Of a DNA stretch of 64,000 bases, positions 1 through 64,000 are shown piece by piece. Position 1 is the stretch's first letter. Each line of letters starts with the position of its first letter. Location of the stretch: sequence record OP595145.1. One strand, given 5' to 3'. A model generated the notes under the pieces. That model had not been told where the DNA came from and ran no database searches. It saw only the letters and a program-made list of their open reading frames with translations. The stretch is from Escherichia phage vB_EcoM_DE16. A program made the position numbers and the translations under genes.

Positions 1-8
1 GATTATAC

Positions 9-31
9 AAGGGGCGCACTAAGCGCCCTTT
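9..31 (+). terminator. Rho-independent terminator-like hairpin (GGGGCGC-ACTAA-GCGCCC + T run)
   Basis: GC-rich inverted repeat followed by TTT; near-identical copy at 574-602. Confidence 0.55.
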
Positions 32-140
32 AACGTAAAGAAATGTAAATAATGCGCTATCCCCTATTGACAGGGGATCGGCGTTATATTATATTTAACT
101 CACTGGCAGCAAACAACGAAACGAAACAAAGGATAACACT

Positions 141-560
141 ATGAACATTAAATCAAATAATCCAGCTTACTCCTTCGATAACGCTTTTTGTCACGGTAGC
201 GCCGCCAAAGGCTTCGAAATCGATGGTAAATTGGTTATTGTGAACGTTGACGGGGAAGAGGTTGCAGTATATCCGGTAAACGATGTTAAAAGCCGTCTAC
301 AGTGCCGCATGGATGTTACCGCATATCAGCTTGATCCGATCCGTGTAGTTGCCCTAGTATTAGAGGAAGAGATCAAAGCAATGCATCACAGTAATAAGTT
401 TATTGGTGACGCGCAGGATAATATGAACGTTTGCCGCCATAAAGTTAATGAAGCATTGAAAGAATACGGTTTTAAGGATCTGATGATCAAACGTGATGAA
501 AAATTCCGCTTTCGTAATGACCTGGCGAACCGGATCTACTCAATCTATGAAGCTTTATAA
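141..560 (+). CDS. hypothetical protein (139 aa)
   Basis: ATG ORF bracketed by two copies of the same terminator hairpin; no recognisable motif. Confidence 0.55.
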   Translation: MNIKSNNPAYSFDNAFCHGSAAKGFEIDGKLVIVNVDGEEVAVYPVNDVKSRLQCRMDVTAYQLDPIRVVALVLEEEIKAMHHSNKFIGDAQDNMNVCRHKVNEALKEYGFKDLMIKRDEKFRFRNDLANRIYSIYEAL

Positions 561-573
561 TCAACAACAAAAT

Positions 574-602
574 AAGGGGCGCACCAAGCGCCCTTTCTTT
601 TT
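574..602 (+). terminator. Rho-independent terminator (GGGGCGC-ACCAA-GCGCCC-TTTCTTTTT)
   Basis: stem-loop plus T tract immediately after stop of 141-560 ORF. Confidence 0.65.
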
Positions 603-1221
603 GCCCGAACAATGTTGATAGCTTTCGCCTATGAAAAACCGACACAGAACAAAACTGAATAAATCGCGGTATCGAGCTAATCAACCAGCAAACGAATAAC
701 CATACATCCCAGGGCAACAGGCTGTTAGAGGGCTATTTAGAGCGGTTAAAATCGATCAACAACCAACAACAAACCATCAAAAACACCCTTTTACCTCCTT
801 TCTAGTGCAATGATAACCATTATCATCTACCCATGATTATCTATGCAATATAAGCGCATAACTATAATGTTGATAATAGTTCGCAACAACTAACCAACAA
901 ACAACATAAAACAATAAGCAAACTAATCATAATCAAAGAAATAATAGCAAGATGATTGATAACGACAAACAATCAAACCATGATGAATACTAAGCAAAAT
1001 AACAATAACACGACAAAACAACCAACTAACGAACAATAACAAACGAAACCATTAAAATAATAACTATTAGCAAAATAGTACCTGAATGAAATCATTACAA
1101 AACGAATCATTCACAGAGTCATCATTAGCACGCTATGCCGGACACATAGCGAGCTAATAATAAGCCAACTACACCCCAACAATCATAACCATCGGTGACG
1201 GTTATTTCTTGTTATTGCGTA

Positions 1222-1240
1222 GCTTGCAATAATTGCAAGC
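1222..1240. repeat. perfect palindrome GCTTGCAAT-A-ATTGCAAGC
   Basis: 9-bp arms read directly in non-coding region. Confidence 0.8.
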
Positions 1241-1285
1241 GTAATGACGCTTACACTTATTGCGCTGGCTTATTATTAGCATTAT

Positions 1286-1344
1286 ATGTAATTACCAAGA
1301 TCATAACATTAGCGCAATAACAATAATCATTGTGGTAATTACAT
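1286..1344. repeat. 12-bp inverted repeat ATGTAATTACCA / TGGTAATTACAT separated by ~35 bp
   Basis: exact reverse complements at 1286-1297 and 1333-1344. Confidence 0.8.
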
Positions 1345-2103
1345 AAGGAAACAATTAGCATGGCAATAATTATTGGGGGCGAAATGTTACCGCCACGGGC
1401 GGGAATGTTGAGCACTAAGAAAAGAGATAAACCTTAATCATGGGGGCGTAAATATCCGAGGATTGCCAACGGCGATCCGGCAGGATGTTGAGCAAGTTCT
1501 CTTAAACGTAAATAAAATCAGAAAATTCTTGATTTATTTTGGCTTTTATGTTAATAAACGTTTAAATAATAATCATTCTCATATAAATAATAGTCTGCTT
1601 GTCATGAGCGGGATTAGTTGACAGTGTTCCGTCATATGATGAGGTTGCCAAACCATTGATAAATAAGCGTTTGTGTGATTTATAATCAAGTGGCCCACCT
1701 TGTCGCTATGTTGGCATGAGCCTTGCATAAGTCATTGAATACGAATGATAATTATTCTCATTCGCATGATATTTGGGAATTGTCGCTGCGTGGACCCGAC
1801 GGCCCGAAAATTCGCGTTAAGCACTTCTTACGTATGCGCCATGATTTTTGCCATATCATATTGATTCTATTGGATATTCTTGCCATGATTGCCATGAAAC
1901 AGGGTGTCCCGAAATAATCTCTCCCCGTAGATATTTTGGGTTACTTTTTATACAAGAGTGGGGTGTCAAAAATAATCGGTATATATAGGATAATTGATAG
2001 GAATCCCCTATGATAATTCGATTGTAATTCCCTGAGATTGATCGTATGATGTTGGTGATTGATGATTGCCATGAAAGATGGCTAACGATGAGAGGAGATT
2101 ATC

Positions 2104-2478
2104 ATGCAAGAGAGTAAAAATATTCCGTTGAGTAGTGCAACATTGCTTCGCTTCTATAAAGCATGGATTGCCAACTATCCTGCAATGAATCGCACAACGA
2201 GTGGCTTATGTGGTTGTCTGGTAGATTATGTAGATGATTTTGTTGGTGAGACAACTAGAGAAGAAGATAGAAGATGGCGGGATAGTTTGTTAGACCGTTT
2301 GAAATATGAAATGAGGAAACAATTTACATGTGCAGGGCTGGACTACAATCTTCCGTTCAATGCAGATTGCATGGATTACCTTTCAGAGTGTATAAACTTG
2401 GCGTGTCATACCAACACGTTACGTCTTCAATGGGTGAAAGATCGCATCGAAGATGTAAATAATGCTTGCATTGAATAA
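2104..2478 (+). CDS. hypothetical protein, member 1 of six-copy paralogous family (FY..W..GAP..PF..GLC...PF...R..WVKDR)
   Basis: ORF 124 aa, SD GAGAGGAG upstream; shares motif set with 6746, 9976, 10741, 13579, 14883 genes. Confidence 0.7.
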   Translation: MQESKNIPLSSATLLRFYKAWIANYPAMNRTTSGLCGCLVDYVDDFVGETTREEDRRWRDSLLDRLKYEMRKQFTCAGLDYNLPFNADCMDYLSECINLACHTNTLRLQWVKDRIEDVNNACIE

Positions 2479-2537
2479 AAATGTCTGTATAGTGGTTTGC
2501 ATACCGCGCATAACAGATAGCCAATGAGGAGATTGAA

Positions 2538-2747
2538 ATGTCAAATATGAAAACTGTATCCTTGTATTTAGCTAACACTGATCGTGTGCACACCCTTGCT
2601 AATGCAAGTCGTGTACTCGTGCAGTTCCGAAACTTCGCACCGTCCGTTGTGACAGGCAGTGAAACGTGTGTGATCGATTTCATCAATGAATATTTCCACG
2701 GGAATCCTGTTGCTCGTCACTTCGTGGAGAATATGAAAGATGCATAA
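2538..2747 (+). CDS. hypothetical protein (69 aa)
   Basis: ORF with SD TGAGGAG upstream. Confidence 0.5.
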   Translation: MSNMKTVSLYLANTDRVHTLANASRVLVQFRNFAPSVVTGSETCVIDFINEYFHGNPVARHFVENMKDA

Positions 2748-2970
2748 CATGAAACGTATGAAAATTCGTATTGAGAATGATGGTGGTTATAAAGGATTGG
2801 CACATGCAAAATTTCCACTTGTGTTGGAAGCTACAGTGGAATACAGTGGGCTTGCTCATGTGCGATTCTCGAAGATGATGGAAGTGCAGGAGTGGTTTTG
2901 GGACGAGATAGATGCACGAGAAGGGGAAGATTATGTTTTCTTTCCTCACGAATATGAAATCGTTTATTAA
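2740..2970 (+). CDS. hypothetical protein (76 aa)
   Basis: ORF co-directional, start overlaps previous stop. Confidence 0.45.
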   Translation: MHNMKRMKIRIENDGGYKGLAHAKFPLVLEATVEYSGLAHVRFSKMMEVQEWFWDEIDAREGEDYVFFPHEYEIVY

Positions 2971-2973
2971 AGG

Positions 2974-3222
2974 TTGTGTGCAATGATCACACCACAACAG
3001 AATGAAGCAGCAATGGATCTTCTTGATAGTTTGTATTTCGATAACTGGTACTCTGAATGTGAATGGATGAATATGCAAACTCTGAAAGAGAAGACAGAAG
3101 CGTTGATTACAGTAGATCAATTTCTTGCAGAGACGGAAAGAATGAATTATGATATGGCATCTCGCGCACGACGCGTTTCCATTTTCAATAAAATGTTAGC
3201 ATTATGGGGAGGTAGAAAATGA
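2974..3222 (+). CDS. hypothetical protein (82 aa)
   Basis: ORF, co-directional early block. Confidence 0.5.
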   Translation: MCAMITPQQNEAAMDLLDSLYFDNWYSECEWMNMQTLKEKTEALITVDQFLAETERMNYDMASRARRVSIFNKMLALWGGRK

Positions 3223-3680
3223 GACAATTCACTATACTGGCAGCTTATGTGCAATGTGTTCACGATTATGTTAGTGCTCATACAGGTGTGCTGGAAGTTA
3301 CCAGTAAAATTGAAGGTAATATGGGTACTGTCTGTGTGCAACATACTTTATCCAATGTGCCGTTTAAAGTGTTCACTGTTGTAGCTGCCGATTACAATCG
3401 TGTAGATGTGCGTTTCTTGGATCATAATTTTCGTAACGCACTAGATAATATCGAAGATTATCTTCCCGTGAAACCTTTGTCATTTCCACCGAGTCGTGCA
3501 AATAATGTAGTGACAAACCTTAATGAAAGGAATGTGGCTATGCACAAAAAAGTCCGTCAACTGAAAACGCTGATGGAAATGCAAGAAGAGATTGAAAAAG
3601 AATTGAAAGAAGATTTTGGTATGCTTCCAAAAGACGCTTTGAAATGGTATGATGAACTAGGAGGAGAAAGTTATGAATAA
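3219..3680 (+). CDS. hypothetical protein (153 aa)
   Basis: ORF with SD GGGAGG upstream, ATGA overlap with previous gene. Confidence 0.6.
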   Translation: MRQFTILAAYVQCVHDYVSAHTGVLEVTSKIEGNMGTVCVQHTLSNVPFKVFTVVAADYNRVDVRFLDHNFRNALDNIEDYLPVKPLSFPPSRANNVVTNLNERNVAMHKKVRQLKTLMEMQEEIEKELKEDFGMLPKDALKWYDELGGESYE

Positions 3681-3867
3681 AGGAACTACTGTATATTTAG
3701 TGACTAAGAACACCCCAGGTTGGAGCCAATGCAGCACTGTCCCTTACAAGATCTGTGCAACATTAGAACTAGCACAACGTGCAGAAGCAGAAGTGGATGC
3801 CATGCAATACAGCTATGGTGAGATCATTCCTTTTACTCTTGAACAAGAAGGAGCACATCATGTTTAA
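3673..3867 (+). CDS. hypothetical protein (64 aa)
   Basis: ORF with SD AGGAGG upstream. Confidence 0.5.
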   Translation: MNKGTTVYLVTKNTPGWSQCSTVPYKICATLELAQRAEAEVDAMQYSYGEIIPFTLEQEGAHHV

Positions 3868-4315
3868 AGTAGGGTTTACTTATAAATTCAAAAGCGTTGC
3901 TGACCAAGGAGATATGGCAACACATGACAAAGCAAATATTGCTGTTTGCCAAGCGATTGGAAACGAAGTTTTCAAAGTTATGAATACAGATGATAAGTAT
4001 GGTCATGTTCTTGAGTTTTATATCAATGGCACCCTCTATACAGCAGGTGTTACCCCAGGGTTTAATTCGTATACTTATTTGATTGATAACGAAGAATTTA
4101 AATATTTTGAAGAAGTAAAGGAGGAAACAATGGGTAAAGCAGAACCACAATGGCATGTTGTGATCGTAGGATCAGAGTGTGTAGATGTTTGTTCTAGTTT
4201 TGAAAAAGCTTCTGAAGTCGCTACAAAAGCTAAGAAGGATTATCCGTCAAAGACGGTTGAGATTTACGCTCGTGTTGCAGTAGCAAACGCCACAATCACT
4301 ATTGATAAGGAGTAA
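3860..4315 (+). CDS. hypothetical protein (151 aa)
   Basis: internal ATG at 3860 preceded by GAAGGAG; track ORF 3779 start lacks SD. Confidence 0.6.
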   Translation: MFKVGFTYKFKSVADQGDMATHDKANIAVCQAIGNEVFKVMNTDDKYGHVLEFYINGTLYTAGVTPGFNSYTYLIDNEEFKYFEEVKEETMGKAEPQWHVVIVGSECVDVCSSFEKASEVATKAKKDYPSKTVEIYARVAVANATITIDKE

Positions 4316-4320
4316 AGCCA

Positions 4321-4776
4321 ATGTTCAAAGAAGGTCATGTCTACCGTTTCCAGGATGAAGATTATATGCGACTATATTCTACCTTTGATAACAGTATTGC
4401 TGCTATCATTGGAGAGAATTTTTTCGAGGTGTTGAGCACTGATGCAAATGGTAATATCTTGTCAATTGTTGTGATAGGGAGAGACGGTATTATCACTGCT
4501 AGTGATGGGGATCGTTACATAATCAATTCTGCTCATATAGATTATTTTGTTGACGGTGGTATTCGTGGTGGTCGTGGAAAACCCCAAGAAGAACCTGTTG
4601 ATACAACAAAAGAAGAGTGGTATGTTGTAATGACTGATGATACCTGTATTTCTGGATTTGAAAGTTACGAAGAAGCTTTGAAAGAAGCAGCAGAGCATAA
4701 AATGGCTAATCCTACAGAAGAGGTTGAAGTTTATAAACGTTTGGTTGTTGCTACCATCGGCGTATCTTTTGTTTAA
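4321..4776 (+). CDS. hypothetical protein (151 aa)
   Basis: ORF with SD TAAGGAG upstream. Confidence 0.6.
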   Translation: MFKEGHVYRFQDEDYMRLYSTFDNSIAAIIGENFFEVLSTDANGNILSIVVIGRDGIITASDGDRYIINSAHIDYFVDGGIRGGRGKPQEEPVDTTKEEWYVVMTDDTCISGFESYEEALKEAAEHKMANPTEEVEVYKRLVVATIGVSFV

Positions 4777-4788
4777 AAGGGGAATGTT

Positions 4789-5226
4789 ATGTTTAAAGTT
4801 AATGCTGTTTACTGTTTCAAAAGTAAAGCTGCCTGTGAAGCTTTCTCTGTGATCTCTGATGAAAATTTCAAAATGGCAGCTTTGATTGAAGGGTCTTGTT
4901 TCCGCGTCGAAGATGTTAGTGAATCAGGGTCTGTTTGCTCATTGACTTTATTGGACAGCGGGGATATTATTGAAGCTGGACAGTATCCGTTCAGGAGTTG
5001 GGAGATATTGTTAGCTCGCGGAGAGCGTAACTTTTTTATGTGCGTGTCTGCGGGGGAAGTTGTGAAAGAAACTAAGGATGTTTCTGTTTACAATTCTGAA
5101 TTTATAAGTTATAGTGAGTATCAACATTTGGAAGGCATTGTTGGTCACTTGTTATCTCTGATTGACATTGAATGTGACTTGCCTGAATCATTGAAAGAAG
5201 AGTTGAAAGCATTAGATCTGCTGTAA
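4789..5226 (+). CDS. hypothetical protein (145 aa)
   Basis: ORF with SD AAAGGGG upstream. Confidence 0.6.
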   Translation: MFKVNAVYCFKSKAACEAFSVISDENFKMAALIEGSCFRVEDVSESGSVCSLTLLDSGDIIEAGQYPFRSWEILLARGERNFFMCVSAGEVVKETKDVSVYNSEFISYSEYQHLEGIVGHLLSLIDIECDLPESLKEELKALDLL

Positions 5227-5253
5227 TGTTTCGCACAACGAAAGGAGAATAAG

Positions 5254-5553
5254 ATGAATCTGACCGAACAGTTACGCCGTATTGCAAAAGAAGCTTCCTT
5301 CAACTTCCCTGTTGAAGAAGTGATCGAGACATGTTTTGCTGAAGCACGAGCGGGAAACTCTTCAAGAAATTTCACGCCATCTGATTTTGGTTTGGATAAT
5401 TCTCCTACTCATCCAGGGGAAATCTACAATCAGGTGAAGTGGATGGATGAAGCAGTAGCAATTCTTCGTGAGCGTGGGCTTATTGTTTATAAAGAAATGG
5501 ATCTGAACGGGGCATACGAGTGGATCACTATTGATTGGTCCGAGGTGAAATGA
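5254..5553 (+). CDS. hypothetical protein (99 aa)
   Basis: ORF with SD AAAGGAG upstream. Confidence 0.6.
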   Translation: MNLTEQLRRIAKEASFNFPVEEVIETCFAEARAGNSSRNFTPSDFGLDNSPTHPGEIYNQVKWMDEAVAILRERGLIVYKEMDLNGAYEWITIDWSEVK

Positions 5554-5786
5554 TGAAAGGTAACAAGATGAAAGTTAATCAAGTGCCGAGCGCATACACT
5601 TTGTGGCTTGCGCGAGCGTTACACCAGACGATCAAAGACCCTAAGAAGCCAATGAAGAGTGGGAAGAAGTTTATGTCTAAGGGCAAAACAACCTTTGGCT
5701 TCACTCGTATGTCTGTCAAGATGAAAAGGCTGGGGTACAAGCCAAACTACGCTCGTTACCCTTCTGAATACAACTGGTTTGACTAA
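5550..5786 (+). CDS. hypothetical basic protein (78 aa)
   Basis: ATG at 5550 overlapping previous stop (ATGA), lysine-rich product. Confidence 0.5.
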   Translation: MMKGNKMKVNQVPSAYTLWLARALHQTIKDPKKPMKSGKKFMSKGKTTFGFTRMSVKMKRLGYKPNYARYPSEYNWFD

Positions 5787-5798
5787 AAGGAAAAAGCA

Positions 5799-6272
5799 AT
5801 GGCAGGTTTGAAACTGGAGATGTTGACAAAGCAAGAATTTGTTCCCGAACACGGTGAAACTTACATTGCTTTCTTGATTAGTGATTTTTATGGGGATTTA
5901 GAGTATGTTGAACTGGAGTGTGAGTTTCACTACCAAATGATCGACGCAGAAACTGGTTATTGTCTGGGTACGTCTGCGGTGTATAATGGTGATAATGGCA
6001 TTCCTTTTCATACCCCAATGAGGTACGAAGCGAAAAACCGATTCAAACTTCTCACAGAAGAAGAAAAAGAGACATATAAATATCACGAAGAGGAGGATCA
6101 ACGCTTCTGGTGGGAGAAAACTTGGTTCCTGTCTGATCGCCGTAATCTTCAGATTCACCCAGAAGAACTGGATGAAATGTCCATCGGGATTATGAAGAAG
6201 AAAGACTTCATGTACAAGGTGAGAGAAGCTAATAAGTTCCGTGTTGCAACTAAAGAGGAGAACAAAACATGA
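5799..6272 (+). CDS. hypothetical protein (157 aa)
   Basis: ORF with SD AAAGGAAAAAG upstream. Confidence 0.6.
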   Translation: MAGLKLEMLTKQEFVPEHGETYIAFLISDFYGDLEYVELECEFHYQMIDAETGYCLGTSAVYNGDNGIPFHTPMRYEAKNRFKLLTEEEKETYKYHEEEDQRFWWEKTWFLSDRRNLQIHPEELDEMSIGIMKKKDFMYKVREANKFRVATKEENKT

Positions 6273-6553
6273 AAACATTTATTCGCGTAAAACATGATCC
6301 AAACAGCAGTTACCCATACGCGTATGTTGAACGTCATGAAGGAGACTATTACACCATAAAACGTAAAGTCCCAACTGATACAGGGTTTAACTTTGATGTT
6401 ATTGCGCTGGATGATCAAGGTGTTGATAATCTGGTGAATGCATTACTCGCATTGAAGGAAGTACGACATGAAAATCAGACTAAAGGTAAAGTGGCTTTCG
6501 ATTCTTGTGATCGTTTAGCCGAAGAGATTGCCGAATGGCGTGATACTCACTAA
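6269..6553 (+). CDS. hypothetical protein (94 aa)
   Basis: ORF, ATGA overlap with previous gene, SD AGAGGAG. Confidence 0.6.
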   Translation: MKTFIRVKHDPNSSYPYAYVERHEGDYYTIKRKVPTDTGFNFDVIALDDQGVDNLVNALLALKEVRHENQTKGKVAFDSCDRLAEEIAEWRDTH

Positions 6554-6568
6554 AACAGGAGAAAGATT

Positions 6569-6745
6569 ATGGCTACTTTTCAACAATTGAAAGATGTTTC
6601 ACGTTTAGTAAGAAAAATCCGAGAAGCAGACGCTGCTGTGCGGAATGCATTAACGCCAGCAGAGCGTGAAGATCTTGAAGAGGAGGTGAAAACAGCCGAG
6701 AATGCTTTTGCTGTGTATCTTTCAACACTGTATACAGGAGGTTAA
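6569..6745 (+). CDS. hypothetical protein (58 aa, below ORF-track cutoff)
   Basis: ATG preceded by ACAGGAGAAAG; preferred over antisense track ORF 6573-6779. Confidence 0.45.
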   Translation: MATFQQLKDVSRLVRKIREADAAVRNALTPAEREDLEEEVKTAENAFAVYLSTLYTGG

Positions 6746-7060
6746 ATGTCAGAAGAACTAAAAGAATTTTATCAGGCATATCATAACTGGCTGTTAGCTG
6801 GTGCTCCAGATAATAATCCTTTCTGGCACGATAAAGGATTATGTAGTTGCCTCTACCTTTGGACTGGTGGTTACGATGATCTAAATTATGAAATGCAAAT
6901 GCAATTTCGAGAAGCAGGGTTGTCTGAAGAATACCCGTTTGATGACGGAGACTGGTTTAAATATGATTTTGCACAAAGAAACGGGCTATTGCATTTGAAT
7001 GCTGCCCGTATAAAATGGGTAAAAGACCATGCTACACAGGAGGATGTGCAATGCCAATAG
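6746..7060 (+). CDS. hypothetical protein, member 2 of paralogous family
   Basis: ORF 104 aa sharing FY..W..GAP..PF..GLC..YPF..R.KWVKD motifs. Confidence 0.7.
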   Translation: MSEELKEFYQAYHNWLLAGAPDNNPFWHDKGLCSCLYLWTGGYDDLNYEMQMQFREAGLSEEYPFDDGDWFKYDFAQRNGLLHLNAARIKWVKDHATQEDVQCQ

Positions 7061-7251
7061 TGTTTAGTTTCTTAGTAATTGTTATGGTTGTTCTTTTCGC
7101 GGCATGGCTTTGGGATTTTGACCCAGGAGCAGCGCAGCAAAGAGCTACAGACTGGAAAGAACAGTGTATTGTGCTCAAACATGAACGAAATGCGGAGAAA
7201 TTTCTTGACCTAGAGTGTGATCGCCTTGTAAGATACAAGCAAGATAAATAA
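7051..7251 (+). CDS. small membrane protein (66 aa)
   Basis: ATG at 7051 after CAGGAGG; hydrophobic N-terminal helix IVFSFLVIVMVVLFAAWLW. Confidence 0.55.
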   Translation: MPIVFSFLVIVMVVLFAAWLWDFDPGAAQQRATDWKEQCIVLKHERNAEKFLDLECDRLVRYKQDK

Positions 7252-7265
7252 CTTTGAGGTGCAAA

Positions 7266-7454
7266 ATGGTAATTGAGATTAAACTTGAATATGCTGGGGC
7301 TGTTGCTCTGATCGCACAAATGCTTGGAGCAAAGATTGAAGAAGTGTATATCAATGCCTGGAGCGTAGAGATTGATGTTCCTATGGACAACATTGCTAAT
7401 CGCTTGCTGGTGGCAGAGTGTGAACGCACCAACATAATCTACAAAGGAGCATAA
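7266..7454 (+). CDS. hypothetical protein (62 aa)
   Basis: ATG at 7266 with SD-like TGAGGTG; track start is TTG. Confidence 0.5.
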   Translation: MVIEIKLEYAGAVALIAQMLGAKIEEVYINAWSVEIDVPMDNIANRLLVAECERTNIIYKGA

Positions 7455-7455
7455 T

Positions 7456-7677
7456 ATGAAAATTAGAGTTTGTGATGTATTGGGTTATGTTGGTTTTGAG
7501 AATGTTCAGATTCCTTTTGTTGTTGAAGCACATCTTGTTAGCGATGATATGACAACATTCTTTGTTACGATAGAAGAAATGTCCAAAGTTGAGGGATGGG
7601 AGTGGTTTGAAGAAGATGTTTGGGAAGGTTGTGATTACGTATTTTTCTCTGATGAAGTGAATGTTCTTTCGGAGTAG
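7456..7677 (+). CDS. hypothetical protein (73 aa)
   Basis: ORF with SD AAAGGAG upstream. Confidence 0.55.
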   Translation: MKIRVCDVLGYVGFENVQIPFVVEAHLVSDDMTTFFVTIEEMSKVEGWEWFEEDVWEGCDYVFFSDEVNVLSE

Positions 7678-7679
7678 GT

Positions 7680-7886
7680 ATGTCTTGTTTTACAAAAGCA
7701 GTATCCATATGTAAGAAACAGTATGAAAGTGATTACGGAATATTTAATATTCCAGCGGATCATACGGAGTATTGTTCATGTGGTGGCAGAATGAAGAAAA
7801 CAGTGATTTATGCGGATAATGAAGATGAACTTGTTCCGGTTATGGTTTGCAAAGCTTGTCATTCTGTTAAAACATTAAAAGCGTAA
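7680..7886 (+). CDS. small zinc-ribbon-like protein (68 aa)
   Basis: two Cys pairs (CSCGG ... CKAC) in product. Confidence 0.5.
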   Translation: MSCFTKAVSICKKQYESDYGIFNIPADHTEYCSCGGRMKKTVIYADNEDELVPVMVCKACHSVKTLKA

Positions 7887-7981
7887 GGAGTCGGGACACC
7901 CGACGATTGGAGCTAAAAATTTTGCGTACAACCCTTTCCGCCCAACAGGGGCGCGTCGGGTAAATAAAGAGGAGAGTTTAT

Positions 7982-8380
7982 ATGAAAAAGATCATCGTAG
8001 GTTTATTGTTACTCATTGCATCACTTGGAACAGCAAATGCGTCTCAAGTTTATGAGTGTGTGTCAGATGTGGTTGTTAAAAATCTGAAAGGTGAAGTGAT
8101 TTCTGGTCCTAAGAAAATGGCTTCTGTTGTCATTAATAAAGATAACTCCTTTATCCTTAAAAATTCAGGTGGTGCTTTGATGAGTGGCATTCTGCAATAC
8201 ACAGGAGAAAAAAGTAAAGATGGTAGTGCTATGTATGGTTCACAACAGTTTATTGGCACTACTGAAGTAGTAATGATGCGCACAGAGTATCGAGACACTT
8301 TAGCTTGGTTTGCATTTCTAAAAAATGATAAAACAATAACGAATGTTCTTACTCTAGAAGCTGATTGTACGCAACGATAA
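7982..8380 (+). CDS. secreted or periplasmic protein with signal peptide (132 aa)
   Basis: N-terminus MKKIIVGLLLLIASLGTANA resembles Sec signal peptide; SD AGAGGAG. Confidence 0.6.
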   Translation: MKKIIVGLLLLIASLGTANASQVYECVSDVVVKNLKGEVISGPKKMASVVINKDNSFILKNSGGALMSGILQYTGEKSKDGSAMYGSQQFIGTTEVVMMRTEYRDTLAWFAFLKNDKTITNVLTLEADCTQR

Positions 8381-8390
8381 GGGGGTATTT

Positions 8391-8846
8391 ATGACTAAAG
8401 TGCGACATTATGCTGTAAACTGCAACGATGTTTGGCGTTTGTGTCCTGATGATCCGACAGAAGGCACATTTGTAAGATATGAGGATTATAAAGAGTTATC
8501 GGATGCTGTGATCGCATTGTTAACTGATATCCGTTCACGTTACCCAGGACAAGATTTCACTTGCCCTCACATCAAACTTCTTGCTTGTCTGGTAGAAGGT
8601 GAGAAAGAAGTGGAAGATGGCTTCAAGCGTGTAGAGTATCAAGGTGAAACTTTAGAGGTTCCTGAATTTGTTAATTATATTGCAACAGATTCGAGTGGCG
8701 AGCGTTATGGTTACAGTCATAAACCGGAGATTCCAGATTTCGTTTATGCGTGGCGTATTCCTTATCAAGTTTTTAATGCTGCGGATTACTGGTATTTAGG
8801 AGAAGGAGATAGCCGTAATTGGCGTGACTCCTTGGCTCAGGTTTAA
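8391..8846 (+). CDS. hypothetical protein (151 aa)
   Basis: ORF with SD TAAGGGGG upstream. Confidence 0.6.
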   Translation: MTKVRHYAVNCNDVWRLCPDDPTEGTFVRYEDYKELSDAVIALLTDIRSRYPGQDFTCPHIKLLACLVEGEKEVEDGFKRVEYQGETLEVPEFVNYIATDSSGERYGYSHKPEIPDFVYAWRIPYQVFNAADYWYLGEGDSRNWRDSLAQV

Positions 8847-8850
8847 TACT

Positions 8851-9114
8851 ATGAAAGAAACATTACCAGCAGCATACCGTTTGAATGATGAACGTATTTG
8901 GGAGTGGACCGACGTTTCTTGTTTTTACCCTGAAATAGTTCAATATTGGCGAGCGAAAGGGTGTGTTGTAGTTATCAACCCTTGTGGACCAGTAGATGAA
9001 GATTGTTTGTATCTCAATGGAAAGTGGCACAGTTATTGTCGCTGGCCTTTTGAGTGGATGTGTAAAGAAGATCTCCCAGAGGGTTGGGAGTATCCGAAAG
9101 CAAATAGGAGATAA
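8851..9114 (+). CDS. hypothetical protein (87 aa)
   Basis: ATG at 8851 in frame within track ORF 8824. Confidence 0.45.
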   Translation: MKETLPAAYRLNDERIWEWTDVSCFYPEIVQYWRAKGCVVVINPCGPVDEDCLYLNGKWHSYCRWPFEWMCKEDLPEGWEYPKANRR

Positions 9115-9115
9115 T

Positions 9116-9478
9116 ATGTCTAAAGATTTTGTTGAAGTGTTTGTCAAAGACGAAGAAACTGGTTTAGGCACAGGTTTCATTTGCGAAGAAACTTTTAAGC
9201 GTGAACAAGAAAAAGCTATTCTTATGCACCGCTATGATCATGCATTAGAACAATGGAAAAATGCAGAACAAAAATGCAAAAACCTTTACGCAGAAAATAG
9301 AAAACTACAAGATCAAATGGAGTTGTTAGCTATCAGTTTACGATCTCTCATTTTGGCTGTAGAAGATGGTTTTAAAAATCCAGATGGTTTTCCTGTGAGC
9401 GATATTGAACATGATTTGTATCTTGCTCGTGGTGCTTACTTTTATGTTAAACAGAAGCCTGTAGAAGGAGAGAAATGA
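9116..9478 (+). CDS. hypothetical coiled-coil protein (120 aa)
   Basis: ATG at 9116 after AATAGGAG; track ORF 8996 start lacks SD. Confidence 0.55.
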   Translation: MSKDFVEVFVKDEETGLGTGFICEETFKREQEKAILMHRYDHALEQWKNAEQKCKNLYAENRKLQDQMELLAISLRSLILAVEDGFKNPDGFPVSDIEHDLYLARGAYFYVKQKPVEGEK

Positions 9479-9675
9479 TGGAAGAAAAACTGGAACGTAT
9501 TATCGAGTTAGCCATGTCTATTGGCTACGACGATTGTTTTCTCCAAACTATTGGAGAAACACAGGACGATTACGACTCTTGGGTGAAAGAGTTGGAAGAA
9601 CTCAAAACTTCCTTGATTGCTGACTTTGCTGAAGCAGAGGATAAAGCAGATCGTTACAACTATCTGTGTCGATAA
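9475..9675 (+). CDS. hypothetical acidic protein (66 aa)
   Basis: ORF with SD GAAGGAG, overlap with previous stop. Confidence 0.55.
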   Translation: MMEEKLERIIELAMSIGYDDCFLQTIGETQDDYDSWVKELEELKTSLIADFAEAEDKADRYNYLCR

Positions 9676-9678
9676 GCC

Positions 9679-9707
9679 TTGACATTTATTTTATGTATGG
9701 TATACAT
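9679..9707 (+). promoter_or_regulatory. sigma70-like promoter (TTGACA, ~16-17 nt, TATACA)
   Basis: perfect -35 hexamer in intergenic gap before 9738 gene. Confidence 0.5.
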
Positions 9708-9737
9708 ACATTATCAACGTGAGCAAGGTGGTGTAAT

Positions 9738-10010
9738 ATGAATAAAGATCGGTTTCTTTCTTTAGTCGCGGAAGCGCCTTTTGATGTTCTTGGGGTGAGA
9801 TTATGGAAAGACAGAAACTATGGGTTAGATGTTCAAACATATTCTCTTTGGTTGGTTGGGGAGCACAGCTTAGATGAAAGCTTGTGCATGGGTAGGGATT
9901 CTCGTTCCCTTTGTTTAAAGTTTAGAAGCTTAGAACGCGCAAACAAAGAGCAAGAAAAACTAACGAGGTGGCTAAATGAAAACAAGCGCAGGGTTGATGG
10001 AGTTTTATAA
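9738..10010 (+). CDS. hypothetical protein (90 aa)
   Basis: ORF with SD AAGGTGG upstream. Confidence 0.55.
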   Translation: MNKDRFLSLVAEAPFDVLGVRLWKDRNYGLDVQTYSLWLVGEHSLDESLCMGRDSRSLCLKFRSLERANKEQEKLTRWLNENKRRVDGVL

Positions 10011-10302
10011 AATTTATCTAGCATGGATTGATGTTGGTGCTCCTGATGGTAAACCTTTTCGGCGAGATTGCGGTTTGTGTGCCAACTTGTTCGATTATGT
10101 GCACGCAGATGGCTACAATCTCCTTATAACAACCTTGTCAGACGAAATGCACTCACAGTTTTACTACAAAGGGTTGAGTCAAGAACTCCCTTTCAATGAG
10201 AACTACGATGCATATGTCTTAGAATCAGATGCAGAGGTATGTCACCTGAACGTGGACAGGATTAATTGGGTAAGAGATCGTATTGCAGAGGAGGATGAAT
10301 AA
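9976..10302 (+). CDS. hypothetical protein, member 3 of paralogous family
   Basis: 108 aa ORF with family motifs (EFYKIYLAWIDVGAP ... GLC ... LPF ... RINWVRDR). Confidence 0.7.
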   Translation: MKTSAGLMEFYKIYLAWIDVGAPDGKPFRRDCGLCANLFDYVHADGYNLLITTLSDEMHSQFYYKGLSQELPFNENYDAYVLESDAEVCHLNVDRINWVRDRIAEEDE

Positions 10303-10529
10303 TGTCGGATTATAACTGGTATGAACTTGAGGCCGTTTGTCAGTTTTACGACTCAATAGTTCTGCGTGATCCAATCTGTCAAGAATTAAGTCGCCGTGCA
10401 AGTGCATTGGCAATTAATGTTAAAGTGCACGATTGGAACGCAGATCTGGAAAAAGAATTGGAATTCCTTTTGGAAACAACCCGTGTCTTCCATAAAGTGT
10501 TCCCTGAATGGTTTGAGATGGAGGAATAA
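10302..10529 (+). CDS. hypothetical protein (75 aa)
   Basis: ORF with SD GAGGAGG upstream. Confidence 0.55.
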   Translation: MSDYNWYELEAVCQFYDSIVLRDPICQELSRRASALAINVKVHDWNADLEKELEFLLETTRVFHKVFPEWFEMEE

Positions 10530-10531
10530 GC

Positions 10532-10744
10532 ATGTGGATTGTCCGTCTTAAGTATGATGGCAAGTTTCCGTGGGAGAAAGATGTTTGTGCCTGTGATTCA
10601 GCAGCACATGCCAAAGCAGCGGGTCAGGCAGTAGTTGACATGTATAACAACACCCCCTTTGATCCAGAAATGGCAGGTGTTACAATGAGCATGTTCACTT
10701 ACTATTCTTTTGAGGTTTACTATCACGAAGGAGAGTGGAAATGA
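10532..10744 (+). CDS. hypothetical protein (70 aa)
   Basis: ORF with SD GATGGAGG upstream. Confidence 0.55.
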   Translation: MWIVRLKYDGKFPWEKDVCACDSAAHAKAAGQAVVDMYNNTPFDPEMAGVTMSMFTYYSFEVYYHEGEWK

Positions 10745-11061
10745 GCGAAGAACTATTAACATTTTACCGCACGTATTTGGCATGGTTGGAAGCTGGTGCT
10801 CCTGAAGGTGAACCGTTCACCCGTTGCACAGGTTTGTGCACGAACCTCTATGATTTTTACGACATAGGAGAAAGCGAACGATACGAACCTGTACTGGATG
10901 AAATGCATGAGCAGTTCTACCTCAAAGGTTTGGTTATGGTGTTGCCTTTCAACAGTAATTTTGGAAAGTACACCTTAGAAGCGGAAAAAAGCCGTTGTCA
11001 TTTGAATGTGGATCGTGTGAACTGGGTAAAAGAACGTGTAGCAGAAGAAATAATTGGTTGA
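10741..11061 (+). CDS. hypothetical protein, member 4 of paralogous family
   Basis: ATG at 10741; product closely resembles 9976 gene product. Confidence 0.7.
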   Translation: MSEELLTFYRTYLAWLEAGAPEGEPFTRCTGLCTNLYDFYDIGESERYEPVLDEMHEQFYLKGLVMVLPFNSNFGKYTLEAEKSRCHLNVDRVNWVKERVAEEIIG

Positions 11062-11115
11062 CAGAAGGATCTGTCTTTGTCATAATCATCTCATCGAAAC
11101 AGAGAGGAGAAAATC

Positions 11116-11529
11116 ATGAAAAAGTTTATTTGCACCCGTTCCACTAACAGTGATATCCTTGTAGGTAAAGTTATCAAAGGAGAACTCTTCCATGCAAACG
11201 GTAAGAAATATATTCTGCTGAAAGATTCTTTCAACGGGGAATATCCGCGCTGCACTTTCTTCAATTACAATACTCCATTTGCTTTAGAAGGAGATGCTTG
11301 GGAATGGGCTGAACTCAATCCTTGTTGTGAGGAAGAAGAATCTATGTTCTTAGGTTTAAACGTTTACCGTGTAGATTACACCATGTGCGGAGCGGAACAT
11401 TCTGTTCGCGTAGAAGCCGAATCCAAACTACAAGCACCTTTCAAGGCGGGATTGACTTTGGGTCATTGTTTGGCAAACATTGAAGATGTTGTGATCCAAA
11501 GAGTTGTTTTAGAGAAAGAGGCTATTTGA
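11116..11529 (+). CDS. hypothetical protein (137 aa)
   Basis: ORF with SD AGAGGAG upstream. Confidence 0.6.
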   Translation: MKKFICTRSTNSDILVGKVIKGELFHANGKKYILLKDSFNGEYPRCTFFNYNTPFALEGDAWEWAELNPCCEEEESMFLGLNVYRVDYTMCGAEHSVRVEAESKLQAPFKAGLTLGHCLANIEDVVIQRVVLEKEAI

Positions 11530-11581
11530 CAGAAGACGGCACAATATTTAAATATAAAGATTAACCACAAAGGAGATAGAT

Positions 11582-11881
11582 ATGCAAGTTGAAGACCTGA
11601 TCAAAATTTTGAATGAAGCCAAAGAGAAAGGTGCTATCAAGGACTGGAAACGTGAAACAAGTGAAGACCTATCTCACTGTTGCCGAGAATTTTACATCGA
11701 AGGTATTGCTAACGATCATTATACTATTGAATGGTATATTAACTTAATGACTCTTAAGCACGGTTCATTTGAGGTTTGGTTTGATGACATTGATGTAAAT
11801 GGTTTTCATCCTGGCTATAAAATCGCTATGCAGCTATCTTATCGTAGAGAAGTTGTAGCACATTTGGGTTTACATAACTAA
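11582..11881 (+). CDS. hypothetical protein (99 aa)
   Basis: ORF with SD AAAGGAG upstream. Confidence 0.6.
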   Translation: MQVEDLIKILNEAKEKGAIKDWKRETSEDLSHCCREFYIEGIANDHYTIEWYINLMTLKHGSFEVWFDDIDVNGFHPGYKIAMQLSYRREVVAHLGLHN

Positions 11882-11891
11882 GGAGAAAAGA

Positions 11892-12215
11892 ATGCAAGCA
11901 GTTGTTAACGAAGCTATTATGAACTTATCCTTCTTGTTAGCTGGTTTAGGAGGTGTTCTCATAGGTTTGGCTCTTATCTGGTGTATTCGTCGATTAATCG
12001 GGTACCGACAAAAAGGTGTTTCATGTTTTGTATCTTACAATTTTACAACTGCTTACAGCAATGAGGTTGGATCTGGCAATGCTCAAGCATTTTTACCAAC
12101 ATATCCTCCTACGGTGGAAGATATTCGAAACTTGGAAGTAGAACTTATGGGACTAAGTGATAACTATACATCTCTAGTTATTCAAAATATTTTTCGACTA
12201 AAACAGGAGGCGTGA
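11892..12215 (+). CDS. membrane protein (107 aa)
   Basis: hydrophobic segment LSFLLAGLGGVLIGLALIWCI; SD TAAGGAG. Confidence 0.55.
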   Translation: MQAVVNEAIMNLSFLLAGLGGVLIGLALIWCIRRLIGYRQKGVSCFVSYNFTTAYSNEVGSGNAQAFLPTYPPTVEDIRNLEVELMGLSDNYTSLVIQNIFRLKQEA

Positions 12216-12428
12216 ATGAAGGTACATTACCCTCATCCCTTTGATCCTAAAAACAAAGCCGTAATTCTTCGTCAGTGGGAACGGGTTTGTCGTACTAAAT
12301 GTCCAATCAATAGCCCACACAATGTAGACAAGGACTATCTTGGGACATTTGTTGAATACACTTACATAGACAAAAACAAGCGTAAACAACATGTCGAGGA
12401 ATACTGCTTAAGAGTAGAATGGCTGTAA
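12216..12428 (+). CDS. hypothetical protein (70 aa)
   Basis: ORF with SD CAGGAGG upstream. Confidence 0.55.
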   Translation: MKVHYPHPFDPKNKAVILRQWERVCRTKCPINSPHNVDKDYLGTFVEYTYIDKNKRKQHVEEYCLRVEWL

Positions 12429-12440
12429 ATAATAAATACC

Positions 12441-12469
12441 TTGACAAGTGTTTATTCGTTTTGTAAAGT
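12441..12469 (+). promoter_or_regulatory. sigma70-like promoter (TTGACA, 17 nt, TAAAGT)
   Basis: intergenic, upstream of recombinase gene. Confidence 0.5.
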
Positions 12470-12498
12470 GAGAATACAGCAATGGTTTAGGAGTGGTT

Positions 12499-13170
12499 AT
12501 GAAAAAGTTTGTTGTTTACAGTCGTCTTTCTAAACAGAAAAAAGGTGAGGCACAATATGGTATGGAGAGCCAAGAGAACGATATCCGTTACTTCTTAGAC
12601 TCTGTGCCTGATGCGGAAGTTATTGGTCAATTTTCTGAATACTATTCGGGTAAGGGCGATTGGAAGCAACGTAAAGAACTGGTTAAAGCGGTTGAAATGT
12701 GTAAAGCTACCGGAGCAACTTTATTGGTAGCTAAAGTTGACCGCTTAGGTCGTAACAACGCCTCCGTAGCAACTCTTCTGGAGATGATCGATGTTAAGAT
12801 AGCCATCATGCCAGACGCAGATAAAATGGTTATACAGCTTCTATCTGTTCTGGCTGAACAAGAAGTTAGAGGTATTGCTGATCGTATTAAAAAGGGTCTT
12901 GCTGTAGCAAAAAGTAAAGGTGTTTTATTAGGTAGTGCTAATCCTAAAACTGCCGCTGCACGTAGAAAAGGAAAAATGGAATACAACTCTGTTAAAGCAG
13001 ATGCTTTTGCAGAGACATTCCGTGAACGCTTGGAGATCCTTAGAGATTTAAATACACCTTACAAAACTATTGCTGAAAAATTCAATAGTAAGAAAATAGC
13101 AACAGCACGTGGTGGTAAATGGGATGCTAAAACTGTTTCTCGTTTGTGTGCCAGACTTAACATTAAATAG
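12499..13170 (+). CDS. serine recombinase (resolvase/invertase family)
   Basis: N-terminal YSRLS catalytic-serine context, VAKVDRLGRN motif, C-terminal HTH-like tail; 223 aa. Confidence 0.7.
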   Translation: MKKFVVYSRLSKQKKGEAQYGMESQENDIRYFLDSVPDAEVIGQFSEYYSGKGDWKQRKELVKAVEMCKATGATLLVAKVDRLGRNNASVATLLEMIDVKIAIMPDADKMVIQLLSVLAEQEVRGIADRIKKGLAVAKSKGVLLGSANPKTAAARRKGKMEYNSVKADAFAETFRERLEILRDLNTPYKTIAEKFNSKKIATARGGKWDAKTVSRLCARLNIK

Positions 13171-13178
13171 GAGAGGAT

Positions 13179-13601
13179 ATGAAACAAGAAAATGAATCTG
13201 TAGATCACTTAATCATGCTGTCAGCCCTTTTTGCCGGATGGGACGTATTTTTTGAAAATTTGTTCAATTCTGCTACAGATGGTTCCGATTTTATGCGGCA
13301 GTTTAAACGACGAACTGTTGAGGACTATGCTTTCTATTCAGGTCGGATTGAAAAAGGTTACGAAGATACAAATACAACACTCACCATTAAAGTTTTAGAT
13401 GTGATGTTTAGTGTTATAGATGCTATCGACGAAAGTCTTCCGATCCTAGACAATTGTAATACGAAAGCCTATGTTTACAAAATAGCTCGTGCTTATGTGT
13501 CTGCAAACAGTTGTCTTCTTTCCACCCAGATTGCCGTGAACAATCTTGCCAACTTGTTTGATGAAGGAGAAACTTTTTATGACAATCGATTTGAAGTGTA
13601 A
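13179..13601 (+). CDS. hypothetical protein (140 aa)
   Basis: ORF with SD TAGGAGAGG upstream. Confidence 0.6.
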   Translation: MKQENESVDHLIMLSALFAGWDVFFENLFNSATDGSDFMRQFKRRTVEDYAFYSGRIEKGYEDTNTTLTIKVLDVMFSVIDAIDESLPILDNCNTKAYVYKIARAYVSANSCLLSTQIAVNNLANLFDEGETFYDNRFEV

Positions 13602-13944
13602 GAGGATTCTTTTAGATTTCTATAATAATTGGTTAGAACACCTCCGTCTCTTTCCAAGAGAAAGTGGTTACGCTGATGTTGGCTTATGCCGAGGTCTACG
13701 TATGTATATAAGTGATGAATTTCGGGCCGAGCATTCTTTAGCATATGCTGTTTATGGTATGCAATTAGCCAGTTTTGAAAACGCTGGCTTAGATACAACT
13801 TTCCCATTTAACACAGCAAAATCTTTTGAGCAAGAGTGTAAGGAAAAACGTTGCATGTTTAATGAAAAACGTGTACAGTGGGTTAAGGATCGAGTTAAAC
13901 AACTGGAACAAGAGTTGGATTTCTTCTATGATGAGGCAGAATAA
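13579..13944 (+). CDS. hypothetical protein, member 5 of paralogous family
   Basis: ATG 13579 after GAAGGAG; motifs DFYNNWLEH ... GLC ... FPF ... RVQWVKDR. Confidence 0.65.
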   Translation: MTIDLKCKRILLDFYNNWLEHLRLFPRESGYADVGLCRGLRMYISDEFRAEHSLAYAVYGMQLASFENAGLDTTFPFNTAKSFEQECKEKRCMFNEKRVQWVKDRVKQLEQELDFFYDEAE

Positions 13945-14216
13945 TGGATAGACAAACCTTAAAAACAATGGCAGATGCCACTAATTCCCCGTACTTTGAA
14001 AAAGTAAGTAAATTGGTAGCTCAAGCCGCAGAGGAAGGATATTATAACATAAACATCCACAACCCAAGTCTTATACTAGAAATGCCAAGTGATAAGAAGA
14101 TACAAGAAAGTATCTGTGAAGGTATTGTTAGTTACTGGCGCGAGCGTGGGTGTGGTGCAAACATGGCTTTAGACAGTGCAAACATTGTAAGATATATAAA
14201 TATTTCTTGGGGGTGA
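13944..14216 (+). CDS. hypothetical protein (90 aa)
   Basis: ORF, start overlaps previous stop. Confidence 0.55.
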   Translation: MDRQTLKTMADATNSPYFEKVSKLVAQAAEEGYYNINIHNPSLILEMPSDKKIQESICEGIVSYWRERGCGANMALDSANIVRYINISWG

Positions 14217-14220
14217 TTTT

Positions 14221-14505
14221 ATGATTCAATGCACTCATATCCAAATTACTTGGAGAGATGAACTTTACCATTTGGGACAATTTACTGTAGGGGAAACATA
14301 CCCTATCATTAAACATAATCCTAACATCGCAAACTTTGACAGGATGGTTCTTGTTGAGGACGATCTAGGTCAAACTTATTCTTTAGATCTAAAATATCCG
14401 TTTTCTTACGGCTACGATTGGATCGTTACTTTTGAAGACGTGGAGGAAAATAAAACAATGAACGAAAAAATTCTTGGTATTATCGTTGTGAACTGCCGCC
14501 AGTAG
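14221..14505 (+). CDS. hypothetical protein (94 aa)
   Basis: ORF with SD GGGGGTG upstream. Confidence 0.55.
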   Translation: MIQCTHIQITWRDELYHLGQFTVGETYPIIKHNPNIANFDRMVLVEDDLGQTYSLDLKYPFSYGYDWIVTFEDVEENKTMNEKILGIIVVNCRQ

Positions 14506-14531
14506 GTGAAAAGGTTATCTTTGTTCCTGAT

Positions 14532-14831
14532 TTGGAAAGATATTCTTGGGACAGTTCTTATTCTGTTCCTAAAGAAGGCACCGAAGTTGAAGTTATTGCA
14601 CATCGCACAACTTCGCATGGTAACGACGTAGCAGTTGTTTTCTGGGATGATGAAGGTGCTGCTTGTGCAGGTGGCTTTGTTGCAGGTAATTTTGAACCCC
14701 TGCCAGATCCTTTGAAGGAGGCAATTTTAGGCGTAGCTTCTTTTGGACTCTCTTACACATCTGCACAAGAGATCGTAGAAGGTATTTTAAACGGTACCGT
14801 TCCAAACGAAATTTTTAAACAGATTAAATAA
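14532..14831 (+). CDS. hypothetical protein (99 aa), start uncertain (TTG only)
   Basis: frame open from 14454 with no ATG; possible frameshift with 14221-14505. Confidence 0.35.
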   Translation: MERYSWDSSYSVPKEGTEVEVIAHRTTSHGNDVAVVFWDDEGAACAGGFVAGNFEPLPDPLKEAILGVASFGLSYTSAQEIVEGILNGTVPNEIFKQIK

Positions 14832-14836
14832 TAGTT

Positions 14837-14864
14837 GCACCCCGTTCTGCGGGGTGTTATTGTA
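14837..14864 (+). terminator. Rho-independent terminator (CACCCCG-TTCTG-CGGGGTG + T-rich)
   Basis: perfect 7-bp GC stem then TTATTGT. Confidence 0.65.
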
Positions 14865-14882
14865 TATGTAAAGGAGGCGCTA

Positions 14883-15221
14883 ATGTATTACACTGAAGAC
14901 TACATATTGTATAACTTTTTTAAAGGCTGGTTGAAATGGGCGGAACAAGCTCCTGTCGGAGATTGTGTTTTTCCTTGGGATTCTCGTCAAGGCTTGTGTC
15001 GTTGTTTGGAAGATTGGCTTATAACCACAAACTACAATTCAGAAACTAAGAAATCTACATCAAACAGATTAAAAATGTTATTTGAAGAAGATGGTTTAGA
15101 TCCAATTTATCCTTTCGGTGAGGAAAGTTTCCACAATGGTCTTTTCCTTGGCACTCAACATTATGATAAAGATCGTGTAGATTGGGTAAAAGAAAAGGTA
15201 GCACAGTATGAATGGGGTTAA
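14883..15221 (+). CDS. hypothetical protein, member 6 of paralogous family
   Basis: ATG 14883 after AAAGGAGG; motifs NFFKGWLKW ... GLC ... YPF ... RVDWVKEK. Confidence 0.65.
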   Translation: MYYTEDYILYNFFKGWLKWAEQAPVGDCVFPWDSRQGLCRCLEDWLITTNYNSETKKSTSNRLKMLFEEDGLDPIYPFGEESFHNGLFLGTQHYDKDRVDWVKEKVAQYEWG

Positions 15222-15411
15222 GAATTATCACCGCTGGTTAGAAAGCTATCTTAAGAAATGTGAACTTGGTGTTCCAGGTTATACTTACGACACGGACGAG
15301 ATTCTTGATGAAATGGAAGTTTGGTTTAAAGAGCCTCGTGAACTATTGGCAAATATTCTAATGGCTTGGGATGGTACGGCACAAAGCATCGGAGGAGGTA
15401 AAAATGAGTAA
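15208..15411 (+). CDS. hypothetical protein (67 aa)
   Basis: ORF overlapping previous gene end; no clear SD. Confidence 0.4.
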   Translation: MNGVKNYHRWLESYLKKCELGVPGYTYDTDEILDEMEVWFKEPRELLANILMAWDGTAQSIGGGKNE

Positions 15412-15555
15412 GAAATTGTTTAATATTCGTGAGAATCGTGATGGATCGTTCTCTGTAGTCAATGAGTTTAACGTTTCGGTTGGGACTTTTATTACTAAAC
15501 GTCAAGCAGAACAAGTAAGAGATACTTTAAACAAGTAAGTTTTTAAGGGGGACTT

Positions 15556-15975
15556 ATGTTAGGTAAGATCAAAGCTTTTTTCAAACGTATTGTTGAAGGA
15601 AGTCCAACAGAAGGTGCATTAGGAAGATCTCTAACAGGAGAACCACTTGCCATAATTTCTATCAGTCGGCATGGTGGATATTCCATTCGACAAACACCTT
15701 TAGGTATAGAAGGTAGTATGCTTTCTTGGACAATATCTCAAGTTGGTGATAACAGACTTGCAGCTATAGCGTTACTTCGTGGGGAGTATGACTATTGTTT
15801 ATCAGCATCTTGTAAAAAGCACCTCATAGAGCACATTAGAGACAGAGTAGAAAGAGAAGGCGGATACTTCTTCGAAACTAAGAGAAACGAACAAGGAACT
15901 CTTGACTTCACTAAGGTTTACTGGGACAATCATACTCGTCAAACTGTTGAACAACTTCTGGAGGAAAGATGTTAA
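15556..15975 (+). CDS. hypothetical protein (139 aa)
   Basis: ORF with SD TAAGGGGG upstream. Confidence 0.6.
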   Translation: MLGKIKAFFKRIVEGSPTEGALGRSLTGEPLAIISISRHGGYSIRQTPLGIEGSMLSWTISQVGDNRLAAIALLRGEYDYCLSASCKKHLIEHIRDRVEREGGYFFETKRNEQGTLDFTKVYWDNHTRQTVEQLLEERC

Positions 15976-16178
15976 AAGCTTTTGCTGTATACTCTACTGT
16001 AGGATTCTTTTATTGGATTATAGTTATTGTCGGATGTTGGTTAGGTTCTTGTGTTGTGATGGGAGAATGGTTAACATACAATGTATTTGAATGGGATGTA
16101 GTTTGTAGATCATTACTTGTTATATGGACTGCTATTGTTTGTTGGATAACTGTTAGTCTAACATTAGATCTATATTGA
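15969..16178 (+). CDS. small membrane protein (69 aa)
   Basis: two hydrophobic segments; SD CTGGAGG. Confidence 0.5.
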   Translation: MLKAFAVYSTVGFFYWIIVIVGCWLGSCVVMGEWLTYNVFEWDVVCRSLLVIWTAIVCWITVSLTLDLY

Positions 16179-16471
16179 TTAATAGATGGTAGATAGATGA
16201 TCATAGTTTATCTACCTTCACTTACGTTTCATACCTCACTATCGTGAGTAACATGAAACATTATTATATAGAAATCTACTACTCGCTATCGCTCGTAAAC
16301 ATATGTTTAGGGTACCATATTTTTTTGAAAAAGTCAATGCTGACTCACCTATCAATTATCTGTTTAAGATAAGTCTTACCTATCAATCTAACTCTTAACT
16401 AGTATTGCACCTATAGTAAGACTATTCCTATAGTTATTAACCCTCTTCTTCTGTAGAATGTAATTAGATCC

Positions 16472-16500
16472 TTGACAAACTCACAAAACTTGTGTTACAT
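16472..16500 (+). promoter_or_regulatory. sigma70-like promoter (TTGACA, 17 nt, TTACAT)
   Basis: in 360-bp intergenic gap before 16539 gene. Confidence 0.45.
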
Positions 16501-16538
16501 TGTGTCTCACAGGTGAATAATACCGAACAGGAGGAAAA

Positions 16539-16754
16539 ATGAGTTCCAATTTTCTATACAAAGCAAAAGATTCACGAGATGGAGAGAACCATTGGTGGTT
16601 GATCACAGAAGATGGTGTTATCATCCTACCGTGGGACGGAGAGACGAAAGTTCAAATATTAGAGAAAGTAAAAGGTGTTAGTTTTAATGTTAGTCATGAC
16701 ATAACAACTTTCAAAGCTTTTGCTATGAATCCTAGTCTTGTTGCTGAATGGTAA
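16539..16754 (+). CDS. hypothetical protein (71 aa)
   Basis: ORF with SD ACAGGAGG upstream. Confidence 0.55.
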   Translation: MSSNFLYKAKDSRDGENHWWLITEDGVIILPWDGETKVQILEKVKGVSFNVSHDITTFKAFAMNPSLVAEW

Positions 16755-16767
16755 TCCAGGAGAAAAT

Positions 16768-16986
16768 ATGACTAAAATGTATGCAGCCGTTGATAAGCTG
16801 GATGGGTCTGATTCTGTTTTTATTTTGAATAAAATGGGTGTCTTAGTTTATGCCCGAACTTCTCAAAACATAGAACACCAAGTGGAAGCAGCACAAATTT
16901 TAGAACAAATAACCCCTCCATACCTATACTCAAATGTTGAGCGTTTTAACGATGCACTTGGTTTGACGTTAATAGCGGAATGGTGA
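16768..16986 (+). CDS. hypothetical protein (72 aa)
   Basis: ATG 16768 after CCAGGAG. Confidence 0.55.
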   Translation: MTKMYAAVDKLDGSDSVFILNKMGVLVYARTSQNIEHQVEAAQILEQITPPYLYSNVERFNDALGLTLIAEW

Positions 16987-17177
16987 AAATGTTGGAAATT
17001 GATAATGTCGTAGCAATCACTACGTCCATACCTTGTCCTCCTATGCCTTGCCCCTATTGTGGTGGTGCAGGATATGTTATGGCGGATGTAGGTCAAATTT
17101 ACGAGTGTAACCCGTGCAAAACCACAGGCTATATCCAAATAGAATCAGAGGAGAAACACTATGAGCCAAAACGCTAA
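16980..17177 (+). CDS. small Cys-rich protein (65 aa)
   Basis: CPYCGG ... CNPCK motifs (zinc-ribbon-like). Confidence 0.5.
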   Translation: MVKMLEIDNVVAITTSIPCPPMPCPYCGGAGYVMADVGQIYECNPCKTTGYIQIESEEKHYEPKR

Positions 17178-17610
17178 AGAAAAAGAAGTAATCACGGTAA
17201 TCCGTCAGATGGAAGGTGCCGAAAACAATGCTTTTGTTACTAAGATTCTTCTTAATATCTTTGAAGATGTTATTTTAAACAATCCTGGTCATAAAGATTA
17301 TCAGTATGATGTTATGATGGGTGCTTTGCTTGAGATTAACAAAAACACTTTTGCTGAATATGAGCAACACATGCTTTTACCAGAGGAAGATCAGGATTAT
17401 TTGTTATCTGGTGCTTTAAGTGCACAAGAAAATTTCTACCACGTTCTTAATATGGCTTATGCAGATGAACTTGCTGTTTCCCTTGAAGAGCGTATTCAAA
17501 TGGTTCGTGATGTGATGAATGAACAAATCCAAGAAGTTGAAGACTTGGTAGCAGAACCTTTAGCAGAAATTCGTGCAGCTATTGAAAAACAAAAAGGAAC
17601 TCAATCATGA
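17161..17610 (+). CDS. hypothetical protein (149 aa)
   Basis: ORF with SD GAGGAG upstream. Confidence 0.6.
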   Translation: MSQNAKEKEVITVIRQMEGAENNAFVTKILLNIFEDVILNNPGHKDYQYDVMMGALLEINKNTFAEYEQHMLLPEEDQDYLLSGALSAQENFYHVLNMAYADELAVSLEERIQMVRDVMNEQIQEVEDLVAEPLAEIRAAIEKQKGTQS

Positions 17611-17774
17611 TGCAAGTAGGTGATGTGGTTTGCCTTAAAGGTGCAAACAAACAAATGACAGTAATAGAAAGTTATGGTGAATCTTGTAAAGTAACTTGGT
17701 TCGATGAAAACGGGGAATTGCAACACGCCATATTCGATCAAAAAGCTTTGAGGAAGGTTGAAGAAAAAGAATGA
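17607..17774 (+). CDS. small protein (55 aa, below ORF-track cutoff), DUF2158-like guess
   Basis: ATGATG start overlapping previous stop; product MMQVGDVVCLKGANKQMTV... Confidence 0.4.
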   Translation: MMQVGDVVCLKGANKQMTVIESYGESCKVTWFDENGELQHAIFDQKALRKVEEKE

Positions 17775-18034
17775 GCCATCCGTCAATATTTTTCTGTTTT
17801 GTAGATCTTGAAAACGAGTCTTTAATCGTTGATAGTGAGGGTTACTTCACTTATTGGGAATCCGAGCACGAAACTATAAGTGTAGTGAAAGAAATTATGC
17901 AAACCAATCCAAGCCTACCAGCACATAAGTACGGTATTGCAAAAGTGTTTGTTACTAAAACAGAGTACACAAAAGAGCGAAGCACTTTGTACCATAATAT
18001 TGAAGTGATTCACTATTTCAAAGATGTTATTTAG
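17771..18034 (+). CDS. hypothetical protein (87 aa)
   Basis: ORF, ATGA overlap with previous gene. Confidence 0.55.
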   Translation: MSHPSIFFCFVDLENESLIVDSEGYFTYWESEHETISVVKEIMQTNPSLPAHKYGIAKVFVTKTEYTKERSTLYHNIEVIHYFKDVI

Positions 18035-18042
18035 GAGGTTAT

Positions 18043-18651
18043 ATGGAAGAGAAGATTTGGGATGGTAAAGATCCTTTAGAAGTTGGACATGTAGCGCGTG
18101 TCAAAAAATCTACTACAGGTCCTGGTTTTTCTGGTTTGTATCATATACCAGAAGAAGGTCAGCACGTTACAATTTTGGCTCGTGACAAACAAAACGGAGC
18201 AACGCCTGTGTGGATTGTTCGTTGGTATGACAAAGATCTTAACATTTGCTTGTCACCTATTATGGCTCATTTGCTGGAAGCCCCTTGCTCTGAAGAAGCT
18301 CTTATTTTTGTTTCGGCTTTTCAGAAAGCCACAGGTTTAACATTAGATGTAAAAGATGTGCAAAAAGCACTTGACATTATTGAGGAAGACAACGATACTA
18401 CATCTAACGACGAACTGGTTGAAGTTACAATATTATCTTCAGCAGATATCCGAGAGATTGAGAATTGTGATTTTCCAATCACATTTAAAATGTCGCAGAA
18501 AGACGTGCAGTCATCTGGAAGTTGTTTTGGCATACCTCGTTGGTTTTTTGATTCTATCAAAAATTCTACTACAGAGGGATCAGACTATGATCAAGATGAC
18601 ATGCTTTGGTTCTTAAAAAACCGAGAGATTGTTCTCTCACCACTTAAGTAA
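18043..18651 (+). CDS. hypothetical protein (202 aa)
   Basis: ORF with SD TTAGGAGG upstream. Confidence 0.6.
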   Translation: MEEKIWDGKDPLEVGHVARVKKSTTGPGFSGLYHIPEEGQHVTILARDKQNGATPVWIVRWYDKDLNICLSPIMAHLLEAPCSEEALIFVSAFQKATGLTLDVKDVQKALDIIEEDNDTTSNDELVEVTILSSADIREIENCDFPITFKMSQKDVQSSGSCFGIPRWFFDSIKNSTTEGSDYDQDDMLWFLKNREIVLSPLK

Positions 18652-18660
18652 GGAGAAATA

Positions 18661-18762
18661 ATGGTTTCATTTATCGTAGGTGTAGTTGTAGGCTATCTTA
18701 TTAACAAATATCAAGACGTTATCACGGCAAAAGTAAAAGACATTTTAGACTCATCTAAATAA
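18661..18762 (+). CDS. small hydrophobic peptide (33 aa)
   Basis: strong SD TAAGGAG 6 nt before ATG; product MVSFIVGVVVGYLIN... Confidence 0.4.
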   Translation: MVSFIVGVVVGYLINKYQDVITAKVKDILDSSK

Positions 18763-18769
18763 TCTATCA

Positions 18770-18800
18770 AAGCTGCATCTTCAATAGGTGCAGCCTTTTA
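18770..18800 (+). terminator. terminator-like hairpin (GCTGCA ... TGCAGC + CTTTT)
   Basis: 6-bp stem with 11-nt loop followed by T run. Confidence 0.45.
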
Positions 18801-18814
18801 AAAGGAGATATGGC

Positions 18815-18988
18815 ATGACTAAACGCACTGATTTTAAATGTATGCATTGTGGGAAATCTTTTGGGGATCATCAAGCTCGCACATTCAACTGTCCACGTAA
18901 AGGTCGCGGAAATTTTAAAGGTTTTAATCCCGCACATGTTTATTCTCCAGATTACGATAAGCCAGAAGAAGAAAAATTTGTTATTTAA
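18815..18988 (+). CDS. small zinc-binding-like protein (57 aa)
   Basis: ATG after AAAGGAG; CMHCGK ... NCPRKG motifs. Confidence 0.5.
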   Translation: MTKRTDFKCMHCGKSFGDHQARTFNCPRKGRGNFKGFNPAHVYSPDYDKPEEEKFVI

Positions 18989-19000
18989 TAAGGAGGTCAT

Positions 19001-19282
19001 ATGGAACTCGTTCAAGAATTGTATAATGCTTTAGGAGCAAAAGGAAAAGATTGGCCCGAACATGCGCTTATTGCTATAAGAGACTCCGATGGTGAGATTA
19101 AGTTTTCAAGCGTAAGTAAAGAGCACATCGTAGAAACAAAACTGGGTATTTACATGCGTGGAACTTATTGCTTATTCAACACCAGAATGGTAGAAGCCCC
19201 TGTTATCGAGGATGGAACAAAAGGTTGCCCCACAATCGTAACAAAATCTGAATATGAGAAGTTTTTCTACGCTAAGGCTTGA
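19001..19282 (+). CDS. hypothetical protein (93 aa)
   Basis: ORF with SD TAAGGAGG upstream. Confidence 0.6.
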   Translation: MELVQELYNALGAKGKDWPEHALIAIRDSDGEIKFSSVSKEHIVETKLGIYMRGTYCLFNTRMVEAPVIEDGTKGCPTIVTKSEYEKFFYAKA

Positions 19283-19314
19283 CACAGAAACAATACTATA
19301 GGATAGTGATCCTA
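19279..19314 (+). promoter_or_regulatory. sigma70-like promoter (TTGACA, 17 nt, GATAGT) overlapping inverted repeat ATAGGAT-AGTG-ATCCTAT
   Basis: perfect -35; palindrome spans the -10 region (operator-like). Confidence 0.45.
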
Positions 19315-19326
19315 TCGTAGCAATAG

Positions 19327-19349
19327 AACCCGCTTCGGCGGGTTTTTTC
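19327..19349 (+). terminator. Rho-independent terminator (ACCCGC-TTCG-GCGGGT-TTTTT)
   Basis: UUCG tetraloop hairpin plus T run. Confidence 0.7.
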
Positions 19350-19373
19350 ATATCTGTAGCAATAGGAGGTCGT

Positions 19374-19604
19374 GTGTTAAATAAAATCGAAGAAGGTTGT
19401 ATGGCATTTTTGGTAGATAACCCGTTTCCCTTTATGGTTAAGGTCCATGTAGGAGAGTATTTAGGTTATGACGAATGGGATTGTAGTATCAATAGTGAAA
19501 TGCACCACTACCAACCAACAATACTTAAGACGGATCAAATGGCGCGTATTACAGTAGAGGATGAATTGATCATTGAGTTATACGAGAGAGCACTACACAA
19601 GTAA
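19374..19604 (+). CDS. hypothetical protein (76 aa, GTG start)
   Basis: GTG preceded by AATAGGAGG; last plus-strand gene before strand switch. Confidence 0.5.
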   Translation: MLNKIEEGCMAFLVDNPFPFMVKVHVGEYLGYDEWDCSINSEMHHYQPTILKTDQMARITVEDELIIELYERALHK

Positions 19605-19673
19605 GCTAGAACCCACCTAAATCGAACAGAGACGCTCTAAAATAGAAAAGGCATCCACTTGGGTGCCTTTGTT

Positions 19674-19946
19674 TTATTCTTCGTTAGATTGCGTCTCAGA
19701 CGCGTTAAATTCGGTTTCAGTACAACTTGCTAGGTAACTTATATTTTGCATCACTACAACTACAGGTGTTTGAAGTTTATCTTCTAGCCCCGCAGCCACT
19801 TGAGCCAAGGCATTATCAATATTTGATTTCCTAACGCCTGTTCCATGTCCTGTTGCCAAGTAAAGATTACCTTCCCCTTTTTGTGTAGCATTGGCAAAGT
19901 AGTAAACGTAATGTGCAAGGTAGTAATCACGGATTTCTTCAGTCAT
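19674..19946 (-). CDS. hypothetical protein (90 aa)
   Basis: ORF with SD TTAGGAGAA upstream on minus strand. Confidence 0.55.
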   Translation of the reverse strand: MTEEIRDYYLAHYVYYFANATQKGEGNLYLATGHGTGVRKSNIDNALAQVAAGLEDKLQTPVVVVMQNISYLASCTETEFNASETQSNEE

Positions 19947-19963
19947 TTTATTCTCCTAATAAG

Positions 19964-19984
19964 AAAGGGGCCGAAGCCCCTTGA
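19964..19984 (-). terminator. intercistronic hairpin GGGGCUUCGGCCCC (UUCG tetraloop)
   Basis: same hairpin recurs at 32064-32081 and 38233-38248, each just upstream of an SD. Confidence 0.55.
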
Positions 19985-19989
19985 GTGGT

Positions 19990-20805
19990 TTATTTGTTTA
20001 AGTGGTCTTCGACCATTTTAATGAAACCTTCATTGCTGAAGGCTGTTGCAGCTTTTTCTCGGTAAACAAAAACTCCACGATCTTCATAGAGAAGTGTTTC
20101 TTCGTAATTAACTCCAGGGTTAACTACAACCATTTTTGTACCCATACTAAGCGCAGGGAATAATTCCCAATTAAAATTGATAACTTGGTTTGAACATCCT
20201 ACTACTACAACCAAATCTTGCATGGTCAAAGTATCGAACAAGTGAGCCATATCTGCATACAAAGGTGCAGCCTCACCAAAAAATACAACATTAGGCTTCA
20301 CCCAGTTATAATCATCTATGTTTATACTATTGTAACCAATATCTACCAGTGTTTTGTAATCTCCAGGATGCATACGGTAAACTACTTCAGGAAGATATCC
20401 GTGTACGTGAATAACAGAATCTCTGTCTACACCTGCTCGCTCTAGTAGATCATCAACGTTTGTTGTCAAGTTTACTATTTGGTTAGGATATTCCTTAAAC
20501 CACTTTGCTATTTGAATATGTGCAGCATTAGGTTGTACATCTTTAAGCTCAACACGTCTTTTGTTATAAAATTCGTGTGTTTTGGCATACAAATCCATAC
20601 CGTTCTCGTCTACACCACCGACCACTGGAAGATCTGGAGATGTTCTAACACGATAACCTGCTTGGAAAGCTCCAATATCGCAGACCTCTTCTAAATCATA
20701 TTCTTCCCATAAAGCACGACCACTATCTGTGTCTGTTCTAAATGTTCGAATCCCACTGTCTGCACTTAAACCTGCACCGCTTACAAAAATCACTCGTCTT
20801 GGCAT
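19990..20805 (-). CDS. Sir2-family NAD-dependent deacetylase-like protein
   Basis: GAGLSADSGIRTFR (sirtuin NAD-binding motif) and downstream HVHG histidine; 271 aa. Confidence 0.65.
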   Translation of the reverse strand: MPRRVIFVSGAGLSADSGIRTFRTDTDSGRALWEEYDLEEVCDIGAFQAGYRVRTSPDLPVVGGVDENGMDLYAKTHEFYNKRRVELKDVQPNAAHIQIAKWFKEYPNQIVNLTTNVDDLLERAGVDRDSVIHVHGYLPEVVYRMHPGDYKTLVDIGYNSINIDDYNWVKPNVVFFGEAAPLYADMAHLFDTLTMQDLVVVVGCSNQVINFNWELFPALSMGTKMVVVNPGVNYEETLLYEDRGVFVYREKAATAFSNEGFIKMVEDHLNK

Positions 20806-21275
20806 TCTTCCTCCTCAAATGGATCATAAGAATTGTACTCGTAAGTATCATCTTCTGAAAATTCTACTTCGAAATAAATATCAAACTCTGCAAACAGACG
20901 TAGGATGTTAGACATGCTGTAATAATTATCGTAGGCAGATTCAGCTTCATAGTAAACATAAAGCAAATGGTTAGCCTTATCATCTTCCAAATATTTCCCG
21001 TCTGCATACGCATAGTCTGCATATGCTTTACCTGCATCTTCCACAAGAGAACGATCAAGCAGAGTAGGAAATGGTTTCTCTTTTTCTTTTAGTTTGCTCA
21101 CTAACCAATGTGCAATATCATTCCATTCTGCATCCATACCACTAAAGCAACTTGCTTCTTCTCCAAAAGAAGCTTCTCCTAAATCGCCACTAATACGAAT
21201 AACATTAGATGAATTATAGCCACACGTTTCACAATCAGAGTAACTATTATGCACATTGACATTTACTTGAAACAT
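20790..21275 (-). CDS. hypothetical acidic protein (161 aa)
   Basis: ORF in co-directional block. Confidence 0.5.
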   Translation of the reverse strand: MFQVNVNVHNSYSDCETCGYNSSNVIRISGDLGEASFGEEASCFSGMDAEWNDIAHWLVSKLKEKEKPFPTLLDRSLVEDAGKAYADYAYADGKYLEDDKANHLLYVYYEAESAYDNYYSMSNILRLFAEFDIYFEVEFSEDDTYEYNSYDPFEEEECQDE

Positions 21276-21333
21276 ATTCCCTCCTATAAAAGAAAAGCCC
21301 CCTGAAACAGGAGGCTTTGTTCAGAGGCTGGCA

Positions 21334-21987
21334 CTATACCAGACTTTGTAGGTATTTGTCAAGGGCTTCTTGATCGCCTTGACAAACATAGCAACGGAAG
21401 TCTTGAGCCGAAGGTTGTTTATTTTCATCCCAGTCCCAATAAACATTACCCTTATAACGTGAACCAGGAAACTCAAAAGAGGCTGTATGTGTAATGTATC
21501 CTGGGCCACCAGTGAAATCACAGAATGAGAATTGGGGGTATGCCGCCTTTACTGCCTCAATAAACCAAGCTTTACGATCTAAAGCTTCATTGATGCTATA
21601 CGCATGTCTCTCCATTTCTTCCCACGTTTTCCAGACACTTCTCTCATCAGGAGAAAAGACAAGCCATTCTGGAAGGTATAGAGTGTCATAGTAATCATCA
21701 TATTCGATCTCGGAGGCGCACGAAGCTGACTCCTCCAGTTTTGAGTAATCAAAAGCAGAATATACCCACCAACCATCTTCCAGTAACGCTTTGATAGGGA
21801 CGAAGCCTTTATCAGCATATTGATCGAATTGTTTGACACGGTGGCTTGTGCAGTCTTCAAACTCACATTCTAAACGATATGCACCTTTTCGACGAGCCTC
21901 AAGACCGTGTGTACTGAAAATAACAACACTTCCTTCACCATCATTACGATCTACTTGATAAGCAACCACTGGTTTTGAATTTGACAT
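21334..21987 (-). CDS. hypothetical protein (217 aa)
   Basis: ORF in co-directional block. Confidence 0.55.
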   Translation of the reverse strand: MSNSKPVVAYQVDRNDGEGSVVIFSTHGLEARRKGAYRLECEFEDCTSHRVKQFDQYADKGFVPIKALLEDGWWVYSAFDYSKLEESASCASEIEYDDYYDTLYLPEWLVFSPDERSVWKTWEEMERHAYSINEALDRKAWFIEAVKAAYPQFSFCDFTGGPGYITHTASFEFPGSRYKGNVYWDWDENKQPSAQDFRCYVCQGDQEALDKYLQSLV

Positions 21988-22670
21988 TATTTCTCCTTAT
22001 CTAGAAGATTGTTAGACAAAAACACTGCACGAGCAAAACCACGTGCGGTTAGTGATCTAAGTTGTTTTGTTTTTGCACTAGCTCCACCTAAGCTTTTCCA
22101 ACCCCAGAAGCAGCCTATATGATCTACTGGTTTCTTCACTGGTTGAACAAAACCATTGCCGTGCCAAATACAAGTTTTCTTTGTATACCCATCACGGGTA
22201 GGCATTTTAGGATGAAAGCTTCCTTCCTCTTCAAACAAATACCCACCATACTCATAAGGATCAAAGTAAAAATCGGGTTTACGCCATAAGGTTGAAAGTT
22301 TACCTACTGGGTTCTCAATCATCCAAGGAACATTATATTTGTTACCCAAAGCTTCCACTACACGAATATTAGCTAAAGCTTCATCCAATTCCTCTGTGCT
22401 GCGTTCGTGTTTGCTACCACTACCTGCTAACATAGTGCAAGGTGGAAATCCAAAAATAATATCGGGTTTAGGTATCCCATGATCTTCAGGGTTGAATGTA
22501 GAATCTATCCAGGCATTCACATAGGTTATGTTTGGGTGCTCCATCCTAACCTCGTATTTACCGTGATCCCCTTCATCAGCGTTTACACAAAAACACTTGT
22601 GACCTGCTTCGGCATAACGTAACACCATGATCCCAGATCCGTCAAACATAGACAAAACTGTTTTACTCAT
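21987..22670 (-). CDS. putative DNA cytosine-C5 methyltransferase-like protein
   Basis: motifs MFDGSG (motif I-like), GFPPCT (motif IV PC), ENPVG (motif VI ENV-like); start set at internal Met. Confidence 0.5.
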   Translation of the reverse strand: MSKTVLSMFDGSGIMVLRYAEAGHKCFCVNADEGDHGKYEVRMEHPNITYVNAWIDSTFNPEDHGIPKPDIIFGFPPCTMLAGSGSKHERSTEELDEALANIRVVEALGNKYNVPWMIENPVGKLSTLWRKPDFYFDPYEYGGYLFEEEGSFHPKMPTRDGYTKKTCIWHGNGFVQPVKKPVDHIGCFWGWKSLGGASAKTKQLRSLTARGFARAVFLSNNLLDKEK

Positions 22671-23076
22671 TACCCCTCCATTCAAGACAAGCCATAACTT
22701 TACGCCAATCACTTTCTGTAAGAAAAATCTCGTTTGCTTTCTTCCACAAATCTAAATCGTGAAGGGTTGGAATACGATATGTTAGTTCACAGAATCTATG
22801 CTCTTCTTCTGTAATATAACCAAAATGCAGAGCCACATCGTGAAACCAACACCAACCATGCATCTCTCGAACAACATGGTCATGTTGAGACATTATTTTA
22901 TGCCGTAAACCTAACCAACAAGGAACAGATACTTTAGTAGTCTTTAATCTGTGATCAACAGTATTAGAGTATTCAATAATAGCTGTCAGTTTCAATCGTG
23001 CTTTTTCTAAATCCTCATGGGTCACTTTGAAATAACTTTCTGAAAGATATCCACACATATTAATAACCTCCTTCAA
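22663..23076 (-). CDS. hypothetical protein (137 aa)
   Basis: ORF; weak R-x6-H pattern only. Confidence 0.5.
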   Translation of the reverse strand: MKEVINMCGYLSESYFKVTHEDLEKARLKLTAIIEYSNTVDHRLKTTKVSVPCWLGLRHKIMSQHDHVVREMHGWCWFHDVALHFGYITEEEHRFCELTYRIPTLHDLDLWKKANEIFLTESDWRKVMACLEWRGNE

Positions 23077-24001
23077 AAGGCTTAACTACATGTTGATTAG
23101 CTTTAAAACGTTCAACATAGTCGTTTTCGCCCATGTTTTCATATAGCTTAGTAACAACATAAAAGTTTTCCCAAGCATATTCCCTAAACCAACCACTAGT
23201 GATGGATGTGCAGACTTTAGATAAAGCCATTATAAAACTTTGCTTAGGGGTTGGACCTCCGATCTCTTCACCGAAAGGAATTTGTGAACGTTCCAAAGCC
23301 AAAACACACGCTTCTTCATAAACACCTAACAGGCGCACATGTTTTGGTTGAGCAAAAAACTTTTCTTTGCTGGTCATAACTTCACTTCCATCTTTCATAT
23401 AAGATTTATATGCTGGAGCATCCATTACCGCGATTGCTTCATGGATAGAATCATGATCATAAACATACGGAACCTCATCACCTTTAAAGAAGTCTTTACT
23501 TTTTACGTTTAAGTTCGGATGAGAGTAAGTGTATGTTTCTTTCTCACGCAACTCATAAATACTCTTAAGATTTTCTGGGATCTTTGCGCCCAGTGACCGC
23601 ATGAAATGAATATCTTTCATAGTTTTAAAGAAGTGAGGACTATCCTTTTTAAAACGATGACTCATTTTAAGAAGGTAGAGCACATCTAAAGGAGCAACAA
23701 CATGTCCAGCGTAAGTTCGACGAACATCATCAGAATCTTCACAATAACTAATCAAAGCTTCTGTGCTATCTCCTTGAGAAGCAATATCGTATTCCAAATG
23801 TGCACCAGCTATCATTTTGACGTGACCTTTGTTCCCTTTACGTTCTACAAGTTCAACAAACTCGTCTTGAGAGAACATTTTTGATAATTCTTCCCACTCT
23901 TGTTCTGTACACAGGTAATCTAAATCTACACAAGGGCGATACAAGTCTTTTCCCATGTCCATAGCATGAATTTGTAATGCACGGCTACCAATTAACACCA
24001 T
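23060..24001 (-). CDS. nucleotidyltransferase-fold protein (313 aa)
   Basis: N-terminal LIGSRA ... VDLDYL resembles minimal NTase GS ... DxD signature. Confidence 0.45.
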   Translation of the reverse strand: MVLIGSRALQIHAMDMGKDLYRPCVDLDYLCTEQEWEELSKMFSQDEFVELVERKGNKGHVKMIAGAHLEYDIASQGDSTEALISYCEDSDDVRRTYAGHVVAPLDVLYLLKMSHRFKKDSPHFFKTMKDIHFMRSLGAKIPENLKSIYELREKETYTYSHPNLNVKSKDFFKGDEVPYVYDHDSIHEAIAVMDAPAYKSYMKDGSEVMTSKEKFFAQPKHVRLLGVYEEACVLALERSQIPFGEEIGGPTPKQSFIMALSKVCTSITSGWFREYAWENFYVVTKLYENMGENDYVERFKANQHVVKPFEGGY

Positions 24002-24061
24002 AATATTTCTCCTCTATTGGTTGATAGGTTAAGTTTATCAAGCTTCCAGATTCCTGTCAAT

Positions 24062-24090
24062 AAAAAACCCGCCGAAGCGGGTTATTATTT
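24062..24090 (-). terminator. Rho-independent terminator (AACCCGC-UUCG-GCGGGUU + U run on minus strand)
   Basis: GC stem, tetraloop, flanking A/T runs. Confidence 0.65.
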
Positions 24091-24091
24091 A

Positions 24092-24364
24092 CTAACACAT
24101 TGAGGAAGAAGAGATCCAAACACCTCTTGTGGTTAAACCATTTTCATCCAACTCTACACCGTAATCTTCACAAATGAAATCAATATAGTGATCTGCGGCT
24201 GGCGTTCCTGTAGGGTAATAAGTTTCTCCGTTACCGTAGTCACCTATCCAAGCTTGTTCCTGAAACTGTTCACAAAGTTCTTCAATTTCCTTACGAAACT
24301 TTCTTTGTGCTTGTTCCATCTCTTTAACTTTCTTTTTTATCAGCAGTTCGCCTTCAGACTCCAC
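24092..24364 (-). CDS. small acidic protein ending VWISSSSMC (C-terminal motif family member)
   Basis: 90 aa ORF; C-terminal W-x-SSS-x-C shared with two neighbours. Confidence 0.55.
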   Translation of the reverse strand: MESEGELLIKKKVKEMEQAQRKFRKEIEELCEQFQEQAWIGDYGNGETYYPTGTPAADHYIDFICEDYGVELDENGLTTRGVWISSSSMC

Positions 24365-24373
24365 AATCTCTCC

Positions 24374-24592
24374 TTAACAGCTACTACTGTGCCAAACGCC
24401 TTGAGAATTAACGACGAAACCATCATCACCTTCACCATAACAAGAAGAGGATTGCCAATCTTCAAAACAGATTGCGTCATCTTCTAAACTAAGACCAAAA
24501 CCAGCATCTTCAGCTTCTTTTGTAAGTTCGTCCACTAAAGCCATAATAGCTTGGGCTTTTTCAGTTAATTCTTCAACATTACGATAACTCAT
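24374..24592 (-). CDS. small acidic protein ending VWHSSSC (family member)
   Basis: start set at internal Met overlapping upstream stop. Confidence 0.5.
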   Translation of the reverse strand: MSYRNVEELTEKAQAIMALVDELTKEAEDAGFGLSLEDDAICFEDWQSSSCYGEGDDGFVVNSQGVWHSSSC

Positions 24593-24867
24593 TAGTATTT
24601 CTCCTCTGGTTGGAAAACTGAACGACAAGCCCACATACTAGCTTCTTTTAAATGTTTAATAGCACAACGGATTTGGTCAATACGTTCGTATGCAATATCT
24701 AATTCTTTTTCTGTGCCGTCAAAAGACCCATGATATGCTTCACAATACTCTTCCTCTAAGGCTTTGAAGATTAAACCTAAACGCTCTTCTGCATCTTTAA
24801 TAGCGTTAACCTTGCCAATCTTATCGTCAGTATGCGCCTTATAACCTTTGATATCTTCGATTCCCAT
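24592..24867 (-). CDS. hypothetical protein (91 aa)
   Basis: ATG at 24867 preceded by AGGAGG on minus strand. Confidence 0.55.
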   Translation of the reverse strand: MGIEDIKGYKAHTDDKIGKVNAIKDAEERLGLIFKALEEEYCEAYHGSFDGTEKELDIAYERIDQIRCAIKHLKEASMWACRSVFQPEEKY

Positions 24868-24878
24868 TTTACCTCCTA

Positions 24879-25076
24879 TTAACAACTTAAAGAAGATGGA
24901 TGCCAATTTGTTCCAGTATTCTCATTTTCGTCTTCTGGATCATAATAACCACCCATCCCATATTCAGGGGAGAAACGGAAACCTTTACCAGTCTCATCTG
25001 CTAACTGCTCTGCTTCCGCTAAAGCCTCATAAGCTGCTTTTACGGCTTCTTCTACTGTTTTAAACTTGGTCGTCAT
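24879..25076 (-). CDS. small acidic protein ending NWHPSSLSC (family member)
   Basis: 65 aa ORF, third copy of C-terminal motif. Confidence 0.5.
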   Translation of the reverse strand: MTTKFKTVEEAVKAAYEALAEAEQLADETGKGFRFSPEYGMGGYYDPEDENENTGTNWHPSSLSC

Positions 25077-25350
25077 AAAATTTCTCCTCTCCTAAAGACA
25101 TGTTGACATGAAATGCACGATATGTAAATTCGTTGTCCGTTGTGTTTGAATAAAACTCAAATTGAACAACACCATCTTGAGAAGACAGATACATGCCAAT
25201 TTGAACTGTTCCTTCTGGTACCAGGTAAGCATACTCTGGACGTAGTGTTACATTGTAAAAATAAAGTTCCCCAACACCCATTTCATCCCAAGCTTCCCAA
25301 GCGGTAACGAAATTACTTTCAAAACTTGTTACTGATCCGAACTCTGCCAT
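25060..25350 (-). CDS. hypothetical protein (96 aa)
   Basis: ORF in co-directional block. Confidence 0.5.
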   Translation of the reverse strand: MAEFGSVTSFESNFVTAWEAWDEMGVGELYFYNVTLRPEYAYLVPEGTVQIGMYLSSQDGVVQFEFYSNTTDNEFTYRAFHVNMSLGEEKFYDDQV

Positions 25351-25841
25351 AAAACCTCCTCAATCTTGTAGTTTGACTCCATCTCCAACACATTTCCACG
25401 AACGTCTCTCCGAAGAAAGGCATAAGCTTTATTAGGTATTGTAGACTCATATTTAACCATATCTGGCACAGCAAAAGATACTACTACTCCTGCTGGGCTT
25501 CTGTCAAGAGCCTTATTAATATTTCTAAGGATATCGTTAGCCAAGATTTCTGCCAATTCTCCAAGAACAGTTTCGGTTATATCTTTATATCCCATTAAGT
25601 ATTTGTTGATATCTTTCATCTCTGTATTGTTCAGAGTATAGTCCAAAGGATAGAAATTCAAAGCGGAGTCACTTTTATGTGTCCACATGAAATGCACCCG
25701 ATCCGAGCAGAATCGTAACCCTCTGTGAAGAATATCTTCTACAACAGGGAGAATTTCTTTTGTCACATCATTAACCATGTTGTAATCTAAGATTTCTGCC
25801 AAGTTTGTTCTTTGTTCACCACGTTTACGTTTAGGAATCAC
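25329..25841 (-). CDS. hypothetical protein (170 aa)
   Basis: ORF in co-directional block. Confidence 0.55.
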   Translation of the reverse strand: MIPKRKRGEQRTNLAEILDYNMVNDVTKEILPVVEDILHRGLRFCSDRVHFMWTHKSDSALNFYPLDYTLNNTEMKDINKYLMGYKDITETVLGELAEILANDILRNINKALDRSPAGVVVSFAVPDMVKYESTIPNKAYAFLRRDVRGNVLEMESNYKIEEVLWQSSDQ

Positions 25842-26412
25842 TTGTTATTGCCCTCATTACCAAAGGTCGTAGAAAATCGTAAATCTCTTGTTTTGTTTTC
25901 CCACGAATGTTTAAACAAGGAACATTATTGGCTTTAGCTATCTTCCAAGCTGTAGCTGTTCCACCTTTTGCATCTCCATGTTTATCAGTATTAGCACAAG
26001 CCAACAAGAAACATGATGGAGCAGGATTCTCCAAATCTCTACCTAACACTTGATGCACATTACGTTGGTGCAATTTTCTAGCACCCTGCTTAAGCTTTTC
26101 ATAGGCTGGGTGAACATCTTTGATCCATTGCACAGAGATAGCATAGTTCATTGTGTCTGGTTTTGCAAGAACAATAACATCCCCTGGAATCTGATTACCT
26201 TTGAAATTTTCCCAAGGAACATAAATCTCCTTGTTAGTAGGATTTTCAGACTCTTGGACACCTGTTTCAAAAGCAGAATCACTACCTTCTGCCTTCCCAG
26301 ACCTTAATTTAAACCCAAGGTTTGAAAGCCATTTCCCTATGCCTACCATCAAAGCCCACTCTTCTTCGGATATGTCTCTACTTCCAACTCCCGTATAGAA
26401 CAGTTCTGCCAT
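25831..26412 (-). CDS. Rossmann-like DprA/SLOG-superfamily-like protein
   Basis: GVGSR ... SGKAEGSDSAF pattern reminiscent of DprA/Smf SGxAxGxD core; ATG 26412 after GAGGTGA. Confidence 0.4.
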   Translation of the reverse strand: MAELFYTGVGSRDISEEEWALMVGIGKWLSNLGFKLRSGKAEGSDSAFETGVQESENPTNKEIYVPWENFKGNQIPGDVIVLAKPDTMNYAISVQWIKDVHPAYEKLKQGARKLHQRNVHQVLGRDLENPAPSCFLLACANTDKHGDAKGGTATAWKIAKANNVPCLNIRGKTKQEIYDFLRPLVMRAITSDS

Positions 26413-26419
26413 AATCACC

Positions 26420-26728
26420 TCAACAAGTAATTTCAAAAGGTGTATAGGGTTCCGTATTTCTCATGATCCAAGGACTGCTAGGATTGCTCGGATCATAAGG
26501 ACCAAAAGGTTTTATGGTCGGTTGTGTTTCTTTCTTCTGAATCTCTTCAAAAATACGACGAAGTTCAGAATATTCTTGATCCACCATAAGATTCGGTGCA
26601 TCTGATTCTACAGCTTGCAGGTTATCTTCCTTAAGAACAATCTCACGAACAAGATTAACATCTTCTGTTTCTAAGATAACTTCTTTACGGATATTACCTA
26701 CACTTTGAATAATTGTAATCTTATACAT
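26420..26728 (-). CDS. hypothetical protein (102 aa)
   Basis: ORF in co-directional block. Confidence 0.5.
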   Translation of the reverse strand: MYKITIIQSVGNIRKEVILETEDVNLVREIVLKEDNLQAVESDAPNLMVDQEYSELRRIFEEIQKKETQPTIKPFGPYDPSNPSSPWIMRNTEPYTPFEITC

Positions 26729-27471
26729 TAATCCTCCTCAAGAGTTGAATAAAATTGAAGACCACCGTCCATATCGAAATAAGCAAATGTTAAGTTATTA
26801 TTGAACACAGATCCAGTATCCATATAAACACGATTCGCATTGATAATAGGTGTTTTTACATAAGAGTGTCCATGAAACACATAATCCACACCCATCACAA
26901 CAGGAAGTTTCATTCCCTCTTTAGCACAGTCTACCATATCTCTGTCCCACATAAGTGCTTCAGCAAAACGGTTTTCCTGTGTTTTTGTCATCTTCGAAAT
27001 GTATTCTGGAATATCTGTTACAGGGAGATATTCCAAAGAAGATGGATACCCACCATGAATAAACGCAAGTTTCATGCCTCTGTAGTTAACAATGAGAACA
27101 ACAGGTAAATCTTCTGTCATCATTGCTAAGGCTGTAGCTCCTTCTTCACCACATTCTTCAAAGACCGTATATCCTCCATTTTGATACCAACACTCGTAGT
27201 AGCTACGATCTCCTTCCAGCATACCTTTAATCATCATGTCTTCATGATTGCCACGAATAGCGTAGCGATTGTGTTTACGAGTAAATTCTAAAACACAACG
27301 AAAGTTTTGCTTTCCACGGTCAGTAAGATCTCCTAGAGATACAACCACATCTGTATCTCGGATACCTAACTTTGCCTTTCCTTTTTCATACAAATTATAA
27401 CAACCGTGTAGATCTCCAATTATAAAAAGATCTTGATCGCTTTTAACAGTAATTTCTCTGTGTATGATCAC
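26728..27471 (-). CDS. Ser/Thr protein phosphatase (calcineurin-like metallophosphoesterase)
   Basis: GDLHG, GDLTDRG and GNHE metal-binding motifs in order. Confidence 0.8.
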   Translation of the reverse strand: MIIHREITVKSDQDLFIIGDLHGCYNLYEKGKAKLGIRDTDVVVSLGDLTDRGKQNFRCVLEFTRKHNRYAIRGNHEDMMIKGMLEGDRSYYECWYQNGGYTVFEECGEEGATALAMMTEDLPVVLIVNYRGMKLAFIHGGYPSSLEYLPVTDIPEYISKMTKTQENRFAEALMWDRDMVDCAKEGMKLPVVMGVDYVFHGHSYVKTPIINANRVYMDTGSVFNNNLTFAYFDMDGGLQFYSTLEED

Positions 27472-27797
27472 TTATCCTCCTCAAAATCTAAGAAAATAAA
27501 AATATTCACCTTTCCTTCAATCTCTTGTTCTAAAACAAGATCGGCAAATTCTGCATAAGCTTTCTCTTCAACTTTTTCAATATGTTCTGCGGCATCTTTA
27601 AAAGGCGTATCCCCATCCACCTTTACTAATAAGAAAAGAGATCGCATTTCGACGTTTTTACTGTTACGAGGAAGGAAATCTACAGCTTCAACAATTCTCC
27701 AACCCAAATAGCCAGGGGTTTTATGAATCTCCCCTAAATACTTTTCTAAGATTTTACGACCCTCGTCGATAAGGGCTTGTTCTGTAGTAATTTCCAT
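27468..27797 (-). CDS. hypothetical protein (109 aa)
   Basis: ORF, ATGA overlap with downstream gene. Confidence 0.5.
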   Translation of the reverse strand: MEITTEQALIDEGRKILEKYLGEIHKTPGYLGWRIVEAVDFLPRNSKNVEMRSLFLLVKVDGDTPFKDAAEHIEKVEEKAYAEFADLVLEQEIEGKVNIFIFLDFEEDK

Positions 27798-27807
27798 TCC
27801 TTCCTCC

Positions 27808-28380
27808 TCAAATTATTAACGAAACCGCATGACTAAATCTTGGTTCAGATATAACCTCTGCTACAGTCACATATGTATCGTGCAGCCAAAAAGATTCTAC
27901 TCTACAAACACAAATACCGTTGATAATGAAATCTACACAGGATTTATTATTTTCGCACACCTGTTGACTATAAACAACCCCTAAAGAGTCATAAAGTGAT
28001 CTCACTGTTGCTACCATTTCATCTGTTTCGTCTTCGTGTGAAACAAAGAAGACGAATACAGACAAGTTATTAGCGAAAGTATTGCTATTCTCTACTTCAA
28101 CCGACTTACAAGGTAAAAAGGAGTAATATTTACCGCTAGGTATCAATTTCGCCTCAACCTGGTTAAGTATGCTTTGAGATGGTTTTGTTACATAAAAAAG
28201 ATTTTCTGTTGGGTTTTCAACATTACTCCTTACTATGCAACGAGTGGGGTTCGAAGGATCAAAAACATGATCGAAATCGACACACACAGGTAAGTTAACA
28301 ACTTTAAACTTTTTGCTAAGAATGCTTACTGCTGTAAAAATCAAACCAGCATTTATTTTGCCAGTGAAAGTTGAACGCAT
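27808..28380 (-). CDS. hypothetical protein (190 aa)
   Basis: ATG 28380 preceded by GAGGAG. Confidence 0.55.
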   Translation of the reverse strand: MRSTFTGKINAGLIFTAVSILSKKFKVVNLPVCVDFDHVFDPSNPTRCIVRSNVENPTENLFYVTKPSQSILNQVEAKLIPSGKYYSFLPCKSVEVENSNTFANNLSVFVFFVSHEDETDEMVATVRSLYDSLGVVYSQQVCENNKSCVDFIINGICVCRVESFWLHDTYVTVAEVISEPRFSHAVSLII

Positions 28381-28394
28381 AACTACTCCTCGGA

Positions 28395-28589
28395 TCATTC
28401 TACCAAAGAGAATTCCGCCTCTTCCAGGTAGATTACAGACCTTGTTGCATGATATTTAACGCTCCAGAAATTACCTTCGCGCCGTAAAAGTATCTCATTC
28501 ACATCAAGATTGCTTAGAAAAACCATATAACTTAAAGCTTGTTGACGCGTTGAGAATTGTTTCTCTAAAAGTTCTTCTCCGCTCTGCAT
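28395..28589 (-). CDS. hypothetical protein (64 aa)
   Basis: ORF in co-directional block. Confidence 0.45.
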   Translation of the reverse strand: MQSGEELLEKQFSTRQQALSYMVFLSNLDVNEILLRREGNFWSVKYHATRSVIYLEEAEFSLVE

Positions 28590-28634
28590 AATCCCTCCTT
28601 AAAATACTCCCTCCGAAAAGGGAGTATAAGTATA

Positions 28635-28838
28635 TCACGTAGTTGTTATGTTGTCTTCTTGGATATTAGAATCCACTTCTGCAAACATATCTTCTGCACT
28701 GTAATTATTTCCAGTCCAGCGTGATAAAAGGATAGCACCAATCTCTTTTGCATGAGATTCGGACTCCGCATAAACGTTAGTCCCAGTGTCACCTTTTTTC
28801 TTTTCATGTGCATAAATGCAGTAATAATTGTAAGCCAT
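28635..28838 (-). CDS. hypothetical protein (67 aa)
   Basis: ORF in co-directional block. Confidence 0.45.
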   Translation of the reverse strand: MAYNYYCIYAHEKKKGDTGTNVYAESESHAKEIGAILLSRWTGNNYSAEDMFAEVDSNIQEDNITTT

Positions 28839-29074
28839 TAATCTTCCCAGTCATTGCCCTCGGTAGAGTGAACTAAAGCTCGCACGATACCACCGTAATC
28901 TACTGCCTGATTTGCAGCATGTTCGGCATAAACTTCAATGGCTTTTTTGAAGAAAAGAGCAGTAGCTGCTTCAATATTATCCATTTCGCCATCTACGTCA
29001 GTAGAAAGTGAAAGGTTGAGGCTTTCATCTACTTCATCAAAATCAATAGCCACTGTCATAATTAGTTTACCCAT
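28838..29074 (-). CDS. hypothetical protein (78 aa)
   Basis: ORF in co-directional block. Confidence 0.45.
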   Translation of the reverse strand: MGKLIMTVAIDFDEVDESLNLSLSTDVDGEMDNIEAATALFFKKAIEVYAEHAANQAVDYGGIVRALVHSTEGNDWED

Positions 29075-29086
29075 AGTTCACACTCC

Positions 29087-29596
29087 TTAAACAAAATAAA
29101 ATGGTTGAGAGAGGCCCAAACGATTCTTTGGGTCGTATACATACCAAGCGTATGCTGTCTTATCTGTTCCACCTGCAACAAACGAAGGCCGTTCTGAAAG
29201 GACTATAAGGTTTGTTGGTGGATTCTTTTGATGGAACTCTCGTCGTTTCTTTGACTCCAAGAAGCCCAACCGAAGAAGATAAATACAAACATCCGCCTCT
29301 TTTAAGCTCTTTTCCAAGAACTCCATTGCTAACTTGAATGGAGGATTTGTGATTATAATGTCGGGACGATTTTCCCATTCATGACTAAAATAATCTTTAC
29401 CTTCTTCAAGTTCACAATATTCTGAACCTTCAGGAAAATGGCGATAAATCGCTTCAGCTTCACCTCTACAAGGTTCTGCAAAAACCCAACCTTCTTCCTT
29501 TAGATTTTTGAAATCTATAACACTAAACAAACTATTGATTGCTTTTTGCGGTGTCGGATAATAATCGCTCGTTGGGCGATCATAATCTAATGCCAT
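29087..29596 (-). CDS. putative N6-adenine methyltransferase (NPPF motif)
   Basis: IIITNPPF matches motif IV (D/N-P-P-F/Y) of amino-methyltransferases; 169 aa. Confidence 0.5.
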   Translation of the reverse strand: MALDYDRPTSDYYPTPQKAINSLFSVIDFKNLKEEGWVFAEPCRGEAEAIYRHFPEGSEYCELEEGKDYFSHEWENRPDIIITNPPFKLAMEFLEKSLKEADVCIYLLRLGFLESKKRREFHQKNPPTNLIVLSERPSFVAGGTDKTAYAWYVYDPKNRLGLSQPFYFV

Positions 29597-30014
29597 CTAA
29601 AATCTCCTCTTTTGTAATATTATCCAACTCTTTAAAGGATGAAATCTCATTTAATAGTCCTATTTGATCAGCCTCTAGAGGATAAGTGTTTTTATCTGTT
29701 TTTCTAGACAGAATATCTTCAACAAACTTATCAATAGCCAAAGAAGAATCATAAAATTTTAAAAGTTGGTAATCCATAGGAGATATTTTGTCATCTCTTA
29801 GAAATATTTCTAACATGTTTTCAGGAGTATCGTGGTTTAGTTTATGTTCACCAAAAATATTAACTTCGTAAACATCTTTGCCAAACCAACGTTTTTTCTT
29901 TTCAACAGTATAGGTTTTTGCCACCAGACCATCTAAACAGTTTCTTGCCCTCTTACATGTTTGACGGTAAGAGTGGATAGCGCCTTCAACAAACTTAGCA
30001 GGAACTTGTAACAT
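29580..30014 (-). CDS. hypothetical protein (144 aa)
   Basis: ORF in co-directional block. Confidence 0.5.
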   Translation of the reverse strand: MLQVPAKFVEGAIHSYRQTCKRARNCLDGLVAKTYTVEKKKRWFGKDVYEVNIFGEHKLNHDTPENMLEIFLRDDKISPMDYQLLKFYDSSLAIDKFVEDILSRKTDKNTYPLEADQIGLLNEISSFKELDNITKEEILDGIRL

Positions 30015-30038
30015 TATTAATCTCCTATGTTTAAGAAA

Positions 30039-30054
30039 TGCCCCCGAAGGGGCA
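30039..30054 (-). terminator. GC-rich tetraloop hairpin (UGCCCC-UUCG-GGGGCA on minus strand)
   Basis: perfect 6-bp stem between two minus-strand genes. Confidence 0.5.
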
Positions 30055-30059
30055 GTTTG

Positions 30060-30752
30060 TTAAATAGCGGTTCCTTCGAAATCCGCCACATTTACGAGAT
30101 TAATATTTTCAGATTTAGAAGTCAAGTTGTTTTCTGCAACAGATTTTTCTTCAGTATCCGCCTCGTTACCTGCCACGTTACGAGGTTCTTCTTCACCGTA
30201 GGGATTACCGAATTTCAAAAGATTGATTAATTCTTCTTTGGAGAAGTTTTCTAAATCATCGTCTGTTAATTCAATAATCTCGTCTTGTTCTTCAATAAAT
30301 GTTTCACCACCAGAAAAAGCATCTCGCTTTTTAGCTACTTCCATAGCCTGTTCTGGTGTTGCCCCTGCATCAAGAGCAGCTAAAGCAAAGTCTGACCCGC
30401 TTCCTACCGCATAATATTCTTCATCAATCGGATATGCACGTGTTGGGTTGTTACCTTCGTGCAGGAAAATACGTCCGTCTGGATGAACAACAAGTGCAAT
30501 AAACTCTTCATCTTCTTTATCTGGATCAGAGTGAATCATCAAACCAGGGACAGCATCACGTGCTGCTTCGCACTGTAGATTTTGTTCAAACCATTGAAAG
30601 AAAGAAAGCACGGAGGTCAGACGACCAGCACCACCTACAAGGTAATCTCCAATTTTTCGGACCTTTTTGAAATTAATAGAATCTACACGTCCACCAAAAG
30701 TTACCTTACCGTCACTCAAAATCTTATTTTTGGTTGCAATAATTGTCGTCAC
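30060..30752 (-). CDS. HslV-like Ntn-hydrolase peptidase (proteasome beta-type) with acidic C-terminal extension
   Basis: N-terminus MTTIIATKN (Thr right after Met), KKVRK, VGGAGRLTSVLSFFQWFEQNL and AVGSGSDFALAA align with HslV landmarks. Confidence 0.6.
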   Translation of the reverse strand: MTTIIATKNKILSDGKVTFGGRVDSINFKKVRKIGDYLVGGAGRLTSVLSFFQWFEQNLQCEAARDAVPGLMIHSDPDKEDEEFIALVVHPDGRIFLHEGNNPTRAYPIDEEYYAVGSGSDFALAALDAGATPEQAMEVAKKRDAFSGGETFIEEQDEIIELTDDDLENFSKEELINLLKFGNPYGEEEPRNVAGNEADTEEKSVAENNLTSKSENINLVNVADFEGTAI

Positions 30753-31255
30753 TATTCTTCCTCCTCTGTTAATGTTTTAAGAACCGCTTTCCCGCCATTC
30801 ACATATTTGCAGATGTATTCTATCGCACGTAGTGTCTCTTTGTCAACAAAAATTTGATCGGACGTTGCGAGCGGGTTATTAAGAAGATCACTGCAATCAC
30901 GAACAAGCAGTGCTTTCTTATTAAACAAATTACTTAAGAACAGTAACTTCGCCTCTTCTTCTGTTATGTGCAGAAGGCTAGGATCGGAGCCAGCTATTCC
31001 TATTATACAATCAAACAAGCTTTCTTTACTATCAGAAAGTTCTTGAAAATGGTTTAAAAGCCAATCTTCTCCTAGACACCAACATTTAAACATTTCCAGT
31101 TTATCTCGGAGGGTCATATTCTCTAAAGTAAGAGCAATCTCTTTTTCAATATGGTTTACACAAATTTGACGAAATTCGTTAGGTTTTACGAGTCCCGTTT
31201 GATAGCACTCATCTATACCGCTTCTTCCGATAGCTATTGTTGCTACACCCATCAA
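30752..31255 (-). CDS. hypothetical protein (167 aa)
   Basis: ORF in co-directional block. Confidence 0.5.
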   Translation of the reverse strand: MMGVATIAIGRSGIDECYQTGLVKPNEFRQICVNHIEKEIALTLENMTLRDKLEMFKCWCLGEDWLLNHFQELSDSKESLFDCIIGIAGSDPSLLHITEEEAKLLFLSNLFNKKALLVRDCSDLLNNPLATSDQIFVDKETLRAIEYICKYVNGGKAVLKTLTEEEE

Positions 31256-31287
31256 TCCTCCTTATAAATGGCTTCCCTGCCATGTTA

Positions 31288-32046
31288 TTAAATAAACACT
31301 TCAGTAATCAGTTTAGACAAACGTCCACGTTTATTATCGTCCGTTGTCAGTTCAACGTATCCAATAAAATCTACAATTGGCTCACGAACACCTTCTTCAT
31401 TTTCTGGATACAAAAGTTCCAAAATTTGATGCAGACCATTGCTACGTTTTTTAATTGCATATGTCTGGCGAACATCGCCTAATACAATAACATGCGTATT
31501 AATACCTGCACGTTCAATAAGAAGTTTAAGTGTTTCTGTTGACATAAGTTGTGCTTCGTCAATAATGACGATTGTATTATCCAGGGTAGCCCCCAACAAA
31601 TAGTTAGGAATATTCAATTCGATCTTACCTGATCCAATATCGTTTTCCAATTTGTTGGCTGTCATGAATTGCTGGAAAATACGTTTTGTAGATTCATAGT
31701 GTGCTGCTAGTTTATCTGTTTTATCCCCAGACAAGAAACCAATCTGGTCATCTCCGACTTCAGTAGGGTTCTTAATAAAAAGTAGTTTACGGAAGTCTCC
31801 TGAACGAAGCATCTGCAAAGCTTTCCATAAAGCAACAGAGGTTTTACCAGTCCCTGCCGGAGCATTTACAACAGTCAGATCATTCCAAATCATGCTTTGA
31901 ACAATCTTATTTTGGTCCCCTTCAGGCATAAATTCATCTAAACGGTAATCGTCATTACCTACCGCTTTTGCTGCATAACGGCTTTCAATCTTTGCTGAAT
32001 TAGCCAGTTTCTGCCGTTGTGTTTTAGCTGCGGTTTTATTTCCCAT
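31288..32046 (-). CDS. phoH: PhoH-like ATPase
   Basis: Walker A NAPAGTGKTS and PhoH-like downstream conservation; ATG 32046 after AAAGGAG. Confidence 0.8.
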   Translation of the reverse strand: MGNKTAAKTQRQKLANSAKIESRYAAKAVGNDDYRLDEFMPEGDQNKIVQSMIWNDLTVVNAPAGTGKTSVALWKALQMLRSGDFRKLLFIKNPTEVGDDQIGFLSGDKTDKLAAHYESTKRIFQQFMTANKLENDIGSGKIELNIPNYLLGATLDNTIVIIDEAQLMSTETLKLLIERAGINTHVIVLGDVRQTYAIKKRSNGLHQILELLYPENEEGVREPIVDFIGYVELTTDDNKRGRLSKLITEVFI

Positions 32047-32063
32047 AGTAGCACTCCTTTTAG

Positions 32064-32081
32064 AAGGGGCCGAAGCCCCTT
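32064..32081 (-). terminator. intercistronic hairpin GGGGCUUCGGCCCC
   Basis: between lysozyme stop and phoH SD; identical core to 19964 and 38233 copies. Confidence 0.55.
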
Positions 32082-32083
32082 TA

Positions 32084-32584
32084 TTAGTTGTAAGCATCTA
32101 AAGTTCCAGAAGTCAGAACTTTAATTACTCGTTCAGCACGGTTTGGCGTCTGGCTATACCATCGGCTTTTACGCATGTTTTTACCTGCTTGAGTATAATA
32201 TGCATTGCTGATTAAAGTCAAGCTATTTTGAAACCCTTCAGCACCTTTTAACCCCAACTGGAAAACCATGTTGATTATTCCCAGTTTACGAGTATCACTA
32301 ACCTTATCATAGATTGGTGATAAGATAGTACTGTTTTTTATGTCTCTCTTCACTTTTGCAACATCGTCAGCAAAGATTTGACGGGCTTCTTTTTCTGTGA
32401 TAACTCCATTAGTCTTACGACCAAGAAGATTATCTAAGATTTGAATAGCCTTTGCTTTATCTTTTATTTTAGTCAGAAGGTGTCCTATGCCGACTGTCCA
32501 ATAACCAAGATGGTCTTGATAAACAGTAAGCTTCAGTCCTTCATCGACTCGTAGCATATCAAACTCATCTACTACTTTAGCCAT
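32084..32584 (-). CDS. T4-type lysozyme (glycoside hydrolase family 24 endolysin)
   Basis: MLRVDEGLKLTVYQDHLGYWTVGIGHL and RWYSQTPNRAERV mirror T4 lysozyme landmark segments. Confidence 0.85.
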   Translation of the reverse strand: MAKVVDEFDMLRVDEGLKLTVYQDHLGYWTVGIGHLLTKIKDKAKAIQILDNLLGRKTNGVITEKEARQIFADDVAKVKRDIKNSTILSPIYDKVSDTRKLGIINMVFQLGLKGAEGFQNSLTLISNAYYTQAGKNMRKSRWYSQTPNRAERVIKVLTSGTLDAYN

Positions 32585-32746
32585 TTACTTCCTATTCGTC
32601 GTCTCCTACTCCGTGATCCAACTCGTTAAACAACAGATGTTCTGGAGAAGTTTCACGTTTTGGTTTCGTTTTCTTTATGTTGGACTTCAGCTCATTTGCC
32701 AAAGCACGAGAAAAGATCTTACGTTTCTGTTTACTTTTCATAATTG

Positions 32747-33007
32747 TTACTCCGCAATTTGAGCCATGAGATCACGCAGTTCGGTAAAACCGCCTACGTA
32801 TGTTACCTCCCCGTTCACTTCAGACAGAATTTGTGGAAATGTGCGTGGAGGAACTCCGGTAAGATCAACAACTGTTTTAGTCATTGATTCTAAATCATAG
32901 TCTTGGTCAAGACTTAAATATTCAAACTGTTTATTGCGCATAGTCAATAGTTGTTTTGACATTTCACAAAATTGACAGTTAGGTTTACCAAAAATTACAA
33001 ATTCCAT
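32747..33007 (-). CDS. glutaredoxin-like protein (CxxC redoxin)
   Basis: 86 aa, FGKPNCQFC active-site motif. Confidence 0.7.
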   Translation of the reverse strand: MEFVIFGKPNCQFCEMSKQLLTMRNKQFEYLSLDQDYDLESMTKTVVDLTGVPPRTFPQILSEVNGEVTYVGGFTELRDLMAQIAE

Positions 33008-33849
33008 TACCTCTCCTTATTAAGTAATACTGCTAAAGACTGTTCAATACCTTTATTTAAATCTGATTTTGTAAGATAGTGACTGGTTACTAGTTGTGAC
33101 TTCACCGGACGTGCTGCTGGAGCATTATAGGTTGAAGCTGATACCGCCGATATCTTAACAGGTTCTGGCATCTGTGTCAAGATCTTTTCCGCAAACTCCG
33201 CCCAAGAAATAAGATGGCTTCCTGCAAAATGGTAAGTCTTAACAGACCTTGACCAACCTGTTTTTAATACTTCAAAAATAGCTTCTGCTAAATCTGGAGC
33301 ATATGTTGGACAAGATAACTGATCAGCAACAATAATAAAATCACGTTGTCCATCATTATAGCGAGACAACATGGTTTTTAGAAAGTTATTTCCAAATTCG
33401 CTATATACCGAGGCTGTTCGAATAATATATGCATTTGGGTTAACTCCTCGCACCATTTTTTCACCAAGTTCTTTCGTATACCCATAATTGTTTATTGGGT
33501 TAGGTGTAGTATCTTCAAAAATAGGATGAGAATAATTAAAAATATAGTCTGTGGAAATATGCACAAAATCAATTTTAAGTTTGCTGCACACTGCCGCAAT
33601 ATTTGCAGGGCCATAAGCATTAACAGCCAAAGCAGTAGCAAAATCTTGTTCGGCTTTATCTACAGCCGTATAAGCGGCGCAATTAATAACACCATCTACA
33701 TAATCTTCAACAATAGCGTTTCGCACAGCTTCAAAATTTGTAATATCTACACGTTCTTTAGGATAAATTAAAGATACATTTGCAGGAGCAACTTTACGTA
33801 AAGCTTGTCCCAGTTGTCCATTACCACCCAATACCAGATATGTTAGCAT
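33007..33849 (-). CDS. rmlD: dTDP-4-dehydrorhamnose reductase
   Basis: N-terminal LVLGGNGQLG Rossmann motif, length 280 aa, position in rmlBACD cluster. Confidence 0.75.
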   Translation of the reverse strand: MLTYLVLGGNGQLGQALRKVAPANVSLIYPKERVDITNFEAVRNAIVEDYVDGVINCAAYTAVDKAEQDFATALAVNAYGPANIAAVCSKLKIDFVHISTDYIFNYSHPIFEDTTPNPINNYGYTKELGEKMVRGVNPNAYIIRTASVYSEFGNNFLKTMLSRYNDGQRDFIIVADQLSCPTYAPDLAEAIFEVLKTGWSRSVKTYHFAGSHLISWAEFAEKILTQMPEPVKISAVSASTYNAPAARPVKSQLVTSHYLTKSDLNKGIEQSLAVLLNKER

Positions 33850-34409
33850 ACACCCTCGCTACGTAACTGTTGAAAAGATTTAGCCATTGCATCTTTTGTT
33901 GATAGGATAGGTTTAAAACCTTCATCAAAAATCATATCGAAGCCCCAATCGATCCCTATATCAGGATCATCCCAACGTAAACTTTGTTCACTAGAAGGGT
34001 CGTATGGAGTTGTGCATTTGTATTCAAAGATAGCATCCATACTCAAAACTATAAAACCATGTGCCAAACCAGGTGGAAGCCAAAACTGCGTATGGTGTCG
34101 TGCACGAAGAACAACACCGTCCCAAGCACCGTAAGTAGGACTATCTTTACGTAAGTCTACAGCGAAATCCAATACTTCACCACTTACACAACGAACAAGC
34201 TTACCTTGCGGATTATTTGTTTGAAAGTGCATTCCTCGCAAAACACCGAAGTTTGATTTAGACATGTTATCTTGAACGAAAGTTTGTCTACCAATAATAT
34301 CTTCGTATTTTTGTTCATTATATGTTTCTAAAAAGAAACCACGGTCATCTTTATAAACGTCTGGTTTGATAATTACCGCACCTTCAATTTTTGTTTTTTC
34401 TACTTTCAT
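33843..34409 (-). CDS. rmlC: dTDP-4-dehydrorhamnose 3,5-epimerase
   Basis: cupin-type RmlC region [12 protein letters not shown]; start at ATG 34409 overlapping rmlA stop (ATGA). Confidence 0.75.
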
Positions 34410-35284
34410 TTTCCCTCCGCTAATTTGAGTAGGTATTGCCCGTACTCTGTTTTCTTCAGTGAGTTTCCATGATAGACCAAAGTCTCTAAAGAAATCCACC
34501 CTTTTTTGAAAGCAATTTCTTCCAGGCACGCAATCTTCAATCCTTGACAGTTCTCAATAGTCTGCACGAATTGACCAGCTTCCATCAGACTGGCGTGTGT
34601 TCCTGTATCAAGCCAAGTAAATCCTCGTCCGAGAACTTCTACTTGTAACTTCCTGTCTTCGAGGTAGCTGCGATTGATATCGGTGATCTCCAGTTCTCCA
34701 CGCGCGGAAGGGGTTACTTCTAATGCACGTTGAATAACAGAGTTATCATAGAAATACAAACCTGTGACAGCATAATCTGATTTAGGATTTTCAGGTTTCT
34801 CTTCAATAGAAATAACTTGACGATTACTCCCAAATTCAACCACACCGAATCGTTCAGGATCTTTCACCAAACACCCGAAGATACAAGCTCCGCCCCAAAC
34901 ATCTACCATCTCACTAGCGTTAATCAGTAGTTTACCAAAGCTTTGTCCGAAGAATAGGTTGTCACCTAAAATAAGAGCAACAGAGTCTTCTCCGATAAAA
35001 TCTTTACCGATGATGAAAGCGTCCGCAAGACCTCGTGGCTCGGATTGGATTGCGTAAGTGAGTTTTATCCCAAACATAGACCCATCTCCAAGAAGATGCT
35101 CAAAGTCTTCCTGATCGCCTGGTGTGGTGATGATTAAGATATCCTTAATGTCAGCCAACATCAATACCGATAAAGGGTAGTAGATCATGGGTTTGTCATA
35201 CACAGGGAGCAATTGCTTGCTCACACTGCGTGTTACCGGATGAAGGCGGGTTCCACTTCCTCCCGCCAAAATAATACCTTTCAT
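34406..35284 (-). CDS. rmlA: glucose-1-phosphate thymidylyltransferase
   Basis: [11 protein letters not shown] ... [17 protein letters not shown] signature. Confidence 0.85.
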
Positions 35285-35292
35285 AACCCTCC

Positions 35293-36285
35293 TTAAATCT
35301 TCTCACTCCACCATTGAGGGTTGTTTAAGTACCATTCAATCGTTGAGTAGAGATCTTGTTCAAATGTAGAGTTTGCACTCCAACCCAGTTCAGACTCTAT
35401 TTTAGAAGGATTGATTTCATAACGCAAGTCATGTCCTTTACGATCTTCAACAAAAGTTATCAAGTTGGAAGAAGGGTAGGTTCCTGCTTCTGGATGTACA
35501 GCATCCATGTAGTCACAAACCATATAGATGATCTCCATATTGGTTTTGGGATTACGTGTTCCAACATTATACGTTTGACCTGGTTCTCCACCTGTTGCCA
35601 CTTGAAGAATAGCTCGCGCATGATCCTCAACAAAAAGCCAGTCTCGCACCTGATCGCCTTTACCATACACCGGAATCTCTTTATTCGTCAAGATACTTGT
35701 GATGATTTTTGGGATCAGCTTTTCTGGATGTTGATAAGGTCCAAAGTTATTGGAGCAGTTGGTTATCACAACAGGTAAACCGTAGGTACGGTACCAAGCT
35801 TTCACAAGATGGTCAGATGCTGCCTTAGACGCACTGTACGGGCTTGAAGGAGCATAAGCTGTCTCTTCGGTAAAGGGAACGCCAGAGTCTGCCATATCGC
35901 CGTACACTTCGTCTGTGGAGACGTGTACGAACATCTTCAGTTTATTTTTTGGGAGGAGCCTTGCAGCTTCCAATAAATTGTATGTGCCAATAATATTGGA
36001 GTCGATGAAAACTCGTGGATTCTTGATAGAATTATCCACATGACTCTCTGCCGCTAAGTGAATGATGAAATCGGGATTGCACTCTACTACTAAACTTTTG
36101 ACCTGGGTTTCGTTTGCCAAATCTGTTATGCTTAGTTTAACGTGAGTGATATCGCCTACATTCTCAATATCTGCTGCATAGCCCATCTTATCAACGACAA
36201 AAACTTCGTTATTGGGATCTTGACAAAGAGAGCGCACCACGGCACTCCCAATAAAACCAAGACCACCTGTTACCAGATAGCGCAT
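35293..36285 (-). CDS. rmlB: dTDP-glucose 4,6-dehydratase
   Basis: [10 protein letters not shown] Rossmann motif and YSASK catalytic Y-x3-K. Confidence 0.85.
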
Positions 36286-36294
36286 CAGTTCTCC

Positions 36295-36621
36295 TTACCA
36301 GACGTTTTGTGATACTAACGTTTCAGTTTCAATATGGTACTTCTCGTAGAGTTCGAAATAAATCTCATTAGCTTTTTTATCCAAACTTGTGAGGTCTATT
36401 GCCCGTGCGCTGCATCCTGACGCAAGTTCAATACCAAAGACACAATCTTCAGGATCTGCATCATACCACGGGGAGACACTCACTAACCCAATACCTTCGT
36501 AAAGAAACCAGTTGAAATCCCCATCGAATTGATCCTCAATCTGCGGATCGCCTTTAAACACTTCTTCCCATTTCTTATATGGTGCGCCTTGCACCATCTT
36601 CCATTCGATATCAATCCCCAT
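36295..36621 (-). CDS. hypothetical protein (108 aa)
   Basis: ORF in co-directional block. Confidence 0.5.
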   Translation of the reverse strand: MGIDIEWKMVQGAPYKKWEEVFKGDPQIEDQFDGDFNWFLYEGIGLVSVSPWYDADPEDCVFGIELASGCSARAIDLTSLDKKANEIYFELYEKYHIETETLVSQNVW

Positions 36622-36916
36622 TTTTCATCTCCTCCTCTTCTTGAGCAGCTTTAATAATTGCTTCATAAATATCGTAAGCAATGCCTCCACAACATCTAGC
36701 TTCGAAAGCTATTGCTTCTGCAATGTGATCTGTTAATTCTCGTGGAATGCGGACATACTCTTTTTCACTCTCCATCTTCTACCTCCAACCCTTCTTTTTC
36801 AAAGACTACTACTCGTCCCTCACCATGACAATTCAGGCAAGGAAATGTTACCATAATTTCCACTTCCATCTGTCCCGTCCCACCACACACAGGACAAAAA
36901 ATAAGTTTTTCAGCCA

Positions 36917-37126
36917 CTATTCCTCCTTAATTATTTCAAATTTGGCAACACCATTTACAATAATATGACCACAAGACATAACTCCTAGCCAAGGATCGCC
37001 GTTTTTCTTCAGGCGTTTACCGAATACATCACAAAAACCATTCTTCATTTCAGAGGCTTCATAAGAAGCCCCTTTATCAAAAACGTCTTTGAATGTGTCG
37101 ATTATACCAACACATTTCAAAATCAT
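36917..37126 (-). CDS. hypothetical protein (69 aa)
   Basis: ORF immediately downstream of nrdB. Confidence 0.45.
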   Translation of the reverse strand: MILKCVGIIDTFKDVFDKGASYEASEMKNGFCDVFGKRLKKNGDPWLGVMSCGHIIVNGVAKFEIIKEE

Positions 37127-38211
37127 TAGAAGTCAAGCTCCTCATCATCAGAGAGATCTTTGTTAGCTGAATTCAATTTGTAATTAGTTAACTGAATCTC
37201 TTGGGCTGCTGACTGAATCAAATCAGGATTCAACCATTTTTCCATCCAAGCTAAAGGGCTATGTTTAGGTGCTTTAAACTTGGCTTTCATTTTCAATCGA
37301 CGATAAATAGGAGCAGCATTGAAATAAACCCACTGTTTAGACAATTCGGCGTTAAGACCTACAATAAAACGACCTTCACTAAACAGGTAGTCACACCATT
37401 GTTCCTCTTGTTCAACAACAGTGTCGAGGATCAAAGTCAACTCTTCAATATTGTCTTCGTAAATTTTACGCCAAATTGGGTCATGCATCAATGCATCAAT
37501 TACAGCATAATCCATTTTAACATGCAGGATTTCATCTAGCATAATTTTCTGGATCAGTTTACAAGCCCCAACAAACAGTTGTTGTTCTGCCATAGCAAAA
37601 GTAGCAGAGAAGGAAGATATAAACTGAATACCTTCTAATCCAATCAGGGCTACCATCCCTTTAAGAATCAGCAGTCGAAGTTCATCGTTAGCTTCAATCA
37701 ATCCTAGAGCATACTTATGACCAGCTTCTTCCAATTGACCCATGATATCAGCAATGATACCCATACGATTGAAAATTTTATCATTAATCATAATCTGATT
37801 GATGACTTCGATTGGATCTGGAGTACATTGACGGATTATTTCAGAATACGTTAACGCATGGAGAACTTCCATTTCACTCTGCTTCATCATCATAGCACAG
37901 GCTTCATTGTTACTCAAGAATGGAGAGAACAAAGTGATGATTGATTTTGCAAGAGAATCATTTTCCCATTGGAACGATAAGTTTTTAATCATAACATCAT
38001 AGTTGTTTTTAGAACAAGCTACGAAATCTTTACGTGTCTGATCCAGATTGACTTCATTCTCATCCCAATCTTGTGCTTTTTGAAGTTTGTAGAGTTTGTG
38101 CATCTCTGGATAAGTTACGTTAACAGAATCAAAGATCCCTAACTGTTCCCCTAAAAATACTGGATATTTTCCTGTTTTGTAAACTTCATTGTGTAAATTA
38201 ATTGCTGCCAT
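37126..38211 (-). CDS. nrdB: ribonucleotide reductase class I beta subunit
   Basis: 361 aa, acidic C-terminal tail DDEELDF, adjacent to nrdA; SD GAGGAG. Confidence 0.8.
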   Translation of the reverse strand: MAAINLHNEVYKTGKYPVFLGEQLGIFDSVNVTYPEMHKLYKLQKAQDWDENEVNLDQTRKDFVACSKNNYDVMIKNLSFQWENDSLAKSIITLFSPFLSNNEACAMMMKQSEMEVLHALTYSEIIRQCTPDPIEVINQIMINDKIFNRMGIIADIMGQLEEAGHKYALGLIEANDELRLLILKGMVALIGLEGIQFISSFSATFAMAEQQLFVGACKLIQKIMLDEILHVKMDYAVIDALMHDPIWRKIYEDNIEELTLILDTVVEQEEQWCDYLFSEGRFIVGLNAELSKQWVYFNAAPIYRRLKMKAKFKAPKHSPLAWMEKWLNPDLIQSAAQEIQLTNYKLNSANKDLSDDEELDF

Positions 38212-38232
38212 TTAAAATTCTCCTCAATAAAA

Positions 38233-38248
38233 GGGGGCCGAAGCCCCT
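38233..38248 (-). terminator. intercistronic hairpin GGGGCUUCGGCCCCC
   Basis: between nrdA stop and nrdB SD. Confidence 0.55.
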
Positions 38249-38279
38249 TTACGTTTACCCTTCTTCACCTGTTCTCCTA

Positions 38280-40523
38280 CTACATTTTACAGGCACTGCA
38301 CCCTTCGTCTTCAGAATCTTCTTGTGCTAAAGAGTCTGCTGATTTTGTTCTACTATTAAGGTAATACAATGATTTGCCACCCAGTCTAGCAAAATTCAGA
38401 ATAAACTGCATCTCAGCTTTCACGGATAAACGTCCACCTACCAATTTAGAATAATCTAGCCAAGAATCACAAGAAATTCCTTGGTCAGTAAACTTGGTAA
38501 AGATACCGTACATTTCTGCAAGGTCTTTAGCCGGAGTATCCCAGGCAGACTGGTAGAACATTTTCAGTTTTTCGTAGTCTGGAACAATAAATAATACACT
38601 ACCTTTCTGACTCTGTTTATACATAATAGTATCACGAACAGGATACAGAGAGTTAGTAGTATTGCTTACCAAACTGCTGGACTCATTAGGTGCAATAGCA
38701 GCCAAGACACTGTTACGGATACCACCTTGTTCAATGATTTCAGCACGTAAGCCTTCCCAGTCCATTTTAAGATCAAAATTACCGATACTATCTACTGTTT
38801 TAGCATAAGTGTCAATTGGTAGCCAACCTTGAGGCCATTTGGTCTTATCGATCCATTCCGCATTACCTTTTTCCTTAGCCAGACGCAGAGAGGCTTTTGC
38901 CAACCAAAAGTAATGACGTTCTGCAAGTTCATGCATTAATTTTTTAGCATAAGCATCTGAATAATTTACAAAATTACTTGCCAAGTAATGCGCTAAGTTT
39001 GTAATACCTACACCAATAGATCTACGTGCTTTAGCAGTTATTTCGTTATGTTTAAATGGATAATCCATTGTTTCAATAACGTTGTCAATTGTCAATACAG
39101 TGTAGTATGCAACATCCTCATATTCTTCAGGTAATACACGACCAGCAACAATAGAAGATAAGAAGCATAAAGCCAATTCTTGATCTTCTGTATTCTCACC
39201 AGTAAAGAGATCCGGCATACTGTGGAAAGCTTTAGTTGGCAAGAAGATCTCTTGACACAGGTTTGATTGATACACCGTATCCAGGAAAGGTGTATGGTTG
39301 TTAACGTTGTCAGCAAAGAACATGTAAATACGTCCTGTTTCTGCACGTTGAACAATAATCTCTGTCAGAAGATCACGAGCCTTAACAAATTTTTTCTTAA
39401 TGCGTCGTCTACTTACTTTGTCATAAACTGCATCAAACTCTTCTTCACTTTTATATAAAGCTTCATAAAGTTCAGGAGCATCATCACAACTAACTAACAT
39501 CCAGTCTTCGTTTTTTGCTGCTCGACGCAAGAACGAACGGTTAACAACAATAGAATAATCTAGTTTATCCACTCGTTTATCTATAGGTGTTGTTGGATTC
39601 TTCAGTCGAATCAGATCGTCGAAGTCTGGTTCAAGTATGGTAAAGGTAACTGTAGCACTACCTCCACGGCTTGCTTGCTTTGAAGCTCCAACACTATCTT
39701 CCATCCATTTCAGATACGGAAGAAGACCACCGTGAATAATACGATTATTCTTAACACCTTGACCTGTGGCACGAGTTTGAAGATTAACACCAATACCTGC
39801 GTTATTCAACGTATACTCATGAGCTAAGTAATTAGCAATGGCTAAAGACTCTGCCGTATCGTCTGCACGGAATAAACAACAAGACGCACTTCCTTTGATT
39901 GGAGTTCGTAGAGTTGTCAGATATGGCGATGGCAGATTAATCTTAAGATCGCTGACATAAGTATAAAGTTTTTTAATATCTTCTATACGGCGTTCTTTTG
40001 GTTGGATCTCCATAACCTTCATTGCGATACCAATGAAAAGGAACTGTGGAGACTCATGCACCACATCGTTTACTGCATCTCGAATAAGATATTTATCCAC
40101 CATTTGACGTAAAACAGAATAACCATAAGTTAGATTTTTATTATGCTTTACAATCTTACCGATTTCTTTGATCTCTTCATCAGTATAATCCATTTTAGCC
40201 CAATGACCACGTTCTACCATATCATGATAAAAGGTATTCAGTGAAGGGATACTGTGGTATCCCCCATGAGCCTGTTTGTAAATCATACCCAGAAGAAGTC
40301 TTCCTGCCATATCACTGTAAGCTTGTGTTTTCTTGTCAATACACGCTGCAATCATTGCTTTATGCAGATCACGTGTAGACACACCGTCATAACACCGCTT
40401 CACAGCTTCTAATTCAATTTCAGACCAGTTTAGTTTACCTGCTGCAAATTCAGACCACTTGCGAAGTTTTTCTGGGTTAAACTCCTCTGTCTTACCATTA
40501 GATTTAGTTACAAAACGAATCAA
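38280..40523 (-). CDS. nrdA: ribonucleotide reductase class I alpha subunit
   Basis: 747 aa, N-terminal ATP-cone-like region, C-terminal CSAC redox pair. Confidence 0.85.
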   Translation of the reverse strand: MIRFVTKSNGKTEEFNPEKLRKWSEFAAGKLNWSEIELEAVKRCYDGVSTRDLHKAMIAACIDKKTQAYSDMAGRLLLGMIYKQAHGGYHSIPSLNTFYHDMVERGHWAKMDYTDEEIKEIGKIVKHNKNLTYGYSVLRQMVDKYLIRDAVNDVVHESPQFLFIGIAMKVMEIQPKERRIEDIKKLYTYVSDLKINLPSPYLTTLRTPIKGSASCCLFRADDTAESLAIANYLAHEYTLNNAGIGVNLQTRATGQGVKNNRIIHGGLLPYLKWMEDSVGASKQASRGGSATVTFTILEPDFDDLIRLKNPTTPIDKRVDKLDYSIVVNRSFLRRAAKNEDWMLVSCDDAPELYEALYKSEEEFDAVYDKVSRRRIKKKFVKARDLLTEIIVQRAETGRIYMFFADNVNNHTPFLDTVYQSNLCQEIFLPTKAFHSMPDLFTGENTEDQELALCFLSSIVAGRVLPEEYEDVAYYTVLTIDNVIETMDYPFKHNEITAKARRSIGVGITNLAHYLASNFVNYSDAYAKKLMHELAERHYFWLAKASLRLAKEKGNAEWIDKTKWPQGWLPIDTYAKTVDSIGNFDLKMDWEGLRAEIIEQGGIRNSVLAAIAPNESSSLVSNTTNSLYPVRDTIMYKQSQKGSVLFIVPDYEKLKMFYQSAWDTPAKDLAEMYGIFTKFTDQGISCDSWLDYSKLVGGRLSVKAEMQFILNFARLGGKSLYYLNSRTKSADSLAQEDSEDEGCSACKM

Positions 40524-40539
40524 CTTCTCCTCCCTATTA

Positions 40540-40794
40540 TTAATGCATATTCAAAACATCTACATCATAACCGAACTTCATTTCATTAAAAAGTCCATTA
40601 GCATATAGAAAACCTTCAAAATGAGTTATGTCATCAAACCCTTTTGCTTTTGCTCGACGATCTGCTTCTTGTCTTTTAGGAGATAAACGTTTTGAAGTGT
40701 CTAGAATTACAGTTACATTACAACCAATAGTTTCATCAAAATAGACTTCGATTTCACAGCCTTCATATTTATTATCAGTCATTGTCCCTCTCAT
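40540..40794 (-). CDS. hypothetical protein (84 aa)
   Basis: ORF in co-directional block. Confidence 0.5.
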   Translation of the reverse strand: MRGTMTDNKYEGCEIEVYFDETIGCNVTVILDTSKRLSPKRQEADRRAKAKGFDDITHFEGFLYANGLFNEMKFGYDVDVLNMH

Positions 40795-41234
40795 TGATTA
40801 GTATCATCTGCTTTCGCAGGATCATAAGAGTTACCGAAATCATCCATCTTAATATGTGACGCACCCCAACCTGTAAATTCTTCATCACCAAAATGAAAAA
40901 TATCATTTTCTTGATAGATTCGTTTAAAACCACAATTAGGTGAAACAGGGAAAGTGAAAAGCGTTGTATTTGCAAACACTACTCGCTTATCGTTATTGCT
41001 TCGGATATTCACATTACGCTCAACAGAATAGTGTGAATCTTCAGCCATACCCAGCATTACAAGCGACGCTCTAATAACAGCATTTTGTTTCTCGTGTGGG
41101 ATATTGCCATTGTGTTTATTTGATTCTAGTTTCCAGATAGGGGTAGACATTACAGTAGACATGCTTACGGTAGCCCAAGTTGTAGTATTTACTAATGACA
41201 TATTTTCTCCTTCGTTTTGAATGGGAGGACTCAC
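40791..41234 (-). CDS. hypothetical protein (147 aa)
   Basis: ORF in co-directional block. Confidence 0.5.
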   Translation of the reverse strand: MSPPIQNEGENMSLVNTTTWATVSMSTVMSTPIWKLESNKHNGNIPHEKQNAVIRASLVMLGMAEDSHYSVERNVNIRSNNDKRVVFANTTLFTFPVSPNCGFKRIYQENDIFHFGDEEFTGWGASHIKMDDFGNSYDPAKADDTNQ

Positions 41235-41299
41235 CTCCTCCCAGTATTGTGCTATATTATACTAAAACTAATACTAAAGTCAATAACTATTTAAACAGA

Positions 41300-42298
41300 T
41301 CACCATTTAGTATGATTTGTTAAAAGTTGACGATGTTGAATCCAACCTTTGAAATTGCCAGACCAAAACTTACCATTACGATCTACATGGGTAATACCTG
41401 GTTCCCAAGAGTTAAAATCCCAAGGAGCATTGATAAACAAATCTTCAAAACAGTTCTCTCCGTATTGTTCGCATGTTTCTTGCATTGGGGTGGCTTGATG
41501 TTCAAACGGAGAAGCATGAACCTTGCGCCCAGTTAGCAAACGACCATAAATATCTAAAGCTTTATCTTTAGTTGCATTCAAACGACGATAGCTAACCTGT
41601 GCACAACACGAAGCTGAAATAGCTTTAGCTTCTTCCAAAGTAAGCACAACAACTTCTCCAGATTCATCTTGAACATAGTATCCACCAAAAACAAAATGAT
41701 CGTCACCTTCTGTGCCAATATTATCATAGAAATGGTCTACATAAGGTGTGTGCCATTGCCCTGGTTTAAGCACTTCTGGTGTAGATTCTTCATACTCTTT
41801 GTGCATCTCTTTAGCCAAAGCTTCGATAGTAGGATCGGCTTCTTTGTCATCACGTAGCCACCAGAAATTTTCATATTCTGTTGCTGTCAGAACTGTTTTA
41901 ATTCGTTGGAAAGGTTCCAGAAGACGGTTTGCAACTTGTTTGTGGTACCCTGCCAAAGAGAATTCTTCTGCAAAACGTGCTGCACTAAGCGCGGCAAGAT
42001 CCCACCACTCTTGAGCAGTATAACCTGCATCAATAAGAGCGTCATGATCAACACCTTTATCCTGCATACCAGGTTGGTTAGCCCCAAAACGATAAGGACG
42101 AGCAGGCTGATTTCGCACCATTTCGATCAGTGTTTTAACAGGTATAGCACGGCTAGAAGCAGCGTTACGACTGAATAGGCGGTGAGTCATCAGTTCTGAA
42201 TGAATAATACGTGGATATTCAAGTTCGAAAGTTACAATCTCTTTTCCGTCTTCAGTGATGGAATGCGCAATAATACTAGCCGAAATCTGTTTTGTCAT
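41300..42298 (-). CDS. thyX: flavin-dependent thymidylate synthase ThyX-like
   Basis: THRLFSRNAASSRA fits the ThyX RHR-x7-S signature region; 332 aa (longer than typical). Confidence 0.65.
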   Translation of the reverse strand: MTKQISASIIAHSITEDGKEIVTFELEYPRIIHSELMTHRLFSRNAASSRAIPVKTLIEMVRNQPARPYRFGANQPGMQDKGVDHDALIDAGYTAQEWWDLAALSAARFAEEFSLAGYHKQVANRLLEPFQRIKTVLTATEYENFWWLRDDKEADPTIEALAKEMHKEYEESTPEVLKPGQWHTPYVDHFYDNIGTEGDDHFVFGGYYVQDESGEVVVLTLEEAKAISASCCAQVSYRRLNATKDKALDIYGRLLTGRKVHASPFEHQATPMQETCEQYGENCFEDLFINAPWDFNSWEPGITHVDRNGKFWSGNFKGWIQHRQLLTNHTKW

Positions 42299-42307
42299 TT
42301 TTTCTCC

Positions 42308-42916
42308 TTAGTTTTTAAAATTGTTCAAAGTGTTAAAAACATCCAAACATGTTAGCCACTGATCTTCTAAACCTGTGATCACAACATTTGGTTTTTTCTT
42401 TAGTTCTTCTAGATGGTTATCTTTATAAGGCGTATTAAAATATATTTTAACCACTTCATCTGGAAAATATAGTAGGTTATCAGCCCTGTCATCTATTGCT
42501 ATATCACAAGGCAATAAATATTTTTCTTTCGTAGCAAAAAAGCCGTTACCAGATCCTTTGCTAAAATCAATCGTATCTAATGTTCTTAAAACATGCTTAT
42601 GTTTAGAACTTAAGTGACCACCTTTTGTCACACTTGCGATCAAAAGATTGCTACCTTTCCTTGAAACATACTTTAAGAAATCTGGCATACCTGGAACAAA
42701 ACCCATTGTATCATAGAGATGAGGATTATCCAGAAATCCGTAAGGATCTATATTGAACTCCTCCCTGAAACCAGGAAAGTAGTTGGTAAGATCATAGTCT
42801 GCATTTTTTGTGAATGTGTCTATCTTAACACCAAGTCCACTAATCTTATTCAACCATTCTAACCAAGCAACATCTAATGGAGCCACAACTAAATCCCAAT
42901 CACATACTATCTGCAT
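42308..42916 (-). CDS. HAD-like hydrolase, possible 5-prime(3-prime)-deoxyribonucleotidase
   Basis: N-terminal VCDWDLVV resembles HAD DxD motif I. Confidence 0.35.
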   Translation of the reverse strand: MQIVCDWDLVVAPLDVAWLEWLNKISGLGVKIDTFTKNADYDLTNYFPGFREEFNIDPYGFLDNPHLYDTMGFVPGMPDFLKYVSRKGSNLLIASVTKGGHLSSKHKHVLRTLDTIDFSKGSGNGFFATKEKYLLPCDIAIDDRADNLLYFPDEVVKIYFNTPYKDNHLEELKKKPNVVITGLEDQWLTCLDVFNTLNNFKN

Positions 42917-42952
42917 AAAACCTCCTCTCTCTTTTAGTATAGTTATCTTATA

Positions 42953-43528
42953 CTAACTTTCAATTTCCTGCAATAGGATTTTGACTATTTGTTTGCGGCG
43001 TTTTGCTACTGTGCTTTCAGGTTCTATTTTACGCTTCTTCAACCAAGCTTTATCTTTCTTAGCTCTACACAAAGCTATCGCTTCTTTTTCAGCTTTTGCT
43101 TCTTCAAAAGATATGCCTTGCTTGTCTGCATAAGCAAGAATAGAGTTGCACAATTTACAAACCATGCGCAAATCTTCTTCTTTCACATAGATTAAACGGA
43201 AAACAAAAAGAGGAATATCATCAAAACATTGAAGTTGTTTTGCTGCGTGAATATGATCCACTTGGAAGTCTTTCATTCCTCCTCTATGTCCACATATTTC
43301 GCACTCACAATTCCAAACTTGTTTTGGTTTTCCAGTTTTCTTATCTATCATTACATTGCCGTCTTTATCTACACGATCAACTTTAAAACGCCTTGCATTG
43401 ATAACCTTAATTTTATTAGGGTGTCTCATCCATGCTTTTCTAAAGCATCCCCTAAGATAAGTATAAAATTCAGCTTGTGTTTTCCAGGGTGTTCCTTCAC
43501 CCCACATTATTTTTGGTTCACCTGCCAA
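42953..43528 (-). CDS. HNH endonuclease-like protein
   Basis: CECEIC ... DHIH ... CKLCN arrangement. Confidence 0.45.
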   Translation of the reverse strand: MAGEPKIMWGEGTPWKTQAEFYTYLRGCFRKAWMRHPNKIKVINARRFKVDRVDKDGNVMIDKKTGKPKQVWNCECEICGHRGGMKDFQVDHIHAAKQLQCFDDIPLFVFRLIYVKEEDLRMVCKLCNSILAYADKQGISFEEAKAEKEAIALCRAKKDKAWLKKRKIEPESTVAKRRKQIVKILLQEIES

Positions 43529-43695
43529 TATTGCTCACCTTTTTAGCTGTATATTCCCCTGGTGGGATATTATGTTTAAAAAACAAAAGGCGGTCTAACC
43601 CCGCCTTGCACATTGTTTCTGGAATAGTCAAAGTTAGTAAAAGTTTATCACCTTTTCGGTTGAATATTTTATAAACTTCTCCTGCTCCATATTGT

Positions 43696-44097
43696 TTAGT
43701 ATTGCTCGCCACTAATACGTTCCTTAAGTTGTTTAATAGCTTCGATTGCATCTACATAAGAAGAGTTATACATGTGTTTCAGTGCCACTCGTATTAAAGG
43801 ATCTTTTGTGAAGAAATCAATAAGAAGCATAGCTTGATCATGTTTAGCTGCATTTGTCATAGATGGATAATTTTCACGAACCATATACGTGTTATTTTGC
43901 ATAAGGGTTCTTTCTAGTTCAATACAATGGATAGCTTTATCTAGGTTAATCTGACGTTCACCTTTAATACGTGTTGCGTATTTTGCCAATTTGCAAAAAC
44001 AAGGTGTGCCACCAACCAAATAAGCTAGTTCAATAGGTTGCATTGCCATTTTTGTGTAGTGATCACCGTCAACCTGATTATCAAAAGCATTAGACAT
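43696..44097 (-). CDS. hypothetical protein (133 aa)
   Basis: ORF in co-directional block. Confidence 0.5.
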   Translation of the reverse strand: MSNAFDNQVDGDHYTKMAMQPIELAYLVGGTPCFCKLAKYATRIKGERQINLDKAIHCIELERTLMQNNTYMVRENYPSMTNAAKHDQAMLLIDFFTKDPLIRVALKHMYNSSYVDAIEAIKQLKERISGEQY

Positions 44098-44353
44098 AAT
44101 TTTCCTCCTGAATTCCTACTGCACCTTCTTCTGGGTAGTCTGCATAATAAGCTACCCTACCTTGATAGATAATATCACCATCGTCATTGTAGATCGCTGT
44201 ATCTTCTTGAATTGTTATTTCAACATCAAGCAAATCTGGGTCTTTCTCGATAGTATAGTTCAAACCTAACATTTCAAACAGTTCGAAAATTTCGTTACCT
44301 GTTAATGTAATGCTCATATTTCCTCCTTTTATTGTGGTTAGCAGAGTATACAC
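44090..44353 (-). CDS. hypothetical protein (87 aa)
   Basis: ORF in co-directional block. Confidence 0.5.
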   Translation of the reverse strand: MYTLLTTIKGGNMSITLTGNEIFELFEMLGLNYTIEKDPDLLDVEITIQEDTAIYNDDGDIIYQGRVAYYADYPEEGAVGIQEENYV

Positions 44354-44403
44354 TAATATAAAATTTTTGTCAATAAAAAAGGGAGCAATAAGCTCCCTGA
44401 TTA

Positions 44404-45363
44404 TTAGATTCCAATGATAGTTGCTGCTCGTTTATCCTTGGATCTGGTGTTTGCTCTACTACGTGACAAACCTCCGCAAGATTCACAACGAATAATATCG
44501 AAAGAACTTACCGCAGTGTGGTATTGTTTACCAGTAACAACGTGAACGTGATCACTGCCACAACGAGAACAACGGACCTTCTCATCTGGGTAATAAGCGG
44601 ATAAGTTAGGATGCTGTGGAATCCACGGAAGGATTTTCATATACAAATCACGGAGTGAAACAACATCGCCATCATTGTAAATCTGCATACGTTCAAAAGC
44701 ATCACGATCACCTTCACAACATGCTTTCCATAAAGGGAACCCCTCGTTATCCAGTTTTTCACTTTCTGTTTCGAAATATGCTCCCATTTCTTTAAGGGAG
44801 TTGGAAGGAAGTGCAAATTGTTTCTTAGCTGCCTTCAATGTATCAACAACTACATAATTAGAAGGAGGAGCCATATCGTGATATGCAAATCGTTGGTTAA
44901 TGTATGCACGGTCAAACTTATACCCGTTGTGTGCCACAACTACATCTGCCTCATTCAGAAGGTTCCAAAGATCTTGGCAAAGCTCCCAATCATCTGTATG
45001 ATCAATATCAAAAAGAGGATAAGAAGACAAATTCTTACCTTCCACTTCACCAGTATACAGATCAGCAGAAGAATAAGATAACAAATAACCTCTGCGAATT
45101 ACCTGGTCTGGAGAAATGAAGGCTTTGAATCGACGGAAAGTATATGCAATCTCTGGTGCAGTTTCAACATCAATAATTTTAATAACTGGTTGTTTCTTTT
45201 TAACTGATTCTTGTTTACTTCCACTGAAACGTGCAAGGAAATCATTCACTGTGCTTTTTCTTGTTGGGCTACCTAAAACAATTGCTGCAATATTGCGAGA
45301 AGACATACCCTCTGCACTCATACTAAGGATATCTGCTTTCTGCTCTTCTGTTAATCTGCTCAC
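44404..45363 (-). CDS. DnaQ-like DEDD 3-prime-5-prime exonuclease with N-terminal HTH-like region and C-terminal Cys cluster
   Basis: IDVETA (Exo I), VAHNGYKFD (Exo II), YNDGDV (Exo III); CSRCG ... CESCG. Confidence 0.65.
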   Translation of the reverse strand: MSRLTEEQKADILSMSAEGMSSRNIAAIVLGSPTRKSTVNDFLARFSGSKQESVKKKQPVIKIIDVETAPEIAYTFRRFKAFISPDQVIRRGYLLSYSSADLYTGEVEGKNLSSYPLFDIDHTDDWELCQDLWNLLNEADVVVAHNGYKFDRAYINQRFAYHDMAPPSNYVVVDTLKAAKKQFALPSNSLKEMGAYFETESEKLDNEGFPLWKACCEGDRDAFERMQIYNDGDVVSLRDLYMKILPWIPQHPNLSAYYPDEKVRCSRCGSDHVHVVTGKQYHTAVSSFDIIRCESCGGLSRSRANTRSKDKRAATIIGI

Positions 45364-46049
45364 TCTGCCTCCTGTTGTGAGATGTATGACTGAAGCATAC
45401 TCTCAAATGTTGTATCGTCATTATCCCAGCGTTTCATGTATACCAACTGGAAAATTGTTTCTATCCATTCATCTGTTGTCATATGGACTTCTTCTCCATC
45501 CCAAGAAGTAAAATTAACACCATCTGGGAACCACGAGTAGTAAGTATCTTTAACTGTTTGGAAAAGCTCTGCTTGAGTTTTACAAGCTGAAAGAAGATTA
45601 AAACAAGTAATATCTCCAAACTTAATATCAAAATCTTGATAGGGTCGGATACTATCTGTTTTATCTCCCATTAGCATCTGATATGCTAACCAGTAACTGC
45701 CCCAACCTTTAACTTCTTTCTTTTTACCTTTATCTACGATCCATATATCGCCAATAGATTCATCAATAAGAATTATATCTGGATTTTTAAAGACTCCATC
45801 TTCTTTGTAGAAATTAAAAAGAATACTAGGAGTATGTAAACTATCTTTATCTATAGATACCACGATATAAGAAAATTTACCCGTCCTTTTATAATCTTTA
45901 TAACCTTGGAAACCATATTTCTCTAACTCATCATCAGCTTCTATTACAGTAACAACATCACCATTGTGGAACTCCACAAGATAATCTTTGGTTTCTGAAA
46001 GCTGAAGTGGTTTGATATCTAATCGTTCAGATTTATATTCTACAGGCAT
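45360..46049 (-). CDS. P-loop NTPase; annotated portion begins at first ATG but coding-like frame continues ~440 nt upstream without a start codon
   Basis: Walker A GVIGVGKT lies upstream of the first ATG; Walker B-like DIILIDES inside ORF. Confidence 0.45.
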   Translation of the reverse strand: MPVEYKSERLDIKPLQLSETKDYLVEFHNGDVVTVIEADDELEKYGFQGYKDYKRTGKFSYIVVSIDKDSLHTPSILFNFYKEDGVFKNPDIILIDESIGDIWIVDKGKKKEVKGWGSYWLAYQMLMGDKTDSIRPYQDFDIKFGDITCFNLLSACKTQAELFQTVKDTYYSWFPDGVNFTSWDGEEVHMTTDEWIETIFQLVYMKRWDNDDTTFESMLQSYISQQEAE

Positions 46050-46490
46050 TTTGAAGGCGTGTCTGAAAGTTTTTCCTACGCCAATAACTCCGCAATATTT
46101 TTCTAAACGTAGATGTTTTAGAATACCTAAGACTTTTGTTTTAGCTGCTTGGAAGGTGTGTCCGATATCTTCTGGCGGGTATTGCTTATCAATGATTTCG
46201 AACTCTTCCTTTGTGAAGGGACGTTTGTTTTTGGAGGCTCTTTCTGCATTTGTATCTCCTAGCCAACCTCCAATTTTAGTCTTGCTTTTACCCCAAAACT
46301 CTGTCTTATTTTTAAATTCCTTTTGAGCACCTGAAGGGATGTGCTTCGCAATGATTGTTCTTTTCTCTAATGCAGACGCTGCTTGGAAAGCAATCTGATC
46401 ATAATCAATTGCAGCTATTGTTTCTTCGTTGACATATAAATGAAGATCTTCAGGTTTAATTAAAATATAACCGCTAATATTTCCCCCTAA

Positions 46491-46700
46491 TTATTCATCG
46501 TCATCCTCTGTTGAGAATGTTTTAGTATACGGACATTGACGACTTTTCGGGATTGCTATAACTTCATCTTGGTTAGCGTTAGAATAGTAGCAATATTTTG
46601 TGTTGCCATTAACTTCAGAATCAGACAAGATTAAAGTAATTTGACCTGCTGCTACTGTGAAACTAAAAGCTAAAAGAACGACTGTCAGAATCTTTTTCAT
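46491..46700 (-). CDS. small secreted protein with signal peptide (69 aa)
   Basis: MKKILTVVLLAFSFTVAAGQ N-terminus; its TAA is in frame with the downstream P-loop frame. Confidence 0.5.
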   Translation of the reverse strand: MKKILTVVLLAFSFTVAAGQITLILSDSEVNGNTKYCYYSNANQDEVIAIPKSRQCPYTKTFSTEDDDE

Positions 46701-46772
46701 AACGCCTCCTAAAAAGCCTACCTCATTAAGTAGGTAGGCATAATATCATAACTAATCCCGCAAGTCAAGAAC

Positions 46773-47651
46773 TTATTTAAGGATTGTTGCTTTGGTTAAA
46801 TCTTCCATCAGACCTCGAATCTCATTGAAGCACAGAAGGACTGAAGCTTCAATACTACCTTCTTCGTCTGCAAAATATTTCGGAAAACGTAGTTTAGAAA
46901 GTTTAAACTCTTTATCCACTACAAAATCTACAACACCGTCATATTCAAGACCGATTGCAACCACATCTTTACCATCTTCTTTTAGTTCGACAGCTTTAGA
47001 CTCGTATAGGGATTCTTTACTCCAAACAACAACGCCCTCGCTATCCTCCATTTTGATATAATTTCCGAGAGTAATACGATCTGCTTCGTGATTCTCCAGC
47101 AATTCACCAAAACCTTTTACAATAGCTTCTTCGTGCACACTAAAACCTACCGAAGGGAAAGTCCCCAGAACGGAACGGAGGAAAGAAGTAATCTCTTCTG
47201 CAACCTTTTTACTTCCATTAAGAACATAAAGAAGATTCGTAGTTTTATCCAAGACAACATAGTTAAAGAAATCTTCAGGTTCTGTTTCAGGCAATAGTGC
47301 AAATTCAATATCTTCCTTCATTGCTTTGACTACTTCTTTATCGACATAAAACTCTTTACCTTCGCTCTCCATATCCTGACGCATTTCTTCTAGACGTTCA
47401 TTCAGAATGCGTTTAACTTTCTTTTTATCTACCTTCTTCACAGATTGACCTACATTAAGCAGTTCAAGATCTGAAAACTCTTTTACAAATTTAGAATCAT
47501 CTTCGAAACGAACAAGACCGATAGTATGTGACTGGGAGCCTTCTGCTGTTACAAATTCCAGAGGAATATCTGTAATGCTGTTAAGGGATGCTACAGAAGC
47601 ATTGTCACCAACAACCATAGGCAGAGCGGATTTAAAAGATTTTACAAACAT
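46773..47651 (-). CDS. hypothetical acidic protein (292 aa)
   Basis: ORF in co-directional block. Confidence 0.55.
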   Translation of the reverse strand: MFVKSFKSALPMVVGDNASVASLNSITDIPLEFVTAEGSQSHTIGLVRFEDDSKFVKEFSDLELLNVGQSVKKVDKKKVKRILNERLEEMRQDMESEGKEFYVDKEVVKAMKEDIEFALLPETEPEDFFNYVVLDKTTNLLYVLNGSKKVAEEITSFLRSVLGTFPSVGFSVHEEAIVKGFGELLENHEADRITLGNYIKMEDSEGVVVWSKESLYESKAVELKEDGKDVVAIGLEYDGVVDFVVDKEFKLSKLRFPKYFADEEGSIEASVLLCFNEIRGLMEDLTKATILK

Positions 47652-47707
47652 GTTTCCTCCTATTTAATACATCTCACATTACCGCCCGTAAAGGGCGGCT
47701 TACTACA

Positions 47708-48433
47708 TTACTTATTAATAATACCTGCAATATTAGGTTTGACAAAGGTCGATGGTTTCATGATCTTACCTTTATCATCAAAGAACACATACACTTTCTG
47801 TTTTTCATTATAAACAGCATGAACACCAGTGTATGCCCCTTCTGGACGATTGGCATTTCGTTCTTCAATTGCAGCGCATTCTTGTGCAATGGCTGAATCG
47901 ATATCTGAAGTTTTCCAAGTTTTCAGCAACTGTTGTTTAGTTGGATACTTGGAATCATTACTTTTCAATACCTCTTTAATAACTTTCTTTTCTGGATATT
48001 TTGAACGGATTAGAGTGTCACGAGACATACGCATAATACCCGCAGCCATTAGCGCCATTTGAACTGGCTCTGTAAATGTTTGTTCCAAAGCATCGAAATC
48101 GGTATACACAGTTGGAGTAAAAACATCGCCTACAGCATAGTCCAAGAAATTCATCGTATGTTCTTCACCAAAGAACATGTAAGTCAGATAACTGGATACT
48201 ACAAAAATATCCGCTGCTGCATCCAAGAGTTCTACATGATCGTTTACTTTCGCGGCTGTTTCATACTCTTTAAGCTCTTCACGAACGAACCCGATTTGAG
48301 ACATAAATAGCTCTTGAGTGAATTCAGGTTGTTCACCACCTCGTGCTTTGGCATTCCAATCAATCACGTGCTTCGCGGCATTTTTGAAAAATTCAGTATC
48401 GAACTTAATATCTTTAAAAAAATTCTCGATCAT
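47708..48433 (-). CDS. MazG-like nucleotide pyrophosphohydrolase domain protein
   Basis: EELKEYE ... ELLDAAADIF resembles MazG/HisE E-x2-E ... E-x3-D metal-binding helix pair. Confidence 0.4.
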   Translation of the reverse strand: MIENFFKDIKFDTEFFKNAAKHVIDWNAKARGGEQPEFTQELFMSQIGFVREELKEYETAAKVNDHVELLDAAADIFVVSSYLTYMFFGEEHTMNFLDYAVGDVFTPTVYTDFDALEQTFTEPVQMALMAAGIMRMSRDTLIRSKYPEKKVIKEVLKSNDSKYPTKQQLLKTWKTSDIDSAIAQECAAIEERNANRPEGAYTGVHAVYNEKQKVYVFFDDKGKIMKPSTFVKPNIAGIINK

Positions 48434-48442
48434 TATAACTCC

Positions 48443-48625
48443 TTATTTAAAATAGCTTTCTAGAAAGTTGCTAATATTTACTACAGTCTCACCCATGTAA
48501 ATTCCTGCGAAACCGAAAACAAGCATACGTGGAATATTGAAATACCATTTATCCGCCGGAAAAGATGCCAGAATTACAATAGCAATTGCTATCAACATCA
48601 TAAGAATTGTTGCTAAAATTATCAT
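48443..48625 (-). CDS. small membrane protein (60 aa)
   Basis: ATG 48625 after TGGAGG; MIILATILMMLIAIAIVILA hydrophobic helix. Confidence 0.45.
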   Translation of the reverse strand: MIILATILMMLIAIAIVILASFPADKWYFNIPRMLVFGFAGIYMGETVVNISNFLESYFK

Positions 48626-48816
48626 AAAAATGCCTCCAGGTATTTTGCACAATGATATGCTAAGAAACAAGAAACTACCGCATACCCAACTCCAGACATA
48701 CATGAATCAATCGCAACACATACGGTTCTTTTCTTTGAATTCTTAGGAAAGCTTTCCGAAGCATTCATACAATAAAAAGAAAGCACACTGAAAACGATTA
48801 AAATGGCTAAGAACAT
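48622..48816 (-). CDS. small membrane protein (64 aa)
   Basis: ATG 48816 preceded by AAGGAGGA; hydrophobic N-terminus. Confidence 0.5.
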   Translation of the reverse strand: MFLAILIVFSVLSFYCMNASESFPKNSKKRTVCVAIDSCMSGVGYAVVSCFLAYHCAKYLEAFL

Positions 48817-48825
48817 TTTTCCTCC

Positions 48826-49953
48826 TTATTCTGCTGGTTCCCAAGTGCCTGGGATCATTTCTCGAATACGAACACCAACAGGTTTTGTTGGAATACCTTC
48901 ATCTGAAAATTCTTCATACTCTATTTCAACGAACTGATTAATCAAGGTAGAAGCATTCTCTGCTTTACGATAATTGATAGTCTCATGAGCATCTTTACGC
49001 ATTAAGAATTCAACTACTTTACCATTTTCCATCTCACCTGTCAACACTCCATCGCCATTTTTATCACTTTTTGAATTTATTACTTTAACTTCAAGCGTAT
49101 GACGAGGCTTACGTTTAATAACATCATAAGAACGTTTATCAAATTCGTAAACTCCGTGAGCATTACGATATACTACACCTTCAGCTTTCTCAAGTAAAGC
49201 TTTTTCATAGAAAGCATCAAACTGTTCTTGGTTTTCGATATACTCTGTATGAACTACACAAATAAGCTCATCAAGACCATAATCCTCCACTACTGCCTTA
49301 AGAGCAGTAAGAACATCAACACGTTTTTCAAACGGTAGATCTGGAACTGGAATATCGTATACGTAATAATTCAGCAAAGGTGTATTTGCATTATGCTTCT
49401 TCCAGGCACTGTTAATTTGTTGCAGACTAAGGACACCTAACCCAGCAAACACTTCACCATCAAGAGGATGACCAACAACTTCACTAATAAAGTTTGGAAT
49501 ACCTTTCCAATGAGGTGGCAGGTTATACACTTCCCCAGCTTTTGATAAGCACTCCCCTTTCATGTTAATCATAGAACGTAACCCGTTCAGTTTGTATTGT
49601 GCATAACCAGGGAACACAACCCTTTCAGGATAATCTTTATAATCCTGGCATTTCATTGGTGTGGAAGGAACATGGTTTTCAGCTTCTTCTTTTGTTTTAT
49701 AATAGCCATTCTTTAACTGTTTTGTCCATTTGGCAAAAGCTTCAAGTTCAGCTTGTTCTTCCGGTGTTGTTTCATTGGAACGACCAATGTTTTTTGCTTC
49801 TGCTGTATAAGATTTTTCTGTGATTTTTCCACCTACCCTTCCATGAGCTACAGTAACAACTGCACCATCTGTATACACTGTCCACTGTTTAAGTTTTCCT
49901 TTTGAATCTTTACCATACAGCGTTTGATTTGTTTGTTGCATTAGTCCTCCCAT
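48826..49953 (-). CDS. ATP-dependent DNA ligase (nucleotidyltransferase superfamily)
   Basis: motif I KLNGLR, motif III LDGEVF, motif IV EGVVYR, motif V VIKRK in canonical order; 375 aa. Confidence 0.65.
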   Translation of the reverse strand: MGGLMQQTNQTLYGKDSKGKLKQWTVYTDGAVVTVAHGRVGGKITEKSYTAEAKNIGRSNETTPEEQAELEAFAKWTKQLKNGYYKTKEEAENHVPSTPMKCQDYKDYPERVVFPGYAQYKLNGLRSMINMKGECLSKAGEVYNLPPHWKGIPNFISEVVGHPLDGEVFAGLGVLSLQQINSAWKKHNANTPLLNYYVYDIPVPDLPFEKRVDVLTALKAVVEDYGLDELICVVHTEYIENQEQFDAFYEKALLEKAEGVVYRNAHGVYEFDKRSYDVIKRKPRHTLEVKVINSKSDKNGDGVLTGEMENGKVVEFLMRKDAHETINYRKAENASTLINQFVEIEYEEFSDEGIPTKPVGVRIREMIPGTWEPAE

Positions 49954-50162
49954 TTAAAAACTGAAATTTTCAATCTGTTACACACTTCATCCAAATCTGC
50001 GTCGAGTAACGTTGTAGATGTTGCCAACATATAATCAATGCTTGTGAAACCTTGCCCTTTGGCATAGTCAAGCATATCTTCATACATATCTTCAAGATCA
50101 CCGTCATCAAAAGTAGCTAGAAAATCCTCGTCCCCACTACGAACATAAAATGCAGTACTCAT
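49941..50162 (-). CDS. hypothetical acidic protein (73 aa)
   Basis: ORF in co-directional block. Confidence 0.45.
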   Translation of the reverse strand: MSTAFYVRSGDEDFLATFDDGDLEDMYEDMLDYAKGQGFTSIDYMLATSTTLLDADLDEVCNRLKISVFKWED

Positions 50163-50350
50163 TCTTCTTCATCCCAAGATTCAAAAGCACAACAATCATC
50201 GGTTTCTATAATACCAACACGTCCGCAGGTATTGCAAGTGATTTTATCCCCGTAGAATAAATAATTTTTATCACCCTCTGTGTTTACAGTTATGTCATTA
50301 CTACCACAAGGGCAAGTCAGCCAACCAACAACAACGATATCTTTTTTCAT
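50159..50350 (-). CDS. small Cys-rich protein (63 aa)
   Basis: CPCG ... CNTCG pairs. Confidence 0.45.
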   Translation of the reverse strand: MKKDIVVVGWLTCPCGSNDITVNTEGDKNYLFYGDKITCNTCGRVGIIETDDCCAFESWDEEE

Positions 50351-50359
50351 AATCCCTCC

Positions 50360-50686
50360 TTAAGCGTTCAGTTCGTTGTTGAGTTCGTAAATCTCTTCTT
50401 GAAGAGCATCAATCTCTTCCTCCAAACGGGAGATCTCTTCTTTTAGATATACCATTTCGGATTCTTTCTCTTCTAATTCATTTTCAAATTTTACTTTATT
50501 AGCCTCATTTTCATAATGCAGTTCAGCGTAATCATCACGCATTTGTTCAATAAGATGAATCAGAGACAAGATATAATTATCTCCCGTTTCATCACGCCAC
50601 TCTTCACCGTGACGGAGAACGGTAATTCGTCCAGTATCTTCATCTAAAATTGTCTCATATTTACGATCATCTGTATAAATCTGCAT
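50360..50686 (-). CDS. hypothetical coiled-coil protein (108 aa)
   Basis: ORF in co-directional block. Confidence 0.5.
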   Translation of the reverse strand: MQIYTDDRKYETILDEDTGRITVLRHGEEWRDETGDNYILSLIHLIEQMRDDYAELHYENEANKVKFENELEEKESEMVYLKEEISRLEEEIDALQEEIYELNNELNA

Positions 50687-50695
50687 TATTTCTCC

Positions 50696-51100
50696 TTATT
50701 GAAGTTTAAGTGAACCACGAAGACGTTTCTCTTGCTGATCACGGATATATTGTGGAACCTCGTGAATTGAATCATTACCGTGCCTATTTTCAACAACTAA
50801 AGAGATAACTTGATAACCAAACTCTTCAGCAAGAGCTAGATAAGGTTTAAGTTCTTTCTCTGTGGTTGAAGTATTAGAAACAATAATCTTGTTAAGATTA
50901 GATGCCATAGCATCACGAACAATACCCTGACACCATGCGTGTGCTTTACCTACATTTTCTGGCTTCCAGTCGTAAACACCACTTTCTGTGTAATGATATT
51001 GATCTGCCTCACAGATAGGCCAATAACCTTCAGAAATAATTTCTGCTACCGTAGATTTACCAGCACCTGAAACGCCACGTAAAATGATAAGTTGTTTCAT
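50696..51100 (-). CDS. polynucleotide kinase-like P-loop kinase
   Basis: Walker A GVSGAGKST; KIIVSNTSTTEKELKPYLALAEEFGYQV resembles T4 Pnk kinase domain segment. Confidence 0.55.
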   Translation of the reverse strand: MKQLIILRGVSGAGKSTVAEIISEGYWPICEADQYHYTESGVYDWKPENVGKAHAWCQGIVRDAMASNLNKIIVSNTSTTEKELKPYLALAEEFGYQVISLVVENRHGNDSIHEVPQYIRDQQEKRLRGSLKLQ

Positions 51101-52033
51101 TTATCCTCCAAAGAAGTTTTCGATTTTTTCACGTCGCTCTTGCTGATTTAAAGCAGCCCATTGAGTCTTCGTAAAATTATTTCGAATCCATTCTAACAAA
51201 GCGTAATATTCTTCGTCAACAATTTGTTTGGCATTTTTCGGATTATCCCAAATCAGATCCCACTTTTTATCTCCACCGCGCATAAGAAACTTCTTAGTAA
51301 GATAGTGTGGTGATTTAATTTTTAAAAGTAAGTTGAACGGATAGTTTGTTTCACGAACTACAAACCCTTCGTGTTTACAATGTTTAGACATTTCAACAAC
51401 ATCTGAAAACTTAACCATTGGATGAACTTCAGGACGCTTAAATTTGGTGACAGAAGCAATTCCATCAAGAGCACCTTCAGGTAACATAAAACTTGTCCCA
51501 TCAGGTTTTTGAATTCTGGCACCAATTAAGTATGCACCTGGTTCTTCTTCGACAATATGCGGATCAGAAGGATCACAGATTTCAAAAAGGAAAGTTGCTT
51601 TTGCGCTCTCTGTCCATTTGATGAAATGTTCTATGTCATCACACTCTGAAACAATATGATTCTTTGCAATACTTGCAAAATCTGATTCAAGGCTTCCTGT
51701 TGTCGATACAATAAGTTGACCTTTATATACACCTACAGAGGCCATAAAACCATTTACTTTACGAACCACATCTACAAGTTCATCCGCTGGTAGATCTGTG
51801 CCATTCTCAAAACGATTAAAAATCTTAGTGAAAGGCCAAATAACAACATTGTCATCACCATCAACAACGATTCCGCGACATTCTAGAAGACGAGAATCAA
51901 TGTTCCATAGGTTATCCCAGAAAACTTTGTTCTTATACTTAAGAACAGATAGACCAGAATACTCTCCTTCTTTATATGTTTTCTTATGAACTAAACCTTT
52001 TTCAACCAAATCGTCGCAATTAAATTTAGTCAC
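51101..52033 (-). CDS. RNA ligase-like nucleotidyltransferase
   Basis: motif I KVNGF, motif III FLFEIC, motif IV EGFVVR, motif V LLKIKS; flanked by kinase and phosphoesterase. Confidence 0.5.
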   Translation of the reverse strand: MTKFNCDDLVEKGLVHKKTYKEGEYSGLSVLKYKNKVFWDNLWNIDSRLLECRGIVVDGDDNVVIWPFTKIFNRFENGTDLPADELVDVVRKVNGFMASVGVYKGQLIVSTTGSLESDFASIAKNHIVSECDDIEHFIKWTESAKATFLFEICDPSDPHIVEEEPGAYLIGARIQKPDGTSFMLPEGALDGIASVTKFKRPEVHPMVKFSDVVEMSKHCKHEGFVVRETNYPFNLLLKIKSPHYLTKKFLMRGGDKKWDLIWDNPKNAKQIVDEEYYALLEWIRNNFTKTQWAALNQQERREKIENFFGG

Positions 52034-52034
52034 A

Positions 52035-52586
52035 TTACTCTCCTTTGATTATTTTGTGATGGTCTACAGTTACGATATCTCGTTTACTCATCATAGAAAT
52101 TATCTCATCAAAATGCAAGATTTTTCCGTGTGCATCCCAACCCACATCTAACATTTTACCATAAGCTTCATCAGGGAAAGATCCGTGGGAATGCCCGTGT
52201 AGCATGATTGATCCACGACCTTGTTTATTCCAGGAGGCAATAGGGTAATGGCTTAAGACGAAGAACAGCTTCTGGTATTTCACTTCGTCATAATACACCA
52301 CTTCGCCATACTCTGCAAGCACTTCTCGGTGCTTGCTGTAATCATGGTTCCCAACAAGATAAGTGATATCCCCTTGCAGACGGGAAGCAATCTTACGGGT
52401 ATCTTCTTCAGTCCCGAAACAGAAGTCGCCCAAATGCCACATCTTAACACCAGGAGTAGTAGCGCATTTATTCCATGCTTCGATCAGTGCTTCTGTCATG
52501 TGGTCCATATCTTCCCACGGTCGATATTCAGGAGCAAACTCTCGTATACGTTTGTGCATAAAATGCAAATCACTTGTAATAAACAT
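52035..52586 (-). CDS. calcineurin-like metallophosphoesterase
   Basis: SDLHF, GDFCFG, GNHD, HGHSH motifs. Confidence 0.65.
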   Translation of the reverse strand: MFITSDLHFMHKRIREFAPEYRPWEDMDHMTEALIEAWNKCATTPGVKMWHLGDFCFGTEEDTRKIASRLQGDITYLVGNHDYSKHREVLAEYGEVVYYDEVKYQKLFFVLSHYPIASWNKQGRGSIMLHGHSHGSFPDEAYGKMLDVGWDAHGKILHFDEIISMMSKRDIVTVDHHKIIKGE

Positions 52587-52942
52587 TAGTATAATCCCTC
52601 GCTAAATAGGTCACGATCATGACCATTACGTTCGTAGTCAATCTGGTCTGCGTGTTTTGCAATAATGTATGCATCTTCACGACTCCACCAATTGTAGTAT
52701 TGATCAATAAAACCTTGATTGTTTGGAAGACAATGCACTTTATCAAGCACACCTGCTTCTTTCAATACATTCAATTGTGCTGATAATATAGGATTTGCAT
52801 GTCGAACACAAGGAATAATTAACTCTTCACCATTATTCAAAATATATTTATTCGCAGCACAGACGATAACACGTTGCACATAATGACCCTCACCAATCCA
52901 GGTAAGAGGTTGGTAACAAATGTTCTGATCAATACTACTCAT
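52586..52942 (-). CDS. hypothetical protein (118 aa)
   Basis: ORF in co-directional block. Confidence 0.5.
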   Translation of the reverse strand: MSSIDQNICYQPLTWIGEGHYVQRVIVCAANKYILNNGEELIIPCVRHANPILSAQLNVLKEAGVLDKVHCLPNNQGFIDQYYNWWSREDAYIIAKHADQIDYERNGHDRDLFSEGLY

Positions 52943-52953
52943 TAAGTTTCTCC

Positions 52954-53310
52954 TTAATAGTGAACACGAATCATTTTAATACCATAACGCAGCATGGATT
53001 CTTTTGCAAGCATGAATTTATCCCCAGCGGCGGGATTAGAAGTATGCACGAAAATGGTAGGTGAACCAAAGCAAGGTTTACCAAACGCCAGAAGTTCTTC
53101 CAAACGCAAGAAAACATCATACCCGTCTTGATCAGAATCTTCACCCAAATCGTTGTCAAAATGCCACTCGTCTACAAAACGATAACCCTTCTGCACCTCA
53201 TTCATGTAACGAGAGGCAAGAAGTTCCTGTGAGGTTTTAAACCAGATTGCATCTGGACAACCATAATCTTTTGGATCACGTAAATCATCAAGCCAAATAA
53301 TAGTACCCAT
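52954..53310 (-). CDS. hypothetical protein (118 aa)
   Basis: ORF in co-directional block. Confidence 0.5.
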   Translation of the reverse strand: MGTIIWLDDLRDPKDYGCPDAIWFKTSQELLASRYMNEVQKGYRFVDEWHFDNDLGEDSDQDGYDVFLRLEELLAFGKPCFGSPTIFVHTSNPAAGDKFMLAKESMLRYGIKMIRVHY

Positions 53311-53320
53311 ATAACCTCCT

Positions 53321-53791
53321 CTAAGCTGGCATTATTAAAAAAGAACTCTCCACTTCAAAATGCCAATCATCCACAAGCCCTGATTCCCAATCCTTCTCTT
53401 CATGGAAAGAGCAAATCCAACGGTACATACCTGGCGGTGTATTCTCAACATCTTCTGGCAACCCGTAATCCAAAGCTGTCAAACCGTTCTCTGTAAAACT
53501 AGGATGGAGATTAGGAGCTTTCAATACAGAAACCATGCCTCCAACATCTACAGCCACAATCCACTCTGTCATGTATGGGCTGTCATATTGAGGCTCATCA
53601 GAACCTACCTCAACAGCCTCTGTGCGTAAGATGATAATAGCCTGCTCTGTGATTGGGGCTTTGACAATATAACCTTGGTCCTCAAAAAGATCGATAACCT
53701 CGAACTCATCGCCGTTTTCGACACCATAACTCTTATTCAAAGAGATAAACTTCGGGTTATCATCGTAAGCTTTAGTTACTTTAATTTTCAT
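53321..53791 (-). CDS. hypothetical protein (156 aa)
   Basis: ORF in co-directional block. Confidence 0.5.
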   Translation of the reverse strand: MKIKVTKAYDDNPKFISLNKSYGVENGDEFEVIDLFEDQGYIVKAPITEQAIIILRTEAVEVGSDEPQYDSPYMTEWIVAVDVGGMVSVLKAPNLHPSFTENGLTALDYGLPEDVENTPPGMYRWICSFHEEKDWESGLVDDWHFEVESSFLIMPA

Positions 53792-54012
53792 TTTTCCTCC
53801 TTCACTTTAACCTCAAATTCTACAGGCTTACCCTCAATGTAAAAACACTGATACTCTGCCTTATCATCCTCGTCACGAGGCCAAGTTACCAAGGAGTTAT
53901 AGCAATCTTCTGGTGCTTTGAAGATGTTTTTAGTCTCCACAGTAACATTCCCATTAAGTGTTGCCAATACCACCCAACCAGCTACAGGGATCATAGTGTC
54001 TCCACTTTCCAC
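53788..54012 (-). CDS. hypothetical protein (74 aa)
   Basis: ORF, ATGA-type overlap. Confidence 0.45.
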   Translation of the reverse strand: MESGDTMIPVAGWVVLATLNGNVTVETKNIFKAPEDCYNSLVTWPRDEDDKAEYQCFYIEGKPVEFEVKVKEEK

Positions 54013-54173
54013 GTTTTACCATTATCAACCAAGGTCTTTGCTACAGCATACTCCTTCCCATTAACAAGGAAATAATAAACGATAAAAGATTTCCCGATTG
54101 TTACTGTCTTAGTAACCTCTACACGTTTAACGCCTTGCATGTATTTTGCCTTACCGGAATAGAGTAAAATCAT
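53991..54173 (-). CDS. hypothetical protein (60 aa)
   Basis: ORF in co-directional block. Confidence 0.4.
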   Translation of the reverse strand: MILLYSGKAKYMQGVKRVEVTKTVTIGKSFIVYYFLVNGKEYAVAKTLVDNGKTWKVETL

Positions 54174-54451
54174 TTTGCATTCCTCTTGTTGTTGATAACA
54201 TCCATAGCAGTATATGGTTTATTAGTGCCATGATACTCCAGAATCATTGGAGAGCCTTCTTGCACTACTTCAAAGATACCATAAACAGAACTTTCAGCAA
54301 ATACCATTTGCTTCGTGCCTTCATCGTTTACAACGAGAGAAAACTTCTTGCCTGTCCCGTTGAGGATCTCGTATTTCTTGCCAGCAGTGAATAATCCAGA
54401 GTACCACTCATTATCTGTTGCTTTTACACACTTCAGGAAAGTCTTGATCAT
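54170..54451 (-). CDS. hypothetical protein (93 aa)
   Basis: ORF in co-directional block. Confidence 0.5.
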   Translation of the reverse strand: MIKTFLKCVKATDNEWYSGLFTAGKKYEILNGTGKKFSLVVNDEGTKQMVFAESSVYGIFEVVQEGSPMILEYHGTNKPYTAMDVINNKRNAK

Positions 54452-54801
54452 TTCTTTTTGCTCCTCTTTTTAGATTTCTCATACAAACCTAACACAGCCG
54501 CTTCTTTTGCACAAGTAGGAACTGAAGTCATTCCTCTTCTTTTTGCTTCTGGAAGATTGAGTGTCCACCATCCGAACCAATAAATTTGGTCTGCCGTGAG
54601 TGGTTCAGCCATTGGATCTGCCTCCTGCTCCTCAAGACGTTGCAACGCTTCTTCAATCTTCTCGATTGGTGTGTCAAAGACGAATGCCTCCGTATCAAAT
54701 TTATCTTTCTTAGGAACTGATTTGGCTACTTTGAGAACCTCGTTTTTCGGTTTCTTAGTAACGTTCTTTGGCTTTGATAACTTCTTCTGTGTTTTCGCCA
54801 C
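54448..54801 (-). CDS. lysine-rich basic protein (117 aa), possible nucleic-acid binding
   Basis: K-rich N and C termini. Confidence 0.45.
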   Translation of the reverse strand: MAKTQKKLSKPKNVTKKPKNEVLKVAKSVPKKDKFDTEAFVFDTPIEKIEEALQRLEEQEADPMAEPLTADQIYWFGWWTLNLPEAKRRGMTSVPTCAKEAAVLGLYEKSKKRSKKK

Positions 54802-54994
54802 TTACTACCTCCATACGATCTAAAAAGTCATTCACAAATCTCCAGTAACGTTGACCTGTTCTAAGATCTTCATAGATAACCACAGGATCAAACACTTTAG
54901 ATATTCCGGCAGGTTTTGGAAATTCCACTACTGTATATAAACCACCTTTTGCTACACAAGAATAGGTTACGCCTGTAATTGGATAGTTGCTCAT
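54755..54994 (-). CDS. hypothetical protein (79 aa)
   Basis: ORF in co-directional block. Confidence 0.45.
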   Translation of the reverse strand: MSNYPITGVTYSCVAKGGLYTVVEFPKPAGISKVFDPVVIYEDLRTGQRYWRFVNDFLDRMEVVSGENTEEVIKAKERY

Positions 54995-55185
54995 TTCTTT
55001 ACGTACTCCATGATTGGGGTATGGTCGCCAGTAAGCGTAACACGGCTGTAGGACACATCTTGTGTCTTCAGTGTATCAATCCACTCTAAGAAGTGTTCTT
55101 TCGCTTCTGTGTAGTTCTGTGTGCCTTTAACAACGTGTATACCATCTAGAGTTACACGGAATACCATTTGAATAACGTCTTTCAT
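54991..55185 (-). CDS. hypothetical protein (64 aa)
   Basis: ORF in co-directional block. Confidence 0.45.
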   Translation of the reverse strand: MKDVIQMVFRVTLDGIHVVKGTQNYTEAKEHFLEWIDTLKTQDVSYSRVTLTGDHTPIMEYVKK

Positions 55186-55281
55186 TTCTTACCTCCTTTG
55201 TTGTCAAAATAACTTACCAGAACATCGTGAACCACACACATGGCAAAAATCAGAACAATTGTTGTCAGGACTGGATTCTCA

Positions 55282-55605
55282 CTAATTAGTGCTATCATCT
55301 TTAACCACCTCCAATTGCCTTTCGAGTTTGACTTTGTTTGAGAACTGATAATGACACAACTTACATTGCATGTCAACAATCTGATCGTGATTTAACCCTA
55401 CAATTTTAACTTCCTTTGCACCATCCCACTCCAAATACTCAAAGCCATCCAAATGATTACTCTTGTCCAACAGGAATGCTATCTGCTGCCATTCAATCTG
55501 AATGTCATTTAAATGATATGCTGCACAGAAGATATCCTCATAGTAAAAGACGATCATTGTCATTGCTTCGTCCAGCACAACTACCTCTTGTCTTGTAAAT
55601 CTCAT
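55282..55605 (-). CDS. hypothetical protein (107 aa), first gene of minus-strand block
   Basis: ORF adjacent to divergent intergenic region. Confidence 0.5.
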   Translation of the reverse strand: MRFTRQEVVVLDEAMTMIVFYYEDIFCAAYHLNDIQIEWQQIAFLLDKSNHLDGFEYLEWDGAKEVKIVGLNHDQIVDMQCKLCHYQFSNKVKLERQLEVVKDDSTN

Positions 55606-55866
55606 TCTAGCCTCCTAAACGCGTCTCTGACGCACTTTTTATATATAAGATGATAAATCACCTTACCTAGTAAGTGAACTTGCTCTACGAGCCTCTTATG
55701 AAGCTTATGTTATAGGCTATACTATTGCTACCTGTTTAAGCAAGGTTTTTGCACACAGAAAATAATTTTTAATAAAACTCTTGACTTTTGTGTTCGAAGT
55801 ATGCTACCCTAGAAATCTATTAACGAGCGCAGCGAGTTAAGGTTTTAGGTTGTTGATGTAGTATTC

Positions 55867-56058
55867 TGTACTAAAGTACTGTACTCCGTACTAGATTAAT
55901 AATTATTAAATATTAATAATAAATAATTATTAGATCTAACAAACAGGTACAGTGTATCAGAACTGGTACGTACAGATCAACTTCTATCAATTAAAAAATA
56001 AAATAATAAATTATTATAAATAATACTTGATCTATAGATCAGTATGAAGTACAGTACG
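55867..56058. repeat. GTAC-repeat clusters flanking AT-rich palindromic core; inverted copies GTACTGTACT (55877-55886) / AGTACAGTAC (56046-56055)
   Basis: read directly; four GTACT within 25 bp, AT-only tract 55893-55930. Confidence 0.7.
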
Positions 56059-56087
56059 GAACATCTTAACAAGAATGGAGGTGTGCA

Positions 56088-56273
56088 ATGATTAGTGAGA
56101 ATCCGTGCAAATGGCATCATGTGCCTATTAAAGATTGTATGTCTTGTAATCCACGTTCTATTTATAACATTGCATCTTATGACGATGACAATGTGTTAGA
56201 CGATGATGAAGGCTGGGAGGATTTAGATTGGACTGGTTATGAAACCAAAAAGGATAAAATTATTCCTAGTTGA
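56088..56273 (+). CDS. hypothetical acidic protein (61 aa)
   Basis: ATG after GGAGGTG; first plus-strand gene after divergent region. Confidence 0.5.
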   Translation: MISENPCKWHHVPIKDCMSCNPRSIYNIASYDDDNVLDDDEGWEDLDWTGYETKKDKIIPS

Positions 56274-56310
56274 CTTAAGATATCCTTCGTGCTAAACTAG
56301 AAGTGAGGAG

Positions 56311-56562
56311 ATGCCGATCACTCCCCATTTGGGGTTCGAAGGATATATGCAAAATAGTTTTTATTTTAGGTGCCGTGCTTGTAATAGGCATTTGACAAAC
56401 CACTCCAGACGTGATAAAAATGGAGTCATCAAGGAATCAGACCTCTGTTCTATTTGCACAGGTTTGGCTTTTGATGATAGTCCCGAAAGGGTTTATCAGC
56501 ATCAATGTATAACAGACGTTCTCGTGTCAAACTTGGTAGAGGACGAACAACTAACAGATTAG
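56311..56562 (+). CDS. small Cys-rich protein (83 aa)
   Basis: CRACN ... CSICTG motifs. Confidence 0.5.
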   Translation: MPITPHLGFEGYMQNSFYFRCRACNRHLTNHSRRDKNGVIKESDLCSICTGLAFDDSPERVYQHQCITDVLVSNLVEDEQLTD

Positions 56563-56570
56563 GAGGAACA

Positions 56571-56819
56571 ATGTCTCTATTAGAAAAACACGTGTTTGAA
56601 GATGGTAACGGCAATGCAGTTTTTCTTTTCCATCCAGAAAAATACACATCTGAAAACAATGGTACAACTTCTATTGTAATCACTAAAGATGTTAAAGTTA
56701 TTGATTTCTTGGCTCTAATGCGAGAGATGGATCTTGAAATTAATACTTTTAACGCAGAAGCTTTGGTTGTTGCTCTTCTGGAAAAGAAAGATAGTGAAGA
56801 AGTAGCAGAATATGCTTAA
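56571..56819 (+). CDS. hypothetical protein (82 aa)
   Basis: ATG 56571 preceded by TTAGGAGG. Confidence 0.55.
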   Translation: MSLLEKHVFEDGNGNAVFLFHPEKYTSENNGTTSIVITKDVKVIDFLALMREMDLEINTFNAEALVVALLEKKDSEEVAEYA

Positions 56820-56825
56820 ATAACT

Positions 56826-56855
56826 ATTGACAAACGTATCCTTCATATGTTAGGA
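56826..56855 (+). promoter_or_regulatory. promoter AACTATTGACA-N18-TAGGAT with overlapping inverted repeat GTATCCT ... AGGATAC
   Basis: perfect -35; upstream motif recurs at 57415 and 58570. Confidence 0.5.
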
Positions 56856-57065
56856 TACGTTCATCAAGTGTGGTAAGAGGGTCGTTGACTTTTGTTAAGA
56901 TGGGCTTGCACTGCGGTAGTGTTAGAGACTACTTCTTCAGAGGTTAGCTACCAAAGAGGAAAAGGAATAGTCTCGGCTCAAGAACTTTTACGCTGAAAGT
57001 TGGGCTTGGTCTTAGAGAATGTAGCGGTTCTCTACAATCGTCAGCGTCTCTGTTACCACATTTAT

Positions 57066-57140
57066 GGCCCTGTAGCTCAATGGGAGAGCTGTCGGCTCAT
57101 AACCGATAGGTAGCTGGATCGAAACCAGCCAGGGCCACCA
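57066..57140 (+). tRNA. tRNA-Met/Ile2 (anticodon CAT)
   Basis: full cloverleaf: acceptor GGCCCTG/CAGGGCC, loop CTCATAA, encoded CCA; resembles lysidine-type Ile tRNA. Confidence 0.8.
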
Positions 57141-57142
57141 AC

Positions 57143-57217
57143 GTCTTTATGGTGTAATGGATAGCACAGGAGTCTTCTAAACTCTTAGTCAAGGTTCGAT
57201 TCCTTGTAAAGACACCA
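57143..57217 (+). tRNA. tRNA-Arg (anticodon TCT)
   Basis: acceptor GTCTTTA/TAAAGAC, anticodon loop CTTCTAA, T-loop TTCGATT, CCA. Confidence 0.8.
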
Positions 57218-57414
57218 GAATATTTTAACATGAATTAGCTCAAGTGATTTGAACCCCACTACTGATCATGGTGGCAGAGAATGAGGCAAGTATGTCAGAC
57301 ATTATAAACAAAGGCCACGGTTATATTAGAAGACATAGACGCTCGAAGAGCACCGTTCGTGGAGAACGGGGGTTGGTGGAGTCACCATTCATGGTAAAAT
57401 GTTTTAAAAAACTA

Positions 57415-57444
57415 TTGACAACAAACATTATTTTATGTTAGATT
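57415..57444 (+). promoter_or_regulatory. promoter AACTATTGACA-N18-TAGATT
   Basis: same conserved -35 context as 56826 and 58570. Confidence 0.45.
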
Positions 57445-57452
57445 ATAAGTAT

Positions 57453-57543
57453 GGAAGGGCAAATCGACGTGGCGACGAAAACGGTCTTGAAAACCGCCGA
57501 GCTTGAAAGAGCCTTGGGAGTTCGACTCTCCCTCCTTCCGCCA
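57453..57543 (+). tRNA. tRNA-Ser (anticodon TGA), type II
   Basis: acceptor GGAAGGG/TCCTTCC, loop CTTGAAA, long variable arm, T-loop TTCGACT, CCA. Confidence 0.7.
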
Positions 57544-57548
57544 GATTA

Positions 57549-57634
57549 GGTAGATTGGTGAAATGGTAGCCACAACAGTTTGCTAAACTGTAGTCGGAAA
57601 CGGCGTGTAGGTTCGAGTCCTACATCTACCGCCA
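57549..57634 (+). tRNA. tRNA-Ser (anticodon GCT), type II
   Basis: acceptor GGTAGAT/ATCTACC, loop TTGCTAA, long variable arm, CCA. Confidence 0.75.
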
Positions 57635-57764
57635 AGTTCTTTTTAATATAGCTTACTTTAATAGAGTAAACTTTCGGCAGATGGCCTCCACCATCTTACC
57701 GATACTTCATAGTTAGTGGTGCGAACACTGGCTATTTTAAAAAGAATTTAAATACTAGCATTTA

Positions 57765-57852
57765 GGTGAGTTAATTCCGTAGGGGTAGCGGGGCAGACTG
57801 TAAATCTGTTATCATTGCGATTCGGGTGGTTCGACTCCATCACTCACCACCA
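57765..57852 (+). tRNA. tRNA-Tyr (anticodon GTA), type II
   Basis: acceptor GGTGAGT/ACTCACC, anticodon arm GCAGA-CTGTAAA-TCTGT, CCA. Confidence 0.75.
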
Positions 57853-57858
57853 AATTAA

Positions 57859-57944
57859 GATGAGTTGGCTGAATGGTTTAAGCGGCGGACTGTTAATCCG
57901 TGTTCGAAAGAACGATATAGGTTCAAATCCTATACTCATCGCCA
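57859..57944 (+). tRNA. tRNA-Asn-like (anticodon GTT) with atypical 15-nt variable arm
   Basis: anticodon arm GCGGA-CTGTTAA-TCCGT matches Asn tRNAs, but GTTC-GAAA-GAAC hairpin inserted in variable region. Confidence 0.5.
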
Positions 57945-57951
57945 GAATTAT

Positions 57952-58028
57952 GGACTTGTAGAGTTAAGGTAAACCCCCAGTCGCCAAGAGGCTTCTGGAA
58001 TTGCAGGTATCGAATCCTGCCGAGTCCC
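57952..58028 (+). other. degenerate tRNA-like element
   Basis: 7-bp acceptor pairing and T-arm GCAGG ... CCTGC with 8-nt loop, but no canonical anticodon arm. Confidence 0.3.
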
Positions 58029-58034
58029 AGCTTT

Positions 58035-58109
58035 GCTCCTATAGTATAATGGCTATTACAACGGTTTTGTAATCCGTGGATCTCTGTTCGATTCAGAGTG
58101 GGAGCACCA
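58035..58109 (+). tRNA. tRNA-Thr (anticodon TGT)
   Basis: acceptor GCTCCTA/TGGGAGC, loop TTTGTAA, T-arm CTCTG-TTCGATT-CAGAG, CCA. Confidence 0.75.
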
Positions 58110-58569
58110 ACATAACAGGTAAGAACATTTAGGCTACTGAGAAATCATCCGAGGCAATCAGACCTATCTTCTGTTAAGTGTTCTTATCGTTGTGAAGAAA
58201 GCAAACTTATTGAATGTAAGCGGACGAAAGACATTCACTAACCTGTAGTAAGGTCGAGCCAAAGCGCGGTAATGAGTTCCGAGGTTAGTATTCACAACAC
58301 AACATTAAGAGCACTGTGATTGATCGTCGTATCCTGTGCACAAGGTCTGCTCGAAAGACAGTGTTCTTAGTATTGTGTTGATCACAAAAAGAGTTACCTG
58401 AAACTTGACCGGAGTAGGGTTGGATGGGGCAAAAGAAGAAGCGGCTCTCCCATCGACAGCAACGAAGAATAATATTTGACTTTGGTTTTGTATTATTTTA
58501 AGTTAGCTTACCGAACGTAGGGCTAGTCACCCAATGGGATACTCGTCACTGTCCCACTCAATAAAACTA

Positions 58570-58599
58570 TTGACAACCAATAGTAAAATGTAGTATAGT
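58570..58599 (+). promoter_or_regulatory. promoter AACTATTGACA-N18-TATAGT
   Basis: perfect -35 and 5/6 -10, just upstream of tRNA-Gly. Confidence 0.55.
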
Positions 58600-58610
58600 A
58601 AAGATGTAGG

Positions 58611-58684
58611 GCGTTCTTGGTGTAGCGGTAGCATTCCGTCCTTCCAAGTCGGCGGCACGAGTTCGATCCTCGTAGAACGCTCCA
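58611..58684 (+). tRNA. tRNA-Gly (anticodon TCC)
   Basis: acceptor GCGTTCT/AGAACGC, loop CTTCCAA, T-arm ACGAG-TTCGATC-CTCGT, CCA. Confidence 0.7.
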
Positions 58685-58782
58685 AATTATTTAATAAAGG
58701 GTTGCCAGAAAACTTTCTCTTTTACTCATGGTTTTCTCCTTCTCTCACACCTCTTCTGGTTGCCCTTCATTAAATGATTTAT

Positions 58783-58858
58783 TGGTTTGTAGTGTAGTCA
58801 GGTAGCACACGACACTTTGACTGTCGTAGGTTTGGTTCAAATCCAGACAGACCAGCCA
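58783..58858 (+). tRNA. tRNA-Gln (anticodon TTG)
   Basis: U1-A72 acceptor TGGTTTG/CAGACCA, anticodon arm CGACA-CTTTGAC-TGTCG, discriminator G, CCA. Confidence 0.8.
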
Positions 58859-58863
58859 TATAA

Positions 58864-58940
58864 CGGAATTTAGCTCAGTTTGGTAGAGTGTACGCTTTGG
58901 GAGCGTATTGTCGCAGGTTCGAATCCTGCAATTCCGACCA
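58864..58940 (+). tRNA. tRNA-Pro (anticodon TGG)
   Basis: acceptor CGGAATT/AATTCCG, anticodon arm TACGC-TTTGGGA-GCGTA, CCA. Confidence 0.8.
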
Positions 58941-58946
58941 ATTAAA

Positions 58947-59020
58947 TGTTTCGTAGTTCAATGGTAGAACCCACGACTGATAATCGTGAGACACAAGTTC
59001 GATTCTTGTCGAAACAACCA
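58947..59020 (+). tRNA. tRNA-Ile (anticodon GAT)
   Basis: acceptor TGTTTCG/CGAAACA, D-stem GTTC/GAAC, anticodon arm CACGA-CTGATAA-TCGTG, CCA. Confidence 0.75.
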
Positions 59021-59022
59021 GT

Positions 59023-59092
59023 TTCCCGTTAGACTTACAGGATAAGAGTTCCACAGCTTATTGTGATGCTGGTTCGAATCCAGCACGGGATA
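59023..59092 (+). other. degenerate tRNA-like element
   Basis: canonical T-arm GCTGG-TTCGAAT-CCAGC and acceptor pairing but no canonical anticodon arm; too short for full cloverleaf. Confidence 0.3.
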
Positions 59093-59098
59093 CCTAAT

Positions 59099-59177
59099 AG
59101 CGGGATAGAGGAGTCTGGTCGTCCTCGCCAGTTTCATATGCTGGAGATCATTGGTTCAAATCCAATTCCCGCCTCCA
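59099..59177 (+). tRNA. tRNA-Met (anticodon CAT), 1-72 mismatch
   Basis: D-stem GAGG/CCTC, anticodon arm CCAGT-TTCATAT-GCTGG, T-arm ATTGG-TTCAAAT-CCAAT, CCA; A1 opposite C72. Confidence 0.65.
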
Positions 59178-59292
59178 AATATCGCTTGCCAGCGGTATCT
59201 TTGAAGACCTTGCCTGGTTCCTTCTAAGATGGAGGGGTGCGACTCCTTAACGCACAATTATAATAAAGCATTTCAAATTAACAGTATTTATT

Positions 59293-59316
59293 AGCCTCCT
59301 TATTGGAGGCTTTTTG
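59293..59316 (+). terminator. Rho-independent terminator (AGCCTCC-TTAT-GGAGGCT-TTTTT)
   Basis: perfect 7-bp stem plus T run after tRNA array. Confidence 0.75.
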
Positions 59317-59334
59317 CTATCTATTGAATAAAAC

Positions 59335-59363
59335 TTGACTTATTATTTTTTATATGTTAAGAT
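59335..59363 (+). promoter_or_regulatory. sigma70-like promoter (TTGACT, 17 nt, TAAGAT)
   Basis: upstream of 59385 gene. Confidence 0.45.
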
Positions 59364-59384
59364 AAAGTTTAGGAGGATTTTATT

Positions 59385-59681
59385 ATGCCTAAACTAAAAC
59401 GTGGTCGTGGAAGACCAACAGCCGAAATGCAACAGATTTACGCAATGGATGCGGCGCAAGCAAGTGTAAAAGAATTATTTGCAGAGCATTATTTAGAAGC
59501 TATGCGGTATATTGTTGAACTTGTTAATGATAAGGATGCAGCAAAACCTCTCCGCTTCCAAGCAGCTAAAGCTATTAAAGAGCAAGTAGAAGAATGGTTA
59601 GAAGAACATTATGAAGCTATGGAAGAAGAAACCCCTGCCGTGCAGAATACAGATGACGTTCCTAAAAAGATCGTAATCTAA
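59385..59681 (+). CDS. hypothetical protein with N-terminal RGRGRP basic motif (98 aa); possible DNA-binding
   Basis: strong SD AGGAGG; KRGRGRPT AT-hook-like segment. Confidence 0.55.
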   Translation: MPKLKRGRGRPTAEMQQIYAMDAAQASVKELFAEHYLEAMRYIVELVNDKDAAKPLRFQAAKAIKEQVEEWLEEHYEAMEEETPAVQNTDDVPKKIVI

Positions 59682-59728
59682 TCCCTCTCCTCTCTTGGGG
59701 CTTTGCCCCTCCTCCTTGTTATTTTTAA

Positions 59729-59760
59729 CACCCCTCTCCGAAAGGTTAGGGGCTTTTTTA
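59729..59760 (+). terminator. terminator-like hairpin (CCCCT ... AGGGG + TTTTTT)
   Basis: GC stem followed by T6. Confidence 0.5.
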
Positions 59761-59821
59761 TTTTTAATGCTTGCAATTGTATATCATTTTATGATAAGAT
59801 CAGATATGAGGAGGATAAAAT

Positions 59822-59992
59822 ATGCGCAATTTTGTAGTTAAAAATGATTTTAACCGTTCTTCTTATCATAAAGATAAAAAGAATGATTACACACGGGCTT
59901 GGAACTTGGAGGAAGAACTTTATGATGACAGAGAAGACGTGGGAAGAGATCCTAGCGGAGGCTCAACCGATGGAAGTGAAGAAGATAGTTAA
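59822..59992 (+). CDS. small acidic protein (56 aa, below ORF-track cutoff)
   Basis: ATG preceded by GAGGAGG at ideal spacing. Confidence 0.45.
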   Translation: MRNFVVKNDFNRSSYHKDKKNDYTRAWNLEEELYDDREDVGRDPSGGSTDGSEEDS

Positions 59993-60059
59993 CAACGCCC
60001 CTTCTCTTCCTAAAATAAAATTTTATGAGGAAGTAGAAGATAATGAATCTAAAGACTAA
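59922..60059 (+). CDS. small protein (45 aa), alternative-frame ORF
   Basis: ATGATG after GGAGGAAG; overlaps the 59822 ORF in another frame. Confidence 0.3.
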   Translation: MMTEKTWEEILAEAQPMEVKKIVNNAPSLPKIKFYEEVEDNESKD

Positions 60060-60435
60060 AACTGTATTAGGTTTTGTTTTAATTGTCGTTCTTATTCTTG
60101 CTGGAATGTTTGCTTATAACAAGATATATGAGTCTGGCTACAAAGATGGTGTTGCCTATCAAACGCAATTGTATCAAGCAGCCCAAGCAAAAGCAAAACA
60201 AGATTTTGATGTTCTTCAAAAAAGAGCAGATGAAGAAAGAGCATTATTAAATACTCAAATAAACAACTTGTCTAAAAACAATGCACAATTAAAAGCAGAT
60301 TTAGAGAAGAAGAAACAAACGATCAATGAGGATACAACGAATTATGCAAAAACTAATTCTGGTAGTATGTCTTGCTTTGCCCCTAATGATGACGGGTTGT
60401 TCATCATCAACAAAAGTTTCCCCAGTTCTTATTGA
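60043..60435 (+). CDS. i-spanin-like protein (N-terminal TM helix plus coiled-coil)
   Basis: VLGFVLIVVLILAGMFAY helix then Q/K/A-rich coiled-coil; overlapped by lipoprotein ORF. Confidence 0.55.
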   Translation: MNLKTKTVLGFVLIVVLILAGMFAYNKIYESGYKDGVAYQTQLYQAAQAKAKQDFDVLQKRADEERALLNTQINNLSKNNAQLKADLEKKKQTINEDTTNYAKTNSGSMSCFAPNDDGLFIINKSFPSSY

Positions 60436-60670
60436 TGAGTGTAAGGCTGTAGCCATAGAAAAGGTTAAAGGTCCAGATTCGGATTTGATGGATAAAGTAT
60501 CGACACCTGTGCCATACACTAAAAATCAAATTGCAAAAGGGGTTAGTAGATCTGAAGTTGTTAACAACCAAACTCAAAACAACGCTCTTTGGGAGCAAGA
60601 TAGACGAAAGGTTTTAGGTTTACAAACATATATTAAAACACTGCAAGAAAAAGGTATTATTGCTGAATAA
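60344..60670 (+). CDS. o-spanin-like outer-membrane lipoprotein
   Basis: MQKLILVVCLALPLMMTGC lipobox-type signal; begins inside i-spanin ORF in another frame. Confidence 0.55.
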   Translation: MQKLILVVCLALPLMMTGCSSSTKVSPVLIDECKAVAIEKVKGPDSDLMDKVSTPVPYTKNQIAKGVSRSEVVNNQTQNNALWEQDRRKVLGLQTYIKTLQEKGIIAE

Positions 60671-60679
60671 GGAGGGAAT

Positions 60680-62755
60680 GTGGCAAAGAAAAAGGCAGCA
60701 GGTAGTTTAGCTGGAGTAGATATTGAAGTAAAGGCTCAACCAGGTAAACAGACTCTTGCAATGGATTTAATGCCAGAAGTTATGATTTATGGTGGTGCCG
60801 CTGGATGTGTTTCTGCTGAAACGGAATATCTTACAAAAGATGGTTGGAGACAGATTAGTGAATATTCGGGAGAGGATATTTACCAATACAACCCTAAGAA
60901 TAAGCGTTTAGAATTGGTAACACCTTATTTTGTAGAATACGATTTAAATGGAGATAACCTATACAGAATAACAAATGGTGTAGGATTGTTCCAAGAACTT
61001 AGTATGGAACACCGTTTTGTATTCTATAAGAAAAAGAAATCAAAGAAACATTTCGAGATTCTTGTAGGAGATCTTATTGCATTACAGCAAATAGGAAAAC
61101 CACTGCAAGGTTATGTAGAAAATCCATTCGGTAAACGTGTTCCTTTTAACATACCTGGTAAAAAGAGCACTTACTTAAAAATACACGAGGTTATTTCAAC
61201 AGATGATAAGAAATATTGTTTTGAGACTCCAAGCAGTTATATTGTCTTTAGACGTGGCGATCACTGCTTCGTTACTGGGAATAGCGGCAAGTCTCGTCTG
61301 CTATTGCTGAAAGCTTTAAAATACGCCTACAAAGACCCTTTGTTTGGTGGAATACTTTTCCGTAAGAACACCACTGCTCACCGTAAACCAGGTGGTCTGT
61401 TTACAGAAGCAAAACGTTTGTATCTTCCTTTACAACCTCACGTAAAAGAAAGTACAATGGATATCATTTTTGAAGCCACTGGTGGCGGAACCCTCAAATT
61501 TGACCATTTGGAAAACGATAACGTAACCGCAGAAACAAACCATCAGGGTACACAGTATTCAATGGTAGGTTTTGACGAGTTAACCCACTTCACACAGTAT
61601 GAAATGCTCTATCTTCTGGGACGTATGCGTTCAGAGTCAGAAACAAGTTTCATGTTGTGCACATGTAACCCTGACGCAGATAGTTGGGTTTTGAATTGGG
61701 TGTTACCTTATCTTGATGAGGGTGGTTATCCTAGAGAAGATATGTGTGGTAAACAAAAATATTTCATCATTGTTAACGATGAACCTGTTTTTGCTGACAC
61801 ACCTGAAGAACTGAAAGAAAAATATCCAGAAAACTGTTTCATGGAAAACCCTAATACAGGGGAGACAGTTGTTATTGAACCACAAACTTTCGTATTTATT
61901 GGTGGGACAATATTTGATAACCCAGAACTCATTAGGCTTAACCCTAATTACTTAGCACAGCTTAAATCACAAACAGCGATCAAAAGAGCACAGCTTCTGG
62001 ACGGTTGTTGGTTTGCACGTATCCAGAAAGAATCTTTCTTTCAACGTGAATGGTTACATAAAATATCTTATAAAGATGTTCCTAACAATCTTAAACTAAT
62101 GCGAGCATGGGATAAAGCTGTTTCAGTTCCTACAGAAACTTATCGTTATCCAGACTATACAACATCTGTCAAAATGGGTAAAGACCAAGATGGTAATATC
62201 TACATCTTTGGCGACTATGATTATGATGCTGTGGATGAGAAAAGTAAAATTTTCGGAAGGTTTCGAAGACTACCTGGGGAAAGGGATAACCTGATTCTAA
62301 ATCAATGTAAGATTGATGGACCAGAAGTTACAGTAGTTCTTCCTAAAGACCCATCTGGTGCTGGGACAATAGAATATACAGAATCTGCAAAGAAACTTAT
62401 TCTAGAGGGTTTTGTTGTTAAACCAGATGCTATGCCAGGCAACAAGAAAAAGCTTCAGCGTTTTATGCCTTTTAGTAGTGCGTGTCAAAACGGTTTTGTT
62501 TATATTGTTGAAGATTCTTTCCCTAATGTGGAAACTCTAACCCACTTTTATAAAGAATTGGAATCTTTCAATGGTGAAAGATCTACAGCCACTATTAAAG
62601 ATGACATTCCCGATGCTGCTGCTTCTTGTTTTAATACTCTGTCAAAAGAGAATACTTTCAAGGCAGTAGCTATCCCTACAACAACAAATGCTCCTACAGG
62701 ATACAGTAGAATGAACAGTGGATTCCACCAACCGTATAGTGTCCGTAAAAGATAA
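60680..62755 (+). CDS. terminase large subunit, interrupted by in-frame mini-intein
   Basis: after intein removal Walker A GAAGSGKS; Walker B-like VGFDEL; 691 aa precursor next to portal-like gene. Confidence 0.7.
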   Translation: MAKKKAAGSLAGVDIEVKAQPGKQTLAMDLMPEVMIYGGAAGCVSAETEYLTKDGWRQISEYSGEDIYQYNPKNKRLELVTPYFVEYDLNGDNLYRITNGVGLFQELSMEHRFVFYKKKKSKKHFEILVGDLIALQQIGKPLQGYVENPFGKRVPFNIPGKKSTYLKIHEVISTDDKKYCFETPSSYIVFRRGDHCFVTGNSGKSRLLLLKALKYAYKDPLFGGILFRKNTTAHRKPGGLFTEAKRLYLPLQPHVKESTMDIIFEATGGGTLKFDHLENDNVTAETNHQGTQYSMVGFDELTHFTQYEMLYLLGRMRSESETSFMLCTCNPDADSWVLNWVLPYLDEGGYPREDMCGKQKYFIIVNDEPVFADTPEELKEKYPENCFMENPNTGETVVIEPQTFVFIGGTIFDNPELIRLNPNYLAQLKSQTAIKRAQLLDGCWFARIQKESFFQREWLHKISYKDVPNNLKLMRAWDKAVSVPTETYRYPDYTTSVKMGKDQDGNIYIFGDYDYDAVDEKSKIFGRFRRLPGERDNLILNQCKIDGPEVTVVLPKDPSGAGTIEYTESAKKLILEGFVVKPDAMPGNKKKLQRFMPFSSACQNGFVYIVEDSFPNVETLTHFYKELESFNGERSTATIKDDIPDAAASCFNTLSKENTFKAVAIPTTTNAPTGYSRMNSGFHQPYSVRKR
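60806..61282 (+). mobile_element. mini-intein (159 aa) inserted in terminase P-loop
   Basis: starts with Cys (CVSAETEYLTKDG), block-B-like SMEH ... VGDLIAL, ends with Asn followed by Ser (SGKS). Confidence 0.7.
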
Positions 62756-62758
62756 TTG

Positions 62759-62787
62759 TTGACAAAAGTCACTTTAAAGTGTATTAT
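62759..62787 (+). promoter_or_regulatory. sigma70-like promoter (TTGACA, 17 nt, TATTAT)
   Basis: perfect -35 and 5/6 -10 between terminase stop and next gene. Confidence 0.55.
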
Positions 62788-62855
62788 AACTAGATAGGTG
62801 AGGTTGTATATAATACAGCCTTGCCTTAACGATTTTATACCTGACTGGAGGAACA

Positions 62856-64000
62856 AGTGTCAACAGGAAAAAGAACGTACACTAAAAAGTCAGAATACTG
62901 GGACAAAGGTGCTGCAAATAAAGCTGCTCTCTCTCCAACAAAAGAAGCAGAGAAAGAGAAAACGTTACTCCTGTCACCTGAAATAGGAACGATCGGATTA
63001 AACTCAATCAAAGCATTTACGAATTTCATGCAACCCTATGAGACTCGTTTCCCAGAATGTATTCGAACTTTTAAAGAGATGGGTGAAGACCCTGATGTAG
63101 CTACTGCTCTTGATGCTACGTATATCTTTGTAGATAGAGCATTCTTTGATTTTAAGATAAAATACAATGTAAGCTCGGCAAAGTCAAGAAAAGCTGCTAA
63201 GTTTATTGATTATATGTTACGTAATATGCAAGCCCCTCTACGTCAATATGTTAGATCACTTTTGACATATAAGCAATACGGGTTTGCATTTGCAGAAAAA
63301 GTTTATGAGTTGGATGAAGATCCTAAGAGTCCTTACTTTGGGTATTGGCGATTAACTAAGCTGGCTTTTAGGCCACAAGATACTCTTCACATGGCTCAAC
63401 CTTTTACATATTCGGCAGACGGACGTTCTATCTTGTCTGTTAACCAGAATATCACCAATACAATGTTAGCACCAGGTAATACGACTTTAGAAACTGGTAT
63501 TAAAGAAATTCCTTTTAGTAAAGTTTTATTTGTCGGTAGCAACATTACAGAGAATAACCCACTAGGAGTTAGTCCGCTTTTAGCTGTATATCGTAGCTGG
63601 CGTGAAAAATCTCTTATTCAGGAATTTGAGGTTATTGGGGTATCTAAAGATTTAGGTGGTATGCCAGTTCTTAAGGTTCCAAGTGACATTCTAAACAGGG
63701 CATCTTTAGATCCTGCTGGGGATGAAGCACAATCTCTTCGAGTTCTCCAAGCCAACATCGCTAACCTTCACTCTGGTGAGCAAGCCTACATGGTATTGCC
63801 TTCAGACGTTTATGAAGGTACAGTGATGCGTCAATACGATCTTGTATTCCAAGGTGTTGATGGCACGGGTAAACAGTTTGACACTCAAGCACTAATCAAA
63901 CAACGTAAACTGGATATTTATAACCGCTTTGGTGCGGGTGTGTTGATTATGGGTGATGGTGATGCAGGAAGTTTTGCGCTTTCTGACAACAAACAAACAC
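62856..64000 (+). CDS. probable portal protein (5-prime partial, runs off window end)
   Basis: GTG after GGAGG; open frame to window end; position right after terminase. Confidence 0.45.

Follow-up and report, generated by a model that had tools for sequence, protein, structure and literature searches.

A phage family of small acidic proteins with a conserved Trp-Ser-Ser-Cys tail is genetically linked to a predicted MenT/AbiEii-type nucleotidyltransferase

Why should three neighbouring small proteins of one phage end in nearly the same few residues? The question is raised by a 64,000-nucleotide stretch of Escherichia phage vB_EcoM_DE16 (record OP595145.1; hereafter the window), which is about 99% identical to Phapecoctavirus (Stephanstirmvirinae) phages of E. 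coli such as ETEC-TG. A first-pass annotation had described three minus-strand ORFs within 1 kb as tandem small acidic proteins with otherwise dissimilar N-terminal parts, each ending in a Trp, a run of Ser and a terminal Cys, and had suggested a shared processing or targeting signal. Read from 25076 down to 23060, the minus strand carries ORF C, a 91-aa gene, ORF B, ORF A, a terminator-like hairpin, a sigma-70-like promoter, and a 313-aa gene, as follows.

24879-25076, minus strand: ORF C, 65 aa, end ...NWHPSSLSC, 'YGMGG' class
24951-24962 and 24882-24905, minus strand: motif YGMG and tail WHPSSLSC of ORF C
24592-24867, minus strand: 91-aa Acb2-type gene, Pfam Acb2/Tad1 hairpin at E 1.3e-16, PHROG 717
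24374-24592, minus strand: ORF B, 72 aa, end ...GVWHSSSC, divergent class
24440-24457, 24428-24439 and 24377-24394, minus strand: internal DWQSSSC of ORF B, the motif YGEG that it directly precedes, and the shortened tail WHSSSC
24092-24364, minus strand: ORF A, 90 aa, GTG start behind AAGGAG, end ...GVWISSSSMC, long 'YG(N/S)GETYYP' class
24227-24238 and 24095-24118, minus strand: motif YGNG and tail WISSSSMC of ORF A
24066-24083, minus strand: terminator-like hairpin, AACCCGCTTCGGCGGGTT then TTTTTATT, immediately after ORF A
24032-24060, minus strand: sigma-70-like promoter upstream of the nucleotidyltransferase (NTase) gene, TTGACA, 17 nt, TG-n-TAAACT, a consensus match only
23060-24001, minus strand: NTase gene, 313 aa, Pfam DUF7277 and DUF7275, PHROG 2141

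The ORFs and their C termini lie exactly as first described, and the acidic character of the proteins was borne out by pI values of 4.05 to 4.40. Two details required amendment. The common tail is exact in A and C, but that of B is two residues below the family norm and is accompanied by a second, internal copy; and the three genes are clustered, but an unrelated fourth gene (24592-24867) separates B from C. A Shine-Dalgarno sequence precedes each of the three ORFs, as it does the 91-aa and 313-aa genes, and all three are annotated as coding sequences ('hypothetical protein') in the phages of about 99% identity. Comparison with a phage related at about 78% revealed purifying selection on all of them (pN, 0.10 to 0.16; pS, 0.62 to 0.86). 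Collectively, these features mark A, B, and C as real, constrained genes. Furthermore, endings matching W.{0,3}SS.{0,3}C$ were found in 3 of the 1084 stop-to-stop ORFs of at least 30 aa in the window, namely A, B, and C only. The rarity of the motif relative to shuffled proteins, a check proposed in the first-pass annotation, was confirmed, with an expectation of 0.007 such endings per window (300 shuffles, 406 ORFs of at least 40 aa) against the three observed. A chance origin of the three matching endings is excluded.

Scans of A, B, and C against Pfam, NCBIfam, and PADLOC gave nothing significant. All three matched PHROG 899 (A, E 5e-14; B, E 7e-6; C, E 1.2e-12) and could be aligned from the N-terminal helix through a Y-G-x-G motif to the tail, and these profile matches identify them as long-diverged paralogues of one family. 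The reported dissimilarity of their N-terminal parts is true of pairwise BLAST, in which A against C did not reach significance (E 0.64), and this accounts for the earlier impression; at the level of profiles it does not hold, the helix and YGxG motif being common to all. A family HMM built from alignment A3 recovered ORF A (E 6.5e-6) and ORF C (E 2.9e-23) and missed ORF B, which was recovered through PHROG 899 and its orthologue cluster. Searching PDB sequences with a profile from small-protein alignment A2 turned up nothing beyond coiled-coil noise.

An exhaustive HMMER search with a 20-sequence profile yielded 477 clusters (50% identity) at E≤1e-3, nearly all of them aligned to the last residue. 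The architecture is uniform: a helix with the pattern 'AE-x-IADE-x-G', then 'F-x-F..(A)YGMGG(T)YYP', a D/E-rich linker, and a terminal G-x-W-x-[S/A/P]-S-S-x-x-C. Among the 149 representatives listed, which exclude the window's own cluster and on which all tail statistics rest, the median length was 86 aa and the median pI 4.5. Ser at -4 and -3 and the Cys itself were present in 149 of 149, Trp at -7 from the Cys in 148, and no other Cys in 89. A search of other phage proteomes for the pattern, as had been proposed at the outset, has thus returned a family of 477 clusters in which 145 of the 149 listed members end exactly on the Cys. No domain fusions were found in the longer family members.

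Within this family, ORFs A and C have the exact tail W-x-[S/A/P]-S-S-x-x-C with W at -7, and B has the shortened form W-H-S-S-S-C. Shortening recurs in the orthologues of B (WYPSSC, WQPSSC), whose class in T4-like phages reads EDWLNSSCYGEE...IWYPSSC. Further paralogue classes that lack YGMGG and escape the HMM still possess the helix and the tail. An extra W-x-S-S unit was observed in 20 of 145 members against 1.1 expected, most commonly exactly 7 residues upstream of the terminal W, as in the tandem heptad W-D-S-S-Y-E-G-W-V-S-S-S-S-Q-C; the internal DWQSSSC of ORF B is an instance of this pattern. No other part of the family alignment is as well conserved as the tail. Because of this conservation, its retention in classes without YGMGG, and the repetition of the W-x-S-S unit, it is probably also the functional tip of these proteins.

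The AlphaFold model of ORF A (mean pLDDT, 94.3) consists of a helix at residues 4-34, strands at 38-40, 47-50, and 82-85, and a terminal turn at 86-89, with a mean pLDDT of 87 across residues 81-90. In this model the tail is predicted to belong to the fold and not to form a free peptide. Of the shared processing or targeting signal put forward in the first-pass annotation, what stands is that the motif is functionally constrained (W, S-4, S-3, and Cys in 148 to 149 of the 149 listed members). The notion of a portable signal on dissimilar proteins does not stand, since the proteins are paralogues and the tail is predicted to be folded. The tail may still serve as a recognition or modification site.

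The family is widespread among phages. With ORF A alone as query, tblastn hits fell in 415 phage records, the majority from T4-like phages that infect enterobacteria or Aeromonas, and the loci on viral contigs cover contigs of 60 to 120 kb, T4-like genomes of about 170 kb, and jumbo phages of 355 to 390 kb. No relative of the YGMGGTYY subclass, a narrow pattern, was found in one genome each of 185,579 prokaryotic species, and the module DNA had no match in 5,426 complete E. coli genomes; the W-x-S-S-S-x-x-C family is apparently restricted to phages. Arrays are usual, with one to six copies. Orthologues of each class, A, B, and C, are found in Phapecoctavirus and in T4-like phages alike, and the paralogues are therefore old and co-retained. 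In T4-like phages, the module occupies a variable early region near the tRNA genes and the e/nudE region. The syntenic region of T4 itself contains neither the small-protein genes nor the NTase gene, with no motif-bearing ORF there or in positions 1 to 50 kb of T4; T4 e.2, a candidate positional homologue, was ruled out by its translation. Five family members stand in tandem in Dhakavirus vB_EcoM_ESCO10 (OM386655, locus L002). Product names in that record are shifted against the genes (a 282-nt 'helicase', a 294-nt 'inhibitor of prohead protease'), and the label 'inhibitor of prohead protease' on a family member was discarded as an artefact of this evidently frame-shifted series.

The decisive context, which the first-pass annotation had missed, is the coupling to the NTase gene downstream. 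Neighbour clustering placed a homologue of the 313-aa protein on the same strand within 6 kb in 37 of 37 non-truncated loci seeded by the small proteins; the two loci without one were left out, as both end at the array. In the reciprocal test, 77 of 78 viral loci seeded by the 313-aa protein contained one to six motif-bearing small genes. A member was detectable by the HMM or the strict motif in 69 of the 78, nearly always just upstream, and four more had divergent tails (WDSSTC, WVQSSC, WTPSGCSY). In a further four, the member was located about 6 kb off on the other strand, and at one T4-like locus (L095) no small partner was found. Overall, the strict motif was present in 196 of 3716 same-strand ORFs near the 313-aa gene and in 4 of 9098 elsewhere. 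The events behind these linkage counts are not independent, since related T4-like genomes contribute many of the loci and a few contigs entered the sample twice. The linkage nonetheless spans T4-like, Phapecoctavirus, and approximately 100-kb Pseudomonas-type phages as well as jumbo phages of 350 to 390 kb, with differing surrounding genes. The small family is near-obligately linked to the NTase gene.

The spacing is often short. The gap between the nearest member and the NTase gene has a lower quartile of at most 60 nt and a median of 318 nt, and in the window 90 nt separate the end of ORF A from the start of the NTase gene. Viral contigs of up to about 141 kb (L045-L047, L055) have as their sole motif protein one of 139 to 142 aa, ending ...YAWCSSSMEC, about 6 kb from the NTase gene and on the opposite strand; linkage therefore need not mean an operon. 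The association is also asymmetric, in that the small proteins never occurred without the large gene in this sample and the large gene can stand alone. Its shorter homologues in actinophages (Gordonia phage Bachita gp17, Streptomyces phage BillNye) had no detectable small partner.

The 313-aa protein matches DUF7277 in its N-terminal part (E 8e-14) and DUF7275 (E 1e-75), the latter being an additional helical domain, large and rich in His. Homologues of the protein number 2210 at E≤1e-5, and 734 of 50,697 deposited phage records, including those of RB69 and JS98, contain the gene; in a few of these it is annotated as 'putative nucleotidyltransferase'. The best structural matches of its AlphaFold model (pLDDT, 90.5) were MenT1, MenT3, and MenT4, which assigns the protein, on the predicted structure, to the Pol-beta-fold nucleotidyltransferases of the MenT/AbiEii/ANT structural group. 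In line with this, G5, S6, D26, D28, E70, K112, and D130 are invariant across 30 homologues of 51 to 81% identity, comprising a G-S...D-x-D motif and, in E70, a putative third carboxylate. The catalytic roles of these residues are predicted from the motif pattern. Pfam returned only DUF7277 and DUF7275, placing the protein outside DUF1814 and giving no match to PF10127 (RlaP), and searches of PADLOC and of PDB profiles returned nothing at E≤10. A phospho-acceptor Ser/Thr two residues before D-x-D, as in MenT, was judged by eye not to be conserved in the phage NTases. An HD-domain or HEPN identity for the His-rich C-terminal half, suggested by motifs only, was supported by no search and was set aside. 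Both families are present in databases solely as 'unknown function' (PHROG 899; PHROG 2141, DUF7277/DUF7275). A full-text literature search found no account of the small-protein family, its motif, or its pairing with the NTase, and searches for 'phrog_899' and 'DUF7275' returned no paper.

The genes around the module vary. The profile match identifies the product of the 91-aa gene that separates B from C as an anti-CBASS sponge of Acb2 type, unrelated to A, B, and C. Its stop codon overlaps the ATG of ORF B by one base (24592). In the phage related at 78% (L041), C, B, and A are contiguous, with no Acb2 between them, and Acb2 therefore looks like an insertion and not a partner; in T4-like loci it is found 5 to 7 kb downstream of the NTase. 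A T4-type RNA ligase 1 (Rnl1) occurs within 8 kb in 17 of 119 loci and PNKP in 16 of 119, mostly in jumbo phages and also in some Aeromonas phages; no such RNA ligase or PNK neighbourhood was seen in the stretch of the window examined. A calcineurin-like phosphoesterase lies within 8 kb in 27 of the 119, the window included, and its position beside the module, together with Rnl1 and PNKP in jumbo phages, suggests a theme of RNA-end healing. This gene and other features of the window are listed below.

26728-27471, minus strand: calcineurin-like metallophosphoesterase, annotated as a NinI-like Ser/Thr phosphatase
25060-25350, minus strand: 96-aa ORF of PHROG 4991 (unknown function), immediately upstream of ORF C
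26420-26728, minus strand: 102-aa ORF of PHROG 15301 with a Cys end, ...PFEITC, lacking W-x-S-S and probably unrelated
57066-59177, plus strand: cluster of 10 tRNA genes (Met, Arg, Ser, Asn, Thr, Gly, Gln, Pro, Ile, Met), not on the strand that carries the module

The PHROG 4991 ORF is a recurrent neighbour of the module, found at loci of Phapecoctavirus type and at L027 and L028, both from jumbo phages.

The best explanation of the whole, to which we give roughly an even chance (about 0.5), is that A, B, and C work together with the adjacent NTase of MenT/AbiEii fold. That the small proteins and the NTase are functional partners of some kind is, taken by itself, likely. By analogy, the two would probably constitute a two-part phage module acting on tRNA or RNA ends. 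MenT toxins add nucleotides to tRNA acceptor ends, and the phage NTase would similarly add nucleotides to RNA 3' ends, most likely those same acceptor ends. The small proteins would bind the NTase as regulators, either antitoxin-like gates or specificity subunits. Their acidic body would mimic nucleic acid, and the catalytic cleft would receive the conserved C-terminal tail, whose Trp would stack as a base does and whose Ser hydroxyls, together with the terminal thiol or carboxylate, would point towards the metal or NTP site. Antitoxin-like regulation or control of specificity is the mode that we favour, tentatively, from the analogy with MenA1-MenT1; the specific picture of a regulator plugging the NTase active site has, in our estimate, clearly less than an even chance. 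Several observations weigh against this account. Up to six paralogues accompany one NTase and their classes are kept across phage genera, which is atypical of one-to-one toxin-antitoxin pairs; in the window a terminator and a promoter divide ORF A from the NTase gene; by sequence the NTase lies outside DUF1814, and the small proteins resemble no known antitoxin; and related T4-like genomes supply much of the linkage. Since the NTase stands alone in actinophages and at L095, it does not require strict neutralising.

The main rival to this account is the closest surviving version of the processing signal suggested at first, and we regard it as rather unlikely. According to this alternative, the small proteins are substrates whose tail is modified by the NTase, through O-nucleotidylylation or phosphorylation of the Ser-Ser pair or through chemistry at the terminal Cys, and the modified forms are active. 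Several precursor-like genes per enzyme gene (one to six) would be expected, as would the observed dependence of the small genes on an enzyme gene that can itself occur alone. The invariance of Ser-Ser, Trp, and terminal Cys also fits, and the excess of tandem W-x-S-S repeats resembles that of a linear recognition or modification motif. Enzymes of the NTase fold are known to modify protein hydroxyls: MntA AMPylates HepT, and GlnD and GlnE modify Tyr. MenT3 is itself phosphorylated on an active-site Ser (PMC10435456). However, the model predicts an ordered tail that forms part of the fold, and the closest structural relatives of the phage NTase act on hydroxyls of tRNA or small molecules, not on proteins.

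Alternatively, the small proteins might be stand-alone anti-defence or host-takeover proteins that, for instance, inhibit host immunity proteins or serve as decoys for them, AbiEii/MenT-type toxins of the host possibly among these, with the adjacency to the NTase reflecting no more than a shared hyperplastic early region. Small, acidic, tandem-duplicated proteins of variable copy number would suit such a role, as would their site in a variable early region near the tRNA genes and e/nudE of T4-like phages, the presence of an Acb2 gene inside the array or 5 to 7 kb downstream of the NTase in T4-like loci, and the absence of the family from bacterial genomes in the scans made. We nevertheless consider this quite unlikely: the linkage persists across phages with differing surroundings to a degree that exceeds what a shared neighbourhood explains, and Acb2 looks like an insertion into an array that is contiguous without it in L041. 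Less probable still is that the tail is a targeting or degradation signal, for capsid packaging, export, or protease recognition, or that the terminal cysteines of an oligomer form a metal or redox site. The strictly C-terminal position, which apparently calls for a free carboxylate, and the single conserved Cys are consistent with either version. Nothing in A, B, or C points to secretion, packaging, or proteolytic processing; a signal peptide, a transmembrane segment, and a known degron are all not evident; the three genes look like early-region genes and have no structural-gene context; one Cys per chain cannot bind metal without oligomerisation; and the linkage to the NTase would be left unexplained.

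Returning to the partnership of the small proteins with the NTase, a bolder form of it, which we hold to be speculative and unlikely, is that the module is a phage tRNA-end editing system. The MenT-like NTase would remodel or repair tRNA 3' ends during infection under the control of the co-retained small acidic proteins, possibly with a second catalytic activity in the His-rich domain. The tail would either mimic a tRNA acceptor end in the active site or be nucleotidylylated, and the phage would use the system to counter tRNA-targeting host immunity. If this were true, it would involve a previously undescribed C-terminal protein motif and modification, and a modified tail would represent new protein chemistry. 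The conserved pair in any case provides a concrete hypothesis for hundreds of orphan genes and carries the MenT/AbiE enzyme class beyond bacterial toxins into lytic phages. Carriers of the NTase include T-even relatives, Phapecoctavirus phages of the therapeutic type, and jumbo phages, in which both partners are annotated as 'hypothetical'. The eight-residue tail offers a simple, mutable handle on how phages may control an RNA-end-modifying enzyme in conflicts over tRNA.

Several known systems share features with the module. As in MntA-HepT (type VII), the genes of an NTase-fold enzyme and of a small protein form a pair, and covalent modification of a partner hydroxyl is chemically plausible; in MntA-HepT, however, the NTase is the antitoxin and its partner a HEPN RNase, and the phage small proteins have no HEPN or RNase features. 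The arrays resemble those of RiPP precursors in that several small genes stand in tandem for each enzyme gene and their products share a conserved N-terminal helix and a conserved Ser/Cys-rich motif at the C terminus. They differ from them in that the tail is conserved instead of hypervariable and is predicted to be folded, and Pfam and PHROG scans of the neighbouring genes found no RiPP maturase family. RlaP (PF10127) is a Pol-beta NTase of phages and bacteria whose gene neighbours those of an RNA ligase and a PNK; it extends damaged RNA 3' ends by 1-2 NMP (bioRxiv 10.64898/2025.12.29.696909; PMC7824862). The phage module lies beside Rnl1 and PNKP in a minority of its loci, mostly of jumbo phages; unlike RlaP, the 313-aa protein has no PF10127 match, and the passages on RlaP that were consulted (bioRxiv 10.64898/2025.12.29.696909; PMC7824862) mention no small-protein partners.

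The closest comparison is with MenAT and AbiE. The gene of MenA1, a 68-aa protein made up largely of one long helix, lies upstream of that of MenT1, whose active sites MenA1 blocks (PMC10435456), and the phage locus has the same layout, with the gene of a small protein containing a long helix upstream of a Pol-beta-fold NTase. In contrast to MenAT and AbiE, the phage NTase falls outside DUF1814 by sequence and carries the extra His-rich helical DUF7275. The small protein also has a different fold from that of MenA1 or AbiEi, with a beta-sheet and the invariant C-terminal motif, and comparison with these two antitoxins revealed no homology or fold similarity. Furthermore, one to six partner paralogues accompany each phage NTase, unlike in MenAT, and every occurrence of the module found here was in phage or viral sequence, the scans of bacterial genomes having yielded none. 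What is new here is a pair of small protein and NTase that is fold-related to MenAT/AbiE and resides in lytic phages; the fold of the small partner and its invariant C-terminal motif are likewise new, and the partner genes form multi-copy arrays.

What the first reader, a model, noticed from the sequence alone, without database searches (positions are those of the whole stretch)
30060..30752. Phage-encoded HslV-like peptidase without an adjacent HslU
The 230-aa product starts MTTIIATKN (Thr directly after the initiator Met, as in Ntn-hydrolase proteasome subunits) and shares HslV segments (KKVRK, VGGAGRLTSVLSFFQWFEQNL, AVGSGSDFALAA). It has an extra acidic C-terminal tail of ~60 residues. No AAA+ HslU-like gene is nearby, so it may use the host ATPase or act in virion or host protein processing.
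Basis: partly seen in the sequence, partly recalled or inferred. Interest (0 to 1): 0.5.

Follow-up and report, generated by a model that had tools for sequence, protein, structure and literature searches.

The report
Phage proteasome-like peptidase (PPH family)
This is a real gene of a phAPEC8-like E. coli phage that encodes a small proteasome-like threonine peptidase of the already described phage family PPH; it is intact, has no unfoldase partner, and nobody has yet tested what it does.

Summary
Window 30060-30752 on the minus strand (GTG start, strong RBS) encodes a 230-aa protein with an N-terminal Thr. It matches PHROG 1040 'peptidase HslV family' (E=1.6e-63) and Pfam Proteasome, and it models as an Ntn fold. 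The whole catalytic set is invariant across the family.

It is not HslV proper. It scores 31-32 bits against HslV equivalog cut-offs of 137-158. Helix H2, which forms part of the HslU-tail pocket, is missing. No HslU or ClpX relative occurs in the window, in the rest of the phAPEC8 genome, or within 6 kb of the gene in 84 related loci.

It fits 'PPH/RPC', the proteasome homologues of phages defined computationally by Fuchs, Alva and Lupas (2021). They also reported that no AAA+ partner co-occurs. RefSeq already labels this gene in near-identical phages, so the finding is already known. The function is untested.

What I add:
- The 'acidic tail' starts with a conserved two-helix motif (T.E.....[ST]KEELL...FG) that defines a tail-bearing subfamily.
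- That subfamily sits in a fixed NrdAB-lysozyme-PhoH-PPH module.
- The downstream 144-aa protein ends in a similar TKEE[IL]L peptide. This is weak (E=0.18).

Most likely it is an unfoldase-independent, self-compartmentalising peptidase made before virion assembly. Interest is modest.

The parts
30060..30752 (-). Gene for the 230-aa proteasome-like Thr-Ntn peptidase (PPH/RPC clade, PHROG 1040). GTG start at 30752-30750; TAA stop at 30062-30060.
   Evidence: ORF. PHROG 1040 E=1.6e-63. Pfam Proteasome above its gathering score. A copy 99.6% identical is annotated 'peptidase HslV family' in RefSeq phAPEC8/ESCO13.
30288..30752 (-). Ntn-hydrolase core, residues 1-155. Catalytic residues: Thr2 (Thr1 after Met removal; codon 30749-30747), Asp14, Lys30, Gly43, Ser118, Asp144 and Ser147-Gly148.
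   Evidence: M1 T2 T3 I4 D14 K30 G117 S118 G119 are invariant in 43 sequences down to 27% identity. T2, K30 and G43 are invariant in 60 representatives. In the AF2 model the ten-residue block means of pLDDT over residues 1-150 are mostly 91-99, with a dip to 81 at residues 71-80. Foldseek hits BPH, HslV and 20S beta at about E=1e-10.
30501..30551 (-). Residues 68-84 (VPGLMIHSDPDKEDEEF): a Pro-containing acidic loop in the place of helix H2 and the pore motif of HslV.
   Evidence: DSSP on the model shows no helix between H45-67 and strand 84-89. The loop aligns with E. coli HslV helix H2 and the R86-E92 pore motif. It has 6 D/E and 1 K/R. D81 is at least 90% conserved. Lack of H2 is the stated hallmark of PPH/RPC (PMC8665760).
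30201..30275 (-). Conserved C-terminal two-helix motif, residues about 160-184 (IELTDDDLENFSKEELINLLKFGNP). Family consensus: acidic linker, then T.E.....[ST]KEELL...FG.
   Evidence: Helices 164-169 and 172-181 are predicted; ten-residue block means of pLDDT are 88 (161-170) and 91 (171-180). The motif is conserved in about 55 of 60 representatives that are at most 50% identical to one another. No Pfam domain matches it.
30063..30200 (-). Variable acidic tail predicted to be disordered, residues 185-230.
   Evidence: Ten-residue block means of pLDDT are 47-57 from residue 191 and 71 for 181-190. 11 D/E against 3 K/R. Sequence and length are not conserved among relatives. Some relatives carry extra domains here.
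30760..30766 (-). Shine-Dalgarno GAGGAGG, 7 nt upstream of the GTG start. The upstream gene's TAG stop (30754-30752) overlaps the GTG by one base.
   Evidence: Read directly from the sequence.
30039..30054 (.). GC-rich hairpin (TGCCCC-TTCG-GGGGCA) followed by a T-run, starting 5 nt after the stop codon. It looks like an intrinsic terminator on both strands.
   Evidence: Terminator scan and the sequence itself. This is a consensus match only; function is not shown.
30817..30846 (-). Sigma-70-like promoter match (TTGACA-18-TAGAAT, 11 of 12) inside the 3' end of the upstream gene, about 65 nt before the start codon.
   Evidence: Joint-best promoter-like match in 26500-34500 (11 of 12, shared with a plus-strand site at 31539-31566). 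The total count (29) is not above shuffles (23 +/- 4.5). Unverified.
30752..31255 (-). Context: translationally coupled upstream gene (167 aa from TTG; 166 aa from the annotated ATG at 31252), PHROG 14834, function unknown.
29580..30014 (-). Context: downstream gene (144 aa), PHROG 15078, function unknown. Its C-terminus (ELDNITKEEILDGIRL) resembles the peptidase's tail motif.
   Evidence: PHROG. It is the best non-self hit of the tail-motif HMM in about 72,000 residues of genome ORFs, but at E=0.18. TKEE[IL]L is invariant in 7 of 8 orthologues at 53-58% identity.
31288..32097 (-). Context: PhoH-like P-loop ATPase, two genes upstream.
   Evidence: Pfam PhoH E=1.2e-36. PhoH lies within 6 kb of every tail-bearing family member examined. 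This is most simply explained by lineage synteny.

Best explanation
The gene encodes a catalytically competent, propeptide-free threonine N-terminal-nucleophile peptidase of the phage proteasome-homologue clade (PPH/RPC of Fuchs et al. 2021, which is PHROG 1040).

Shown:
- The gene is real and well signalled.
- It has the Ntn fold with a fully conserved Thr1/Asp17/Lys33/Gly47/Ser129/Asp166-Ser169-type set.
- Thr directly follows the initiator Met.
- Helix H2 is replaced by an acidic loop.
- There is no HslU or ClpX relative in the genome or next to any of 84 related genes.
- The gene lies in a replication/nucleotide-metabolism operon, not the virion module.

Inferred:
- Host methionine aminopeptidase exposes Thr1, as it does for E. 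coli HslV.
- The protein assembles into a ring-shaped, self-compartmentalising oligomer.
- It works without a dedicated unfoldase, cleaving peptides and unfolded or disordered polypeptides in the infected cell before virion assembly. This is the mode proposed for BPH and for uncapped 20S particles.
- The conserved C-terminal two-helix motif, followed by a variable acidic tail or extra domain, projects from the outer surface. It serves as a docking or recruiting arm, or possibly a gating arm, that gives lineage-specific targeting.
For: Identity:
- PHROG 1040 E=1.6e-63 and Pfam PF00227 above its gathering score.
- AF2 model with pLDDT 85.7 and an Ntn core.
- Foldseek hits to BPH, HslV and 20S beta at about E=1e-10.
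- Invariant T2/D14/K30/G43/S118, with D144, G148 and G149 of the RDxxSGG stretch at least 90% conserved. This indicates selection for catalysis.
- Nearly every one of about 80 homologues starts MTT[IV].

PPH-type features:
- No H2 in the model.
- 32-39% identity to phage proteins of 139-146 aa that have only the core.
- The published definition of PPH/RPC (PMC8665760).

No unfoldase:
- HslU tblastn against 50,697 phage records hits only 4 'Escherichia' records, whereas 104-106 carry this gene.
- No HslU hit in the window or in the rest of phAPEC8 that I fetched. No HslU or AAA hit within 6 kb in 84 loci.
- The same conclusion is published.

Non-structural role:
- Operon context with RNR, glutaredoxin, lysozyme, PhoH, methyltransferase, phosphatase and DprA.
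- A separate candidate head-maturation protease lies between the portal and scaffold genes.
- The phi92 orthologue gp058 is not mentioned in a whole-virion cryo-EM study.

Tail as a functional module:
- The motif is conserved across about 55 representatives at 50% clustering, while the sequence after it varies freely.
- Fuchs et al. note that the C-termini face away from the assumed rings.
Against: - No biochemical or genetic data exist for any PPH member in the literature I could search.
- BPH and Anbu, the closest stand-alone relatives, have no demonstrated substrates. 'Unfoldase-independent protease' is therefore an analogy, not an observation.
- Oligomeric state could not be predicted here because only a monomer model was possible. 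Fuchs et al. warn that some homologues may not form stacked rings.
- The absence of H2 rests on an AF2 model built from 43 sequences (ten-residue block means of pLDDT 81-91 across that loop).
- The GenBank record of phage VEcB lacks about 1.1 kb spanning the 3' part of phoH, the intervening gene and the first ~100 codons of this gene. If that is real, the protein is dispensable in the laboratory.
Confidence: 0.55

Rival explanations
1. Host-HslU hijack. The phage peptidase docks onto the host's HslU (ClpY) hexamer and forms a hybrid ATP-dependent protease with altered specificity.
For: - HslV is the closest solved relative by sequence.
F57 aligns with F52 and F54 with L49.
- As far as I know, the proteobacterial hosts of the phages carrying this family have HslVU (my own knowledge, not tested here).
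Against: - Only 27% identity to E. coli HslV, and far below the HslV equivalog cut-offs.
- H2, which supplies A79/K80 of the HslU C-tail pocket (PMC6429459), is absent.
- The residue aligned with HslV Lys28 is Ser and is variable in the family. The role of K28 is recalled from memory, not verified.
- The pore region is an acidic loop, as in the unfoldase-less BPH, rather than the short HslV pore motif.
Confidence: 0.12
2. A phage-encoded, non-canonical ATPase partner. The peptidase works with the PhoH-like P-loop ATPase two genes upstream, or with the phage's PF00004-type AAA protein (phAPEC8 gp014, outside the window).
For: - PhoH lies within 6 kb in 9 of 9 loci whose peptidase carries the tail motif, against 3 of 66 others. 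It is also present in three further metagenomic relatives, including one rearranged order (L026).
- gp014 matches PF00004 at 29.9 bits, above the gathering score of 21.2. It is present in 106 Escherichia phage records, about the same set that carries the peptidase.
Against: - The PhoH association coincides with one phage super-lineage that shares a whole syntenic module (NrdAB, Grx, lysozyme, PhoH, then PPH and resolvase). It is not independent evidence.
- PhoH is not known to act as a protein unfoldase (my own knowledge).
- gp014 homologues are abundant in Enterococcus, Bacillus and Staphylococcus phages, genera absent from the listed genera of records carrying the peptidase. Vibrio, Caulobacter and Rhizobium are not among the ten genera listed for gp014 homologues; 31 further genera were not shown.
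- gp014 has no HbYX-like or HslU-like C-terminus; it ends ...TTLGSVF.
- It lies about 43 kb away.
Confidence: 0.1
3. A non-degradative Ntn enzyme. It would be a site-specific processing enzyme, or a ligase/transpeptidase like archaeal connectase, acting on one phage or host protein. The tail motif would act as the recognition handle.
For: - Connectase shows that the proteasome fold can be a monomeric ligase (PMC8665760).
- Fuchs et al. stress that some new homologues may not form rings.
- The neighbouring 144-aa protein carries a similar C-terminal TKEE[IL]L peptide.
Against: - The sequence and fold are closest to the ring-forming HslV, BPH and beta subunits. No connectase chain appears among the 50 fold matches listed.
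- The motif similarity is not statistically significant on its own (E=0.18).
- The 144-aa gene is confined to Stephanstirmvirinae, whereas the tail motif is much wider.
Confidence: 0.1
4. A catalysis-independent decoy. It would poison host HslV rings or sequester host factors to protect phage proteins from degradation.
For: Phages do inhibit host proteases, for example T4 PinA against Lon (my own knowledge). The acidic tail could mimic a substrate or nucleic acid.
Against: The complete catalytic set is invariant across thousands of relatives. A pure decoy would not need that.
Confidence: 0.04
5. A virion or prohead maturation protease.
Against: - The gene is about 30 kb from the head module, in an oppositely oriented operon of replication and metabolism genes.
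- A small gene between the portal and scaffold genes matches head-maturation-protease PHROGs (phrog_3017, E=3e-12).
- The phi92 virion study does not mention gp58.
Confidence: 0.03

Closest known systems
[quoted passage not shown]
   Same: - Compact core of about 140-155 residues without helix H2.
- No propeptide, and a Thr1/Asp17/Lys33/Gly47 set.
- Found in tailed phages of Proteobacteria.
- No co-occurring AAA+ protein.
- For RPC, a C-terminal extension that matches no known structure.
   Different: - The paper lists RPC only from proteobacterial genomes and describes PPH as about 140 residues. This protein is phage-borne and carries an 80-residue extension.
- I could not compare it with the authors' reference sequences (WP_042125023.1 and WP_140207863) because they are not in the material I could reach.
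- As far as the passages I read show, the paper does not describe the tail motif or the fixed gene module.
HslV (ClpQ), peptidase subunit of bacterial HslVU
   Same: - Best sequence match among solved structures (1m4y, E=4.9e-9 with the single sequence and 5.4e-16 with the profile).
- Thr directly after Met.
- The KKVR and GxAG motifs and helix H1.
   Different: - 27% identity to the host's own HslV.
- 31-32 bits against equivalog cut-offs of 137 and 157.75.
- No H2, so the HslU-tail pocket is incomplete.
- An acidic pore loop.
- A C-terminal RDxxSGG stretch that aligns with 20S beta5 rather than with E. coli HslV, whose alignment stops at profile position 129.
- No hslU partner gene.
- An 80-residue C-terminal extension.
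BPH (beta-proteobacterial proteasome homologue; PDB 5ovs/5ovt)
   Same: - Top Foldseek hit (E=2.6e-10).
- A stand-alone gene with no known unfoldase.
- An acidic pore region.
   Different: - BPH keeps both helix pairs and forms double heptameric rings.
- By sequence, BPH scores E=1 against this protein.
- BPH is cellular, not viral.
HslU-like ATPases and proteasome-fold proteins of Erwinia, Salmonella and Serratia jumbo phages
   Same: Phage-borne proteasome-fold proteins, annotated as an ATP-dependent protease subunit.
   Different: Jumbo phages of those host genera carry HslU-like ATPase genes, and some also have distant proteasome-fold proteins (TM about 0.4-0.6, 13-21% identity). I did not show that the two occur in the same genome, and this phage has no HslU-like ATPase gene.

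Membership tests
Proteasome/HslV Ntn-hydrolase superfamily (Pfam PF00227) | Score above the curated Pfam gathering threshold | tested here: met
   25.6 bits against 22.4. 48 of 60 subfamily representatives also match.
Proteasome/HslV Ntn-hydrolase superfamily (Pfam PF00227) | Alpha-beta-beta-alpha Ntn fold | tested here: met
   AF2 model with pLDDT 85.7. Foldseek probability 1.00 to BPH, HslV and 20S beta, with TM up to 0.69.
Proteasome/HslV Ntn-hydrolase superfamily (Pfam PF00227) | N-terminal Thr nucleophile with Asp17, Lys33, Gly47, Ser129 and Asp166/Ser169 equivalents | tested here: met
   T2, D14, K30, G43, S118 and D144/S147-G148 are present. T2, D14, K30, G117, S118 and G119 are invariant in 43 sequences. 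G43 is invariant in 60.
HslV (bacterial HslVU peptidase subunit) | Score above the NCBIfam equivalog cut-offs (NF003964, TIGR03692) | tested here: not met
   32.2 against 137 bits and 31.4 against 157.75 bits.
HslV (bacterial HslVU peptidase subunit) | A cognate HslU AAA+ gene, normally in the same operon | tested here: not met
   No HslU hit in the window or in the fetched remainder of phAPEC8, and none within 6 kb in 84 related loci. Only 4 of more than 100 Escherichia phage records have any HslU-like hit.
HslV (bacterial HslVU peptidase subunit) | HslU C-tail pocket formed by H1 (F54, F57), H2 (A79, K80) and Q114 (PMC6429459) | tested here: not met
   The H1 positions are hydrophobic (L49, F52). 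H2 is absent from the model and replaced by a Pro-containing acidic loop. This is a model-based result.
HslV (bacterial HslVU peptidase subunit) | Dodecamer of two stacked hexameric rings | not testable with these tools
   Only single-chain prediction was available.
PPH / RPC (Fuchs et al. 2021) | Compact core lacking helix H2 | tested here: met
   DSSP shows H45-67, then coil 68-83, then a strand. Core-only relatives are 137-155 aa long.
PPH / RPC (Fuchs et al. 2021) | No propeptide (Thr directly after Met) | tested here: met
   MTT[IV] is at the start of essentially all homologues.
PPH / RPC (Fuchs et al. 2021) | Encoded by tailed phages or prophages of Proteobacteria | tested here: met
   233 phage records (Escherichia, Vibrio, Caulobacter, Aeromonas, Klebsiella, Rhizobium and others). 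At least 332 IMG/VR contigs.
PPH / RPC (Fuchs et al. 2021) | Sequence clustering with the authors' reference members (WP_042125023.1 for PPH, WP_140207863 for RPC) | not tested
Indirect support: the same PHROG as, and 32-35% identity to, core-only proteins of Caulobacter and Rhizobium phages.
PPH / RPC (Fuchs et al. 2021) | RPC only: a C-terminal extension or domain with no known structural match | tested here: met
   An 80-residue extension. No Pfam hit in 60 tails except two marginal single hits.

The most novel reading that the evidence does not exclude
The tail-bearing subfamily is not a bare peptidase. It is the core of a small phage-specific proteolytic system with a built-in adaptor.

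The conserved '[ST]KEELL..FG' two-helix peptide on the protease's own C-terminus would dock to a defined site on the ring or on a partner. The variable domain behind it (acidic tail, zinc-ribbon-like or HeH-like modules in relatives) would select targets such as host defence or stress proteins.

The downstream 144-aa protein ends in the same TKEE[IL]L peptide, so it would compete for that site as a regulator, adaptor or substrate. A bolder version has the always-linked PhoH-like ATPase as a non-AAA+ energy-dependent partner.
Probability: 0.1. Interest if true: 0.7.

Novelty: already known. Interest (0 to 1): 0.3.

Why it matters
Proteasome-type proteases are central to protein turnover in cells. 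PPH is the only proteasome-like lineage that appears to be truly viral, and what it does during infection has never been tested.

This phage infects E. coli and is easy to handle. It belongs to a group with well-studied relatives such as phi92 and phAPEC8. That makes it a convenient system for three questions:
- Can a proteasome-fold enzyme work without an unfoldase?
- What does it degrade?
- Does it counter host defences or remodel the host proteome?

The finding itself adds no new family. Its value is as a pointer to a tractable model, and to a conserved C-terminal motif that can be mutated.

Tried and rejected

2. Upstream family extending to the Vibrio phage VnaP -1 gene. A pairwise hint (E=0.008) was not confirmed by one or two rounds of profile search (E=4.7).

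3. A universal conserved neighbour. Clustering the +/-5 genes in 75 non-identical loci gave no family present in more than 11 loci.

4. PhoH as a functional partner. The perfect association with the tail motif collapses into shared synteny within one phage super-lineage. I keep it only as a low-probability rival.

5. The phage AAA protein gp014 as a partner. Its phylogenetic distribution does not match, and it has no docking-type C-terminus.

6. The tail as an HeH/SAP/Rho_N-like domain, a resemblance I recalled from the sequence pattern. Pfam finds nothing in the window protein even at E up to 10. Only 1 of 60 relatives gives a marginal Ish1 hit (E=0.0088).

7. The tail end as a mimic of the HslU C-terminus (EDLSRFIL). 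The C-termini are not conserved.

8. Literature searches for experimental work on phage HslV-like or PPH proteins found none.

9. The afdb50 fold library was unavailable. The supplement of PMC8665760 has no sequences.
Full report
**1. The observation**

The coordinates are right, but the gene is on the minus strand. ORF 30060..30752 has a GTG start and encodes 230 aa beginning MTTIIATKN. The plus strand of the same stretch is full of stops.

The start is well supported. GAGGAGG lies 7 nt upstream, and the GTG overlaps the TAG stop of the preceding gene by one base. A GC-rich hairpin followed by a T-run sits directly after the stop. An 11-of-12 sigma-70-like match lies about 65 nt upstream, inside the preceding gene. 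Promoter-like matches in the region are not more frequent than in shuffled sequence.

The window is a Phapecoctavirus (phAPEC8/ESCO13-like, 99.3-99.5% identity over 6 kb).

**2. Family similarity is real**

- PHROG 1040 'peptidase HslV family' matches residues 1-229 at E=1.6e-63.
- Pfam Proteasome scores 25.6 bits against a gathering score of 22.4.
- The best solved relatives are HslVs: 1m4y at E=4.9e-9, and 5.4e-16 with a family profile.

In an alignment of 43 relatives down to 27% identity, M1, T2, T3, I4, D14, K30, G117, S118 and G119 are invariant. In 60 representatives of the tail-bearing subfamily, T2, K30 and G43 are invariant. Together with the D144-x-x-S147-G148-G149 stretch, this is the complete Thr1/Asp17/Lys33/Gly47/Ser129/Asp166-Ser169 set of proteasome-type enzymes.

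Almost all of about 80 homologues from viral contigs begin MTT[IV]. There is therefore no propeptide. By established knowledge of methionine aminopeptidase specificity, removal of the initiator Met should expose Thr1.

An AlphaFold2 model (pLDDT 85.7) shows the Ntn core at residues 1-155. Foldseek matches BPH (5ovt), HslV (6kui, 1m4y, 1g3i) and archaeal and eukaryotic beta subunits, all near E=1e-10 with TM up to 0.69.

**3. It is not HslV proper**

- The two NCBIfam HslV equivalog models give 32.2 and 31.4 bits against cut-offs of 137 and 157.75.
- Identity to the host's HslV is 27%.
- With the family profile, E. coli and H. influenzae HslV align only up to profile position 129. The C-terminal GSG...RDxxSGG half aligns best with 20S beta5 subunits.
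- The model has one long helix (45-67) followed by a 16-residue coil, VPGLMIHSDPDKEDEEF. HslV has helix H2 and its pore motif at that position.
- According to PMC6429459, the pocket that receives the HslU C-terminal tail is lined by F54 and F57 (H1), A79 and K80 (H2) and Q114. The H2 part is therefore missing here.

**4. No unfoldase**

- tblastn with E. coli HslU finds nothing in the window, in the ESCO13 segment, or in the remaining 80 kb of phAPEC8. It also finds nothing within 6 kb of the homologous gene in 84 loci.
- Across 50,697 phage records, HslU-like genes occur mainly in Erwinia and Salmonella jumbo phages, Lak phages and some Gram-positive records. Only 4 'Escherichia' records have a hit, whereas 104-106 carry this gene.
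- phAPEC8 does encode a PF00004-type AAA protein (gp014, 379 aa, outside the window). Its homologues are common in Enterococcus, Bacillus and Staphylococcus phages, and Vibrio, Caulobacter and Rhizobium are not among the genera listed for its homologues. Its C-terminus has no HbYX-like or HslU-like docking motif.
- A PhoH-like P-loop ATPase lies two genes upstream.

**5. What is already known**

[quoted passage not shown] It is about 140 residues long, lacks H2 and has no propeptide. [quoted passage not shown] They state that no co-occurring AAA+ interactors and no informative genomic context were found. They suggest unfoldase-independent function, by analogy with BPH and the uncapped 20S particle.

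The present protein meets every PPH/RPC feature I could test (see the membership table). I could not compare it directly with their reference sequences. RefSeq already labels the 99.6%-identical genes of phAPEC8, ESCO13 and many others 'peptidase HslV family'. The phi92 orthologue is gp058. I found no experimental study of any member.

**6. Size and shape of the family**

- 233 phage records have a homologue.
- More than 332 IMG/VR contigs do.
- A profile search of 1.84 billion cluster representatives gives 5,778 hits at E<=1e-10. This count may include some cellular HslVs, given how the PDB E-values would scale to a database of that size.
- About 60 hits at E<=1e-30 match through the tail motif and are 183-350 aa long. 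The next ranks are mostly proteins of 137-160 aa with only the core.

**7. The C-terminal extension**

Residues 151-230 carry 22 D/E and 5 K/R. The first part is not a floppy tail. Helices 164-169 and 172-181 are predicted with block-mean pLDDT of 88-91.

The segment 'acidic linker, then T.E.....[ST]KEELL...FG' is conserved in about 55 of 60 representatives that are at most 50% identical to one another. After it the sequence is free to vary. In the window protein it is a 46-residue acidic region predicted to be disordered. In relatives it can be a Cys-rich insert, a 'KWRLHNA' module, or an HeH-like 'L..YA..LG[VI]K' segment. None of these is recognised by Pfam.

Fuchs et al. note that the C-termini point away from the assumed rings and could be interaction sites.

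**8. Genomic context**

The gene lies in a long minus-strand operon with NrdA/B, glutaredoxin, dTDP-rhamnose genes, T4-type lysozyme, PhoH, a DNA methyltransferase, a Ser/Thr phosphatase and DprA.

The same order (NrdAB, Grx, lysozyme, PhoH, one to five small genes, the peptidase, then phosphatase or methyltransferase and resolvase) recurs in:
- Justusliebigvirus;
- three metagenomic relatives whose peptidase is 43-49% identical;
- in looser form, the Aeromonas Plateaulakevirus and Vibrio VnaP phages.

PhoH is within 6 kb in 9 of 9 motif-bearing loci and in 3 of 66 others. Because these phages share the whole module, this is lineage synteny rather than independent evidence of a functional link.

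No neighbour family is present in more than 11 of 75 non-identical loci.

The translationally coupled upstream gene (167 aa, PHROG 14834) accompanies the peptidase throughout the enterobacterial lineage but not beyond it. Its confident all-alpha model matches no solved fold.

The head module has its own candidate maturation protease (phAPEC8 gp117; phrog_3017, E=3e-12). A whole-virion cryo-EM study of phi92 never mentions gp58. A virion role is therefore unlikely.

**9. A weak lead**

An HMM of the tail motif, run over about 72,000 residues of ORFs from the window and the rest of phAPEC8, ranks the immediately downstream 144-aa protein as the best non-self hit. The E-value is only 0.18. That protein ends ...ELDNITKEEILDGIRL, compared with ...LENFSKEELINLLKF in the peptidase.

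TKEE[IL]L, preceded by acidic residues, is invariant at the C-terminus of 7 of 8 orthologues that are 53-58% identical overall. This could be a shared docking peptide. It could also be chance in an E/K/L-rich proteome. The 144-aa gene is restricted to Stephanstirmvirinae.

**10. Interpretation**

Identity is secure. The mechanism is inferred. The most economical reading has three parts:
- It is an active, propeptide-free Thr peptidase that oligomerises like its relatives and acts without a dedicated unfoldase on peptides or unfolded and disordered proteins.
- It is made with the replication and metabolism genes.
- Its conserved tail helix-pair plus variable C-terminus acts as a docking or recruiting arm.

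Use of host HslU is disfavoured by the missing H2 and the low similarity, but it is not excluded. A phage ATPase partner, a connectase-like specific enzyme, a decoy and a head protease are progressively less likely.

The GenBank record of VEcB (MT932211) lacks about 1.1 kb here. That deletion fuses the N-terminus of PhoH to the C-terminal half of the peptidase (P0066). Another VEcB record (OZ035773) is intact. If the deletion is real, the gene is dispensable in culture.

**11. Verdict**

This is a correct observation of an already annotated and already described kind of gene. The 'no HslU' point is also already published. The function is open and experimentally tractable. The tail motif, the fixed module and the shared TKEE[IL]L peptide are small new leads. 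Interest 0.3; novelty: already known.

Noticed in passing
L002:3432-3983 and L002:4001-4885 (Aeromonas phage 2L372D gp210/gp211); also L015, L016, L017: Aeromonas Plateaulakevirus-type phages carry two adjacent PHROG-1040 genes. One is a 183-185-aa paralogue starting M-T-C-I-I-A (Thr1 kept). The other is a 275-294-aa tail-bearing one. The two show no significant pairwise similarity (best BLASTP E=0.75), so this is an old duplication. It may be a two-subunit phage proteasome-like particle.
   Followed up: partly
P0066; Escherichia phage VEcB MT932211.1/NC_052663.1 at 21447-22619, against OZ035773.1 at 114124-116424: The GenBank VEcB record lacks about 1.1 kb. It encodes a 267-aa fusion of the PhoH N-terminus to the C-terminal half of the peptidase, with no Thr1. 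A second VEcB record, 1,183 bp longer, is intact. This is either a laboratory deletion variant, which would imply the gene is dispensable, or an assembly error.
   Followed up: partly
window 29580-30014 (-): The 144-aa protein downstream of the peptidase ends in ...ITKEEILDGIRL, which resembles the peptidase's own tail motif FSKEELINLLKF. TKEE[IL]L is invariant in 7 of 8 orthologues. The genome-wide motif-HMM E-value is only 0.18.
   Followed up: partly
window 30752-31255 (-): The upstream, translationally coupled 167-aa protein (PHROG 14834) is very conserved. It has invariant C16 and C120 and the motifs GLVKPNEFRQ, LVRDCSD and VDKETLRA. It models confidently (pLDDT 91) as an all-alpha protein with no solved structural relative.
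   Followed up: yes
L008:21006-22145 (phAPEC8 gp014, NC_020079.1 139005-140144; outside the window): The phage encodes a 379-aa PF00004-type AAA ATPase. One relative annotates it as 'FtsH-like protease'. Homologues occur in GAP32-like jumbo phages and many Herelleviridae. Its function is unknown.
   Followed up: partly
L093:5988-6467 (phAPEC8 gp117, just beyond the window's right end): The 159-aa gene between the portal and the scaffold-like gene is named 'DNA methyltransferase' in RefSeq and PHROG 1530. It also matches head-maturation-protease PHROGs (phrog_3017, E=3e-12) and sits where a prohead protease is expected. The name is probably wrong.
   Followed up: partly
window 57066-59177 (+): A cluster of 10 tRNA genes (Met, Arg, Ser, Asn, Thr, Gly, Gln, Pro, Ile, Met) lies upstream of the terminase gene (60680-62755).
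   Followed up: no
window about 33007-36285 (-): A complete dTDP-rhamnose-type gene set (RmlD-, RmlC-, RmlA- and RmlB-like, by the ESCO13 annotation) sits within the phage's early/middle operon. This is unusual cargo whose target (DNA, virion or host surface) is not obvious.
   Followed up: no
window 27808-28398 (-): A 196-aa ORF carries the PHROG/RefSeq name 'histidyl tRNA synthetase' (phrog_4806) but has no Pfam match at all. The name looks unreliable.
   Followed up: no
phage records MG065650.1, MG065645.1, OP562383.1 and NC_047994.1: Records labelled Campylobacter, Acinetobacter or Klebsiella phage are 99% or more identical here to E. coli Phapecoctavirus or Justusliebigvirus genomes. The host labels or the cultures may be wrong.
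   Followed up: no
(Erwinia phages Ea35-70, Special G and RisingSun; Serratia phage Moabite; Klebsiella phage Miami): HslU-like ATPase genes occur in Erwinia jumbo phages such as Ea35-70 and in Klebsiella phage Miami. Distant proteasome-fold proteins occur in other Erwinia jumbo phages and in Serratia phage Moabite. Real phage HslVU-like pairs may therefore exist elsewhere, but I did not check that both genes occur in the same genome.
   Followed up: partly

Follow-up and report, generated by a model that had tools for sequence, protein, structure and literature searches.

The rml genes of phages of the phAPEC8 group are not new. They have been annotated since the phAPEC8 record and were explicitly discussed in 2020, more than 40 GenBank records already annotate all four of them, and the genes have been treated by Olsen 2020, Maffei 2021 and Vitt 2024. 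The published Stephanstirmvirinae blocks (phAPEC8, JX561091; ESCO13, KX552041; TSP7_1, MW175890) have the same genes, order, strand context and annotation in a shared setting of RNR alpha, RNR beta, small ORFs, rml genes, glutaredoxin, lysozyme and PhoH, and the phi92-like Justusliebigvirus PaulScherrer (MZ501100), from a sister genus, shows identical synteny at 55–71% amino-acid identity. The searchable literature holds no measurement of an enzyme activity, sugar product or glycoconjugate for any phage of this group and no reconstitution of the conversion of glucose-1-phosphate and dTTP to dTDP-beta-L-rhamnose with these enzymes. The gene cluster itself is catalogue knowledge; its purpose is an experimentally tractable question.

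We analyzed a stretch of 64,000 nucleotides (the window) from Escherichia phage vB_EcoM_DE16 (OP595145.1), a phAPEC8-like myophage of the genus Phapecoctavirus that is 99.7% identical to its closest relative, phage TSP7_1. Its rml block is essentially no different from the published Stephanstirmvirinae blocks, and the window represents another isolate of the group.

Results

An earlier note, made from the sequence of the window, had described four contiguous, translationally coupled genes for a dTDP-L-rhamnose pathway. All four open reading frames were present on the minus strand (33007–36285) with every quoted motif in their translations, and they form a real, intact gene set, predicted to specify dTDP-L-rhamnose synthesis, in a coliphage of the phAPEC8 group. 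In order of transcription they are rmlB (dTDP-D-glucose 4,6-dehydratase, 330 amino acids, 35293–36285), rmlA (glucose-1-phosphate thymidylyltransferase, 292 amino acids, 34406–35284), rmlC (dTDP-4-dehydrorhamnose 3,5-epimerase, 188 amino acids, 33843–34409) and rmlD (dTDP-4-dehydrorhamnose reductase, 280 amino acids, 33007–33849). The coupling was borne out by an 8-nt spacer containing a GGAGG Shine-Dalgarno sequence between rmlB and rmlA, a 4-nt overlap (ATGA) of the rmlA stop with the rmlC start, and a 7-nt overlap of rmlC with rmlD, each gene being preceded by a GGAG-type Shine-Dalgarno sequence of its own. The true start of rmlC is the ATG at 34409; a longer GTG ORF reaching 34529 was rejected as mechanical. 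The genes had also been placed directly next to those for ribonucleotide reductase and ThyX, which proved incorrect: RNR beta lies 840 nt upstream of rmlB, with four small ORFs in between, and a ThyX-like gene (41300–42298) lies ∼5 kb upstream.

The rmlD stop overlaps by 1 nt the start of a glutaredoxin-like gene (32747–33007, minus strand), whose matches to glutaredoxin models are weak and below the cut-offs. This gene is syntenic in ESCO13, ESCO37 and PaulScherrer and probably serves the neighboring ribonucleotide reductase, not the sugar pathway. At the other end of the block, a conserved 108-amino acid ORF (36295–36621, minus strand; phrog_15453, function unknown) lies immediately upstream of rmlB, or upstream of rmlC in two-gene variants, and is present in ESCO37, phiWec188 and PaulScherrer. 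Its GC3 of 0.42 resembles that of rmlB and rmlA; its single-sequence AlphaFold model was unusable (pLDDT 46.9).

The enzyme families were called with NCBIfam equivalog models and their cut-offs, with E-values from 1e-67 to 1e-139 across the four proteins, well outside what chance would give. All four passed: RmlB scored 429.8 bits against TIGR01181 (cut-off 365.1), RmlA 461 bits against TIGR01207 (360.65), RmlC 225 bits against TIGR01221 (155.75) and RmlD 236.7 bits against TIGR01214 (224.05). RmlD was the sole marginal pass, and judged from sequence a C4-epimeric product such as 6-deoxy-L-talose would be possible.

The translations contain a 10-residue motif and YSASK in RmlB, motifs of 11 and 17 residues in RmlA, a 10-residue motif in RmlC and LVLGGNGQLG in RmlD. 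In alignment with Salmonella RmlB (1G1A, E 7e-111), RmlB keeps GGxGFIGS, STDEVYG (Thr/Asp/Glu) and YSASK (Tyr/Lys); a 15-residue segment together with YSASK supplies the NAD-binding GxxGxxG, the Thr-Asp-Glu triad and YxxxK. RmlA aligned to 4HO0 (E 8e-124) keeps a 27-residue segment and WLDTGT and carries the GGxGTRL, K(SKQ), GDN, EEKP and LDTG motifs. The His/Asp dyad, Lys and Tyr of RmlC were found in alignment with 1DZR (E 3e-56) as His63 (LRGMHFQ), Lys73 (QGKLVRC), Tyr133 (FEYKCT) and Asp170 (STKDA), and RmlD aligned to 3SC6 and 1VL0 (E 2e-44) keeps GGNGQLG, STDY and YGYTK (Tyr/Lys), with GxxGxxG, the catalytic Thr and YxxxK all in place. All of the residues checked were intact.

Nei-Gojobori dN/dS values between the window and phiWec188 were 0.05 for rmlB, 0.04 for rmlA, 0.22 for rmlC and 0.12 for rmlD. 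These data indicated that all four genes are under strong purifying selection and are maintained, not decaying. The RmlB clade is compact (329–331 amino acids, on phage-sized contigs of 143–157 kb), and bacterial RmlB homologues are at most 58% identical and 351–357 amino acids long. The RmlD clade comprises ∼50 protein clusters at 51–98% identity, whose longest contigs are phage-sized (113–157 kb), the nearest cellular homologues being at most 45% identical. By sequence comparison, RmlB and RmlD fall into phage-only clades well apart from the cellular enzymes.

No megablast match to the rml block was found in 5,426 complete E. coli genomes, and the block is therefore phage DNA, not host DNA. 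At the nucleotide level it is 98–99.7% identical in more than 60 independently sequenced Phapecoctavirus records, at the same position, and synteny extends to more than 130 phage genomes. Neither of the findings that the earlier note held would overturn its reading, a location in host DNA or mutated catalytic residues, was observed; the enzyme identities that it had assigned hold.

The four genes are not equally conserved. RmlD was found in 106 records named “Escherichia” and RmlA in only 87, and rmlB-rmlA is absent from about one-third of Phapecoctavirus genomes, which carry rmlC-rmlD only; in ESCO37, for example, rmlC-rmlD directly follows the 108-amino acid ORF (Trotereau 2023). The GC3 of rmlB (0.40) and rmlA (0.41) differs from that of rmlC (0.25; range for rmlC-rmlD 0.22–0.25), the window mean being 0.30, and a recombination breakpoint falls at the junction of rmlA and rmlC. 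In the phiWec phages the rmlC-rmlD allele is a divergent one, 63–66% identical. These results indicated that rmlB-rmlA is an accessory, compositionally distinct module and rmlC-rmlD a conserved core. Every E. coli makes the 4-keto intermediate via RffH/RffG for enterobacterial common antigen (ECA). Because host RffH/RffG already make this intermediate, rmlB-rmlA can be seen as an accessory booster, and in phages with rmlC-rmlD only, host RffH/RffG can supply the substrate.

The earlier note had recognized no glycosyltransferase in the window and had suggested a search of the rest of the genome. Within the window, tblastn with the four glycosyltransferases of relatives gave nothing better than E = 1. 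In the closest relatives, four glycosyltransferase genes lie ∼75 kb away, beside primase/helicase and DNA polymerase genes, so the missing glycosyltransferase is a limit of the window. The four proteins, two small DxD-type GT-A enzymes and two GT-B paralogues, are 99–100% conserved between EF1-1 and TSP7_1, and their genes are syntenic in PaulScherrer. Their distribution across the subfamily is the same as that of rmlC and rmlD: GT227, the 227-amino acid GT-A glycosyltransferase of EF1-1, was also found in 106 “Escherichia” records, and it and RmlD each had 64 records at 95% identity or more. This co-occurrence largely reflects one vertical inheritance event and is therefore weak statistical evidence. 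A distant phage contig of 135 kb carries an RmlB-like dehydratase gene inside this same cluster of glycosyltransferase, primase and PolA genes.

The FDDD and YGxED motifs of GT227 are invariant, and the protein has a confident GT-A model (pLDDT 89.5) and a match to phrog_1579 (E 1e-12). Its best structural matches were viral and protein-modifying GT-A enzymes, and the fold matches also included the prophage-encoded teichoic-acid glycosyltransferase TarP and GT25 LPS-type enzymes. By tblastn it matched 327 Mycobacterium phage records at 25–28% identity over ∼130 amino acids. The homology to mycobacteriophage glycosyltransferases, those of cluster F included, is distant; it falls mainly in the half that binds the nucleotide sugar and is a poor guide to the acceptor. 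The Maravista-type F1 phages have a relative, Che8, with a glycosylated capsid. The four glycosyltransferases all lack transmembrane segments (maximum 19-residue Kyte-Doolittle average ≤1.65), three of them are net acidic, and no Gtr-like gene or integrase is annotated in EF1-1 or ESCO13.

Discussion

We propose that the rml block is a working operon of auxiliary metabolic genes in a lytic Phapecoctavirus. RmlA would activate glucose-1-phosphate with dTTP, RmlB would dehydrate the product to dTDP-4-keto-6-deoxy-D-glucose, RmlC would epimerize C3 and C5, and RmlD would reduce C4; that the pathway makes dTDP-L-rhamnose is very probable from the family assignments and conserved residues. The dTDP-rhamnose would likely feed four soluble glycosyltransferases that the phage itself encodes in a cluster outside the window, and these may assemble a glycan with rhamnose on something other than bulk DNA. 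We hold this account, operon and glycosyltransferases acting on such an acceptor, with moderate confidence as the best overall explanation.

The earlier note had left the virion, the host surface and DNA equally open as acceptors. All three are still considered here, but their equality does not stand, because the phenotypes of sister-genus phages make bulk DNA the least likely, and it is quite probable that the acceptor is something else. Glycosylation of virion or other proteins is our favored guess, a host envelope glycolipid being a less likely acceptor; a virion protein in particular can be named only tentatively. A protein acceptor would fit the mycobacteriophage homology of GT227 and its structural matches to protein-modifying enzymes. 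One point against the proposal is that both the rml and the glycosyltransferase genes sit in arrays for nucleotide metabolism and replication and outside the structural module, as DNA-modification genes would be expected to do.

An effect on the host envelope is an unlikely alternative, though the most serious one. Rhamnose might be added to a host glycolipid (LPS core, ECA or an undecaprenyl-linked precursor), or RmlC and RmlD might drain dTDP-4-keto-6-deoxyglucose from ECA; either route would mask the phage's receptors, leading to superinfection exclusion and less progeny lost on cell debris. RmlC and RmlD act on the intermediate at which Fuc4NAc synthesis for ECA branches off, which is consistent with such a role, and GT-A/GT-B enzymes of this type typically make envelope polysaccharides, as the TarP and GT25 fold matches recall. 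Relatives of the phage also need surface glycans, since mutation of the LPS-core genes waaC and waaG confers full resistance and ECA has been proposed as their primary receptor (Maffei 2021). However, all four glycosyltransferases lack a transmembrane segment, the annotation of the relative EF1-1 shows no flippase, polymerase, ligase or partner of the GtrA/GtrB type, and the literature covered reports no seroconversion phenotype for these phages. The short cycle of a strictly lytic phage would, moreover, leave little time for outer-membrane turnover.

DNA hypermodification, in which the glycosyltransferases would put dTDP-rhamnose on a modified base (e.g. a hydroxymethylated pyrimidine) for nuclease protection, much as in the glucosyl-hmC of T4, goes back to Olsen 2020 and was taken up again by Vitt 2024; we consider it improbable. 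Its attraction is the position of the rml genes between RNR and glutaredoxin and of the glycosyltransferases beside primase and DNA polymerase. GT227 also weakly matches the TET-associated glycosyltransferase family PF20691 (E 1e-3, 19.4 bits, below the cut-off of 27.5) and phrog_842 (beta-glucosyl-HMC-alpha-glucosyltransferase; E 1.4e-5 over 38 amino acids only, sub-threshold), and TAGT-domain proteins appeared in the viral fold search; yet their TM scores of 0.45–0.49 are no better than those of generic GT-A enzymes, and three of the four glycosyltransferases are acidic. The profile and structure annotation of EF1-1, in which many ORFs are of unknown function, contains neither a ThyA-type hydroxymethylase nor a TET/JBP gene. 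The only hydroxymethylase candidate is the divergent ThyX-like gene, which is shared by 1,034 phage records, and most of its carriers, rV5-like, ICP1, PAK_P1-like and N4-like phages included, are without rml genes and these glycosyltransferases.

The phenotypes of sister-genus phages with orthologous genes, as distinct from Phapecoctavirus itself, argue against bulk modification. Phages of the phi92 type, whose rml and glycosyltransferase genes are orthologous, have been described as “exceptionally susceptible” to restriction-modification systems (Maffei 2021). BREX restricts Pau and PATM, two Justusliebigvirus phages that we matched by name to records LR865361 and OX090893, ∼10^7-fold, and neither belongs to the set of phages sensitive to BrxU, a type IV enzyme that cleaves DNA containing modified cytosine (Picton 2021). 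A variant in which the four glycosyltransferases place L-rhamnose or a short rhamnose glycan on the phage's own DNA at sparse or sequence-specific sites is likewise improbable; such marks would need to be rare enough not to impede the restriction, BREX and type IV systems tested so far. If true, sparse rhamnosylation would be a new DNA hypermodification with a dTDP-6-deoxyhexose donor.

The end product might instead be another 6-deoxyhexose, e.g. dTDP-6-deoxy-L-talose or a mono-epimerized sugar, made by a divergent RmlD-like or RmlC-like enzyme. RmlD lies only 12 bits over its equivalog cut-off and is remote from any cellular RmlD, and the SDR family to which it belongs also contains reductases with a C4-epimeric outcome. 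Nevertheless, RmlC and RmlD score best on their own equivalogs, with no competing family above threshold, and conserve the true RmlC and RmlD catalytic residues, making a different sugar highly improbable. Finally, the block might be of host or prophage origin, an artifact of chimeric assembly or a functionless remnant in decay; this reading, hinted at only by the slightly higher G+C of rmlB-rmlA and the absence of both genes in some phages, is ruled out by the 5,426 unmatched complete E. coli genomes, the same position in more than 60 phages and the phage-specific clades, with intact ORFs and catalytic residues and dN/dS values of 0.04–0.22 speaking against decay.

Widespread broad-host-range coliphages, used in therapy and biocontrol studies, keep an activated-sugar supply and four glycosyltransferases under strong selection. 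If the virion is the target, it would be the first glycan-decorated coliphage, with consequences in phage therapy for how antibodies recognize the particle and how stable it is; a target in the cell envelope or DNA would instead mean a new exclusion or anti-defense mechanism. The conserved core, made up of rmlC-rmlD and the glycosyltransferase cluster, and the natural variants without rmlB-rmlA offer clean genetic handles.

The bacterial rml/rfb genes (the O-antigen loci of Salmonella and E. coli and RffH/RffG of ECA) share the four families, inferred chemistry and catalytic residues of the phage block; however, they lie in a polysaccharide locus with flippase and polymerase, whereas the phage operon, with its shorter RmlB and distant RmlD, sits amid nucleotide-metabolism genes of a lytic phage. 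Gtr-type, seroconverting phages are temperate and combine a membrane glycosyltransferase with the GtrA flippase and the bactoprenol glycosyltransferase GtrB, features absent from the four glycosyltransferases and from the annotations of EF1-1 and ESCO13. T-even phages glucosylate their DNA with a dCMP hydroxymethylase, alpha- and beta-glucosyltransferases and host UDP-glucose. They resemble our phages in having glycosyltransferases among early, replication-type genes, and this model has been invoked for the rml genes (Olsen 2020). The differences are that no hydroxymethylase was found here, that the predicted donor is a phage-made dTDP-6-deoxyhexose, and that the sister-genus phages, unlike T4, are sensitive to restriction and BREX.

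The cluster F mycobacteriophages (Che8) have virus-encoded glycosyltransferases to which GT227 is distantly homologous. For the Stephanstirmvirinae, virion glycosylation is a prediction from genes, and the glycosyltransferases lie outside the structural module. Chloroviruses and mimiviruses encode their own nucleotide pathways for rhamnose and other 6-deoxyhexoses, which serve capsid or fibril glycans. These giant viruses make UDP-L-rhamnose by a two-enzyme route, as opposed to the four-enzyme dTDP route predicted here, but in them a virus-encoded 6-deoxyhexose nucleotide pathway feeds the virus's own glycosyltransferases, as is proposed for the present phage.

Layout and Identity of the rml Genes

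The putative dTDP-L-rhamnose genes lie on the minus strand in the order rmlB (35293–36285), rmlA (34406–35284), rmlC (33843–34409) and rmlD (33007–33849), and each product scored above the cut-off of its NCBIfam equivalog model: 429.8 versus 365.1 for RmlB (TIGR01181), 461 versus 360.65 for RmlA, 225 versus 155.75 for RmlC and 236.7 versus 224.05 for RmlD, the sole marginal pass of the four. The rmlB and rmlA genes are separated by 8 nt, whereas the following junctions overlap, by 4 nt (ATGA) for rmlA/rmlC, 7 nt for rmlC/rmlD and 1 nt for rmlD and the downstream glutaredoxin-like gene (grx); a GGAG-type ribosome-binding site precedes each of the four rml genes.

Every Rml motif quoted in the earlier note was present in the ORF translations. 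Alignment to enzymes of known structure showed that RmlB (with 1G1A) keeps GGxGFIGS, the Thr-Asp-Glu triad (STDEVYG) and YSASK; RmlA (with 4HO0) keeps the expected motifs, including WLDTGT; RmlC (with 1DZR) keeps His63, Lys73, Tyr133 and Asp170; and RmlD (with 3SC6 and 1VL0) keeps GGNGQLG, STDY and YGYTK. Compared with the divergent Phapecoctavirus phiWec188, dN/dS (Nei-Gojobori) was 0.05 for rmlB, 0.04 for rmlA, 0.22 for rmlC and 0.12 for rmlD. With catalytic residues preserved and dN/dS low, the pathway enzymes are intact as far as sequence tells, and the suggestion that they might be inactive fails. By established family knowledge, they would convert glucose-1-phosphate and dTTP to dTDP-glucose, a 4-keto-6-deoxy intermediate and finally dTDP-L-rhamnose.

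The block is located inside a long minus-strand gene array extending from ~56 kb to ~19.7 kb, as judged from GC-skew sign changes. Consensus scans of 31–41 kb gave 35 promoter matches (28.5 ± 5.1 in shuffled controls) and 7 terminator matches (6.2 ± 2.5 in shuffled controls), no excess in either case, so no operon boundary could be assigned. Sir2-like genes (19700–20850, minus) lie where the array starts and an HslV-like peptidase gene (30060–30752, minus) lies near PhoH; both belong to the conserved accessory gene set of these phages and have no bearing on the rml finding. Just past the strand switch near 56 kb, 10 tRNA genes are clustered on the plus strand at 57066–59177 (Met twice, Arg, Ser, Asn, Thr, Gly, Gln, Pro and Ile). 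The nrdA-nrdB intergenic region (38212–38279) holds only a terminator-like GC hairpin (38247–38234, minus), whereas the gap contains a 339-nt ORF in ESCO13 and a 633-nt HNH endonuclease gene in EF1-1, which indicates a variable homing-endonuclease insertion site.

Phage Origin of the rml Block

The rml block is 99.7% identical to that of Dompiswa phage TSP7_1, 99.4% identical to that of Escherichia phage ESCO13 (whose coordinates in this region, minus 39, give those of the window) and at least 98% identical to dozens more Phapecoctavirus genomes (Stephanstirmvirinae), including phAPEC8. Megablast of the block against 5,426 complete E. coli genomes gave no match. The block is thus phage DNA, and the earlier note's reservation that it might lie in host DNA can be set aside.

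In a search of 5.8 billion proteins, the best 23 clusters for RmlB were 62–94% identical and 329–331 aa long (with one 315-aa fragment), on contigs of 143–157 kb wherever long contigs exist; bacterial homologues started at 58% identity and were 351–357 aa long. For RmlD, ~50 clusters were found at 51–98% identity, many on phage-sized contigs, and cellular homologues, mainly Bacteroidota-like, dropped to 45% or less. RmlB and RmlD form phage-specific clades. Gene order is identical in PaulScherrer, of the sister genus Justusliebigvirus (RNR alpha, RNR beta, small ORFs, rmlB-rmlA-rmlC-rmlD, glutaredoxin, endolysin, PhoH), with Rml proteins 55–71% identical in amino acids to those of the window. 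This synteny, together with the phage clades of RmlB and RmlD, argues that the rml operon is old and vertically inherited in the subfamily. Recent capture from an E. coli host was rejected on the cluster identities of RmlB and RmlD and the lack of any megablast match in the complete E. coli genomes.

Four related records carry unexpected host names: MG065650, MG065656 and MG065689 (Campylobacter phages B15, C3 and A110a) and OR584014 (Pseudomonas phage PsgM04F). B15 and PsgM04F are 94–99% identical in nucleotides to E. coli Phapecoctavirus genomes, and for C3 and A110a the match, at protein level, is to Justusliebigvirus. These labels look doubtful, and the isolates may be contaminant or mis-assigned.

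Two Modules within the rml Block

GC3 was 0.40–0.41 for rmlB and rmlA and 0.22–0.25 for rmlC and rmlD, against a mean of 0.30 ± 0.05 for minus-strand genes of the window; with the flanks included, rmlB-rmlA and an upstream 108-aa ORF were at ~0.40–0.42 and rmlC-rmlD-grx at 0.22–0.29. AlphaFold run on the single sequence of this ORF gave an unusable model (pLDDT 46.9). Identity to phiWec188 was 90% for RmlB and 97% for RmlA versus 63% for RmlC and 66% for RmlD, and only 63–76% across rmlC-rmlD-grx. The drop after rmlA places a recombination breakpoint exactly at the rmlA/rmlC overlap (34406–34409).

By tblastn summaries, which underlie all rml and glycosyltransferase record counts here, rmlB-rmlA DNA was present in 47 phage records and RmlD, at ≥95% identity, in 64; among records named “Escherichia,” RmlA was found in 87 and RmlD in 106. 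ESCO37 is a natural two-gene variant in which rmlC-rmlD lies directly 3' of the 108-aa ORF, an arrangement already remarked on by its authors. We reasonably infer that rmlC-rmlD is the part the phage cannot do without. Every E. coli has RffH and RffG, enzymes of enterobacterial common antigen (ECA) synthesis that already supply dTDP-4-keto-6-deoxyglucose; rmlC and rmlD are missing from many strains.

A Probable Glycosyltransferase Cluster beyond the Window

No glycosyltransferase had been recognised in the window, in agreement with tblastn using the four enzymes of the relatives (best E = 1). EF1-1, a relative with full annotation, carries four glycosyltransferase genes in a row at 112.3–115.4 kb, beside primase/helicase and DNA polymerase. 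They are 99–100% identical between EF1-1 and TSP7_1, the closest relative of the window, and are syntenic in PaulScherrer (66–77% identical). From these 99%-identical relatives, we infer that the cluster is also carried in this phage's own genome.

Two of the four are GT-B paralogues (mutual identity 42%) with near-threshold Pfam Glyco_trans_1-type matches, and the 187-aa GT187 is GT-A-like and carries a DTD motif. In the 227-aa GT227, the FDDD and YGxED motifs are invariant over 17 homologue clusters, and an AlphaFold model gave a confident GT-A fold (pLDDT 89.5). All four lack transmembrane segments, and sequence-profile searches of PDB sequences with the GT-A and GT-B family alignments yielded nothing significant. 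Fold searches of PDB and BFVD confirmed the GT-A fold of GT227 without discriminating between acceptors; PDB TM-scores reached ~0.4–0.5 at best (STIV A197, vaccinia H3, collagen glycosyltransferases, TarP and GalNAc-T).

GT227 and RmlD are distributed alike, each in 106 “Escherichia” records and, at ≥95% identity, in 64 records; the Klebsiella and Citrobacter relatives that carry them are also shared, with no rV5-like Vequintavirus among the matches listed for either. This co-occurrence mostly reflects one inheritance event and is therefore only moderate evidence for a link. On a distant 135.5-kb phage contig (L008, 2667–5319; Logan SRR24146891), a divergent RmlB-like NDP-sugar dehydratase lies within the same kind of glycosyltransferase-primase-PolA cluster, directly upstream of homologues of GT227 and of a GT-B enzyme, primase/helicase and PolA. 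It scored 171 bits with TIGR01181, below the cut-off. This arrangement hints at independent support for a tie between sugar nucleotide and glycosyltransferases.

TerD, TelA, vWA-TerF and SprT genes adjoin the glycosyltransferase cluster in EF1-1 (116.8–127.3 kb; L004 16768–27254) and in a further contig (L009 453–8061), accompanied by a phosphoribosyltransferase-like gene and hydrolases in the former and a TerC gene in the latter. This set is reminiscent of “Ter-dependent” systems, whose predicted product is a nucleoside-like metabolite.

Candidate Acceptors of Rhamnose

The rml cluster is already known: its four genes have carried enzyme names from the phAPEC8 record (JX561091) onwards, and over 40 other records annotate them likewise. 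To this we add the probable tie to the conserved four-glycosyltransferase cluster beyond the window, the proposed division into a core (rmlC-rmlD) and an accessory pair (rmlB-rmlA), along with two-gene variants found in nature, the phage-specific clades of RmlB and RmlD, and a weighing of acceptors against published defence-system phenotypes. Literature searches turned up no functional work on rhamnose in phages of this group. Our favoured guess, on evidence that is not decisive, is glycosylation of virion or other proteins, because of the homology and fold matches of GT227 and a giant-virus precedent. GT227 is distantly homologous to glycosyltransferases of cluster F mycobacteriophages, relatives of which decorate their capsids with glycans, and the structures closest to it in fold belong to viral and protein-modifying GT-A enzymes.

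It is also possible that the soluble glycosyltransferases act on LPS core or ECA precursors, a target that would fit the receptor biology of the group (Maffei 2021). DNA glycosylation is the hypothesis of the literature for these genes (Olsen 2020; Vitt 2024), but fairly strong evidence stands against it. In data that come from the sister genus rather than Phapecoctavirus, phi92-like phages that carry the orthologous genes show exceptional sensitivity to restriction-modification (Maffei 2021), and Justusliebigvirus Pau and PATM, which we matched to records by name, are restricted ~7 logs by BREX and do not belong to the phages attacked by BrxU, a nuclease that depends on DNA modification (Picton 2021). 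The annotation of EF1-1 includes neither a hydroxymethylase nor a TET/JBP gene. GT227 matches to TAGT and beta-glucosyl-HMC-alpha-glucosyltransferase fell below threshold and covered just the nucleotide-sugar-binding motif, and in fold it resembled TAGT proteins no more closely than it did generic GT-A enzymes.

A divergent ThyX-like gene (41300–42298, minus) was rejected as a hydroxymethylase dedicated to rhamnose-DNA, since it is common to >1,000 phages without rml genes or these glycosyltransferases (1,034 phage records in which it is conserved, in rV5-like, ICP1, PAK_P1-like and N4-like groups). Its product matched Pfam Thy1 at just 35 bits with partial profile coverage, matched no PDB sequence at E ≤ 0.01 and may represent a separate branch of the flavin-dependent thymidylate synthases, specific to phages. 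Gtr-type O-antigen modification can be excluded, since its membrane components are missing from the relative's annotation and the four glycosyltransferases are without transmembrane segments.

For protein glycosylation, the precedent lies in chloroviruses and mimiviruses, which encode their own 6-deoxyhexose nucleotide pathways and use them for virion glycans.
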